Of a stretch of 64,000 nt of DNA, positions 1 through 64,000 are shown one piece after another (position 1 is the first letter of the stretch; every line of letters starts with the position of its first letter). The notes beneath the pieces are model-generated. The model saw only the letters and a program-made list of their open reading frames with translations, was not told the DNA's origin and ran no database searches. The DNA comes from Protoeuglena noctilucae (taxonomy: Eukaryota): contig OY253674.1 of the NCBI GenBank assembly GCA_958009085.1, forward strand, positions 124,001-188,000. The letters run 5' to 3'. Made by a program: the position numbers and the translations under genes.

Positions 1-72
1 GCAGCAGCGATTCGATAGGAGCATCTGACACGGGGCCCACTGGCGCCAGACCGGCCGTGTCAGTTTGCGGTG

Positions 73-3000
73 TCAGAAGGTGGCCAGGGATGGCCCATTG
101 AGCCCCCTGCCCCGCGGCGGCGAGGGCGGCCTCTGCTCGTTGATGTCTTGCATCCAGGTGTCGGAATCGTTGCCGTAGGTCATGTACACGCCCTGCTCGT
201 CCACCTCGCTGCAAATGGGGGGGGCGGGGCGGGGTGAGGGTGAGGGTGAGGGGGGTGGTGAAGAGAAGACGAGCAGAGTTAAAGTGATGGGCAGAGCATT
301 GCACAGCAAAGCCACCGCAAACAGCACGCACGACCACAGCGCCGACAATCGTGTGTTGTGCAATGCAATCTCGGCATCCCCCCTTGCATCGTTTACTGAC
401 TCACCCGTGTCCCGGCGGCAGCGGGTGGATGAGCTTGGGCACCATCACCATGTCGCGGCCAAGCACCAGGATGGCGCCCGCGTTGTTGGCCGTGCCGCAG
501 TAGTTGGTCGCGCTGCAGTCAGCCGGAGGGTGGAGTTACAGTTAGTGAATGTGATGGACAGTAATGCAGTGCATGGTTGGTGGCGCTGCATGGATGACGG
601 GAGACTGTGGATCACAATCAGTCACGGATGCAATTGTCATCTAAAGTAATGGTTATTTAAAGGAATGGAATGCACGACACAAACGGTAAGCAAGAGAGGC
701 ATGGGGGCACGTTCGCTCCCCTCCCTTCACCCCCACTGCTCCTGCCACTGCTCTCACTAGCCCCCATCCCTCGCCTGAACAGCGTGAAGAGCTACCCCAT
801 CCTCTCAATCACACAGCGTGATAGGCTATCCTCTCCCACCTGAACAGCGTGATGAGCTATGGACATGCAACCCATCCACCCTTGTCACCTGAACAGCGTG
901 ATGAGCTTCCCCTGGGCGAACCTCTCGAACCCATCCATGACGCACTCGTGGGCGCGGATCATCAGCTGCAGGCCGTTGCGCTCGCAGAAGTCCGCCACGC
1001 GGTCGGGGCCGAAGCACACCAGGCCGGGGCCACTGCATAGCGAGGGGGGTGAGAGGGTGAGGTGAGGTGAGTGGCGGAGTGGGTCCGGGGTGCACTGTCG
1101 AAGCACATCAGTGAGTTGCAACAAACTCAACCTTACTATCTCCACTAACGCACGCATTACCGCTCCCACACACCACTCCCCCACAACTCCCCACACATCC
1201 ACCCCCACCCCCAAACACCCCAACCACTCACCGCGGCGACGGCTGCACCCCCTCCACCGCGTCGTTGGTGGTGGGATCCGACCAGAGCAGATCCGTGTAG
1301 ACCTGGTTGCCATCTTTCAGCGAAATGGGCCTCTGCAGCTCCTCGATCTGCCCCAGGTTCTCAATTACGCGCCCGATGCCGCCGTGCATGCACACGATCT
1401 TGTCGGCCACCACCGCCGCCAGCGGGAGCCAGTTGAACAAATCGTTGAAGCGCTTCCAGACCTTGATGCCCCCATTCGGCCCCAACCGCTCCATGCACTC
1501 GTCCCGGAAGCCGAACAGGCTGTTGATGTCCTCATCCTCGTGATTGCCCCGGATCAAGTGCACATAGCGTGGGTAGTCGATCTTGAGCGCCAGCAGCAGG
1601 CACATGGTCTCCAAAGAGTGCCGCCCGCGATCGACATAATCCCCCAAAAAGAGATAGTCGATGTAGGTGACGTCGCCCGTCATGGTGGGCGCGCCGTACT
1701 CCTCGAAAAGACGCATCAGGTCCCCGAACTGCCCGTGCAGGTCGCCGAAGATCTTGATCGGCGCGGAGAGGCGCAGCACGGTGGGCTCCGCGCGGAAGAG
1801 GTCCTCGGCCTGGTCGCACAGCGCTTCGATCTCGTCGACGGATAGGCAGAACGCCTCACTGGGCGTCCACTCGCGGGGCTTGAGGAGGCACTCGATGGTC
1901 TTCTTGTGCACGGGGGAGTCGCCGCTGAGGGGGGAAAGAGGAGGGAGACAAAGGCGGGTGGGAGGTGTGGGTTGGGGGGGTGTGGGGCGCGGTGGGTGAC
2001 GGTACGGTGGGAGAGTGGCAAGAGTTGATATTAAGACAAGCCCGTGCACGACAAGCAAGCTATGCGTAATCAATACAATTAGATGAGAACAGACACAAAC
2101 AATCACACTCCCACCAACCACTCACGTGTTGTCCCTTGGCGACGACACGAACATGAGCCCGTTGGCGGGGGTGCGTTGCCTCTCAATCGCCCCGGGGGAG
2201 TCTGCCGTGATGACCCTCCTCGCTTCGTTGTGAAAGGTGTCGATGGAGAGATTGCGGATGAGGCCGCGCATGTCGGGCTGGTGGGGCACGACCGCCGCGC
2301 GGTGGTAAAGGCGCACGTCGGGGGTGGGGAGGGACGAGGGGCCGCCGCTGGGGGGTGGGGAGGGGATGGGAGATGTGAGGGAGAAGCGAGCGTGTAAGTA
2401 AGGGGCAGTTGGGTGCGGGTGCGCAGGTGCAGTAGCAAACGTGAGGGAGTGTGCAGCTTGCCCATTGCCGCCACCCATCCAATGACCACAGCTGCCACCC
2501 GCCCCCCCTCCTCCTCCAACCTCCCATACCCCCCCATCTCTCCCATCATCTTCCATCCCATCTCCTCGCCTGTAGTTCCCCGACGGCGACCGGTGCCGCG
2601 CGAGCGAGGGCGTGGGGGTGCGTGTGGCGGCCATCGTCGCCGTGGGGCTGCCCGACCCGCTGCTGTCCCCCCCCGGAGAGCCAAAGTCCCGGTGCAGCGT
2701 CCTGGCCACCGCCTGCGCCTCCTCTTGGGCGAAGGAGGAGAGGAGCTCGGCGTTGCTGGCGGGGGCATGCGTGTGCATCTCGTCGAAAAAGCAGCGCCAG
2801 GGGTCGGCCTGGAGGGGGGTGGGGTGGGGGGGGATAGGTGAGGGGATGGGAATGTGGTTGGATGGTTGCGGGGTGGTCAGGGAAGATGTGGGGAGGTAGT
2901 TAAGGAGCGGTGTATGACGGTGGCTGATGGAGCTGTCGCAGCCCTCAGCTCCCACCCCATCACAATGACACCACTATTCCCCATCGCACTCCCCCTGTCG

Positions 3001-5471
3001 CTCTCACCTTGGCCCTCAGCTCCCGCACCACCGCGTCCATGCCCCCAGAGTCGTCGGCCACCAGCAAGTCGTCCAGAAGCGTCGACCCACGCAGCCCCCC
3101 GTACACAAACACGAGCGGCCCGACGGCCGTCACCGCGTGCCGGCAGCGCCGGGTGAGCTCCAGGATCCCCGAGGCAGCCGCGGGGTGGTTGGGGCCCCGG
3201 CTGGCCCACACCCCCACGTCTAAGTCGTAGACCACGGCTGAGTTGTCCTCATCCACCATGCGCCCACCCCCCACCGCCCCGCCAATCACGTGCAGCCGGC
3301 CCTCCACGAACACCGCGCCGTGCTGGTAGCGGCCGATGGGCATCGCGCCGGGCGCCTCCGCCCACCTGGGGTGAGGGTGAGGGTGGGGGTGGCAGTGGTG
3401 GGCATGAGGGTGGGGGTGCTGGCAGTAAGGGTGGGCATGCGAGGTGCGCACAGGTGCAGGTGCGGGCGAGGGTGCAGGGGCGGTGAGCAAGTGCAGGTGC
3501 GGTGAGCCGGTGCGTGTGCGCCAGTCGCCGATCAGCAGCGGCGTCCCTCACCACCACCTCCCGTCCCTGTGCCTGCTGAGCCCGTACGCGTCGCTGAGGG
3601 GAGTGCCCTTGGCGTCCCTGCCCCCGCACAGCAGCATGAGGCCGTCGCGCCGGGGGACCGACGTGGCGTACATGCGGCCCACGGGCTGCTTGCCGTCCGA
3701 CGTCTGCGGGTGGGATGAGATGGTGGGGGTTACATGGTGAGAGTGGGGTGGGTATCGGGGTGGTCGACAGGTCAAGTGTTGAGCCATGAAAACATCAAGA
3801 CCATGAAACCAGTGTGCGACACGTTAGCACTGAACACATCGAAACCCCCCATCCTCGCCTGCACTTTCTGCCAGTGGTAGGGCTTCTCGGAGGTGTCGAG
3901 GGCCCAGCAGTCGGGGAGCGTGGTCTTGCCGTCGTTGCCGCCCATGATGACCAGGAAGCGGTTGACCACTAGCGTCAGCGTGTGAGCGTAGCGGGGGCCG
4001 GGGGATGGGCCCTGCACCACCACGCGGTGCCACTGGGGGGGGGAAGGGAATGAGCGGGGGTGACGCGACTGTCGTGGCAGTGAACGGCTGCGCAACAACC
4101 CTGTCTCCAACGATCCTTGAAACGTCACAAGCGAGTGATTGCAGCAAGCGCAGCAGCCCTCGTTCCTCGCACCCAGGCCGGCACCCGCCTAGCCCCAATG
4201 ACGCGCTCCCCGCGTCCCATCACATACCTTAGGCCGCGCCATGTTGGAGAAATCCAGCACGTGCAGGTCGTTGTCCGCCAAGCCGTGAGGTCCGATACCT
4301 CCCTGGATCACCACCATGTTGCCCACCGTCGCAGCCGCGTGGGCCGCGCGCGCGGAGGGTGGCGTGCCATCTGGCACGACTTTGGACCACTCCCTGCGCG
4401 CGGAGGGACGCTCCGGGGCGAAGCTCGCGCGGCGAGGAGAACTAAACGGTATATGAGCGGTCGGGGACAACCTGGCGGGGCCCCGCGCGGAAGGAGGGCG
4501 GCGGTCCGGGTGCAAACCGGCGCAGTGGGCGCGTGGCAGTTCGCGAGCCCCGGAGCCGGCGCCTCTCACCCCGTCGACAGGTCCATGATGTGGATGTCAT
4601 TCGTCGCCCCCGCCAGCCGAATCCCGGACCCCGCCGCCTGCCCCGGCGATGCGGGGGAAGCCGCCCCGTCCGCCCTGGATCCTGCATGACACGGGGGGGG
4701 ACGGGCGCGACCGTGGGCGTCGACGCGGCAAGCGAACGATCCACACCGCTCCCCCGGAAACGCCCGGGCACCGAGAGGATCGTCCGGGCCCCGGGATCGC
4801 GCCCCACGCGGTCATCAGCGACCCCCCCTTCGGTTGCGCCACCGTGGGCCGGTCCCAGCGCCCGAGGGCCGGAGAGCGCCACCCTAAAGCAACAGGAACT
4901 ACCGCGCGGGACCGCGCAGGCCGCTGCATCGCCCCGAAACGCGCGCCGACGGTCGACCGGCATCTCGCCCGCCCCCCGGCGTCGAGACGGGCCACCGAAG
5001 GCATTGCCGGAGATCGATGGGGCCCTCGGGAGCGCGTGCGGCCACCGAAGGCCGGGAAACGGGGCCAGCGCGCCCATCCCGAGGCCGACCCCAGCGCCAG
5101 TCCCCTCGCGCTCCCCTGGGGGGCCTCCGGCGATGGAGACCGGCGCGGAGACGACCCGTACCGCATCCATCGCCGCCGGGCTCGGGGGACGGGCCGCGCG
5201 ATCGGGGATTCTCCGCTCGGCCAGCCCCAGAGGCTGGCCAAGTCAAAATTTCCGGCCCGGGGGAGGCCTCCCGCCTCGGCCTCTCACCTTCCAACGCCGT
5301 GGCCCCTCCAAACATGACCAATTTCGCCGTCGTGATATCCGACTTGTTCCCCATGATCGCCGTCAAGGTGTGCCCACATCTTGGCCCCGGCTTGTCGCCC
5401 AACACCGGGAAGCGCCGGCATAACGGGACGGGGGAGGTCGTAGCCTCCGTGCTCGCGCTGACGGCGGACAT
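73..5471 (-). CDS. BSL1: BSU1/BSL-family Kelch-repeat Ser/Thr phosphatase (PPKL), about 12 exons
   Basis: Spliced reading: MSAVSAS...PGPRCGHTLTA, Kelch repeats (PSARAAHAAA, PGPRYAHTL, PIGRYQHGA), VRLYHRAAVV, then PPP catalytic motifs GDLHGQ, GDYVDRG, RGNHE, HGG, DLLWSDP, RAHECVMDGFERFAQGKLITLF; stop TGA at 75-73. Confidence 0.93.
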
Positions 5472-5953
5472 CGTCGCTGGATCCCGCCAAGTCCCGGCAC
5501 GCACGGAGACCGTCCCCCACAGCGGTCACAGGGGAAGGCGCCCCCTCTGGCCCGGCCCTCCCCTGCGCGAGCCAATCAGCGCTGCTCTCCCGCGGGGGCC
5601 CTAGAGGCGACTCGGGAGCACCGCAGCGAGGCAGAAGTGCTTAACCGCTGAGAAGACACCGTCTGGACCGTCCGAGAAACGCGCTGTCGACGACACGGCC
5701 GCGACACATTGCAGATCTAGACACGGAACCCCGAGCGGTGAAGGGAGCGAGCGGGGACTGCCCCCAAAACCCTCCCCGCCCGAATGCTGGTTTGCGCAGG
5801 CCCCCGTTGCTTCAAGTGGCTGGCGCGGCTAATTACACTCGATTAATACAGCTTGCATGCATATTGATCGCACTGCGTCGTGCCCTAGATCGCGGGCCCT
5901 GCCACCCCGTCCTTGGAGCCATGATGGGGCGCAGCAGGGGTCGAGCAGGGAAG

Positions 5954-8900
5954 CTAAATCACGCGCACCGCCTCGCTGGCGATGTAACCTGGCCGCAGCT
6001 GCCCTCGGACCTTCCTCCTGGCCTCCAGCTGGAGCTGCGCCACGACGGCGTCTGTGCCGCGGCGCAGGGGGCCCGGCGCGGGGTTGCCGTTCCGCGTCGC
6101 GGGCGGCGACAGGCGGGGGACGGAGAGCGTCCGCGTCGGCTGGGGCGAAGAGTGCCGGGATGCGCCGGGGGAGGAAGCTGCGGGGCACGAAGCACGTGGG
6201 AGGCGTATGCGGCGCAATTTCGCGGCCGGCCAGCTGCGATGCGGCGCCAAGCCCTTCTCCCCGACTCACGAATGTCGCTGGGCCGGTAGAGGGGCGACGA
6301 GGGCCGCGCCCCGGCGGCGGGCGGGGGGACTCGGTAGGGCGCGCCGGGCGAGTGCGGGAAGGCAGGGCCCGAGGCGCGCCTGGCCCTCGCGGGGCCCGGG
6401 GCGACGACGGCTGAGACCATTTCGTGAGAGAGGACGCTGCCGAGGCCGCGGCTGGGGGATCTGCTGGGCAAGAAACGGATGGGTGGGATGGACGTGAACG
6501 TTTGCGCAGCTGCGGGGGCCCGGACATCAAGCACAGCGCTGTCACCCGCCCCTTACAAAGTGCAACACTGCGGCTGTCGGTACCCTGGGCATACGCGCAG
6601 CTCACCTGGACGCGACGGGGCTGGGGCTGCGACCCCATATGGCGTTGTTGGGGGGCGAGCGCAGGGGCGCAGATGGCAGGAGTTGTGCGCTTGGTTGGGG
6701 GGAGTCAACGTGGGCCCTGGAGGGGCTGGGGGATGCCCAGTGGCGGGCCGGGGCCGGCGGGCAGGCGATGGGTTGCAGATGAGTCGGGCCGCGGGGGCTG
6801 GGGGGAAGGGGGCTGCCGGGGCGAGGCTGGCGGTAGGGCGACGGTTGCTGGTGGAGCGGGGCCGGTTGCTGACGCGGTAGGGGGCTCCGATGGGGGCTGG
6901 GGAGGCGGGGGCTAGGCGGAGGCGAGAGCGGGCGGGCGTGGGGAGGGGGCGAGAGGGGCCGGATGGCCGGAGCGGGGTTGGGTGCGCGTGGGCTGGGGAC
7001 CTGGCTGGGGTGCCTGGAGGGTGGGCCTGCCCGTGGCATGCCAGCCATAGGAGAGGGGCTGGAGGGGCGTGAGGGTGTGGCGCTGGATGGCCGGGGTGTG
7101 CGGGCGCTTGCGGGGTGGCCCTGGGGGGGAGGTGGGGTGGTGGGGATCACGTTGCTGTGTGGCATGGAGCATGATGTGCCATAATGAGCGTGGCGTGGAG
7201 CGTGAGTTGTGGTGGCACGTGTGTGTTGGGGGCGATGGGGGCAGGCATGTGAAATGGACTACAGCAAGGCTGCGATGTGCTGCTATCGATAGTAATAACC
7301 GATGTAATGTCTAACATACGCTGGGTTCATAATGTACCATTGACACACATCACCATCAGGCTAGTCACCTTGGCGGGCGTGCCGGCCCTCGATGAGCGCG
7401 GCGTGTGGCCCTGGCCCCGGCTCATGCCCTCCACATGGCGAGCGATGTCCGCCGAGAGGGCATCCGCACGCGACCTGTCCCTCGCCAAAGCGACGCCTGC
7501 CGCGACAGCACCCACCGCGCCCACCGCCTGATAAGCGCAAGGGTTGGGCGACAGCGGCCGTCGACCCTCGCTGCCCGCGGCTCGGGTGGGGGTAGGGCCG
7601 CCAGGTGCCGGTGCTGTGGCTGGAGTGTGCGGGGCCGCCCGCGGAGTGAGCGGCGTCGCGTGGCTGCCCGGGGATGGCGCTGGCGGTGGGACTGCCGGGA
7701 TGCGCGAGGCGCGTGTGTGGCCCGGCAGCCCCACTGCAGCCAGTGCATGGCCTTGGGTCGGCGCCTGCATCTGAGTTGGTGCGTCCAGTCGAGTCGGCGG
7801 GTGCACTGCTGGCGCCTGGGCTGGGATGGGCCCCTGCGCTTGGGTCGGCGCTTGCATGCCAGTCAGCTCCTGCGCTCGCTCCTGCATCTGCACGCGGGTC
7901 CTCGCTCCGCCGTTCCCTGCCACGCCCATCTCTGGCGTTTGGACGCTCACTGGCGGAGCGCAGTTGCCAGAGACACCCCCGGTGGTCAGCTGCCCCTCCG
8001 TGGCTTGTTGGCGTGGCTTGGGTGTCGAGGAGTCCTGACGAGGGGCGTCTCCCGGGGCCAAAGGCACCGTAGGCTCGGCGGCAGGCGGCGAGATGGCCAG
8101 GCTGGCGGGGGTGGCAGTGGCGGGGGCGGCGGTGGGGGCGACGGTGGCAGGGAAGGCAGTGGTGGGTGCGGCCTTGTTGCCAGGGGCAGCGATGGAGACC
8201 GGCGATGCCATGAGCGGTGCATCACTGGTATCGCCATTGGCTCGCTTTCCTGAGTCTCCTCCCTGAGCCTGGGTCTGTGCGGTGGCCGCATGGCCTGTAC
8301 CATTGTTGTTGACGCCCTGGCGCTCGGCACCTGCGGGCAGCACAAAGCACGATAAGTGAGGATAGCATGGGTTTGAAGACAATGCTGAACAACTGATTGA
8401 GATGCGAGACCAATAGGCACATGTAGGGTTGCAGGCGCGCTTGCGATGGAGGCTGTGAAGCTGTCGCAGTGTGGCTGGCAGTCACTTCCCGCACCTGCAG
8501 CTGCTGCTGGTGTCTCGTCTCGCGCTCTCTCCGCTGGCGGGGCCGTGGGTGCTTGCCCCATTACGCGCAGCACAGCCGCCAGCGCACCGCCCCCCTCCGC
8601 CCGCACCAGCCGCCGCAGCTGGGCACCGAGGGAGTCTGCGCAAGCAGTGGAGTCACCAGTGATGAACGATGTTGTTGCAAGTGATATGGTGGGTACACGG
8701 TACCCAACTTGTTGCCATCATATCATGTCTCCCAGCATCATTGCCATGTGGGTTGCCTCGCTCTCGCACGCATGCGCATGCGCACTCACCCGCCACCCTG
8801 CGCTGGAAATCCACCATCGTCTCCGACAACGAGGCCAGCCCGGCACCCGCACCGGGGCCCAGGGCCATGGCGAAGGCCCTTGCGGTGTGGGGGATGAGCG

Positions 8901-10677
8901 TGGGGTGCACCAGCAACGCGCGCGCAGTCGGGCGGGACGCGGGGTCCTGCGAGCCAGTGAGCGAGTCATTGATCGTCGTCACTTGGTTTGCTAATGCAAG
9001 GGGACTGTTCGACTCTCGCTCGATTTGTCATGACATAAATGCTTGAGCACTGCCACTGCCCCAGGCACTGACGCTGACACGGTTGGCTGCACGCATGCAT
9101 CCACAGCACCCTTGCACAGCCCTTACCAACGCAACCCTCACAACCGTCTTACATTGCTCCACGTGCCCCTTTCGAGTCTCATCCCCACTCACCCTCTGCA
9201 GCATGAGCGCGACGAGGTCCTTGGCAGCTTGGGAGTAGCACGCCGGCACGGGCTCGTGGCTCAGGGCTGCGACGCGCCTGCGCAGGTCCTCGAGGCTCGC
9301 GGCGTGGAACGCGCACCGCTGCGCCATGATCTCGACCATCACGCACCCCACCGACCACACGTCATTGGGCCGACCGTACTCACGCCCCTCCAGCACCTCA
9401 GGAGACATGTAGAGGGGCGTCCCGACCCACGTGGACGCCAGCTGCGACGCGTGCTCGAGCTGCCGGGATATGCCGAAGTCGCCCAGCATCACGTGCGTGA
9501 TGCGGCCGGCTGCGAGGTGAGGTGAGGAGAGCGCGGGTGTGAGCGATGGCTGTCAATCACGCCGCACAACGCTGCTTTGAGAGATGCTCCCCTGCGTTTC
9601 CGAACACAGTCGCGAGCAGGACGACAGCCACTCGCGTGTGTTTGTGAACATTTGATGACTTCGAATGACCAAAGGCAGTCACCATCAGGATCCAGGCACA
9701 CGAAGACGCTTTGTATAAGACAGCTACCGACATATGACTCCCACAGCCAGCAGCAGTCACCGTAGGGGTCGGAGCACACGAAGGCGTTCTCGGTCTTGAT
9801 GTCTCGGTGCAGCACGTTTGCGTCATGGAGGTACTCGAGGGCCAGGAGCATCTGGGCCACGCACGACAGCACGACGCCCTCGTCCAGGTGAACAGCCGGG
9901 TGGCGGGAATCGACTCGACTCTGCTCCCGGCGCATGGCCTGCGGGCGAGCGGGGCAGTTGATAGTAGTAGGGAGCGCGATGGTGCCCAGTCGGGAGAGCG
10001 AAGGTGGTGAGAAGGAGATGAAGAGGTGATGATAACGAGTAGTAGGAGTAAGAGCGTTACAGTGCACAGTGGCCTGCGAGGCGTGGTTGGGAACGTGCTG
10101 TGTTGTGGTGTCTGTGAACAGCACGTCACCTTGACGAGGCCTTGGACCGTCCCGCCCTGGCAGTACTGCAGGACCAGGTGCAGAAGCGGACCACGCGAGT
10201 CCTCCGTGACCGTGAAGTCGCGGCACCACACCGTGAAGGGGTGGAAGAGCTTGCACTGCGAGGGTAAGAGTTGTCAAACTCTTGTTGCAATTCGCGATGC
10301 GGTCATTGCTGGCCCCTCGCGGTTAAGGCAACCAAAGACGCGGTGGGATGCGGCCAGCACCTGAATGGACACTTCACGCAGGATGGCGTCGAGATGCTTG
10401 GGGTCTTCCGGCATCCGCACCGTCTTGATGACCCACGGAGAGCCACGGTACGGCCCGCGGCGCTCCATCGCCAGCACCGCTTTACCGTACGACCCTGCGG
10501 TTCGGAAGTCATCTCAAAGTTGCATTTATGCTAAGGGCGGCCTCGAGCCGGCCCCAGCATCGACCAGTCGGCGCGCTTGCCTTGGCCAAGGGTGCACATC
10601 AGGTCGAAGCGCTCGTCGGGCTTCCACCGCTTCAGCCGCCTCAGACCCGCTATTTTAAGCGCGCTGGCTTCCGACAT
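5954..10677 (-). CDS. NIMA-related (NEK-like) Ser/Thr kinase with long low-complexity C-terminal tail; 3' end approximate
   Basis: Exons give LGQG-SYGKAVL, VIKTV, LVLQYCQGG, QMLLALEYLH, HRDIKTEN, LGDFGISRQL, VGTPLYMSPE, DVWSVG, DPASRP; Pro/Ala-rich exons follow. Confidence 0.85.
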
Positions 10678-11125
10678 GGCTCTTGGCGCCGTTGAAAGCC
10701 ACGAATCCGGGCGGACGTCCCTGCGCCCCGCCAACCGGCGCGGCCGTCGCGCGGGCGCGAGGGGAATCTAACGACGCCCAGACAGGAACCAGCGACTAAT
10801 TGCTTCTCAAAGAACCAGGCACTGCGCCCACAGCAGTCGGCGTGGTCCGGGAGGGGACCCGGACGGCAGGCCAAGCGCGTGAGGGCTGAGGCCAGACGCA
10901 GACACTGAAAACGACAGCAAATTGGCAAGATCTAGGTCTGTTACGTGCGCAGTCGGCAAAAAGAGCGCCCTCATGCGCAGAAATGGCGAGCTCGTCTGGC
11001 ACCTGAGTTGCCAGTCGCGCTAGGTGCTGATTGGCCGTCACCGGCCGCCGCGCGACTGCTACCTGTCAGCGGCTGAGCCAGTGGTGGCCTGGCAGGCGGC
11101 GCCTGGGTCGCCGAGGGGCCGAACC

Positions 11126-13869
11126 ATGCAGGCTGCGGAGAAGAGCCCGGCCGCGGCCGCTGCGGCATCGGAAGTCGATCGCAAGGTCATCCCAACGCAA
11201 GTGAGAAACAACATCCTTGACAAGGTCTTGCTTTCCTCGCTCTCGACGCCTCGGGGCCGGAGAGGCACGCCCAAGTCGAGCGCTGCGATTGCACAGGCCC
11301 CCCGCGCCTCCCCGGCACCCGCAGTCCTCCCATCGCACGAAGGCGGATGTGGTGACGAAGCAAGACACGATCGCGCTCACCGACGCCGACAAAGCCGCGC
11401 TCCTGCGCGTGTATCGCGCGATGCGCACCGCCTCGTGGCTGCACTGGGCCGCGATCGGCATGACGGCGCTCAGGCGAGTTGCCACATGAACATTTGTAAG
11501 CTACATACTCACCTTGTTTCATCGCATAGCAAGAGGCAGCCGCATCGTGCCTGCGCGTGTCGTGATCGTGCTCTGACGCGTGTCATTGTATACATGACTA
11601 ACGCAGGTACGTCTCGCGGTCCCTGGAGGGCTGGCTGGAGAGCCGGCAGGTGCTGGACCCCTCCTGGGTGATCGTGGGCGCCACCGACTGCCTGGCGCTC
11701 GTGGGGCTGGCTGTCACGTTGGACGCCGGAGCCGCCAAAGTCCACGAAACCGCGGTGAGTGTGTTGTGTTGGGGACGTTACCCTGTCCTGTAACTTGACA
11801 GACATGACTAGTGTTGTTAGTAACGAGATGCGGGTTGTCATAATTGATGATATCATATGTTGATATCATGTTGTTGTTTATTACAAAGCGTCGCTTCTGT
11901 GACTGCAGTTGGGCAAGGGCACCGGCAACGCGATTGACCAGATGGTGGCGCTGGCGGGGGTGCTGGGCAAGGTGTTCGAGAATTTGAAAGTGGCGTGGAC
12001 GGTGCAGGGCATGGTGATGCTCATGTGGCTATCCATGTACGATGCGGGCGCGATGTCCGCGGTGGGCGTGGTGGCGGTGCTGGTGCTGGCGGAGCGCATT
12101 GCCATGCAAGTGGTGCCGGGGTATCCGTACAGAAACAGGGAAGCGAGAGAGGCCACGCTCAATCCATTGATTGTCACGGCCCAGGTCATCACGCCCGAGG
12201 TGACGCTGTGTTCTGACGTTGTGCTGTGATGGTGGCGGGAGCGAGAATGTGCTGCGGCGGCGGTGAAGGCGAGAATGTGCTGTGAGTGGTCGCGCACTCG
12301 CAATCTCCTGCTCGCCGATCCAACTCCACACACCCGCTCCCCGAGCCGCACCCGCTCCCCGAGCCGCACCCTCACTGCCACCCACACCCCCACCCTCCCA
12401 CGCCCCCCCTTCCCCGCAGGCCCCCTCGTTGCAGAAGATGCTGCAAGGCAACGAAGCCGACGCGGGCGACTCTCTCTTTCCGCAAACCAAGGTCGACGCG
12501 AGTCGCGAGTCCATGAGCAGGCACACCTACTTGCTGCCTAACCAGGCGAGCGGTGGATGGTGGGTGGTGGATGGTAATGGGGGTGGTAGGGGTGGTGATA
12601 GAGTGGGCAGTGTTGGAGCGGGCGGTGGTGGTGGAGTGGGTGGTGACTGAGTGGATGATAGATGAGTGCAAGCTGAGAAAGCAAACGAGGAGAGTGCTTC
12701 GTCTTTCTTGTGTCACTCTCGTCACCCGCTTCTCAGCTCACTCGCCTCACCCATTTACATTCACATCAACCCCCCCAGGTCGCTTCCTTTGCCGATGTGG
12801 TGGGTCACCTGGTGATGACGGGCGGGGCCGAGGGGAGGCTGCTCTTCGCGTCGATCGTGCAGGCGAGCTGTGATTACGCTTAAAGGCGTTGGTTGTTGTT
12901 AGCAACCAACGTGGCCTGTTGCTGTCGCCTTCTAACTGTTGCTGTGTAGTAATAACACCAACTGCAGGTTGCAACCTACCCCTCTCTGTTGCAATATCTC
13001 CCTGTTACTATTCACCTGTACCAGCCTGCCTCATTCTCATTATCGTCGCCCCCCAGGTGTTTGGCAACGTGTGGAGCCGTGACTGGATGGACGTGGCCTC
13101 GGGTGCCGTGTCGGTGTATGGGTATTACAGCGAGAGGCGCGCCATTCTGGGAACGGCGGCGTTATTGGAGGAGACGCTGGACGCAGAGTGCACGCTGGAT
13201 GAGGTGGGAGGTGGTGTTTATATATGTTTGTGTAACATAATACTTACAAATAATGTGAATTTTTTTCAACATAGTGTGTTGACATGGGTGGTGGCAGAGT
13301 GTGACGGGGCTGTGGGTAGCGGAGTGCACAGATCCTTGATATTAGTCTATATTCCAAACCATTAATATCTATTTCATCTCGCCACCCCCCCAGATCATCC
13401 TGGCTTACGGCGGCAAGGAGGGCGTGGAGGTGCCCTTCGTGGGCGCAGACTGCCCCAGCGTGGCTTTCCTCTTCCGGTGCCTGGTGAGACTGTTATGATT
13501 GCTATTATTAATCATAATTATTATAGATATCATTATTATTTATTTTATTGATGTATTTATTTTTATCATAATAACCATGATTATAGTTTACATTTAGGGG
13601 CGCTCCTCTCTTGCTCCGTGCAGGGTGAGGCGGCGCTCACCATCGGCCTCAACAACGTCTTCGTGGGCATTTGGGGCGTGCTGCAGGTGGCCAACCTCGG
13701 TGAGGCTGCTGTTCCTGCTCTTCTCTATCAAAATATGATCGCCGATGCACTCCTGTGATGTTTATGTGCTCTATGTGCCTGCACCTCCTTGACCGCAGAT
13801 GACGACATGCTTCGCCTGTACGACTGGGGCTACAAAACGGTCCTGGCATTGCTCAACAGAAAGATCTAA
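11126..13869 (+). CDS. Uncharacterised multi-pass membrane protein, about 9 exons
   Basis: Phase-consistent exons from MQAAEKSP to ...LALLNRKI* with several hydrophobic stretches; three GC-AG introns. Confidence 0.6.
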
Positions 13870-14121
13870 GCGATGCAGGGTGATTGATAATTGTACGGCA
13901 CAGTGTAGGGTAGTGGTAAGCGAGACACGCAGCATGCGTCTGTTGCCCGTGACATGTGGCCCAGTCAAATGAAATACAGTTCTTCGTCACTTCGCTGTTG
14001 CCTCGCTTCAACACCAGCCCAATCATGCGCCTGGCAGCGCTGGGCAACCCTCAGCAACCGTCCGTGTACCCCCCACACCCCGAACCAGCACATACAAAGC
14101 AAGCATCTAACACCGTCCCTC

Positions 14122-17100
14122 TCACTCCTGCCTCCTCCCCAGCGCCGCCAGCACATCCCGCATCGTGCCCGTCTTGGCGTACCGAGGGTCCCTCCCCAGC
14201 ACCTGAGCCAAGTCGCCCAGCCCCACCTGCCGCTGCTTCATCAAATCCTCCACAAATGCCTCCTTTCGCCTCTGTGCCCGGTCAGCTTCCGACTCCCCCA
14301 GCCGCTCCCCCGCCGCCACCCCACCCGCCCCCGCCCCCGCACCTGCACCCGCCCCCGCACCCGCCGCACCCGCCCCAGCCCCCGCTGCCCCCGCCCCCGC
14401 TGCCCCGTCCCTCTCCGCAGCCATCGCCTCCTCCGCTCGCCGCCGAATGCGGTTCTCCAGGAAATTGCCGCGAGAGAACATCGTGCGAGGGCCGTCTGCC
14501 TTCTTGCCGGCATCTGCGTGAGATGGTGGGGGCCAGGCGTTAGGGATGTGACTAGACTAAATGCGGTTGGGAGAGAGTAAAAGAGTGCATGCGATCGAGA
14601 GGGAGTATATGATATGTGGTGATGGGATCGGATAGGCTGGCTGTGCGAAGCATGCGACACACACACACACCAGCACCGCCCCTCACCCTTCCCCGCCCCC
14701 GCCGCCCCTGCCCCGCTCGCCGCCGCCGCCGCCGCTGCTGCTGCTGCCGCTGCAGCTTTGGATTTGCTCCCAGCCGCTGCTGCTGCTGCCGCCTCCTCTG
14801 CTTTCCTCGCTTGCTCTTCCCTCAGTTGCTTGATGCGTGCATGTATCATGTTGACCCCTCTCAGCGGGTGCGTGGTGGTCGCAAGCCTGCGTGAGATGGG
14901 ATACCTATCAGATGGGATGCGGATGCGACACCTTGCACCACCGTCACTCCCACTGCTGCGCTCACTCCCAATCCCATACTCTCTCCCACCCTCTCGCTTA
15001 CTCTGTCCACCCATTCACTCCCACCCATCCACATCCACTCACCTCTGGCTGTACCGCTGCACGTCCAGCCTCAGCTTGGACAGCTCAATGGCCCTCTCCA
15101 GGATTCCCTTCAGATGCGCCTCGACCGCGTCATTCAGAAACTGCCAGGCGTCCCGAGACATCTTGGAGATGCTGGGGGGGGAAAGAGAGGAGAGGTGGTG
15201 TTATTCAAAAACTGCCAAGCATCCCGGGACATCTTGGAGATGCTGGGGGGGTGGTGGGGGGAAGGGGCGAGATGTTATTTGTACGTACATATGTAACACT
15301 GCCCATGCTCAGCAGCTACCATGGGCACTTTTATCTGCAAGTTCCTTCCCAACACCCTCACAGCCATCCCTTTGCATGATGACCCACTATCACTTCCCGC
15401 ATATTATTCACTCACCCATTCATTTCCATGATTTTCTTGGCCAGGTCGAAGGTGGTCCACTCGTCCAACGAAAAGGGGACGTCCGACGCGGGACGAGCAT
15501 CGGCAAACTCACCCCGGTGCACCTGGGAATAACACAGAAGAGGGCATGTGCGTGAGAAATAAATGAATAGATGATAACTCTCTGACATTGTTGTACAATA
15601 CGTATGGCGAACTCACAACCCTTCCATCTCGCATGCACCTAACGTCCGCCCCTCTTCTTGCCCCATCTCACCCATCCACTCATCCACCCACTCAGGCCAC
15701 TCACCATCCGCCCCTCATCCCGCACCACCTTATCCACCCACTCCCACCACTCACCATCCGCCCCTCATCCTGCACCATCTTATCCACCCAATCCTCGTCA
15801 TCCTCCTCCTTCTGCCCCGCGGCCCTCTTGGCAGGCGGGGCGGCCCCAGCAGGCGGCCCCTCCACTTTACGCTTCACACCCTGCACGCAAGCATGCGAGC
15901 AGACATTGATATAGCAGACGTTGTATGCATGCAAGAAGCTACGTATACAAACGAGCGTAGCAATGCACCCACTCGCACGCCCACGAGGGCGTGCATGGTG
16001 CACGGTGACATGCCTGGGTGCGCTGAGGCCTGAGCTGTGTGCCTTTGAGGTGCAGTCAGTCAGTCCTGGGCGCGCTCACCCTTGCTGCCCCCGCAGTCAG
16101 CACCCTTTCTCCCAACACTCACCGCTGTCTTGGACTCAGCCCCTGCCGCCCCCGCTGTCCCCGCCCCTGCCCCCTGAGCCTGTCCCTGAGGCTTGCTCCC
16201 AGGGCGCATCGCCTCCTCGAAATCTTGCTGCCAAAGAGCGCGCATCTCGCTCTGCAGAGCCATCATATCCTGCTTCCTCTGCGGACGGGGGAAATGATGG
16301 ATGCGTGTGCTGCGAGACGGCGTGAGGGTCCGACACTCATCAGCCCCCATGCATCCCGCATGCGCCGCCGCACCCCCGTGAGCGTGGTGAAGAAGTTCTG
16401 GGACGCGTATTTCTTCAGCATGGACATTCCGGCGTTATATCGCTGCACGTACCACTCCCCGCCCAACTGCGTTCCCTGCGAGGCAAGCCGCGGCCGGATA
16501 TAAGTCGCGAGACTACGAATTATTTCTTTACGACCGATCTCGCACCAAACAGGCAGCTCAGGCTGTTCACACCGGCGCAGAGAGAGGTCGACCCGAACAC
16601 ACCGCGGCCGCTGTTAAGAGATGCTCAACCCGCAGCGTCGCGCACCTAGCCCCGGCCCTCGCACCTTGACGTAATCTTGGCGCAGAAGATGTTCCATGAT
16701 CTGATGGAATTGAGTCTTCCATTTGCGCTCGTATTCGGGAGGCACCTCGGGCTGCGAAGCCGACGGCGGGGCCGATGCCACCCCGACCGCAGCGCCGCCC
16801 CGATGCTGCGCCTGCGCGTGTGCGGCGGCGACGGCCGGCGATTGCGCAGCGACGCCCGCCGGCTGCGTGGCCACCGCTGGCATCCCAGCCATGCCGGGCC
16901 TCGGCGCTTGTGCGAAAGCCCCGGGTCCCGGTCCCGCCGGCCTCATGGGCTGAACCTGCGCCACGGCGGTCGCTGCCGGCTGTCCCACAGCCGGCGCCGG
17001 TGGCCGGGTGGGCGGGGCTGCAGCACCGCCGGGCTGCAGGGCCGCGGCCGGTGGGGCCGTGGAGGCCGCAGGCGCTCGGGAAGCCGCCGGGGCTTGAGCC

Positions 17101-17153
17101 GCTTGGTCATCCTCGAAAGCCTCCAGGATATCCCCGAACAAATCGTCGCTCAT
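14122..17153 (-). CDS. TAF4: TFIID subunit TAF4-like protein
   Basis: Histone-fold-like ISKMSRDAWQFLNDAVEAHLKGILERAIELSKLRLD and C-terminal RQVGLGDLAQVLGRDPRYAK resemble TAF4 conserved regions; Ala/Pro/Gln-rich N-terminus. Confidence 0.7.
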
Positions 17154-18222
17154 CTCGTCGCTGGCGCTGGGAGAAAGGCCACGGAGTGCTGCGGACGCGA
17201 GAGACGCGCGCTTCTGCGCATCAGCTCGCGAACCGGGGATACAGATGGTCGCATCTCGCCATATGAGCGCCATAGGTCACCCAGGCGTGGCGACTCCGCG
17301 GCCAAAGCGCGCCGTTCCGAGGCCAGAAGCACACTCACGTGCGGGGACCCCTCTCCAGGGCGTCGATGTACGCCAACGAGCGACCAGCACTATTCTATCA
17401 TTACAGATGTACTACACGAAGGGAAGGGAGACGGAAGGGTGCCAGCAGTGGCCCAGGCAGCGTGGAAACCCGTCCCTCGGTCGTGCGTCCCACCACGATG
17501 CGGCGCTGTGCCCGCACCCGCGTCCGCAACACCCCGATGATAGCAGCAGATTGCGTGAGTCCAGCTCTGTCGGAAAAGCGAGCACAAGACGCGAAACAAG
17601 CAGGCTCCTGCACACAAGTTCTGGCCCTACCCAAGGGGGCGCATCAGCAGCGCAGTGACCATCTGCGTAGGCAAAACATGCACGTCTGGATCGGCGACAG
17701 GGTCGGGATCCACGAACGAAGTGCGCAGGTGGCGTGCCGCAGGCCGAGTGGATCGGGGAAAGCTTTTCGCGGGGCCAACTCGCAGCGAGGCCATGTTCTT
17801 AGCTTGTGGACACGTCCCGTGTCCCCATGCGCGCGCGGCTTGAGGCGGCTCGCCACGTTTCGAGGGCTGAATGACGCCTGCTCTCTCTCAGCGGCTTTCG
17901 TGAGCTAAAGCTGATGGCGACCGCAACTTGCCACCTTTGTCGATCCGCACAGATTGGCGGACGAGCAGGAGCACGTGTCGGGGACGCGCGGGGGCTGGGC
18001 AATCAGTCGCGCTTGCTGGAGGTCCCGGGCGGCCGGGTAGCGGATCTCCTGCGGAAATGCCGGCGACAGTCGTCACCTGGAGCCGGTCTCCCGCCTATGG
18101 GGCGATCGCGCTGGCCAGGTACGGCCCCCGCGCCGCGCGGGATGCTCGGGCCGCTCTCCGGCGTGCGGCGGCGGCCCCCGGCAGTCCGCTCCACGCGCGG
18201 TCGCCGCCATCGCACCCGCAGC

Positions 18223-21200
18223 ATGACTGGCTTCGAGCTCGCCGTGGAGCTGGACGAGAAGGGCCGGGGCTCGCGCGAGACGCTGCGCTTGGACGGCGGG
18301 GCGGCGCTGCAGGGCACAGCCGCGATCCTGCGCTTCATCGCGCGGTCCGGGGGCGCTGCGGCCGAACATCTGGTGCGTTCTTGCTCTTATCTCGCGCCCG
18401 CCGCGCCCGGGCAACCGGATCTGTCCCGCGCGGGCGCAGGGTTTTGACGTAAAACGCACCTCGCGTGTTTGCAGCTGGGCACCGGCCCGATAGGTATGCA
18501 CGAGGTGGACGAGTGGCTGGCGTTTTCGTCGTCTCTCGAGGCCGGTCCGCAGTTCGACTCGATCTGCGCGGCGGTGGATGCCCAGCTGGCCCTTAGGTCG
18601 TACCTGTCGGGCCACGACCTCACCGTGGCCGACCTGGCCGTCTGGACCACGCTCACCAACAACATGCAGTTCGACAAGGCGAGGATGGTAGCCAGATAAG
18701 CCAATAGTTAGCATTCCATGGTCATCGTGGAGCACGATGCGCAGTCGCCATCCCAGAGCAATCAAGACGCCCCATGGAGTGGGCATGGGGCCTTACGATC
18801 AATGTAGTAGTTGCTATTACTAACATCTCGCCTTGTGCTTTTCGTGCTTTCGCAGGTGCTCAAGCAGGGCAAGCTCCCTCACCTCAACCGCTGGTACGCC
18901 CACATCGGTGCCGCCCCCGCGGTCGCTGAGGCCTTCGCCAAGGTGAGAGCAGCAAGTGCGGAATCATCACCGACGGTGTTGGTTGAACTCTGCGATCACT
19001 CCGAATCCCCGATCTTCTCTCGTTCGCAACAACGCACGGCCGTCCGCCGGTTTGCGACCATCCTCATGTTTGAACGTGCTTTCCGCCCATCACGATAACG
19101 TGCTCCGCCCCCGCCTTCCCCCGCCCCGCAGTACGACTGGCGCAAGGGCGGCCGCGGCACCCGGGAGACCTCCTCCCGCGCGGCCGAGGTCATCGGTCGC
19201 TCGAAAGGCGAGGGTGGCACGTTCGACATCGACCTCCCTGGCGCCAGGCCCGGCCACGTCGTCACGCGATTCCCGCCCGAGCCCTCTGGGTATCTGCATA
19301 TCGGGCACGCCAAGGCGGCTTTGCTGAATGACATCCTGGCCAAGATCTATGACGGGCGCATGCTCGTGCGGTGCGTGGGGGTGTGGGGGTGGTTGCGGGT
19401 GTGGGTGTGGGTGTGGGGTGTGGGGGTGCGGGTGACACGAGAGAACGCTTTAGTGGTGATAAAAGCAATTATAGTAGTGCTAATCACCCATCACTGTCGC
19501 TGAACTTGACCGTCGCTTAATCCCTCCGCTTGCTCCATCCCCCTTCAGCTTCGACGACACGAATCCCAGCAAGGAGAAGGACGAGTTTGTGGACAACATC
19601 CTCAAGGACATTCAAATCCTGGGGCTCACCTTCGACAAGGTCACCTACACCTCGGACTACTTCCCGCAGGTGCGATGAGGGGGGCGGGGGTGGTAGGGTG
19701 GTAGGGTGGTGATGATTGATAGATTGTTGTTGTTAGTGCGTAAGCTACTCGAGTACTTGCTCACTCACCTCGCTCACTCAGTTACTCACAGTCACCTCAC
19801 TCTCTCACCCCCCACCACCCACTCCCTCACCCCCAAACCCACTCCCCCCACTCCCCCACTCCCACCAAACTCCCTCCCTCCCTCACCACTCCCTCACCCC
19901 CTCCCTCAACTCCCCCCCCAGCTGCTTGACCTGGGCGAGCGCATGATCCGCGCGGGGCTGATGTACGCGGACGACACGCCCGTGGAGCAGATGAGGGAGG
20001 GGAGGCTGGCGTTACAGGCCAGCCCCTGCCGCAACCGCACAGGTGAGGGGGGGGAAGATGTATGTGGGGTTGTGTGAGTGACTGGGGGTGGTGGTGGGTG
20101 GCAGCAGCAGCAGTGAGGGTGGCGAGGGATGGGGGGATTATGTAACTGAATGTGGGACGGATGGTAGCTGCGGATCGTTGTAGATTAGGGAGCATCCTGT
20201 TGCTATGCTATGCGCATGCCAACTGTGCGCCATCGTAGCCGCCGTTTCCGGCCTCGGCTGGTGTCGCTGGCAAATCGCACGTTCGATCCCCGCCTCCGCC
20301 CCCTCCCCCAGTGGAGGAAAACCTGCGCCTTTTCGAGGAGATGAAGAAGGGGACCGCGGAGGGCGCCGCGAACTGCATGCGCGTGAAGATGGACCCCGCC
20401 AACGCCAACGGGTGCCTCCGTGACCCCGTCGCATTTCGCTGCAACCCCACGCCGCACCACCGCACGGGCACCAAGGCGAGTGGTGTAAGAGTAAATAGCA
20501 ATAACGACTGCCTAGTGTAAGTATCGCTGATATTAGTACCAGCAATGGTGTGCAACCCCACGCCCCACTGCTGCCCTCTTCATCACTCACTCTCGTTTCC
20601 TATTCCCTATCGCAGTACAAGGTGTACCCCACGTACGACTTCGCCTGTCTCTTTATCAACCATTCATTCTCATCTTCTATCCTATCCCCATCATGCAGTA
20701 CAAGGTGTACCCCACGTATGACTTTGCGTGTCCCTTCGTGGATGCGTTCGAGGGCGTCACCCATGCACTGCGATCCTCGGAATACAAGGACAGGGAGACG
20801 CAGTTCTACTGGTGAGGGATGACGGTGTTGTTGTTGTTATGTATATGTGGCAAATATGGGATAGATTGGGATAGATGATATGGAAAGTTGATGGGTGGGA
20901 CACGGAGGCGCGGTTATTTTACTAAGGATGGGAAAGTGTTTACCATCATCCACACCACTCTCGCCCACGCCACCTAACCCCCCATCTCTCACCCCCCCCA
21001 ACCCCACCCCCCCCCACCCCCCCATCCCCCCAGGATGCTCAAGCTGGAGCAGCAGGTCTGGCCCAGCCTCCCTGACGTGGTCATTTACGATTATGCCCGT
21101 CTCAGCTTCGTGCACACGGTGCTGTCGAAGAGGAAGCTGCAGTGGTTTGTGGACAAGGGCGTCGTGCAGGGGTGGACCGACCCCAGGTTCCCCACCGTGC

Positions 21201-23032
21201 AGGCGAGGGGGTTGGGATGGGGGTAGAGGGGTTGCTATCGATTGCGATTACAAATCGCTTGCTCGCCCACCCCCACCCCCACTCACCCATCTCCGCTAAG
21301 TTGTCCACCCCCACCTTTCCTGCTCATCCGCTCACTCTCACTCACACATCCACCCCCACTCACTCACTCCACCCCCACCCCACCCCCACTCACCCCCACT
21401 CACTCACCCACCTCACCCCACCCCACCCCATCACCCCCACCCCACTCACCCCCACCCCCCCCAGGGCATGATCCGCCGCGGTCTGACCCCCCACGCGCTG
21501 CGCGAGTTCATGATATCCCAGGGAGTGTCCAAGAACACCACGCTGCAGGAGTGGGACAAGATATGGGCCATCAACCGCCGCGTCATCGACCCGGTCGCGC
21601 CCAGGCACACGGGTGAGAGCAGGGGATGGGATGGGATGGTTATCATGGGATGGTTACTATGGGATACATGGGGTAATTGGTGCGCCGTCATTGACCCCAT
21701 TGCCCCAAGGCACACGGGTGAGGGGGGAAGGCAGAGGGGGTGGATGAAGTGGGGTGGGGTGGGGTGCTGGGTATTGCGTGTCATGCGCTGCACTGCATAG
21801 ATAAAGTCAGCTTGCATGTAGTATATCACTGCATTACATTCCCTATTCCCCATTTTCCCATTCCCTGTTTCCCTATTCCCCTCACCTCCAGTGATCGAGT
21901 CCCGCCGTGTTCCCCTTTTCCTCCACCATCCTCCTCTCATTTCAATTCCACACATATCATAATCCTTCCTTCCCCGCACGTCCAGTGATCGAGTCCCGCC
22001 GTGTGCCCCTTATTCTCTCCAACGGCCCCACGACGGTCGAGGTGGTGACGGTGCCGAAGCACAACAAGAACCCTGATGTGGGGAAGAAGGCGTCCTATAG
22101 GAGCAGCCGCGTGTGGGTGAGTGGATGGGGGAGGGTGGGGTGGGTGGGGGTGTGTGGTGGGGTGGCAGTGGGGGTGGCAGTGAGGGTGCACGTGTGGGGC
22201 GGGAATGATGTAATAAACACATCCTTGTCATTACTGGTTGTTATATCTCTCTATATACATACACATTTCATCCAACCCCCATTCCCTCTCCCCCTCACCC
22301 CCAGATCGAGGACGCCGACGCTGTTCTCCTCTCCCCCAACGAGGAGGTCACCCTCATGGCATGGGGCAACTGCATCATCCGAGAGATCGTCAAACACCCC
22401 GACGGCCACATCGAGGCACTGAAGGGGGATTTGAACCTGGCCGGGGATTTCAAATCGACCAAGCTCAAGCTGACGTGGCTGGCGGACGTGGTGGAGTTGG
22501 TGCCAGTAGTTATGAAAGAGTTCGGGTATCTGCTGACCAAAAAGAAGATCGAGGAAGACGAGAGATTCGAGGATTTTGTGAACAAGTGAGGATTATGTAC
22601 TGGGGATATGTGGATGGGTGGGGTGGGGTGGGGTGTTTGTAGCAGTGAGAGTGGGGGTGCTTGTTATGGGTGAGAGATTCGAGGATGTCGTGAACAAGTG
22701 ATGGTTGCTTGGTGGTTGGTAATTGCTTGCGAATGGATGGATAGAGCTGCTGTTGCTTACTCGCCCACCCCCACATCCCCACTGCCACCCCCTTCCCACC
22801 CCCACTACCCCACACCCACGCCCACCTCACCCTTACCCCCACCCCCTCCCACCATCCTCCCAGGAACTCCGTCACCACCACCGAAGGCCTGGGCGACCCC
22901 AACATGCGCAATTTGAACAAGGGCGACATCATCCAGTTGGAGCGAAAGGCCTTCTTCATCGTAGAGCAGGCCATGGGGGTGGCGGGGCAGGGGATCGTGC
23001 TGCACCGCATCCCGGACGGGAAGCAGGGGTGA
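18223..23032 (+). CDS. Cytosolic glutamyl-tRNA synthetase with N-terminal GST-like domain, about 14 exons
   Basis: [16 protein letters not shown] (HIGH motif), [61 protein letters not shown]. Confidence 0.95.
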
Positions 23033-23379
23033 TGGGGAGAGGGATCGTGCTGTGGGGAGCAGGGGTTGGGGGGTTGGCTAATGGGGGTGGCATGTAGTTG
23101 GTCTGTTGGGGTGGTGGCGCGACGAAAGGGCGTTCAAGAAGCGTGCCTTGGACCAGCGGAGTCCCTGCGAACGTGCTCTGGTCTGGCGCGGGCGTTTCGA
23201 TCAAACGTGCTTTGCGCCGGACGAACTAAGTGTGACCTGAAAGGACGTGGCTTGAAAGGACGAAGACAAGGCATTAAACATGATTGGCACAAGTCTCAAG
23301 CGTGCATGTGTAGTGTCGACTGGCGCATGCCTTTCGCACAAAACCGTGGACAGCAATTTCTCAGCCTTTACTCCGCCCC

Positions 23380-24998
23380 TCACCCCCCCCTCCCCCTCGC
23401 CGCCACCCCTTCCTCCATGTCACCCCCCAGCATCAGCTCCGCCTCCGATTCCGCCACCGCCCGACTCATCTCCACTTTCATCGAATCAGGGCAGCCGTCC
23501 ATGACGCCACGGAAAAGTTTCCTGCAGAGCGTCAGAGAATAGAAGAGAATGGAGAGGGTTGATGTTAATTGCATGTGTGAAGGACAGTATTGACACATCC
23601 CCAGTCTCGCAGCCCACCTCACGCCAACCCACTCACCACACACCACCCACGCCCACACCACCACCCCTCACGACCCACACCCCCACCCTCTCATACCACC
23701 CCCCTCATCCCCACCCCCTCACCTCAAATCTCTCGCCCGGTACAGCGACCGCCCCACGATCTCCTGCAGCACGATCCTCTTGAAGTACAGCACGAGGCTC
23801 TCGCCCCTCTTTCGTGCTGCGCCCTGGATGGGGTCAGGCGCGCTCAGCACAGCACCCCAGTCCACGCCGGGTTTGGTGGAAGCAGCGGGGGCGCTTTCTC
23901 TGAAGAGGAGAGAAAGCAGAGGGAAATCGTTGAATATCTATGGACAGGACTGCCATGCATAGACTAGGCAAGCGCATCGCACCGCCCCAACGCTCATTTC
24001 TCTGTATCACCAACCATCCCCTCCCTTCATATCAAGTATATAACCTTAACATCGACACTCCCAGTCACCCACCTGCCCCTCCCCGCCCCCGCCGTCCCCC
24101 CAGGCCGGCTGGCGACATGCTCAGCCACACCCGCACCCACACCCCCAGCACGTCCCGCCACCCCACCGCCCTCCGCCCCGACCCCAGCTGCGTCCCGCGA
24201 TGCCCCCGCCGCATCAACGTTTTCGAAATCATCATCGCTGGATTTGAATTCCCGATCGATGCCCCGGTGGGTGGGTGCGGTGCGTGGGCGGGTGCGGGCG
24301 TAGGGGTTGTTGGGCACCCATGTGCAGAGGCTCGCAGCCACGCGGTTGCGGTTCGTGCGCACGCCCAGCGCCGGTGCGGGGTGCACTGCGGAAGCGGGCG
24401 GGGGAGATGGAAGGGTTGCAATGCAATGGTGGGCAGGCGTTTGCAACGACCGGACCGCTCTGTGTAGCACGCTGCTGCACAATGCTCGCTCAACACGCAC
24501 CCGAGAGGTCCCAGGGGTTCTTGCGCCGCTCGTTCGGGGCGTACATGGCGGATATGCGCCGGTGCATGTGGTGCAGCTGCGTCAGATGCCGCGCCGTGCC
24601 TGTCTCCGTCTCTAAGACCTTCGCCCGCCGATTGGCGCTGACCTGGGCCGGCGTCGGCACCGTGCAGCATTGGCTCTCCCGATTTGAGTCTTTCTGGTAC
24701 AGCCCGGCCACGCGCCTGCGGCTCAGCGCGTCCACCGGCCCGTCCGCGCGAGGGTACCGAGAATTCACTTTCCCCGTGCGCGCGGCCTGGGCCACCCGCA
24801 GGTCGTGGCTGCGGAGATTGTTCGCGATCTCCTGCGGCGAGTGTAGCGGACGCGGGCGCTCGCGAGGCCAGCAAGCGCTACCGGGGCTGCACCGCTCACA
24901 ACAGAATGCGAAGCCCCCGCGCGAGGCGAGCCGTGGTCGCTGACCTGCGCGCCTCCTATGTTATTGTCATCTAGGTAAAAGCGCTTGACTCGTTGCAT
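23380..24998 (-). CDS. Hypothetical protein; 5' end uncertain
   Basis: Spliceable exons ending LYFKRIVLQEIVGRSLYRARDL-KLFRGVMDGCPDSMKVEMSRAVAESEAEL; no family confidently recognised. Confidence 0.45.
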
Positions 24999-25379
24999 TG
25001 CTGCGAGTTACGCAGTCCCGCATCGCCCCGGCGGGGCCCCAAGCGATGGATGCGTGCCAATCCACGTTACCAGCGATTATTTGAAGCTACGCCAGGCTGG
25101 CAGACGCAAAGAGAGTGCGCAGTGATGTCGGGAGCGAGCCTCATGCATTGCAAGGTCCAAGCAACGCAGAGGCAGACGCTCTCACGGTCTCTGACGATTG
25201 CAAGAGGGAGCCGAGCTAAAGCTAGCGCTGTGAGCCTCCCTGTCATCCATTGCGCCCAGCGTCTGTCGACTGCCTCGCGCGCAAACGATGATCCAGAACG
25301 AGGAGATCACTTCAGACTCCCTGGTGTGTGTCCGTTGCTTCTCAGATCCAACGCAGCTTTTGGACCTTTGCTTGGTGGG

Positions 25380-27951
25380 ATGGACGGCGAGTTAAGCGTC
25401 GACCAGCTGCGGGAGCGGCTGAAGGGGCTGAAGGAGCTCGTGGACGAGGGGCTCTTCACCCAGGTGCGCGTCGCGACCATTCCCGCCCGCGCCGATCGCG
25501 GGACGCCGCAATGACCGCCGTGCGGCATGCTCGGCATTCCGCGCGCAAGAGTGCGGCCCCGGCACGCGCCTGCGGGGCCGCGCCGGGCTGCCAGGGGCGC
25601 CCTCGTTACGAATCCGGGCGCCGACGGTCCGGGGTCCCGACGCGCGTATCCCTGCGTCCGGCGCCCAGGAGGACTACGACCGCATGAAGGGGGCATATGT
25701 GGCGGCGGAGGTGATTAGCGTCGGCCGCCGCACGGGCATCGTGTCGAGCGGGACGGAGGAGCAAGCCATCAAGCGCGCCTTCTGGGAGTCCGTGACGTCC
25801 GCGCGGTCCGCAGGCGGACGGGAAACGGCGTCGTACGACTTTTACCAGATCAGGTGCCGCGTTGGGAGGCCATGGGGCGCAGCGAGCCGCTTTGCGCGGG
25901 GTAGAACTCGCAACTCGCTCGCTCGACTAGTTAAAAACGCTCCCCGCTGCCCCTCGCGAGCCATCGGACTTTGGTAGACAGCAGATGTTGATCTTTATAA
26001 CATCGGCGTCGTCGCGCGCGCACCCGCAGGAGCCCGAGCAGCCAGCCGGAGACCCCGCACGGCACGCGTGCCGCACCCACTCCCCACAACACGCGCGCGG
26101 CGCCCACGCCAGTCCCGACGCCGTCCCAGGGCCCCTCCCGCGCCCAATCCCGCGCGCATTCCGGTCATTCCACGCCGGTTCCGCGGGCGCTGTCGCACGG
26201 GAGGTGAGCGTGGTTACGAGTGCTTTCTGTCCTTCGCTGCGCCGCGCTGCCGCAGCGTTGCCGCTGCAGTGACGGAAGTCGGTATGAATGCGATCCAAAG
26301 ATGCCCGCTCTGCGCCGCAGGGCCTCGCAGGACCGTCCCCCTGGTCTGTCGACGCTGCCCCCGCTCGTCGACAACGAGGGTGGGCCAGTTGCGGCACAGC
26401 AGGTGAGGGATGGTGGGTGTGGTTGAGGCAACAGGATGACAGACAGTGCTTGGTATGTACCGTTGCTGTCCTCATCGCACAGGCACCTGTGACATCAATA
26501 TCACGATCAATGACGCTCTCCCCATCGCAGGCCAAGGACCCACGCCAGCTCCCAGGCGCCGTGGCACTCCCGGGCATGGCCGCGCTGCAGGTGGGGCATA
26601 TGGGGACATGGCAACAATCATGACGGAGATTCATTTCATGGTTACTATCAACTCACTGCGCTGTTGCCATCTCACACTGCCCTCAATCACCACCCACAGC
26701 CCCCTCACACACACACACACACACCCAACCCCCCCACATCACCCCTATCCCCCTCATCAACCCCACCCCCACTCACCCACCCCACTGAGCCACCCCACCC
26801 CACCTCACCAACCCCCCAGAACGGCCGCCCCCCCCACGCCCTCCGCCCCGTCTCGAGCGCCCAAAGCGACTCGACGGGCAACGACGACCCAGCGCCACCC
26901 ACATCCATCGACGGACACCAATACGCCACCCCATCCGCACCCTCCGCCCCCGCTGCCCCCAACACCCAACCTATCGCATCAACCACGGACGATCACCCCT
27001 CTGTCTCTGTCCCTACTATGTCAGTGCCAGTGCCCTCGCGTCAGGGTTCAGCGGCAGGGACGGTGGACCGCGCCCCGCCCCGGGGTACGGTGGTCAACGA
27101 GGGTAATAACCTGGCGGGGATCGGGTTCGACCAGGCGATCGCGGCGGAGTACAAGCAGCTGCTGCAGGTGAATAGGGGTTGGAATGGTGGATTTGTGGAG
27201 AACGTGATGTGGGGCGGTGCTCCTAATGACACCACAGCAACTGACCCACACTGTGCAATTGACCCTCACACAGCAGATAGTACCTCCACTACCCCTGCGT
27301 CTCTCACCCCCACAGCGCGGCGCGTACATGTGGATGATATTCAAGATCGAGGACGGCAAGGCGGTGGTGATGGAGACGACGGGCGACCCTGGCACGAGCT
27401 GGTCTGACCTGATGGACCACCTGCCACAGCACGAGCCTCGTTTCGTGCTTTACGACCACCACTTCCGATTGGGCGACGGGTGCCAGTTCAACAAGCTGGT
27501 GTTTGTGGTGTGGGCGCCGGAGAGCGCGCCGGGTGAGTGGTGGGGGAGGGGGGGGGAGTGGGAGATATGGGGGGTGGGAGGGGAGAGGGAGTTGGGATAG
27601 ATGAGAGAGGAAAGGGAGGTGGGAGGCGGAAGCACGAGTCAGTAAACACGTAGCTGACTACGATTGCCAACGATTGGGTCCTGTCACTAATAATATTCCC
27701 TCTCCCCCTCCCCCCAGTGCGCCTCAAGATGCTCTACTCATCACTCACTCACTCATCATTCAATCTCATTTCTCTGAATCAATTACCCCCCTCTCTCCCC
27801 AGTCCGCCTGAAGATGCTCTACTCTGCGGGCAAGGACGCACTGCGCCGCAACTTGCCGGGCGTGACGGTGGAGATGCAGGCGTGTGACTGGGAGGACATG
27901 TCTCTGGCGGAGGTGGATGCCCGGGTCCGGGCCATCACGCAGGGGGGGTGA
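25380..27951 (+). CDS. ADF/cofilin-domain protein with short N-terminal SHOCT-like helix and long disordered linker
   Basis: C-terminal YMWMIFKIED...PRFVLYD...NKLVFVVWAPESAPVRLKMLYSAGKDALRRNLPG is an ADF-H fold; N-terminal LRERLKGLKELVDEGLFTQEDYDRMK. Confidence 0.8.
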
Positions 27952-28416
27952 GGAGTGGTGAGGGTGGTGATTATGAGAAAGTGGGGGGAGGGTGGTGGTG
28001 GGTTATTACGGGGGGGGGGCGATGAGGGTGCATGAGAAAGCAGGAGGTGGTGGTGGGAATGTGCTTACCACAGATGGGGGACGCAGCTTGTCTGTTTATG
28101 TCACTATCTATCGCTTGATGTCTTTCGCTCGCCGTCAGCAGAGGCGGGGATTGAAAGCGAAAGAGCGAGAGAGCGATGAGTCGATATTGCCACATGCCCG
28201 CTGCCACACAGTGTGTTTGCCAGTGATGCCCACCCGTGTCAGATGGCCACAAGGAGTTCAAATTACAGAGTGCTGCGCATCACAGATCGCTTCAGCGTTA
28301 ACCCTTGCGCACTTCTGACACGCCACAGCCCCACTCCTCGCCAACCGCACACCACACCCCAGCAACCACCCTGTCCGTGCAGCTGCAACTTTAAGCACAA
28401 AGCAACCGCAGCTGCG

Positions 28417-31265
28417 TCAGGGCAGCTGAGTCAGGAAGGGCGAGGGGGCATCAGAAACGCTCCCCTCCCCGCCCCCCGCCTCCACAAACGCCCCCCACCC
28501 CGCACCTCCCTCATGCACCTCCTCCTCCCCACCCTCTACACCCTCTGCAACTTGGTCCAATTGCCCATCCCCACTCTTGCTCTCATCAACACCCTCCTTG
28601 CCACCACCCACCCCACCCTCGCCACCCTCACCGCCCTCGCCACCCTCACCGCCCTCGCTATCCCCACCCAACCCCGCACCCTTAGTCACCTCTCCCCCCA
28701 CCGCCTGAGCATTCGACTCTCCCATCTCATCCCCACCCAGCCCACTCGCTGCCGCCACGCTGCTCTCTTCCCCACCCACCGCCACCGTCACACTTTCATC
28801 GATGTTACCAGCCCCATGCTCGCCACCATCCCTATCAATCCCATCACCCCCACCATTGAGCACCCCTCCATCCCCGCCCTTCACAGCACCAGTCTCGCCG
28901 CTCCCTTCGCTGCCACTGCCCACAGCGCCACCCACCCCCGCCTCATCGCCACCCTCCCCACCCGTCGCCTCCACCACCCCCTCCGCCATCACCCCCGCGC
29001 TATCCCCCAGCTCCACCCCGCCACCGCCACCACTGCTCTCAGATTGCGCGCTCGCCGCCACCCCCTCGCCCATCCCCGCATCTCCATGCTTAGTCTGCTC
29101 AGCATCCCCGCTCAGCTTCCCGTCGCCATTCTCACCCACCCCACCTCCGCCCTCACCCCCCTTGTTTGCCCTGCCCTTGCCCCCCTTACGCACTCCCTCG
29201 TTGCTACGCTGCTCCTTCACCCTTCCATCAACACCCTTGCTCCCACCCTCTTTCTTGCCCATGCCCACCTCCTCATCGCCACCCCTGCTCACCCTCCCAC
29301 CCTCCACCCCCGCATCCCTCCCCTTCGCCCCACCCCTCTCCCCGTCATGCTCAGTTGCGCTACCATTCAAATCTTCATATACTTGATCGATCCAGCCCCA
29401 CGCAATGATGCTCACACGGCCAAGGCTGTGCTGGCGAGATGGGGGCACCTGAGGGATGCCGTGCTTCCACTGCAGAACACGAAACACACAGAAAAGGTTT
29501 TATTGATAAGAGATGTTTGAGTCATGATATGGACGCAGCGATTGCATCGGTAGATGCACAGATGGGGCTGACCATGGCACTCACCTCCACATGCAAACCC
29601 TCATACTAGCCCCCAACACCCCACCCCACCCCTCACCTCCACGTTCACGTCCCTCCCAAACACAAACCACCGTATCACCATACCCCCATACACCACAACC
29701 ACCCCTCACCTCCACGTTCACGTCCCTCCCAAACGCGTACATTGATCCGTTGGGCAGCGGCGCCGACACAACGGCCCCCGTCCGCATGTGCTGAAAGGCC
29801 ACCTCCCTCTCCGCCCCGAATGACGCGGCCACCGTCGCGTTTTGTTTCTTGGCTGCCCAGGGCTTGATGGCGGCAGCATCATGGTGGAAGGGCTTCCAAT
29901 CTACGAGGGGAGATGAGAGGGGAAAAGGGGTTATAATTTGAGATGTAGAGTTAATTGTCAGTACAACCAGCCCATTACAACCAGCCATCCATTCCATTGG
30001 CACCCTCACCCGCCGAATCCTTGTACCAGTTGAATCGCGTGGCCTGGATGCGCATGCCGAAGTAACTGGACATCCGGTCAATCACTGCGACTGGGGACCA
30101 CATGACAAGGGTGGCAGTGGTGGCAGTGAGGCAATGGTGGCAGCGGGGGAAGTGATGGCAGTGGTGGCAGTGGGGGCAGCGTGGCAGTGGTGGCAGTGTG
30201 GCGGCAGTGGCGGTGGGGGCACAGTGGGGCGGGGGTGGCACAGGTGGGGACACAATGGCGGTGTGATCAGCAGGCGAGAGGGTTGAAAGGGACAAGAACA
30301 ACGGCGTTGCCAAAGAGACCTTTCTATCACACTGCCCATGTCCCGCTCGCCTTTGCGGAACGTGGGCGACGCCTTCCAGTCGTACTTGCTGTCGTTGGCA
30401 ATCCAATGGGAGTCCTCGTGCCACGTCACAAACACGTCGTGGGTGCCTGCGGGGGGCAACACGCGATGCACACATGTGCACGTTCATGTTTACATGGACA
30501 AGTACCCATGTCTGTGCATGCCCACATTCATGACCATACCCATGCCCACATCTACAAGTGCCATATCCATGCATGCCCACATCCATGACCACCTCTGCGC
30601 CCCCCACCACCCACCACGCCCACCGCACCCCCACCTGCGCTCTTAATCTCGTTCAGCAGGCTCTCGTAAACACTCCCGTCGCTTTCCGCGCAAAAGAAAT
30701 CGGTGCCGATCACCACGTCACGGCCCACGTACGGTCGCGGGAAGCGGGGCACGGGCGGGGCCACCACAACGCGCAGGTCGGCGGGGCGGTGGGTGGCAAC
30801 GGGGTCGAACGACGTCGTGTTGACCCCGCGGCGCTCCGCCAGGGGAGCGCGGTCCGCGCGGGAACCGGACCGAGCGCTGTTCTGCCTCTTGCGGGGAGCT
30901 GCCGCGGCGTCGGGCTTCGCTGGCGCGTCGCGGGAAGGGGCGTCAATTACGGTGGCTTGCAGGCGCTCGTTGCGCGGCCCGGCGTCCTCCCCGGCGCGGC
31001 GCGGGGCCGGCTGCCGCGCGTAATCGCTTCCCGGAGCGGACGCGACCTCGCGCGGCGCCGGGGGCGGGGCCGCTGCGCCGGGCTTGCCGCCAGCATGCGG
31101 AGCGCGGTCACGCTGCGCCTGCCTTGCCGCGCCGGGCTCCCGGTGGCGATCCCCGCTGTCCCCGGAGCGAGATTTGGGCCTCTGTATTTCACGCAGGGGA
31201 CCTCCGCGCTCGGCGAGCGCCGCGTCGCGCGTCGAATCGCGGAGAGCACGGACCATGATCTTCAT
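28417..31265 (-). CDS. AlkB-like 2OG-Fe(II) oxygenase with about 320 aa Gly/Glu-rich C-terminal tail
   Basis: TRFNWYKD, DWKPFHHD (HxD), TVAASFGAERE, LPNGSMYAFG, WKHGIP, GRVSIIAWG. Confidence 0.8.
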
Positions 31266-31803
31266 CCCCGGGCCCTCCCTCACTGCGGGCCCGGGCACAG
31301 CGCGATGGTGCGGACGACACTCTTGCCTCACGTACGAAGCGGCGGCGATGCAGGGGTCGTGCGCGCAGCAGCCAGCGGCCCACCTACGGTCCGAGGCCGC
31401 TCCGCCACCTCCCCGTCCCCGTCCTGCGCGGGAGGTGCCCGCGCAGCCCGATGCTCGACGTGAAGGCCACCCAACCCATCTGTAGACACGTGTCGCACGG
31501 TTTTCAGCATCGCAGAGGACCGGGATTCGCGCAGAAAGCCGACAGTGTGTGGGCGCGCTAGCAATCAGCTTTGATGAGACGCAGACAGCGCGAGAGATTT
31601 GCCCGGTGCGCACAACTGCACCGCGATAAGCGCAGCGGCATTTCATCCGCGCGGAAGATGCGCTTGGTTGGGTGCACTGGCGCTCTCTTGCGTTTAGTTG
31701 CGGCAAAATCTGAGCCGGCGCCCCTCCCCGCACCATTCCATGCACGTCTGGGTGTGTGACTGTTCACGGAAGAGCTCCGCACACAGTCAACAAGACAGGC
31801 CGC

Positions 31804-32438
31804 ATGGCAGGCGCGCAGCCAGCCACGGTCGTCCCGTTGTTCGTCTCTGCAGCGCAGGTGGCAGAGGTGAGCAGCAAATCCAGCATCCTGCAGTCCCAAT
31901 CTTTGAGCTGGGCATATCCAAGCTGAGCATGTCCAAGCTCGTCCCCCGCAGTGGCTCGGCGACGCTGACACGCTCGTGGTCGACGTGCGCGATGACGACT
32001 TCCCCGGCGGGAACTTGCGGGGCGCGGTGAACGTCCCCGTGGACAATTTCGAGTCGGATGAACAGATCCATGCCTTCGTGCAGGTTGTCCATTAGTTGCC
32101 ATCGCGCACGCCAGCACTTGCATGTCCCGGGGCTCCGTCCCTTGCACACAAACCCAGTCATCTCATCTTCCCGCTTTGTGCAGCAACACGGCGTGTTGTC
32201 CAAGACCCGCGTAGTCCTCCACTGCATGCTGAGCCAGCAGCGGGGCCCGTACGCCGCCTCACGCCTCGCGCGATGGTTCACGCGTCGGCTGCAGTCGGGC
32301 GCCCTTGGAGCATCGCAGCACGTTCCCACAGTGCTCGTGATGGACGGGGGATACCGCGGATTCCGGAGGGAGTTTGAGGGGCGCCCAGAGCTGTTCGACA
32401 ACTTAAGGGGGCAGCCGCTCGCGAGGCTGACCAGCTGA
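31804..32438 (+). CDS. ACR2/Cdc25-like single-domain rhodanese phosphatase / arsenate reductase, 3 exons
   Basis: VVDVRDDDFPGGNLRGAVNVP, HCMLSQQRGP (HCX5R), VMDGGYRGF. Confidence 0.88.
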
Positions 32439-32812
32439 CGAGAGAGGGCGCGGTGGAGTGAGTGACGTGGCCTGATGGATGCAAGTAGTGATAGCAGTGA
32501 CTGACAGCACGACCTAGACTGTGATGAGCTAGAACATTGTAAGTACGCCAGTGTGACTGTCGCGATGACCCAGCCGGCAGGGCGCTGGCCAGTAGACGCA
32601 GATGCATAATTTGAACGCCCTAGTTGCTCAGGCATCTAGAAGATATTAACTGTGCGAGTGTGAAAGGAGAAACAGGCGCGGGCAACCATCCTCAGCAGCA
32701 GCTCATCCGCAGCACAAACAGCGACAGTCGTCGCACCCCCAGCCATATCTCATCCGCAGCACGAGAAGTGCCGGTTGTGGTACCACGTCTCCCTTTGATA
32801 TACCATCAAATC

Positions 32813-35353
32813 TCATCCACAGCACGAGAAGTGTCGGTTGTGGTACCACGTCTCCCCCTGGGGCGCCGCGATCTCCTCGGCCGTCAGCCTCTCGTCCAGT
32901 CTCGGTGATAGCGTGAAGAAGTCCACCACGTTGGCCCAGGGGCCGTGGTTGAAGGCCAGCGAGTGCTCGGGGAGGCCGTCCAGGTACCACAGGGCTGCAA
33001 GGGGGTGTGGGGTTGTGAGGGAGAGTGGTGTGAGGTTGTTGAGGGGTGCAGGGGGTGTCAGGTGGTGAAGCATCACAGGTCTGGGGAGATGCAGGGCCGG
33101 GCAGCGAGAGACTGGCAGCGACAGACTGCCTCAAGCCCTGCGTGTGCCCAACCAGGTGTCCTAGCTGCTACTGTATTGTTGATGTTACTGGAGCAGTGAT
33201 TGTATCCTAACCCTCACTCACCCGTGGGGTGGTCTTCCTTGGTTTGCTCGTACGTGGTGCTGTTGGTGAGGATGAGGTAGACCTGCCCCACCCACAGGAG
33301 GCACATGGGCACCATGATGAAGGCGAGCAGGATGGCCGTGACGACCAGGAGGGTGTCCCCCGATGCCCACTTGGCCCACTTCATGCTGTAAGCGAACGCC
33401 TCGCAACACGCCGAGAAGGCCCAGGTCACCAGGACGGTCTGCGCACATGTGAGGGGTCGTCGTGGGGTTTGTTGTGAGTGTTATGGGCAGAGCTGGTGGG
33501 GACGGAGAGGAGAGAGCGAGGTGAAGAGAGGAGAGAGAGAGGTGAAGCTCGTGTGCGGGGTGTCGCGGCACAGTGGAGCCACTGTTACAGCTCGTGTTGC
33601 ATGCATCGTCTACTGGAAGTCGTGGCAATGCCGTCCCTCGCATCGCTGGCTCGCCTGGGTGGTGCTGAATGCAAAGAAGAGCCGCTGGTTGTCGCGCCCC
33701 ACGCAGTTGCCCACCCACACGCAGTGGTGGTCGAACCGACGCACGCACCGACCGCAGTCGTAGCAATGCTGCGGCACAGGGGGCGCAGTTACGAAAGCGG
33801 TGAGTTGCTAAAGCAGTGGGCTGCGAGTTGCGGTGGACATACCGACACACGTGCCGGCAACCATCGCAGTCGCATTTGCACTCGCAATCGCAGTCGTAAC
33901 GCCGCAGCTCCTCCGCACCTTGACGCGCGGCGCCTGCCACAGCCCGCACTGCCCGCAGTAGCGTCCTATGGGCCCCACGTCCCCGTGCTCTGGGTCCCTC
34001 CCCGACTCGGGATCGTACCGTATCACCGCCACATTGCGCTTGGCGGACCCCAGCAGGCCGCTGCGGAGCGCGCGCTGGCCGTCGGCGGGGCCGCGCTCGG
34101 CGTCTCTCCCGCCGGCGGCCGTCGCGCGCTCCGCCCCGGGATGCTTGGGGCCGCCCTCTTGAGACTCGGCCACTGGGCCAGGGCCAGCGCGCGCGCCACG
34201 AGGCATGAGGGTGCTCGCGGGCGGCTCGTCGCCCTCGGGAGCCGGCCACAACGCGTGAGCGTGGCTGTGGTCATGTCCATGGTCATGCCCATGTGCATGT
34301 GTGTGGCTGTGGTTGTCGTGGGAGTGGGCGTGGGCGCCGTTGACGGGGGCGAGCGCGACCTCCCTCTCACGTCCGGCGTCCGCCAGATAGACGGCGCGAT
34401 TGGCGTCTGGAGCGCAGGAGACGGGAAGCAAGGCTTGGCACGGCATCGCATGGTGCGTCGTCACATGGTGCGTCGTCACATGGTGCGTCGTCACATGGTG
34501 CGTCGTCACATGCGGCCCGATACGCCGCCCCCACCAGCCCAAGCCCCTCGCGCAGACATCTGCAAGCTCACCTGAGGTGGCAGCGTGTCCCCGGAAAGCC
34601 TGGTGCTCCTCCCCCGCATCGACGTAGCCCGGCTTGGACCTCGCCACGATCACGTACAGCAGCACGTTCACGAAGAACACCGCAAAGAAGACTCCGGCGT
34701 AAGCGGGGTAGTTGTAGTTTGGCATCGGATCCAGGCTCTCGTTTTGCTGCGGGAAGGGAGGCAGGGCGGGCTGTCTTCAAGCGCACTGCGGGGGCGTGCA
34801 AGCGACGAGGGTCAGGGCCGGGGACGCACCGGGGTGGTGGGGTCGTCGTATGCCGTGTGCTGGCGCTTGCCGATGAGGCCCATGCGGATCGGGCTCTGCG
34901 GGGTCGAAAGGCAGCGGGCTGTGAGAGGGGCGTGGCGGGGCGCAGCGGTGTCACATCGCAGGGCGCAGCCGAGCACCTCCGGGAAGGTGCAGAGGACCGC
35001 CATCACGTATATGTGCAGCGCGAAGAAGACCGCTCGCGCCGCGGCATGACCGATCCTCGCTTCGCGCAGCCTCCGGACGCGGAAGTCCTTCGAATCTTCT
35101 GCAGGCGACGTGCGCACTTCGCGGTCGCTGAGAGCGGCGTCTTGGCCCCGGCCACGCAGTCGCCGGGTCACACTCGCCCAACCAAAGCGCTCGACGCTGC
35201 TATTGGCAGGAAAGGCCGCTCCGCGGCCCGCGGACCAGGGCGGGCGCACTCACCGTCCTGCGTGCCCCGGCAGCAGCCGTTGCAGAGGGCGTTCGATGCC
35301 TTCAGCGCCGCCTCCCCTACCGCCCTTCCCTTCGCTGCCGGGGGTCCCGGCAT
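32813..35353 (-). CDS. DHHC protein S-acyltransferase
   Basis: [45 protein letters not shown], TM segments, ends FSCCG*; start exon tentative. Confidence 0.9.
34449..34512. repeat. Intronic 15-bp tandem repeat CATGGTGCGTCGTCA x4
   Basis: Four exact contiguous copies plus CATG, inside a DHHC intron. Confidence 0.9.
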
Positions 35354-35747
35354 CCGGTCTCCAGGGACGCAACGGTCCCTAGGGCTGGGGGAATCCCGCG
35401 CACGAGCCAGGGAGCGCGCCAGTCGTCGTCGCGGTGGACCGATATGTGTTACCCAATAGCCACTGCAGGGTTGCCCACCGCGTCGCGCGCGGACGAGGAC
35501 GCCCGCACCCTCGGGTGAAACGCCAGTTTGCACGCCAACTCTCACGGAAAGGGCGCGTCGCGATTTCGACGCCTCGGCGATCATTCATGTGACTTCTTCA
35601 ACGAGAACATGGACTCGCTGGGTCGTCAAGGGAAGGGGGGGGCGATACTGGGCCAAATATACGCGAAATATTGCTCAACTACTGGGTTCTAGGCCATAAT
35701 CGGCCTGCGTGCTGCCTCCGCGCGCCGGCGGGGCCACTGCTGCTCAG

Positions 35748-36455
35748 TCATTGCTGGTCATCGCCGTCATACCCGTCGTCCCCGCCCACCTGCGGCAGCG
35801 AGCGCGGAGAGGTTCGGCAGCGAAACCAGCACGCCGCTCAGGCAGGCAGTCGAGGCCGGGGGGGAGAGCCCGGCGAGAGGCGGGGCTGCGGAGTGGCGGG
35901 CTGCCCGCCCTGCGCCACACTCGCCGTGGGGGATCCGCGCCTCCTGCTCCGCTTCGTGTGGCTGATGATCGCAGCAAGGTCCTCCTGCGGCGAAGGACGT
36001 CAAGGAAGCCGTCGGCGAGGTACCCTCCTTGGGAACTCGCGCCGCAGCTCGAGCCTTGCAGGGAACGGCCAGGGAAAGCATATCGCCGCCGAGCGGGCCC
36101 GGGGAATCCCCCCAAGCCACTCCCCCGTCGCACGGGATCGGTATCAACGCGCGCAGCGAGCCGGGGCGCGAATGGGGTGCTGGGGAAGCGCGGGCGCGCC
36201 CTTCCCGCATCCCCGTCGAAACGGGCCCGCGGCTGGACGGGCGAGCCTGCAAACCGCCCAGCAGCGAGCATCGGAACAAAACGCATCGGCCGAGGTGGGG
36301 GGAGCGCGGCTAGACCTCGGCCAGCGTGCGGGGGACCGATCGTTGATGGCAGGCAGGCGAGCGGCCGGGCTCACGTCGATTTCATGGGGCTGGATGGCCC
36401 ACTGCCAGAAAGGCCGCTTATATGGCAGCTGCAGCTGCTGTGGGGGTATTGGCAT
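35748..36455 (-). CDS. Possible small spliced hypothetical gene
   Basis: Plausible exons EDLAAIISHTKRSRRRGSPT (GC donor) and VGGDDGYDGDDQQ*; upstream structure unresolved. Confidence 0.25.
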
Positions 36456-36811
36456 TGTCTCGGGGCGCAGGGAGAGCGCGGGGGCGCTGCAGGAGCTGCT
36501 GAAACGACGACCCGATGCTGCACGAGGGACGCGAGGTGCTTTGCGACGACGATTTGGCCGCCGGGGCGCGGGATGAGCGTTTAAGCTGGCCCAGCCAGAA
36601 CCAGGGCTTTCACAGGGCTTTCCCTACCCCGCCACCGCGACGCTGCGGCACGGTGGCACGCCCCGCCCTGTGCAGCCAAAAACCATGAGGAGCTGGAGGT
36701 CCGGCGGCCCACCCGCACGGAGGTCTCTGGGCGCCACATGGCATCCAACGTGCTGAGACCCGGGCCGAGTCCGCCAACGCTCCTCAGCGGCACGCGCACG
36801 GGGCGGGGCAA

Positions 36812-37557
36812 TCACTGCGATCCTTGCGACAAGGACGTGGCCACGGCCCTGCACGGAGGCGCAGGTGGAGGGCGGGGTTGGCAATCCTCAAGGCGCCTAA
36901 AGCAGCAGGCGATCCACGAGGGCACGCCCAGCGCTCGCGCGCGCCCTAGAGCCTCCTCGAAGCTGACCTGGTCGCGTCGATGTAGCGCGCGAGGCAGTTG
37001 GACAGGCAGCGCTCCTCTGAGCTCGACAGCGTCGCCCCCGGCTTGTCAATGCACTGCGGGAGCGGCGGGGAGGCGTGTCGCGCGGCCGCCGGCAGGCCAT
37101 CTACATTGGCAGCATCCAGAGAAGCGCGCCGGGGCCAGGCTCTGCCGGGCCGTGCCGCAGGCGCCCTGCGTGGCATCGGCGTGAGCAAACCTGAGCGATG
37201 CACGCGCGGGTCCGCCGTGTTTTAACCACCATGCGTCACCTTATCGAAGCACTTCTCCCGCACGGTCGCGAAGAAGCGCATGGCCTCCTCCTGCTGCATG
37301 GACATTTGGACCTGGGAAGGCGATGCGGCTTTGGGGCGTGGAACAGCGCAGACGGGGCGGGCGGAGCGTCAAGACAGAGCGCATGCGAGGGCATGGCTCT
37401 CCGGGGCCAGCCTCGTGGACAGCCCGCGACGGGACGGCTCTGCATCCCTCGTCAGCAACCTCGTCCGTGGCCCACGCACCGCAGACATCAGCTGCTCCTC
37501 GTTCAGGTGCCCCCCCGCTCCCGCCTGGCCCGGAGGAGGGGCCCCGAAATCCGCCAT
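36812..37557 (-). CDS. TIM13: Mitochondrial small Tim chaperone (Tim13-like), 4 exons
   Basis: Twin CX3C: [47 protein letters not shown]. Confidence 0.85.
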
Positions 37558-38079
37558 CGCGCTGCTCGCCAACGACGAGAGTGTGTTGACGAGGATCCGA
37601 TCGCCGGGGTCGAGGGCGCGTGGCAGCGAGCCAGCCGTGAGACGATAGGGCGCGGGAGGATACGAGGGGGATTGCGAGGGGGACAGCGGCGCGAGGAGCT
37701 CACGGAGGACTTGCTGGAGGGTGGGGGGACGCGAGGGTGGACGTGACCGGGACGAGTTCTGGCGGGGAGGGTAAACAACTTGGGCGGCTGTGTCATTGCC
37801 AAGGCCCCGCCACCACCCTTGCCCTACTTGAAGTGGCGGGGATGCCAGCTCCCACGTTCGTCCGAGCTCGCTAACTACATCGGAAGTGACTTTGACGGGC
37901 TCTCTGGCCGTAGACCGCTGTTCCCAGCGCCCTCGGCCCCTCACGCCGCTTTTGTACGTTCCACTCTCTTCAGCCGGCGCCTCGTCATCGCTGGGGCCGC
38001 GCCGGGGTGTCCAGGAGGGGAGGGAGTCGGTTTTCCACCCGCTGTCCGAACAGGAGCTCGTCCCCTGCTCGCCGCGTGC

Positions 38080-41000
38080 ATGTCGGAGCTCCACAATGCC
38101 GTGGAGATCCTGCGGGACCGGCTTTTCTTCTCCTGCGTGCGGGACTTGACAGGGCTCAGGCAAGGGAGGAAGGGGCCCTCGCGGAGCGGCGGGGCGCCTC
38201 GCCGCGCCGCGCCCTCGCGGCCAAGCGCGCGTGACGGCCTCTCGAGCGCCTTGGGACATCGTCGATCGCCCCAGACCCGCCCCCTCGCCCCCGCCCGCTC
38301 AGATCGCTCCCCCAGGGCAGCACGGCCTTTTGCGTCGACAATGAGCTCATATATGAGCCATTTTTCGCGGACTTCGGCCCACTGAATATGGGACAGGCCT
38401 ATCGCTTCTGTGAGAAGTGCGACGCGCTCGTCCGCGACGCCGAGAAGCGGAACGCCCGGGTCTACTTCCTCGCCCAGGCCCAGCCTAATTTCCGGGCCAA
38501 CGCATGCGTCCTGATCGGCATCTACCAGGTGAAGATTGCCCCGTGACCTCGAACTCCGCCCCCCCGCCGCGCCGGCGACCCCGCGCGGCCGCGCGACCCC
38601 GCCGGAATCCCTCTTATCTCTCTCCGGTCGCTCCGGCGATCGCGGGGCGCCTCGGGAGGCCCCCCAGCGTCCTTGCGCCCGGGACTGCCCGTTCGGGCGC
38701 CCATGCGGTCGCCGCCGCAGCCCCCCCCCCCCGCGCTCCCTCCTCGCGATCGCTCCGCGGTTCTTTCGATCGCACGCGCGAGCTGGACCCGCCAGACGCG
38801 CGTCGGGGCGCCGCGGCGCGCTGGGCGGGGTCCTGCCTCCCCTTGCATCTGGCCCCGCGCGTTTGATTTTCCACGTTGCGCCTCTCCCTACCCCGCGCAC
38901 GCTTCTCCTCACAGCCTCTCTCGGCGCCCCGCCCGGCCCCGGGCCGCCCTTCCCGCGCCCGCGTGGGCCCGTTTCCCTGCCCTGGGCCCCCGTCTCAGGG
39001 TGGCCAGCTGGCGTGCGCCGGCGGGCGCTCGGAGCGCATCGCCTTTGTCGCCCCCGCGTCACAACTTCCGGCTCTCTCCCCCCCGCGCAGGTGATGGTGC
39101 TGGGGAGGTCCGCGGAAGAGGCGATTCGGCTGATTGAGGGCTTTGGTCCCTTCCAGCCCTATCGGGACGCCTCCTGCGGCCCTTCCTCCTTCCCCCTCTC
39201 CGTCCAGGACTGCATTCGGGGCATGGACCGCGCGAACAAGGCCGGGCTGGGTGAGCCGCCGCCCGCAGCGCCCATGCCATGGTTGCGACTGCGCTGGCGA
39301 CAGCCTCGCGACACCCCACCTCTCGCCGCACCCCTCGCAGTGAGCTTCCTGCCGCTGGGGCAGCCGTCCGGGTTCCATCCCGAGGAATACGAGCATTACG
39401 AGCAGGTGGAGCACGGGGACTTGAATTGGATCGTGCCCGGCAAGATCGTCGCCTTTGGCGGCCCCCACGCCAAGCGCACAGAGTTCTACGGCTACCGCAC
39501 CCTCGTGCCCGAGGACTACCACGACTATTTCCACCGGCGGGGCGTCTCGGCCGTCATCCGGCTCAACAAGCGCGTCTACGACCGCAGGAGGTTCACGGGT
39601 GAGGGGCGCGGTGCGGTGCATCACCGCATCCGGGCCTCGCCCTTGGGTCACAACTGGGGACTGCAGGTCATGATTGGGAACCAATGGACCCACACGCTTG
39701 ACCACCAACTTCCTCCGTGCCGCCCGCCACTCACCTTCCGCCCCCGTCGCGCACGCCCCGCCCCCGCAGACGCCGGCTTCCGTCACTACGAGATGTACTT
39801 CCCCGACGGCACGTGCCCGACCGAGGCTATCATGCGCCGCTTCCTCTCGACGGTCGAATCGGAGCCGGGGGCGGTGGCGGTGCATTGCAAGGCGGGGCTC
39901 GGGCGCACGGGGGTGCTCGCGTGCTGCTACATGTGCAAGCACTTCGGGTTCACGGCGGAGGAAGCCATCGGGTACATCCGCGTGTGCCGGCCCGGGTCCG
40001 TCATCGGCCCCCAGCAGCACTTCCTCAAACAGATGCAGGGGTGGCTGCACCGCGAGGGGCGCATGCTGCAGCATAAGCTGGTCGCCACGGGGTCGTCCAA
40101 GCGCGGGCCGGGGTTCTCGGATGCGGACTCGCTGGCGTCCACCCAGGCCAACTCCGCGGCCTGCTCGAGCCCAGACGCCGACGAGAGCGGCGGGGCGACG
40201 GCGGTGCGCGAGTCGGCGGACGGGGACCGGTCGCCCACGCGCGCCCTCAACGCCGCCACGCGGCCCGCGCCCTTCATGACGCGCTCCGCGATCCAGTCCG
40301 AGGGCGGCGCGGGGCTGCTGCGGGCGTCCGCGCCGGTCGGCACCGCTTTGGCGGCCGTGCGCGCGCGCCAGGGGACGCCCCCCGCCACCCCACCCCCGGG
40401 CAACGAGGCCCCCGCCGGCCGCGCCGCGCCCCCCGCGGGCCCCTCCGCTGCGTCCGGCCGCGCGAGCCTCCCCGCTTCCCCCGCCGGCACGGCCCGGCGC
40501 CTCGAGACGGGCGCGGGGGTCCAGGCGCTGGTGGCGCGCCTCTCCCGCACGCGCATCGGCTCCGTGGGGAGCCTCGGCGGGCCCCCCGGCAGCGCCTACG
40601 GCCCGCGCGCGCCGTCGAGCGGGTCTTGGAACGCATCGGTGGCGCCCCACCCCGCGCGCACGGCGTCGGGGCTAGAGGGCGACACCCGGGGCAGGACCCG
40701 CACCCCGGTCCGCTCGGCCAGCAGCGGCCACGTGCTCGGCCTCACCGCCACCGCCACCTCGAGCACCGGGGGCTTGTCGGGCGTGCAGGTGCGTGGCTGC
40801 GGCTGTTGTGCGACTGCTGCTCTGCCATGTCAGGTACGTGGGATGGAGGCATATGCGGGCGAGCGTTGCATGACTGCGGGCTTACGGGTGCCCCGGGTCT
40901 CGTCCAGCCTCCATTCCCGGGCCCTTGCATCTCGACACGCTCGTTGACTGTACCTTGTCGACCTTCCCACCCTGCCTTGCGCGCTTGCAGAGGATTGTGA

Positions 41001-41483
41001 CCCGCAGCGGCCAGCCCCGCAAGCTCCCCGCGGCGCTGGCGGCCCAGGCGCAGGCGCAGGGACGCGCCTACTCCCCCACCGGAGCCAAGGGTCCCGCGGA
41101 TTACGGCTTTGGACAGCTGGGGAAGGTGCGTGGTTGGTACTGGCAGCTGCGGCGGCACGCGCTGGGGAGCTCTCGCGGCATGCTTGCGCTGGGCTCGTGC
41201 TTCAGCAATGTTCGCCATGTGCACGCGCGTTTATATAATCCATAAGCGGCTGTGCTGAGCAGTGGACTGTGCCATCAACGCATAACCCTGCCACTGGGAC
41301 GCCCGATCACCCCATTCCCCCACGCCCCGTGCCCCGCAGGTCCCCTCCCGCTCCTCAAGCTACCTCAGCAACGCCCGGAGCAGCACGGTGGGCCTGGGCC
41401 GCAGCACGGGCGGGGCGTCGCGTGGGGTGGACGGAATGACGTCCCCCGTCTCCACTCCCGACTCCGCCCTTGCCGCCAAGTAA
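38080..41483 (+). CDS. CDC14: Cdc14 dual-specificity phosphatase
   Basis: YEPFFADFGPLN, PYRDAS, YEHYEQVEHGDLNWIVPGK, FPDGTCP, VHCKAGLGRTG, RPGSVIGPQQ; long Ser/Ala tail. Confidence 0.95.
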
Positions 41484-42221
41484 CCCCGAGTAGCCCCGTC
41501 TCGGTATTCCGCATAGCCCTTACGGTATGGCTCTCGCCATGCATCCGTGTGCATGTGCTGGGGCGCCTTGGCAGAGGTCGATCGACGTTGGCACGCCGCA
41601 GGATGCATCGCCACCCCACCCATCCCGTAGGAAGGCCGTAGAGAGTTAGCCGTGAGCCCTTCTCGTTTCGTCCGCATATCTCGCTCACGTCGCGAGGCCT
41701 GTGGTAGCACTAGTAGTCCCCCTTCCATGGGGCAGGCCCGGCCCACGCGCCGCGCTGCCCGCCCCCCCTAACTCACCCACACCTCGCCTCGCTCGGACCC
41801 CTTTGGTTGCCTTCTAACGCCCCCTAGCGCGTCGCGCCATTCCCGCGGTGCGCCGGCTCTGCCCCACGCGTCCCCGGGTGGGGCGGTGACTCGCTTTAAG
41901 ACATGCGATGATAATGGATAATATGTGACTCATGTTATGTGGCAGGCAGGCATGCGACGTGATTGTCTGAGATAAGACATGCAGCCAGTCTGTTGGGCGT
42001 GCGACACGGGCACCAAGCTGCGGTGTTGTCTGTGTGCAACAGTTGAAACTTCAAACGCGCAGGAAACAGGGTGCAACGCCTTTCAACGAAGTGCGCGGAG
42101 CGCAACCGGCAGACCGGCAGGGGCTCCGGAGAGGCAACGAATGCACGATGCATTTCCCATCCCCCGCACATGCCCCCGTAGCACCGTCTCACACACCCCA
42201 CACGTCTCCCCTCTCCTCGTC

Positions 42222-43772
42222 TCACTCGTCGTCCTTCTTTTCGGCGTTGACCTTGTCGAGCCACGGCTTGATCTCATGTTCGTCGAAGATGCGGAACACG
42301 ACGCGGCCGCCTTCGTCGCGCGTGAGCGTGGCGATCTCGACCTTGTCCGAGGTGAGAGAGGTCGAGTCCATGCTCTTGGCCATGATCTTCAGGCCCATCT
42401 CCAGCGCCTCGTCCAGCGTCATGCCGTCCTTGTAGTCCTGCGATGTGGGGAATGAGATGGGGAATGAGAGAGCAGGGGGTGGAGATGAGGGATGTGAGGA
42501 GGGGTGCATGGGTGAGGGCATGGGACTGACACTGATGCCCATGCAAGCACGGTACTGGTCCCCATACGTCATGCGTTGAATTGACTCCCACCCACACACG
42601 CATGGTACCGACACTGCCGCCCACACATGCATCCCGCTCCATCTCCCACCCCTCGCCTGCTTCAGGAGGTTGTTGGCCGTCTGGTTGTTGGCCCCGATAG
42701 CCGTCGCCTTCCATCCCCCGAAATTGCCAGCGGGGTCCGACTGGTAGAGCTGGAAACCGAACGCCTTGTCCCATCCAGCGAAGAGGATAGACGTGCCGAA
42801 GGGACGCTACGGGAGCAAAGAGAGAGGTGCAGGTAAGGAACGGTAATGACTGTTACGGTTGGCCCAGGCGAGAGCGGAGAGAGGGGCAGGGCAGGCAAGC
42901 ACAAGGGGGGATGCTTTTGACAGAAAGGGTCTAACCATGCACACAAGAGTACGAAACAACTATCTCGTCGATGCGGCCATGCCTGCGTCGACCCACTTTG
43001 CCCCTCCGCTCACCTGGCCCCCGAACTGCGTGTAGGCTTGCTTGCGATCGCAGACCTGGCGGACCAACTGCTCCACCGGCATGGGCTCCTGGTACGTGTA
43101 CATGTAACGCTGCGGAAGCAAACAGCACATTGACGAGCTTTTGCTCGCAGCTCATTGCAGCGCGCACCTGCAAAGCGCAGCCCAGCAGCCCCGCCCATCA
43201 TCCGGCAGCTCGCCTGCGCGGCCAGGCGGCACGAACTGATCAAAATATTCGCATCGGAGGTAATTCCGGCGACCGCGCAGGCCACGTGGTCGTCCAGGAG
43301 ATACATCTTCTCCCTTTTGACCCCTACTGCCTTCGCGTCGAGCAGCTTGGACGTGATCTTCTTCTCCGCGACGAGAACGACCCCCGTGCTGGTCAAAAGA
43401 CCGATGCACGCGCCCGCCTGGTTGATGGCCTCGATCGCATACTCGACCTGAGGGAAGGGAGGGAAGGAGGCACGAGCTTTGCCGGAGGAAGAGGCTTCGT
43501 GGCGAGATCTGGCTGCAGGCAGGCACGACACGCGCAACTCTATGCTTGGGTACGCCGGGAAGGCGCGGGGACCCGGGATGCGCGCGTGCGGAGCGTGCAA
43601 CAGAGGCGCACATAGCGCACGAGCCTGACGAGCTGGCAGAGCGTGGCTAGCGACGATATCCCACGGACACGACACGAACGATAGCGAGGACTCAGCAGGC
43701 GGAGGCACTGACCTGGAAGAGGCGGCCATCCGGGCTGAAAATGGTCGTCCGGGTGTCATACCGTCGCGACAT
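42222..43772 (-). CDS. PSMA4: 20S proteasome subunit alpha3 (PSMA4/PRE9)
   Basis: [28 protein letters not shown]...[11 protein letters not shown]...YTQFGG.RPFG...[20 protein letters not shown]. Confidence 0.95.
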
Positions 43773-44104
43773 CCTCCCCGCCCCCGCTCGCCCCCTCCGG
43801 AGTCAGATCCGGCGCGTCCTGGCACTCGTGTATTCTCAACGGTCGGCGGGTGAGGCAGGCGCGGGCAGGACGAGTCGGAGATGACGGTCAGGCGAGTGGG
43901 GAAGGACGCAGTGCGATTCGCGACGAGGGTGCTTCGGCTGAGCAATGCGCAGCGATTCCGCGTGACTTTCAAGGCTAAGAGTAATCGTATCTCGGCGATT
44001 GTCGCGGGCAAGACTGGATAGCACGTCCACACTGGCAGGAGCGTAGGGCAAGAAACAGCAAGGGAGACGCGACACATCGTGCATTCGCCAACAGCCATGC
44101 ATGA

Positions 44105-47100
44105 TCAGAACGTGAGCTTCTTCTTCGCCCCATGCGCCCCTCGTGGACTTCCATCGAGCAGCGACGTGAAGGAGTCAGCACGGTCGGTGTCCGGGCCCCA
44201 CGCCATGGCGTCACCCCCGCCCTCCTCCCACTCGTACGGCTGGTATCGCCGCAGCCGTCCGTGCTCCTCCACGTCCCCCTCGTTGTCCTGCAAGATGTCG
44301 TCCAAATCATCCTGCGCAGCAGATGCAGGTGCGGCCGCCACTGAGCCCATGCCACGCGCGCGAGGCGCCCCGGCGTTTGCAGCAGGAGAGAGAGAGAAAA
44401 AGCGAGGTCGGCGTCGCCCACGGCGTCAAGCGAAAGAACGTCTGCACGCGAAGCTGCTTACAGCCACCTCGCACTGCAACGCTCACCAGCAGCTCTCCGT
44501 GCGCCAGGTCCACTTCATCCGTCAGCCGCACGATCTGCTGCTCGATTTCGTGGATGGCCTGCACCAGGTCCCTCGCCACCAGACTCTTCACCTCGACGTC
44601 GTCCTCCTCCAGCACGTGCACGAGCATGCGAGGGATGTGCGACATATCGATGCGCGTGACCTGCACAAATGCGGACGAAGCAGGTGGAAGTTGAATTTGT
44701 GCGACGCGCGCGGCTACGTTCGAAAACAAGAAAAGCGATATATTACAAAAGAATGCATTCGCGAAGCCGCTGCGCCGCACCAGCACGTGGATGGCTCCAG
44801 CGTCAAACGCTCCCTTAATTTGGCCCAAACGGATCGACACGAACGCGTGTGCACCCTGCAGCGCGAGGTCGTATGCGCCCCAAAGCATCTCCAGGTCCGC
44901 CAGCGTCTCCTCGACCACAATCACGTCGTCCTGCAGCTGCGCCAGCTCCGCACGCAGCTGCACCAGTCCCGTGTCCTCCGCGGGCCTCCGGGGCTGGATT
45001 GGCTGCGAGGACGAAGCGGTGCGGCTCGCTTAATGAGGTACAGGAGCGAGTGCGGCGCACGGCAGTGATGCCAAGTTACCCCTTGGCCACCGTTCATGAA
45101 TACAACCCTCAACCCACCATGCGCTCGCCTCTGCAGCCCATTGTAACCATACTGTCTTATGTGGCCACCACAGCCACCACAGCAATCGGCCATGCAAACC
45201 ACTCGATGTAATGTTACAATCCCGCCCCTCCTCACCGCAGCTTGGCTCGCTTGCCCACCCCACCACAGGCCACCGACCCACGCGGCCCACCCGCCCCCCA
45301 ACGCCATTTCACTCGCGTCGCCCCCCTCCGCCCCCACCACGCCTTCTCCACGCCGCAGGCTCCTTGCCCGAAAACTCTCCCCGCTCATCAGGTCCCGCAC
45401 AGATGCACGACGCCCCGGCCCCCTTTGTGCCGGCGCCGTTGTGCCCCTGACAAGCAGAACAAATGAGTCAGGAACTCAGAACCAGATTCGAGCACGCGTG
45501 GGCCAGAGGGGCCATACCAGTTGCAAAAAGCAACATGTGAAACAACATGTGAAGCAACAAGTGCAACAGCACAGTTTCATGGGCACACTGCGACGCTCAC
45601 CAGTTGCCCAGCGCAGATCCCAGCCACGCCCCCCATCCTTGGCTGGTTGACGGGACCTCCGTCCCCGCCCGCGGCTCCCCTGAGCCCCGCCTGCGGTCCC
45701 CCATGTCGGTGGGCCCTGCTGTCCTCTGCGATTGAACACCAGTGGCGAAGAAGTGACAATGGTCGGCTCTTACCATTTGTTAAGTGGCTCGCTGCTACCG
45801 AGCCAAGACTTGGGACGCCAGTGCTTCCCAAATGTGAAACAGCCACCCACCAACAATGGGCCAACTGCAAAGCCCGGATGCACAAACCAAGTCAAGCATT
45901 GAATCCCTCACCTCTACGACTGGTGCCTTCTCCTTAAACTCCAGCTTCCCCTTGACGCCCCATCGCTCCCGGGCTTGCTGCAAACGAAGGGGCCGGGCGC
46001 ATGGCAGTTGCTTGACAGTAGCACTACGACAAGTGCTGCTCTGAGCTTTCTTGACATGACACAGCCAGGAAGCACCTAGGGCGCCTAGCATGAAGCTGCA
46101 TGCTGCATGCTGAAACACGATGCTTGCCAGCGCCCGTCTCCCCACCTTGCCACGCCCCTCTGGCGTTCCCCGTCCCCGTGCCCCGCACGCAAAGCACGAC
46201 CCCTTGCGCCCAGCCTCCGATCCTTCGCCCAGTGACCTCCCGGCTGAGCTCGCAGAGTCCTGCACGGGCGACGAGGCTCTATGGTAACGAGGGTCTCGAG
46301 TATTGAGGCTCTCTCATGTAAGTGCCGTCACGGTCTTGGGTGTCATGCTTTGACATGCGTCACAAGCCACCCTAGCTACCCTAGCCAGCCCCACTGGCAT
46401 CCAGTAGCAATGACAACAAGCACAGCTACGCACGCCTCACCATGCCGTCCGACAGATACGACAAAGACCGCTTCATGCGTCCGCCCCCCTGCTTCACTGC
46501 GTGTGACAGGGAGCCTGGCACAGTCACAATCACCGCTAATCCTGCGCCGTGCCGAGGGCGGTGCTGTGAATGCGTGCGATGAGCGCAGACGCAGCAACTC
46601 ACGGCTTCGCTGGGACCGGAAGCTGAGGTTGGTCAGCATGCGTGTTAGGGCACCCGGGGGACGCCTGGCGCGGCCCTGCGCCTCGCGTCTCTCGATCTCC
46701 GCCAGGTCTCTCTGCCGTCGCCGAATGTCGCGCTTCACCGAGCCCACTGCCTCCAACAGGCCCTCCCGCTCCCCTGCACACGCACACAACAGGGCCGCAG
46801 GTCCAAGCCATGCCCTTGTGCACAAATCCCAGCCCACACGGCACCACGCTGCGCGCAGTACCGCCCGCGCTCCCGTGTCTCACCTTGCAATACGTTGATG
46901 CGGGTGTTGAGGGCCCGCAACGCTTGCTGGTACGCCTCAATGCAGTGCTTGGCGGTCGACACGTCCTTCTGTGTAACGTCCCTGTACTGGCCCCGCCCGC
47001 GCTCGATCTTCCGCTTCTTGCGGATCAGGTCTCGCCTGCGGAGACGCCCAGCAGCCAGTTATGACGCCAAGCCTGGGTGCTCTCTGAGAGCCTGTGAGCC

Positions 47101-47471
47101 ATGTGCCTGCATCGTGCGGCGCACGCCCACCTGGCCTTGCGGGCGAGTCGCGCCTGCTGCTGCCGCTCCGCTTGCGTGAGCTCGTAGTACGCGTCGTCCC
47201 AGACCATCTCCATCTCTTCATTGAAGTGACCCAACAGCCCCGCATCCTGCGCCGTGTCGAGCGCACCTCCCGCAGCCTGTTTCGCCTCCTTCCGCACCTC
47301 CTCGGCGACGGCGCGCGCGGCGCGCTCCCGTCCTCCATCTTCGCGAGCTGCAAGCGGGATCGACGAGCGCAGGTGCACGCGGGATTCGTCACACTCGCGC
47401 AGGCGACACAAGACGCGCCCGCAGAGTCGCCCACCGTAGTCGCCGAAGATCCCCCGAAGCACAGACGTCAT
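44105..47471 (-). CDS. Uncharacterised coiled-coil protein, multi-exon; start uncertain
   Basis: Heptad-rich exons (AYQQALRALNTRINVLQ, LRAELAQLQDDVIVVEETLADL, IHEIEQQIVRLTDEV) ending KKKLTF*. Confidence 0.55.
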
Positions 47472-47791
47472 TTCCGCTCACGCCTACCACCCTGCGGCCG
47501 CGCGTGCTCCCCTTACTGAGAGGCTCGCTCGCAAATCCCCCCGCATGCAGCAGAAGGGTCGCGGAGACACCTACGCATGCCGCTTTGCCCAGGACGCGCC
47601 CGCCGCGACTTCACAGGGCAGGTGGCTGAGCGGGGAATGCTAATCCGCCTGCAACAGCCGTGCTCTTCCTCGACTGGCTGCGTCACTCTGGCGCACGGTG
47701 CCAGTCCGCCCACCCCTCGTCCCCCCGCCGCCCCCGGCCGCCTCTGCCTATCTTTCATTGCCCTTCGACCCCAACACGACCCGGGACGAGG

Positions 47792-49212
47792 ATGCCGACG
47801 GAGAAGGACATCGCCAAGGCCGCCAAGGAGGGTGAGGGCCGCCGCGCGCGGAATCGCTTTGCAGAACGCCGGCACCTGGGCACCCGATCCACTTCTGGTA
47901 TCGCGAGCTGCCCGGGTAAATCGGCTGTGGCCGTTTTCGCCTTGCCCGGGGCCGCGCGGTAACGACCGCGCCCCCCTGCCTCGCGGAGGGGATCCGAGGC
48001 AAGGCCCTGCGCCCCCGATCGCGAGTGGCACTCGCGAGTCCGTAGGCAGGGGGCGCGCTTGGCGGGAGGTGCGGCCGGCGTGGAGCGGGATGCCGTCGGC
48101 CGTCGCGGCACGTCCCCCGTGGCGCGCGCGCGAGGACCCGGGTGGCAGCGAGGCCTCCTGTCGTTTCACGCGCAGGTGGGAAGAAGGGCCAGGACATCTG
48201 CGGCCTGTCCGACATGGGGGGCGTCCAGTTCTTCACGGTGTGCCTCGAGACGCCGGAGGCGAACCGGGAGCTCATGTACGCGTCTCTGAGCGGGATGAAC
48301 CAGGACGTGAACCCGGAGGAGGGGGAGCTCAAGGGGGGCGCCAAGGGGCTGGGGAAGGTGGGTGCCTCGCTGCCCCGCTGCCCCTCGCTGCGCCGCCGCT
48401 TCCCCGGGCGCCGCCTCCATCCCTGCTCGGCTGTTCTGTCGTCGTGCATCTGCGTCTGGCACGAACTGCCGGATCCCCCGCGCCGCTGCGCGCTGCGGTG
48501 CCTCGAGGGCCTGAGCCGCCAGCCCGGGGAATCCGCGCCGCGCGCGCGCATCGGCGCTCGTTACCTCGCGCGCCCAGCGTCCCGCTCCTCGGCGTTATTG
48601 GAAATAGGTGCCCGCTTTCTCGGTCGCCTCGCAGATGATCATGTCGTACAACCCTGACCTGGTCGCCATGCTGTGCCACGTCCCCAACGCGCTCGCGGAG
48701 AAGTACACCGCCGACGCCTGGGTGGAGGCCGTGATGAAGATCTCTGGCGGGGAGATCATCGAGACCAAGGAGGTCGACGACGGCAAGTGAGTTGCGCAAC
48801 GCAGCGCAGCGCGGCGCGGAGCCTGCCGTGCACGCTAGCGCGGCGGGCGAGAGCGCGCCTTGAGACCTGTTAAAACGAGACGTTTTTTCGCAACACAGGG
48901 TCATCTACGTCGAGATCAAGGCGGACCCCAAGGCGGAGAAGTTCGCGATCAAGATGCGCGACGAGGCGGCGGGTGTGTCGTACAACGCGCTGGTCAAGGC
49001 GGGGCTGGTGGCCGAGGACGACGACGACTTTGACATCAACGAGTGCGAGGGCATGGATGAGGCAAGTTGGCGGGGGCAAGGCATGCACACGGGACGGGGA
49101 ATGGAGCAGCGATGTGCGATCGGGTGCTGCTGCGCTTCTCCTGTTTAGTGACATTCAACAGGATACATAGAGAACGACGCCTTGCTTTTTTGTCTCGCAG
49201 ATGGAGTGGTGA
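47792..49212 (+). CDS. Small acidic protein of unknown function, 5 exons
   Basis: MPTEKDIAKAAKEG-GKKGQDICGLSDMGGVQFF...KGGAKGLGK...AIKMRDEAAG...DDDDF...MEW*; clean splice phases. Confidence 0.75.
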
Positions 49213-49381
49213 GCATCGGACGTGCATGAGATGACGTCCCCACTGTCATGTTGAATCTTTGTGTGCCGGTGGGTGCGTCGCCCCTGTTGAAGGACGGTGA
49301 ACTGCTACATGCCACGTGCGCTGTAGGCTCCAGGGCCCATGTGTTGCGCTCTTTGCCAGCCGGATGGGTCTGGCTAGGCAC

Positions 49382-51652
49382 ATGAGCAAGACTGGCGCAG
49401 ACGCTGCCAGGGAGAAAAGCCAGAAGAGAAGATTAGAAGATCTTGCGACTCCCACGTTTGAGATAAACTCCCACCACATGTCTTGGGGACGGGAGGCCCT
49501 GCATTACGCGGCGTGCCACGGCCACGTCGCCGCGATGACGGCGCTGCTGGACAATGGCGCGGCGGTGGCTGTGGAGGACGCGGACGGCGACACGCCGCTG
49601 CACGACGCGGCCGGCGGGGGTCACGTCGATGCGGTGTCGCTCTTGCTGGACCGGGGAGCGCCGATGGATGCCGTGACGCGCCAAGAGTATTCGGCACTTC
49701 ACTGCGCGGCCGACCGGGGTCACGTGGAAGTCGTGCGGCTGCTGCTGTTGCGGGGCGCGGACATCGACATCCGGGCCATGTACGGCGGCTCGCCCCTGCT
49801 CGCGGCTGCCAGGCACGGCCAGCTGGGCGTGATGCGGGTGCTGCTCGATCACGGGGCGAGCACTGCGGCGGACATCAGCGGCCACACCCCGCTGCATGGC
49901 GCGGCGGTGACGGGTCACGCCGACGCGGTCTCGTTGCTGCTGGAGCGGGGTTATGCGAGTTTAGTCGCCGCGGAGGATCGGGAGGGGTGGACCGCGCTCC
50001 ACGCCGCGGCCGCCGCCGGCCATGCCGAGTGCATCCACCGGTTGGTGGCTGCGGGTGCGGACGTGGGTGTTGTGGAGGAGGACACCGGGAGCACCCCGCT
50101 GCACTTGGCGGCGGCAGAGGGGCATGTGAGGGCGGTGCGGGCGTTGTTGGATCGCGGGTCCGATCCTTCGTGGGTCGATAATAAGGACAGGATGCCAGCA
50201 AAGGTGGCCAAACAGCATGGGCATGTGGATCTGATGCGCATCCTGGGGGAGCCGGAGGATGTGGGGAGTGAGGGGAGTGGCGATGAGGGGAGTGGCGATG
50301 AGGGGAGTGGTGGGGAGGAGGTGGTGGGGGATGCGGTAGTGGGAGAGGGTGGCGTGGTGGCAGAGGGTGGTGCGGGGGGCGGCGTGGGGGTGGGTGAGGG
50401 CGAGGGTAGCGGTGGGGAGGATGGCGAGGGCGAGGGTAGCGGTGCGGATGTGGGCGGCAGTGAGGGTGGTGGTGATGAGGTGAGAGGGGAGGCTGTTGAT
50501 GATGGGAATGAGGATGGGGAGTTTGATGGGGATGATGCAGAGTGGGATGATGAGGGTGGGGGTGGTGAGCAGGGTGATGACGATGATGACGTCAACTATA
50601 TGGACATCACACACGCCCTCCATAGTCAGGGGTCTGAGGAGGATGATGAGGTGGGCAGCGAGTTGGGGGATGAGAAAACCAAGCCCGCGCATTTCCATTC
50701 CGTTTTCACCAACTACGCCGCCCTGCGTAGGGCGCAGTGGGAGCTGCACCGGGCATATCACGGGGGATGCGCGTGCGATGGTTGGGGCCAGTACGATTGC
50801 TGGGCGGATAAGGTCTGCCAGGACAAGCGGTGGATGTGGGGGTGGTGGGACGTGCACTATGCGGTGGCGGATGGGGACATGGCTGAGCTCGCAAGGTTGC
50901 TCAACGATGGGGCAGACGTCGACTGTCTGGACCAGCAGCACCGCACGCCCTTGCACATGGCGGCTGGCAAGGGGCGGATAAAGGCAATGCGGGCGCTGCT
51001 GGCGCACGGGGCGCACGTGTGTGCGAGGGACGATGAAGGCTCGACACCCCTGCACTTTGCGGCAGAGGGGGGGCGCCTGGGTTGCACCCGCCTGCTTATC
51101 GCGCACGGCGCGGAGCCGGAGGGTGTTAACAATGCCGGGGAGAGCGTGTTGCATTTCGCTGCGATGGCGGGCAACATCCCCGCGATGCGCCTGTTGGTGC
51201 GGCGGGGGGCAGTGGTGCCGCGGCAGCCGGGGCCCGGGCGGTCGGCTATCGTGGGGCTGTTTTACGCTGCCTATCGCGGGGATGTGGAGCTCACGCGGCT
51301 GCTGCTGGACAGAGGGGGTGACCCGAATGAGCGCGATTGGGAGGGGCGCACGGTGATGCACGTGGCGGCGTTTTACGGCCACGTGACCGTGATGCACGCG
51401 CTGTTCGAGTGCGGGGGCTGCATCGACGTTCTGGATGCGTCGCTGCGCACCCCGCTGCACTACGCGGCTAGTATGGGTCACTGGGGGGCGGCGCGGTTAG
51501 CGGTGCATCTGGATGTCGACTCTAAGCTCAGGGATATGGTCGATAAGAGCGCGGCGGATTATGCGTCCCAAATGGGGGACTGGACGCTGGGGGATTTTCT
51601 GGAGAGCGATGACGGGTGGGACGAGGAGGGGAGCGGGGGGGAGGAGGCGTGA
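49382..51652 (+). CDS. Intronless ankyrin-repeat protein: two ANK arrays separated by a Gly/Glu/Asp linker
   Basis: Single long ORF with many TPLH.AA..GH...V..LL..GA repeats; start at ATG 49382 or 49478. Confidence 0.88.
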   Translation: MSKTGADAAREKSQKRRLEDLATPTFEINSHHMSWGREALHYAACHGHVAAMTALLDNGAAVAVEDADGDTPLHDAAGGGHVDAVSLLLDRGAPMDAVTRQEYSALHCAADRGHVEVVRLLLLRGADIDIRAMYGGSPLLAAARHGQLGVMRVLLDHGASTAADISGHTPLHGAAVTGHADAVSLLLERGYASLVAAEDREGWTALHAAAAAGHAECIHRLVAAGADVGVVEEDTGSTPLHLAAAEGHVRAVRALLDRGSDPSWVDNKDRMPAKVAKQHGHVDLMRILGEPEDVGSEGSGDEGSGDEGSGGEEVVGDAVVGEGGVVAEGGAGGGVGVGEGEGSGGEDGEGEGSGADVGGSEGGGDEVRGEAVDDGNEDGEFDGDDAEWDDEGGGGEQGDDDDDVNYMDITHALHSQGSEEDDEVGSELGDEKTKPAHFHSVFTNYAALRRAQWELHRAYHGGCACDGWGQYDCWADKVCQDKRWMWGWWDVHYAVADGDMAELARLLNDGADVDCLDQQHRTPLHMAAGKGRIKAMRALLAHGAHVCARDDEGSTPLHFAAEGGRLGCTRLLIAHGAEPEGVNNAGESVLHFAAMAGNIPAMRLLVRRGAVVPRQPGPGRSAIVGLFYAAYRGDVELTRLLLDRGGDPNERDWEGRTVMHVAAFYGHVTVMHALFECGGCIDVLDASLRTPLHYAASMGHWGAARLAVHLDVDSKLRDMVDKSAADYASQMGDWTLGDFLESDDGWDEEGSGGEEA

Positions 51653-52195
51653 GGGGGGTTTGTGTGGGGTTGGGTGGGGTGCGTGGGGTGGGAGTGGGCG
51701 AGTGGGCGTGGGGTGGTAGCAATGCAGCCGCGTGCACTCTGCTTATCAGGACGGCCCTTCAATGGTTGTACCGACCAGGCCGGTTGATGTGCAACGGCAG
51801 CTCTGCTTGCCAGGGCACCACAGCCGGTGCGCGTGGGAGGGAAACGGACTGCGCAGCAGCTCAAGCGTGCTATGCAGGTGCAGGTGTGGGTGTGGGTGTG
51901 GTTGCGGGTGCGGGTGCGGGTGCATGGCAACATTCGCTGTCCAATAACGCCATGCGATGTGCCATTTGCCATGACAGCCACATCCACTTAGCTAAGCTTA
52001 CACATCCATGAAAAAGGAGCCGCCGATTGCTGCTTGCTGCTTGCTGCAAAGAGTACGCACTGCTGTGCCCCATCCACCACAACCCATTCATCCCCACTCA
52101 GCCCCTCCCACCCACCCCACGCCCTTCCCACCACAACACCCAACCACTACAGCCTCTTACTCCCTGCTAACACCCAACCCACCCCCACCCCATCC

Positions 52196-55100
52196 TCACT
52201 CCCGCTTCCCCGCCCCCCGCCGCAGCATCCCCACATCAAACGCCCGCACCTCCCCCGGTCCCCCCATCCCGCCCTCCAGCAGCTCCCTCAGCCGCACCGG
52301 GTCACTCGTGGGCTCTCGGCAAGTGAAGCGCTCGCACACGTAAGCCACCGCACCCGCACCCGCAGGGGCGCGGCTGGGGCCCTCCGATCCCCGCGCAACC
52401 GCCAGAGCTGCCGGGTTGTGTTTCTCCCAGAACGCCACGTCCCCTGCGCGCGGAGCGGTGGCGGGGTCGAAACGCCAGTGACGCGCCAGAGAGCACGTTT
52501 CGCGCGTCCGGCCCGGGCCCACCCACCTCGCGGGGCCAAGTGCCACGAAGCAAGCCGCCGTTTGAAAGCAAACCAGTAATACAACTTAATATAATATTAT
52601 TAATCAAGTGATAACCTTCTTATATTTGAATCCCCTCATGTTGTCCTCGCCTGGCTTGCTGAGGTCAATGTGGACGATGGTGCGTGATCGCCCTGTGCGA
52701 TAGGTCCGCGTCACCTCCCTCAGCAGCGCTGCGTGCGCTGCGTCGTCGCAGCCCGGATGTTTCGCGAGAATGACCTGTTGTTGCTCGGGGGAGGTGGCAA
52801 CGACAGCGGCGGCTGCGGCCATGGTGGGCATCGAGAGGGGCGACTCCCGCAGCACCTCCGCGAAGGCATCCACTGCGGGGATTGGGAAGAATAATGGGTA
52901 TATTTATTATTATTATAAAATGGAAACTAGGATCAGAGGAAGGATGGGGTGGAAAGACAGCAACGTGAGGGTCGCTGCCAGGTCAATAATGGGGACTTGT
53001 AGGTGACGAGAATGAAAAGTGGGATAAGTGAAAGAATGGGGACTGTTGTGGAACGGCAGCGTTGTGAGGGTCGCTGCCATGTCGATCATGCCTATCATTG
53101 CTCATGGCATAGTAGTAGTGGTAGTTCATGACTTGCTATGCCGATTGCCGCTTATAGCTACTACGATAGCATAGCAGCAGCAGTGTATGACACGCTTGCA
53201 ATGAGCCAATCAACTGATAGCGTCTTACCGCATCGTTGGGCCTTCTCTTGGTATCCCATGTCCGGGAAAAGGTGGCTGAGGCGGGAGATATTTAAAGCAG
53301 CGATGCTGGAGGCTGGGGGGAGAGGGGAGGGGGGGTGGGTGTTGATACTCATAGCAGCAATACGCAATGCTGGGGGGCGCCAAACTGTGCTATGTGCTTT
53401 GTGCTATGGGCGGCCGCCACTTCCTACTTTTGCCACAATCATGTTCACACTCACATTTATATCTATAATTAATTCAAATTCCCATCTCACCCGCCGGCTC
53501 CGCGTTGTCGGTGTCCTCCTTGAACCTCACGCGCACGTGGGGGTCGTCGGCGTGATTGTGGAAGTAGCCCCCGCTCTCGTCGTCCCAGAAATGCGCGTCC
53601 ATCGATGACTGCAGGTCGGACGCCCATTCCAGCCAGGAAAGGGAGCCAGAGACCTGGGGATGGGTTGGGGTGGTTGGGTGGTGGGGGTGTGGGAGTGGGG
53701 GAGTGGGTGGGGGTGTGGGTGCGGGTGGGTGCATGGGTGTGGGGGTGTGGGAGTGGGTGCATTTGTGAATGATGGGACCAGTCACAGTCACTTATAGATG
53801 CTGCGTTATCTGTGAGCCTCACCATAACTCCCATCTCATACAGCACCACCCAACACCCCTCAAATCATCCAGCACAACCCAACACCCCTCACCACCCCCA
53901 TCACCACCACCCCCCTCTCCTCACCTCATACATATCCAGCAGCCCCCCCACCATCTGCGCATAGTCGTCCGCAAACCCCCTCCCCGCCTTTCGCGTCCGG
54001 TAGCTCCTGGCGAGCATCTTCGAATCTTTATCGTAGAGATGCGATTGGATGAAACATGCGGCCTCCTCTGCCGCTTGCAGATAGCGATGAGGGTCGTGGG
54101 TGGTGGCGGGGAACTGGGCGGGGGAGGGGCTGCGGGGGGGGGGGGGGGGTTGGGGTGTGGGTGGGGTGAGGTGAGGGGATGGGGAAGTGAGGGGTGAGGG
54201 TGAGAGGAAATGGGTGGGCTGTGGTGCGAGGGAGAGGTGATGGGATGGGATGAGGGAGGGGGTGGTGGTGCAAGCGAGAGCATGGTGCCACAGCGCCTCA
54301 AACGCCATGCCAAGTCAACCCACACCATTCCCCCACCCCCAGTGCTCAACACCACCACCACACCAACCCCCCATCCGCCACTGCTCACCCCAGCACCCCC
54401 GCCGCCCTCGCCATCGCCCCAATCGCCATCCATCTCACATCACAAACACCACAACCCCACCCCCACCACCCTCTTATCTCACCTGAGCACCCCCGCCGCC
54501 CTCGCCATCGCCGATATCGCCATGCCATTCCACGCCACAATGACCTTGTCGTCGCGGCGGGGACGCGGGCGCTGACTGCGCACTTCGTGGAGCCTGGGAT
54601 GGGCATGGGGGAGAGGGGGGTGGTGAGAGAAACCACGCCATGCAATAACCCCTGATTGCAGGCTGCAAACTCCATCCCACCCCACCCACACGCACCCCAT
54701 CGCACTGCACCACCCCACCACCTCACCCCCACCCCATGCACCACCCCATGCACCGCCCCATCATGTACCACCCCACCTTCGCAGAGCACGTTCGATCCCC
54801 TCGGACACCCCCCCCGATGCCCCCTCCCCAGGCCTCGCCACGTACAGCACGTTCTTGCCAGCGAACTCCCCGTGAGGGTCGCTCCTCGCAGACCGGTCGC
54901 AGTTGCCAGACGGGCTGCGGGGGTGAGTGTGTGTAAGTCTAAACAAGTCTGTGCAAGTCTAATTAAATCTAGTCTACCATGGCCACACCCACTGGCAGTC
55001 AATGCATAACTGGCGTCACCAAAGCAACCTGCACCGCCCCACCCACCCATACCTCCCCCCACCCACACACAAACACACTCACCGCACGTCAAACATCCTG

Positions 55101-57430
55101 CAGAACTCCTCCACCACCCCCCCCCCCCCCCCCCCCCCCCCCCTCCACCCCCCCCAATGCCTCCTCCACCTCCCCACGCCCCCACACATAGAACGCGCCC
55201 TCCTTCACCCTCCCCCCGCTCTCAGCAGGCGAGTCCGCGTCCTCCGCAGACGTGAACGCCCCCTTCTCCGCATGCCGCATGCCTCGCAACAAATAATCCA
55301 GCGTGGACCTCACGAATCGGTCGAGCGAGGCGTCCCCCGTCAGCGCGACATAATCCACGCACGCTCTCGCGACCTGTGCGTTGTCGTAAAGCATTTTCTC
55401 GAAATGCGGGACGTGCCAGAGCTCGTCCACGCTGTACCGGTGCATCCCGCCGCCCACTTGGTCGCAGATGCCCCCGCGTGACATGGCGGTCAATGTGGCG
55501 TGGGTCATGCCCAGGAAGGGGGCGGCGGCGGCTGGGGGGATGGGGAGGGGGAACTGGGGTTGGGAGAGAGGTTGGTGGGGGTGTTGGGGCGGGGAAAGGG
55601 TTGGCGGGGGAGAGAGGGTGGTGGGGGTGGTGTGCGGGAGGGGGTTGGTCACGCCCCACGCATCACAAACACCCGTCACCCCCTCCACATCACACCCACT
55701 CACCCTCATCCCCCCCCTGCTTGGCCCTCCACGCGTGCTCCATGAGCGCCGTCAGCTCTGCTGGCCTGGGGAACTTGGGCGCGCCCCCGAAGCCCCCGTG
55801 GTCGCCGTCGAAGCGGCCCGCCAGCACGCCCGCACAGGTGGCGAGCATCTCGTGTGCCTAAAACAGGGGGTGGGAGTTAAGGGGTGATGAGTGTGTGTAC
55901 TGATTGAATGCACAGCCATGCACAGCCAGCATTTCGTGGGACTGAGGGACATCCACACCCACACTCACATCCACACCCACACTGCTACCCACACCCACAC
56001 CCACACTGCTACCCCCACACCCCCATCCCACCCCTCTACCCACCCAACCCCTCCCTCACCTCCGCCCTCGACACGGCGCCCTTCCCCCCCCTCGCCGCCC
56101 TCGCCGCCACCTCCTCCAGCTGCCGCATCACGTTTCTGGCACTGCCCCGGATTTCGTCGCCGCGCTCGGACCACAGGTCGGCGATGCGGCGGATGAGGCT
56201 GCGGAGGAGTAATACAGGGGTGGGGTGGGGTTGGGACATACCCACAGTTAGGGTGAGGCTGCGGGGTGGCGTTGGTGGGGTGGGGCTGGTGGGGTGGGGT
56301 TAATAGTGCCACAGAGACTGATGGCACTGCCAATTATTGCTACTGCTACGTGTGATTATGGCACCAGCTTCCCCTGCCAGCGAATCAAAATATTCTTCGG
56401 CATCCCCGACCCACATCACGTTCCCCAGCACCTGTCGCGCTCACGTGAGGAATCCAGGCCTGCCGTACGCGTCCTGCTTCGGGAAGTAGGTCCCGCCCAC
56501 GATGGGCTCGAGGTCGGGCGTCAGAAACACCGTCATGGGCCTGGGGTTAATGGCAAGAGGAGGGAGGGGGTTGGGAGTTACAAACAGAGTCATGGCGTGG
56601 GGGTGGAGCGAGGGGGTGGGCAGGGTGACTGCAGTACAGGGTGACTGCAGTACATCAATCCAACACAATATCGTGTGCACTCTGTGCTGCAATCCCGCCC
56701 TCTCATTTCGCCTGCCGCCCCCCATACTCACCAGCCCCCGCTCCCCGTCATGGCTTGCACGAACTGCGTGCGAGGAGCGGAGGAAGGCGATCACTGTCAA
56801 CTATTGCCCTCACAGCACCAGCGTTGGGCAACACTACGACTACGCACAGCATCCCTCAAGCGACTTTCAACCTCCTTGTGAAGAGCCCCCCCCAGGTCAC
56901 CTCCATGTACGTGCGGTCCACGTCCGGCCTCTCTTCCCTGTCCACCTTGACCGACACAAAGTGCTCGTTCAGATACGCGGCCACCTCCTCGTCCTCGAAA
57001 CTCTCGTGCTCCATGACGTGGCACCAGTGGCAGCTGCTGTAGCCCACCGACTGCGCCACAGCACGAAAGCGGTGAGGTGGCGTAACGCAGCACATTTTGG
57101 TGAGATGGGGTGCTGAGATGGGGTGACGCGGCCCCGAAATACTAATCCATGACTCTCTCTGACTCCAGCGTGACTTCAAGCATGTGCGCACCAGGAATAT
57201 TGGCTTGTTCTCGCTCCGGGCGCGCTCGATCGCTTCGTCGCCCCATGGGTACCAGTCCACGGGATTCGTTTGGTGCTGGAGGAGGTACGGCGACTCCTCA
57301 CCCGCCTGCTAGCAGGGGATTCGCGAGGCGAGCGGTGGATGGTGCGTGCTCGGCAGTTGGGCGCTGTCGGAGCACGGCGCGCGCTGCTCACCAGCCGGTT
57401 GGGGGCCCCAGCCCGCACGAGTATCGACAT
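52196..57430 (-). CDS. SPATA20: SPATA20/YyaL (SSP411) thioredoxin-domain plus alpha/alpha-barrel protein, about 14 exons
   Basis: [109 protein letters not shown]. Confidence 0.93.
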
Positions 57431-58232
57431 CCTGCGACCGAGGCTGTCCGGAGCCCGGTGCGAGCGGAGGACGCTCGAGCCCGGAGGTGTCGCGGGGCGG
57501 TGACCTACAGGCGGCCTAGGAGCCAGCCTCCGGGAGCCTGCCCGCCCGCGAGCTGCCCCAATCTCGGGCACGGACCTCAATGCGCAAATGCAACGAGCGA
57601 TCGGACCCGATGCGCATGAACGGGGAGCCATTTCTCGCGAACCAACAGGTAGACGCAACGACGAGGCCTGGGTACCCACGCCATATGCCAGTTGCTTGTG
57701 ATAAACAGTTGTAGACGCGCGAGGCTCGAGAGGACTCCCCGGCCGCGTCTGACGCCAGACACCTCGCCCAGTGGTCCGCCCTTCCGCGCGGTCGCCCCAA
57801 CTCCGCACACATTCGCATGGCGGAGGGGCCGGAGAAAGCCTTGTCGCGCTCCTGCGCCCGCGAACCCGGTGACCCCGACAGCTGACGAGCTTCCGCGCCG
57901 ATTTCGCGCTCTCGAGACTGCAGCAGCTCTGAGGTGAGCTACTGGAGCTGGTCGGCAGCGCAGGCCCCCCTGTCGGCGCAGCCAGTGACCCGGGGATGCA
58001 CCAGGAGCTTCGCGGGAAGCCTGCGCCCCGCGCGAGCGCCTGCGTGAGCCCGCACGCTCCGTCAGCGTCTTCAAGCCGTTTCAGCTCCTGACTGGGCGCG
58101 CCAGGGCCGCGGGCCGGGCCCCGCGTCGCGAATTGGCGGCCCCGGCTGTCGACGCAGGACAAACTCCGCATCGGGCGCTCGCGAGGCCGGGAAAGGACCT
58201 CCGCCGGACAGCTCGGCCGCACGTCGAGCCGG

Positions 58233-60498
58233 ATGGGCGACGGGCCGCAAGTCCGGGCGTCGGGGCGCTCGGGCGGCCCGCAGTGCACACTTGACCCGGC
58301 GCAGCCTGCGCCCGACGCCGCCCGGGACGTCGCGCGTGGCGTGGGGCGTGCTTCCGTGTCGAGCGGGGAAGAGAAAGTGAGCCGTGCGACGCCGGGAGCC
58401 TCAGCCACGCCGCTCGCGCGGGTCCCTAGTTGCGGATGGCAAGGCGTGCGTTGTTCCCCGCCCATCCGCGCGCCCGTGCCCTTTGCGCAGGAATCGGTGT
58501 CTCATCGACCGAGAGCGCGTCAGCGGACCCTCTTCCGCGACTCCACCATCCGTCACGTGGACGTGAGTGGCCGCGAGAAGGCTGCGCACGGCATCAGATG
58601 CATGCCTTCTATTGCAACCGCCTCCCACCCGCGCCCCGCAGAGAGCCATCGCGTCGGGCTCGCTCCCGTCGATATACTGCCCCTGCGACCCCGGGCGCTT
58701 CCCCACCCCGGAGCAGGCCAAGCACGTACCGCAGTGGCACGAACTCCGCGACTGGAGCCTCCGGGCCGGCAACGAGGGCGGCGCGCGGCCTCCGTGGGCC
58801 TCGCCGATCCCCAAAATCTCCACCGCGGACGCCGGGACCGCGGAGGCTAGCCCGGCGCCCCCCACGCCCGTGCTGCGTGTCTCCCGACTCAAGTCCAAAC
58901 CCTTCGGCGGCCGGGGCTACACCTCCCAGTTCCGCGGCGTCCACCAGACGATGCCCACCGGTGCGCACGTGGCTGTTAGCGACCGCTCCGCCCTCGGCTG
59001 CCTGTGGGCAGGGGCGGAATCGACACCAATCGCCAACATCGTGCGCCACGGTGCGACACACCCTTCGCTTTTGCAGTTGGCAACCGCGTGATGTGTACCA
59101 CCGCCGCAGGTCGCTGGGAGGCGCAGTTCCGCCGGCAGGGTCGGCCCACGTCTCTGGGATGCTTCGACTCTGAGGAGGACGCGGCGAGAGCGTACGACCA
59201 GATGATGATATGGATACACCTGCGAGAGCCCAGCAAGGCGAGTGGGCGGGGCTTTCGAGTCGCAGTCGTAATGGGCATTGGATGGCAGTGACTGGGGTTG
59301 TGCCAGTACTAGCAGCGAGCATGTTCACCCACCCCTCGGCCCCATCCCCATACCCCCCAATACCGCAGGCGCTCAACATCAACTTTGATTTGGACAACTA
59401 CGCGGGGCAGATCGAGTATTTGCGGGGCGTGGCGCAGGACGACCTGCTGGACGAACTGCGAAAGCTGGGGCGGCTACAGGCGGAGGTTACCAAGGGCCGG
59501 CGGCATACAGACAGGAAGCGGGGGCGGGGTGGGGGCGGGAGGAAGGACGAGGGGGCGGGGTTCGGGGAGTCGCAGGGTGGCGGTGGGGGCGACGCGCAGG
59601 ACGGGGCTCGTGAAGCGACGTGGGCCAAGGGGGGGGCAGCAGGTGCGGGTTGGGGTGGCAAGGTCCATGTCTATGTCTAATTCATATTTATAATGTTCCA
59701 CCCGAGGTGGGTTGACATCGGGAACATGCTGGTTGCTCACGCATCCGTGTGCCTCGCTTCTCTCGCAGGTGCAGGGGAGGGGTGGAGTCACGAAGGGCAA
59801 CAGGAGGCTGTTCGCGACGGGGTATGGGCCAGGGGTGGCGCAGCAGGTGAGGCAGGAGACTGCCTGTGAAGTGGCATGGGCCAGTGGGTGCAGCGGGCAG
59901 CGGCGCAGCAAGGCTTTGGTAACACTTGCCGCGTTGTTCACGCTCACGCATCCGTGCACGTCGCTCCCTCCCCGACCCCGCAGGCACAGCGGAGGCGTGG
60001 GGACACGACGGGCCGCCGCGCAGGTGGGACCCGTCCCTTGCCCCCACCTCAGTGGCGTTTGTGGAAGCAATGGCAGACGCGGGTCTCGGTGGTTTCGGTA
60101 CCGGCGCGGGGGACCCGGGCTGGGAGCCGCAGCGGATCCGCGAGGCCTGGATGGCGCCCGCGAGGGGTGCCGCAGCGAGCGGGCCCTTCCTGTCGCGTGG
60201 AATGGTGGCGCTCGCGCCACCGGGAAGCGGGCCTCCACCCCTTATGGCCCTACCATCGCCTCTGTTCTTCCTCCCGGCCATGACGGGGCTCCCCGGGGGG
60301 AGCTGGCCGCCCGCGCTGATGCCCCAGCCACTGCAGCCCGGGCTGCCCGGCTTTGTGGGAGGGCTCTTGGGAGGGTCGGTGTCAGTGTCGTCGCCCCCAC
60401 CGCTGCTGCCGGGGCGCGGGATGCCGGCCGCAGCCGCCCGCGGCATGGGGACGGGCGTCCCCGCGAACTGGGAGGCACTGCGGGGCCCCACCAGCTGA
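58233..60498 (+). CDS. AP2/ERF-domain transcription factor
   Basis: TSQFRGVHQTMPTG-RWEAQFRRQGRPTSLGCFDSEEDAARAYD...ALNINFDLDNY; Pro/Gly-rich C-terminus. Confidence 0.85.
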
Positions 60499-60649
60499 GC
60501 GCGGCGATGCGTAGCGGTGCACAGCAGGAGCGGCTGCGCTGCTATGCTCTTGTGTAGATGTCATCACCAGTCGTCATGCATGTCGACTTCGAGTATAATG
60601 CAGACTCGTTTCAACGCGAGAACGGCGAGCCATTAGGGTGTGCAGGACC

Positions 60650-61564
60650 TCACACGCCGTGCGACAGGGGCTGCGCGGTAGGGCGGGGCCCAGCCATGGC
60701 CCTCCCCGGCCCCTGCAGCTCCGAGAACTCGCTCTTGATGCGCGCGTACGGCAAGTCCCGGCCTTGCTCGAGCGCCTCAAAGTCCGCGGCGAGGACGTTC
60801 TTAGGGACCTGGCCGACTGCGATCGCCTGGAGGCGCCCCTCGGCGTCCAGGAAAACGTACTCGGGGATCCCGGGGACCCCGAACTCGGCCATCTCCGGCG
60901 CCCACTGCGAACATTCACGACTCCGGGAGGTCGACTGCGGGGAATAAGGCCGTCGCGCATCCGCGGGGCTCACCGGGACCCACGCGCACCTTCGTGTTGT
61001 CGACGTTCAGCATCACGAAGTTGACGCCGTCCCTGTGCGCGCGCTCCACATCGTACGTATCCGCCGCCATCAGCTGGCATACCTTGCACCAGTCTGCGAG
61101 GACCCCAGGGAAAGATAATTCGCATCCTCTCTTCGTGGCTCCTCGCCCCCGCCTGCGCGAGGCGGAGGCGCATCTGCGAGGGCCTCACCCGCGTAGAACT
61201 CCATAACCGTCGGTTTGCCGTTTCTGAGCGCCTCCTCGAGCGGAACCGCGTCCCGCTCGAGCTCGGCCAAGGACGGCCCCGGCATCGCGAACTTGGTCGC
61301 GACGAAGATGGCGGCCCCCAGCGCCACGGCTGCTCCTGCTAATGCCCCTCCGCTGCTCGACGGCGCGTCAGCCGCGGGAGCGGGCGCTTCTCCCCGCGCG
61401 GGGGCCTCGCGCTCGACCGTGCGCACCTCCTCCCCGCCCGGTCCGGCGAAAGCCACGCACCGCAGCCTCGCTGGCGTCGGCGGACACGTCACAGATCGCA
61501 CCCGCGCGCTCGCTGGGGCGCACAGGCGCGAGGCCGCGGCAGGGGGGACCGCCAAGGCTGCCAT
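60650..61564 (-). CDS. HCF164: Thylakoid thioredoxin-like protein HCF164, 3 exons
   Basis: Transit peptide, TM segment, then NGKPTVMEFYA-DWCKVC, VNFVMLNVDNTK-WAPE..EFGV.GIP. Confidence 0.92.
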
Positions 61565-61703
61565 TGGTGATGTGCGCGATATTCAACGCGAAGGGGACAC
61601 AGGACTTCACAACTACCTCCTTTGCAACCGCAGCAACATGTATGTCCGGCCTAAGGGAAGGGCAGTCCATGAATTTGATAGTGGCTAGGTCACAAGCAGG
61701 TCA

Positions 61704-62324
61704 TCACGCGGGAACAGGCGCGCCGTACATCCTCGACACGTGAAAGAGCGTCCACCACTTGACAACCCTCAGAGCCAGGTCTGGGGGGACGAAGGTGAGG
61801 ACAGACTGGCAATCCGTCCGGCGTTGCTCCATGCCACAACAGTCGCCCACCCGTCCCCCGTCGCGCCACCCACCCATTCATAGTGTCACCTGACAAGGCC
61901 CACAAGAGCAGCCCAGCGCCCAGCAGGATACCCAAGGCCAGGACCTTGACCTGCCACCGAGTCTTGGCCGTCGATGCGACCAACTGTCGATGCCTCACCC
62001 TCACCTCCGGCAGCAGGCCTCCTGTGGGCCCCAGGCAAAGCGGTGATTCGCAACATGTGCACCCGACGTGACCTGCGCCACATGAATTCGATCCTCACCC
62101 GCAAGCTCGTCGTCGGCAGGGTACGGCACGGGGACTCGGCGCCTCAGTGCGCCATCGGGTCCGCCCTCTGAAGCACCCAGGGGCGCGCTCAGCCTGCGAT
62201 GCAAAGCCGGCATACAGTCAGCGTGGCCCTCATAGAGGTGCCGAATCTGCATGACGAGGAACATCTCAGCTCCGCCAATGTGCGCTCTCCCATCTGCGCA
62301 CCTGATGTGGCGCCGGCTGTCCAT
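61704..62324 (-). CDS. Small hypothetical membrane protein
   Basis: Spliceable exons including hydrophobic VKVLALGILLGAGLLLWAL; structure tentative. Confidence 0.35.
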
Positions 62325-63068
62325 GCGCGGCCGGGCGCCCGCTTAGCTGCTTGGGCTTCCAACTGTAGCGCTCTGCGTCGCGCGGGTGGCGCTGACCTCG
62401 TCGGGTATTTCTGGCAGATCTGACGCTCGGTCCACCTCGCGCGCTGCGGGACGCGTGGGCCCCCACATTGCTAGCTTCGAGTCGACGGAGCCGCTGTTGA
62501 CCTGCCTGCGCGCGACTGTCAAGTGTGGGCGAAGACCGTTCACAGCTCATCGCCGAGCTCGCTCCCAGACGCGTCTTTTATCACCCCTGTTACCGCACAC
62601 GCTTGGCGCGCTCCGTCTCGTCGCTAGCCCGCAAACCCCCGTGGTCGTCGCGAAAACGCGCGCCATGGATCCCCCGGGGGCGGTCCGGGAGCGCGTGGAA
62701 TAAGGTGCGTTCGTGTGCAGCGCGTCGCGGCATTCCGTCGCGCAGGTGGTCGAACCCGTGCCACCCAGGGACACAAAAGCCGGCTGCATGAACTGGGCGG
62801 CCGGTCTCCCCCCCAATGGCGTCGCCCATGCGCGTTTTCGCTTGGGAAGTTGCTGCGAAAACGGAGCTCGGCTGCGTTCGTGCGCGCTCGGTCCCAGGCG
62901 CGCGGGGTGGAACCTGCGACGCATCTGCCCCCGCTCGCGCCGGCGTCCGGCGCCGCGCGCGTCCCCCTGGGGCCGGTCGTGGTTGAGACCGGGCTCGCTT
63001 TGGCGCTTGCGAGCTCCCTCCGCTCTTTCGCCGCCCCACACGACGCATGCTCCGACGCACGCCCGCAG

Positions 63069-64000
63069 ATGGTGGAGGCTGCTGGTGGCCTGGCGCCCAC
63101 GGCGTCCACGCCGGTCTTGCCGGCCGAGATAAGCAGGATCCCGCCACTGCCGCCGCGCGGGGGCGAAGGCAGCACCGCGACGACGGCGGGGGTCGGGCGG
63201 CAAGGAGGGGGCGGGAGGGTGATGGAGGAAAGCGGCAAGGTCGTCGCCGGGGACGCGCGCGACAGCGGCCCGAGCACGTATACGGACGGCGTGAAGGGTC
63301 CCGGCATCAACTCGGCCCCGGCATCGCAGACCGAAGACCACAAACGCTCGCGACGCGTGCGCGTGGCCCCCGAGCCGCCCGCGCCGCTGCGCCGGCGGAG
63401 TTCCAGCATGCGCGCGCGGCGGAACAACGCGGCGGAGCGAAGGGTCCAGAAGTTCCGCGCCAAGCTGGGTGAGCGCGGCGGGCGCGCGCGCCGGGGCTCG
63501 GGTCATTTCGCGCCCACTGCCCATCTCCCACCCCGCTCCGCCCTCGGCGCCCGCAGACGCCTGTCCGGCGTGGGAGCGCTTCCTGGTAACGATTCTCCAG
63601 TCGTGGCCCTACACGCTGCTGGTCTGCGCCGTCGCGGTGCTGCTCTGCGCGACCGACACGGTCGTGGAAGTGCTGGCGGCCGGGGGAGCGGCCGTCTGGC
63701 CCGGGTACGCCCTGGCGGGGGTGCTGTTCGCCGTCACGGTGCTCGACACGACGCTCCATTCCGTCGAGGCGCTGCGGCGGGTGCTGGACTTGGAGGGCAC
63801 GCACGTCGTGCTGATCGGCCTCGACGCCCTCGCGCTCGCCTGCTTCGCGGCCGGGCTCGCCATCACCGGCAAGGTCTTCGTCCCGTTCCTCACGGGCCTC
63901 ACGACGGTGTCCTCGGTGGATTACGCGCGGACGGAGCTTGCGAGAGAGTCGCAGGAGCGGGCGACATCGATGGGCCTGCTGCTCCTTCCCCTCTTCAAGC
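63069..64000 (+). CDS. 5' part of a multi-pass membrane protein, possibly ion-transport S1-S4-like; truncated by window end
   Basis: Exon 63069-63468 spliced to 63557 onward gives SWPYTLLVCAVAVLLCATD...VLFAVTVLDTTL...LIGLDALALACF; open to the end. Confidence 0.5.
   Translation, partial: MVEAAGGLAPTASTPVLPAEISRIPPLPPRGGEGSTATTAGVGRQGGGGRVMEESGKVVAGDARDSGPSTYTDGVKGPGINSAPASQTEDHKRSRRVRVAPEPPAPLRRRSSSMRARRNNAAERRVQKFRAKLGERGGRARRGSGHFAPTAHLPPRSALGARRRLSGVGALPGNDSPVVALHAAGLRRRGAALRDRHGRGSAGGRGSGRLARVRPGGGAVRRHGARHDAPFRRGAAAGAGLGGHARRADRPRRPRARLLRGRARHHRQGLRPVPHGPHDGVLGGLRADGACERVAGAGDIDGPAAPSPLQ

Follow-up and report, generated by a model that had tools for sequence, protein, structure and literature searches.

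The window analysed here, a 64-kb stretch, is GC-rich nuclear DNA of a marine eukaryote, with about 59–72% GC per 2 kb. Its plus strand carries, at about 18223–23040, a 13-exon gene that encodes a class I glutamyl-tRNA synthetase (GluRS). The exons of this gene were modelled by demanding an open frame across GT/GC-AG junctions, and the first three were corrected from X9 record 24, a metatranscriptome contig of 2307 nt whose pieces and record lengths match the model from exon 4 on. Exon 10 (21465–21612), which matches the Pfam family tRNA-synt_1c with an E value of 5.8e-05, agrees with the record lengths of the RNA contig and ends with one base of a split codon, so that the following intron is in phase 1; exon 11 (21986–22116) is likewise defined by both the model and the RNA contig. 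Exon 12 gives a Pfam match to the anticodon-binding domain, and its closest foreign relatives in a protein search are green-algal GluRS proteins with 56–61% identity. Words of the region 18200–24200 are present in species-labelled runs, in ocean metagenomes and in metatranscriptomes, and a search of 18000–24000 for known RNA families found none. Nearly every intron of the window has runs of G right after the donor and runs of C before the acceptor; about 44 G-rich-then-C-rich units of intron size were found in the window, a rough figure in which a few units share one C-rich block.

Intron 10 of the GluRS gene occupies 21613–21985 and is in phase 1, exactly as the first-pass annotation had placed it, and the exon model and the RNA contig agree on these borders. 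With 373 nt it is the longest of the nine GluRS introns measured, the other eight being 178–278 nt long. At its 5' end, the last 32 nt of exon 10 together with the outer donor GTGAG (21581–21617; the donor is the one used in X9 record 24) are followed by a G-rich spacer of 68 nt (21618–21685) and then by a second copy, or echo, of the exon 10 end with an inner donor GTGAG (21686–21722). This echo is identical to 21581–21617 at 31 of 37 positions with a spacing of 105 nt; the repeated unit includes the exon end and the 5' splice site, and both copies end in GTGAG. The inner donor opens an intron-like unit of 174 nt (21718–21891), composed of GTGAG, a G-rich arm, an AT-richer middle, a C-rich arm and CAG. 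At the 3' end of this unit lies an echo (21876–21923) that comprises an acceptor, with 16 nt made up of C-rich tract and CAG, and 32 nt resembling the start of exon 11; it matches 21970–22017 at 43 of 48 positions with a spacing of 94 nt (90% over 52 in blastn). A C/T-rich spacer of 46 nt (21924–21969) separates it from the functional copy, which consists of the outer acceptor and the start of exon 11 (21970–22017) and was delimited by the repeat search and the RNA contig. All these features are on the plus strand.

Sequence and repeat search bear out the nested layout that had been proposed for this intron, with copies of both exon ends, an intact inner donor and acceptor, and a core of 231 nt (21687–21917). 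Codon comparison also confirms the recoding that had been described: the upstream stub differs from exon 10 by four silent codon changes and one change from Val to Ile, and in the part of the downstream stub quoted in the annotation there is a single silent difference. Read-through to the inner donor (+105 nt) keeps the frame and would extend exon 10 by 35 codons with no stop. Judged by the consensus of this gene, the inner donor and acceptor fit as well as the outer pair. Without its two echoes (37 + 48 nt) the intron would measure 288 nt, near the 178–278 nt of its neighbours.

In X9 record 24, the pieces ending at 21199 and starting at 22304 are separated by 281 letters, which equals 3+148+131-1 and shows that exon 10 is joined to exon 11 via the outer donor (21612) and the outer acceptor (21986). 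Use of the inner donor would have added 105 letters and use of the inner acceptor 94, and the contig fits the removal of all 373 nt. The RNA depth of X9 is 0 in the bin 21617–21817; regions without RNA cover were not counted as proof of silent inner sites, and contigs miss rare forms. The outer sites fit the same contig at all three echo-bearing GluRS introns: for intron 7 there are 519 letters between 19369 and 21033, and for intron 12 the contig joins 22585 directly to 22864. Given that the inner sites match the consensus of the gene no worse than the outer ones, splice-site choice seems to be set by position, not strength. On the 3' side, where the downstream-most acceptor is used, the branch point would be expected in the 3' spacer.

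The quality of the inner sites, together with the better preservation of the exon-derived parts relative to their surroundings, might also be explained by selection on the RNA, with the echoes kept as decoy or helper splice sites, or with the inner unit removed first as a nested intron. In the latter case, the 373-nt intron would be cut in two steps of 174 nt and then 199 nt, both about the usual size of a GluRS intron. We consider such a function improbable. The RNA contigs show no use of the inner sites, although rare forms would be invisible to contigs; a role at the RNA level does not predict the codon-phased differences described below; the predicted fold of 21600–22000 is no more stable than that of shuffled sequences (z -0.72); and the spacings between copies in the window are not generally in frame, 5 of 14 being divisible by 3. 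The echoes are also not flanked as recursive splice sites would be: 21686 is not preceded by AG, nor is 21917 followed by GT, so the stubs lack an AG|GT junction and were rejected as recursive sites.

At least 11 further exon-end copies lie inside adjoining introns of the 64 kb, mostly at one intron end only. The copies are 18–52 nt long, with start-to-start spacings of 49–114 nt and spacers of 13–93 nt, and their orientation is almost always direct (26 direct versus 1 inverted at the same threshold). Snap-back or inverted copying was rejected as an origin, a search for it having found only 1 inverted complex repeat within 500 nt in the window. In the GluRS gene, 4 of 24 junctions have an echo. 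Intron 7 (20476–20698; span 20440–20736), which has a GC donor and outer sites that are used in the RNA, carries two: an 18-nt patch copied from the exon interior (20551–20568 versus 20440–20457; 17/18, 111 nt away), and an echo of the acceptor and exon start (20612–20653 versus 20695–20736; 38/42, with a gapped match of 77 nt at 82%). Intron 12 has a donor echo (22672–22706 versus 22560–22594; spacing 112), found by the repeat search and with a joint seen in the RNA, and the end of the coding sequence is echoed as well (22976–23002 versus 23026–23052; 22/27, spacing 50), the second copy holding the stop codon. That two introns of one gene have echoes at both ends is, by a rough estimate, somewhat above the window-wide rate, and would speak against two independent events in such an intron.

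Outside the GluRS gene, acceptor echoes are present in a TAF4-like gene on the minus strand (15129–15251, copies at 15129 and 15200; 47/52, spacing 71, spacer 19) and in a cofilin/ADF gene on the plus strand (27704–27824, copies at 27704 and 27789; 32/36, spacing 85). Donor echoes on the minus strand include a pair of identical copies at 29623–29734 (29623/29696; 39/39, spacing 73), with a spacer of 34 nt that is not significantly like the flank; a pair at 32744–32856 (32744/32807; 47/50, spacing 63), with an unrelated spacer of 13 nt; and a pair at 54389–54523 (54389/54483; 36/41 in the exon part, spacing 94). Also on the minus strand, at 771–912, an exon end and its donor occur in three copies (771, 836 and 885), which requires two events; the copy adjoining the exon is 885–912. 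The repeat scan further gave a weaker echo near 53287/53344 and a repeat of like kind within an intron, at no junction (52949/53048). Pfam confirmed the GluRS, cofilin and, weakly, the TAF4-like exons, and for four echo-bearing genes the reading frames were taken from open reading frames only. By a rough estimate rather than a tally, some one in ten junctions of the window may carry an echo. The echoes of intron 10 appear to be an instance of something that this genome does often, with short duplications arising at junctions and being removed by splicing.

Chance is excluded as the origin of the exon-end matches. A scan of the whole window gave 26 complex direct matches at offsets of 30–400, compared with 0 and 0 at the control offsets 5030–5400 and 9030–9400, and looser settings gave 27 direct matches versus 4, 3 and 4 at control offsets. 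Tandem near-copies with silent differences are also what an assembler would yield by joining two haplotypes, or overlapping contig ends, in series. A Logan contig of 7852 nt from run X2 covers 18200–21322 and 21460–22186 with no differences; this run carries the species label and may itself be the source of the window assembly. Runs X1–X4, which have the species label and belong to another study, hold 99–100% of the words and are a likelier assembly source than X5 and X6, which are marine metagenomes from a study different from that of X1–X4. X5 record 12 (21460–22172) and X6 record 20 (21749–22102) match the window with 0 other letters and 0 gaps, and X5 records 10 and 14 and X6 records 18 and 21 span the remaining GluRS echoes in introns 7 and 12. 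Among the listed matches of X2, X5 and X6, contigs of a kind that drop rare variants, there were no other letters, indels or supported alternative joints at the intron 10 locus. The first-pass annotation had named reads that resolve into two haplotypes as the finding that would overturn its reading; contigs of three DNA runs instead carry the structure in one piece. The independently built X5 and X6 contigs cross the junctions with 0 differences, which rejects serial stitching of haplotypes unless these two runs were the source of the window assembly; we regard such an artefact as extremely improbable.

The reading we prefer, and hold with roughly even confidence, is that intron 10 results from two separate short local duplications, one per junction, which were tolerated since the outermost sites are used. 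An ordinary intron of about 290 nt would have gained a copy of the exon 10 end and donor at a spot 105 nt downstream, and another duplication would have copied the acceptor and the start of exon 11 to a spot 94 nt upstream, so that the appearance of an intron within an intron would be the sum of one event per end. Both duplications could be products of error-prone repair of breaks or of replication in cis, of the tandem type and often with unrelated filler between the copies, and duplication of this kind would happen often in this genome. Where a duplication spans a junction, it would be harmless, because the spliceosome would take the outermost donor and acceptor and the spare copy would fall inside the intron. 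An equivalent duplication within an exon would break the protein, and the survivors would for this reason be concentrated at junctions. Selection alone would produce this concentration, and the runs of G and C at intron ends might, speculatively, also make the DNA near junctions prone to breakage. Duplications do occur away from junctions, within an intron (52949/53048) and at the coding end (22976/23026). The repair mechanism is proposed rather than observed; we infer it, as we do that the two events were independent and that selection caused the junction bias. If correct, this would be a concrete route of intron growth, in which introns swallow duplicates of their own borders, and it would mean that a small, gene-dense algal genome tolerates many border duplications.

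The stretches between the copies bear on the form of these duplications. When the spacers of 10 events were compared with the flank expected from copying of a whole unit, the shuffle p values were 0.06, 0.88, 0.01, 0.037, 0.69, 0.41, 0.13, 0.99, 0.42 and 0.54, a weak and patchy backing for such copying; for intron 10, the donor side shows only a weak likeness (p 0.06) and the acceptor side none (p 0.88). The acceptor event of intron 7 can be aligned, at 82%, along 77 nt of an 83-nt period and is close to a tandem duplication of the whole unit, and the 18-nt patch from the exon interior in the same intron would be typical of patchy repair. The exon-derived part of the echoes is far better kept than the neighbouring stretch that a whole-unit duplication would have copied along with it. 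A plain tandem duplication of the whole unit followed by even decay fails for the youngest events (29623/29696 and 32744/32807), whose spacers are not significantly like their flanks, so that either filler or later homogenisation must be assumed; our reading is that each echo is a short direct duplication accompanied by filler. At up to 93 nt, the spacers in this alga exceed the usual length of filler in break-repair duplications.

Every model predicts the same layout, and the sequence of intron 10 by itself therefore cannot decide between one event and two. Two are preferred because one-sided echoes are the rule elsewhere in the window and because the intron without its echoes, at 288 nt, resembles its neighbours. 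A difference in age between the stubs had been suggested as a sign of independent duplications. The stubs differ from their exons at 6 of 32 and 3 of 32 positions (Fisher P 0.47), or at 6 of 32 and 1 of 26 (P 0.12); neither difference is significant, which makes the comparison uninformative.

The main interest of these echoes lies in their being a genome-wide habit and in a bias of their differences toward silent sites. Of the 32 differences from the exons in 12 echoes (352 nt), 21 are silent, 9 are replacements and 2 lie in split codons; 20 of the 30 that can be classified fall at third codon positions. Under a neutral model, in which the echo decays freely and the exon accepts silent changes only, 40–53% of the differences are expected to be silent across five mutation models that allowed for CpG transitions up to 20-fold, a transition bias of up to 3 and a G/C-to-A/T bias of up to 4. 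The observed 21:9 exceeds this expectation with P 0.0009–0.045, and when differences within 6 nt of the distal edge were dropped, the ratio became 19:5 (P 0.0001–0.008). With the coding-end echo added, which itself shows no silent bias, it became 22:13 (P 0.005–0.16). The silent-site excess is suggestive, in a small sample, and not robust. Among 26 differences, all 6 transitions in CpG context are at third codon positions. In a hand count of third-position polarity, an A/T in the echo faces a G/C in the exon at 7 sites and a G/C faces an A/T at 6, a comparison with no power between models. One of the echoes (771–798) carries a change from Lys to stop, and the Ile of the upstream stub of intron 10 is found in 3 of the 11 foreign GluRS proteins that show the motif.

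The silent-site excess keeps alive, as a rival, a source that was itself under coding constraint. The echoes might have been copied from a diverged functional homologue, with a break in the intron repaired off another allele, a homologous chromosome or a hybrid partner. Exon flank and intron would have entered either as one 231-nt piece or separately at each junction, for example by unequal exchange between diverged alleles, and the stubs would appear recoded since both versions coded for protein during their divergence. Such a copy would account for the silent excess (21 of 30 differences, and 19 of 24 once those near the distal edges are set aside), for the third-position placement of all 6 CpG-context transitions, and for an exon part much better preserved than the adjoining intron part; the complete, consensus-like splice sites of the inner unit and the existence of the Ile state in foreign proteins would fit as well. 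The bias could, however, also arise in cis. If exon and echo exchanged sequence by occasional gene conversion in a very large population, echo mutations that do harm once transferred would be selected against, which could produce the bias, and the exon-derived part would in addition stay more similar than the sequence around it. Further points tell against a diverged homologue: the Lys-to-stop change at 771–798 cannot derive from a working gene, the inclusion of the unbiased coding-end echo weakens the signal, and one-sided echoes predominate.

A donor of this kind would need an exon divergence of about 9% (32 differences in 352 nt), and among the listed matches of X2, X5 and X6 at ≥ 90% likeness there is none; the next-best protein relative of exon 12 is just 56–61% identical. 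Protein searches with exon 12 for a sister lineage recovered, apart from 16 contigs that carry the window's own fragment, no sequence closer than these relatives, and a metagenome scan with the same exon gave only two distant GluRS loci (L001, GC 52%, and L002, GC 29%) with 35–70% identity per segment. The search for a donor allele or lineage that carries the inserted version, over three DNA runs, one metagenome scan and the protein collection, was negative, which is weak counterevidence. With these points weighed, we consider copying from a diverged homologue unlikely, though a serious contender. The first-pass annotation had favoured a specific form of it, in which the 231-nt core is the whole intron of another allele with its exon stubs, pasted into the present intron. 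The nested layout and the mostly silent recoding are consistent with that proposal. Echoes of a single exon end are, however, common at other introns, so that pasting of a whole intron is not needed and two independent junction duplications explain the nesting. An allele whose only intron is 21718–21891, which the proposal calls for, was sought among the listed contig matches of three DNA runs and was not among them, again a weak negative.

If the silent bias holds genome-wide, the echoes would be new evidence either for recombination between diverged haplotypes or for concerted evolution of exons with their intronic twins, and this evidence would come from an organism with almost no visible diversity. 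That they are scars of breaks repaired off a diverged homologue, the gap being filled from another haplotype or a hybrid partner, for instance after excision of a mobile intron, seems to us rather improbable. It would have considerable reach: the partner's intron would arrive with short, silently recoded exon flanks, as in a homing-like spread of spliceosomal introns by co-conversion, and the echoes would preserve a trace of sex or hybridisation for a picoeukaryote whose marine populations today look almost clonal.

Several known systems resemble the echoes in part. A literature search brought up no account of exon-end echoes as a widespread feature of algal introns, which is not proof of absence. 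Small tandem duplications that arise from the repair of breaks with overhangs or of adjacent nicks are described in excerpts of PMC8355091 and PMC5730883; like the echoes, they are direct copies, tens of bases long and close together, sometimes with filler. Repair of this type is, by analogy, a plausible source of the echoes. Introners, according to the excerpted text of PMC9860276, are transposon-derived introns with target-site duplications of 3–9 bp; they share with the present introns a length of about 200 nt, an occurrence in marine algae and terminal direct repeats of host sequence, from which splice sites can be drawn. The echo copies, at 18–52 nt, are much longer than these duplications, their spacers form no sequence family, and each echo sits within an existing intron beside a second splice site. 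In blastn, the 9 GluRS introns matched only themselves and the echoes in the 64-kb window. Insertion of an introner was rejected, as the duplications are too long when set against the 3–9 bp given in that source and there are no further copies of the introns in the window.

Introns can also be created by segmental duplication of an exon piece that bears AGGT (PMC3265369, in excerpt). There too a local duplication doubles the splice signals and the extra copy is spliced out; that process makes a new intron from an exon, whereas here an existing intron is lengthened with its position unchanged. Stwintrons, the nested spliceosomal introns of fungi (excerpts of PMC12403724 and PMC8469720), likewise contain an intron-like unit inside an intron. 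In a stwintron, as these sources describe it, a splice signal of the outer intron is split by the inner one, which has to be removed first. Intron 10 was rejected as a stwintron: its outer donor (21613) and acceptor (21985) are intact, and its inner unit begins 105 nt in and carries exon stubs.

The closest likeness on the donor side is with minisatellites that span an exon-intron boundary. In intron 7 of human F7, the first unit of a minisatellite with a 37-bp unit spans the boundary, and boundary-spanning minisatellites are also listed for IFI 6-16, CBS, LMNB2 and PDGF (PMC1557585, in excerpt). As in the alga, the exon end and donor are repeated in the following intron, and among the good sites so formed the most upstream one is used, according to the same text. 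The algal echoes differ in being single extra copies, not head-to-tail arrays, with a mostly unrelated stretch between the copies; they also occur on the acceptor side, where the downstream-most site is used, and are spread over many genes. With near-identical donors or acceptors 50–115 nt apart and the outermost used on both sides, the introns that carry them are natural test cases for splice-site choice. Their spare splice sites can also mislead gene prediction.

Many introns in the window carry runs of G directly 3' of the donor and runs of C 5' of the acceptor, a pattern found in about 44 places and exemplified by the intron-like units at 19364-19552, 22105-22310 and 54076-54497. The order, G then C, is read on the + strand regardless of the strand of the gene. 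In base composition the two arms of such introns complement each other, and quadruplex-like runs occur in the G arms. The glutamyl-tRNA synthetase gene (GluRS) includes two introns of the GC-AG class, intron 7 (20476, +) and intron 9 (21203, +), both of which open with GCGAG. GC also replaces GT in the donor echo at 771-798 (-), a spare copy of an upstream exon end and its splice site inside the adjoining intron, in the gene at 771-912.

Two further introns on the - strand contain duplications. At 52949-53090 (-), the duplication is entirely intronic, with a period of 99 nt and a core match of 35/43; on visual inspection, the intervening sequence is also similar to that following the second copy. 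At 32697-32860 (-), the intron start, comprising the donor and about 14 nt, is present as three consecutive copies, and both upstream copies include the exon end.

The C-terminus of GluRS seems to have been reshaped by local duplication at 22976-23052, since a 27-nt stretch of the final codons recurs 50 nt downstream in another reading frame and the stop codon falls within this second copy. Across 18200-24200, contigs from the marine metagenome runs X5 and X6 match the window exactly, introns included, with identical stretches as long as about 1.6 kb; among the contigs listed, the sole mismatch is a single differing letter, carried by an 877-nt contig. At this locus the species looks nearly clonal.

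The repeats at 49499-49960, which have a period of 99 nt and lie within an open frame, look like protein repeats, putatively of the ankyrin type, and unlike junction echoes. A 15-nt unit forms a tandem array of four to five copies at 34436-34512. Within a distance of 500 nt, the window yields a single complex inverted repeat, at 34042-34155 (39/48, arms 18 nt apart), in a GC-rich sequence context.
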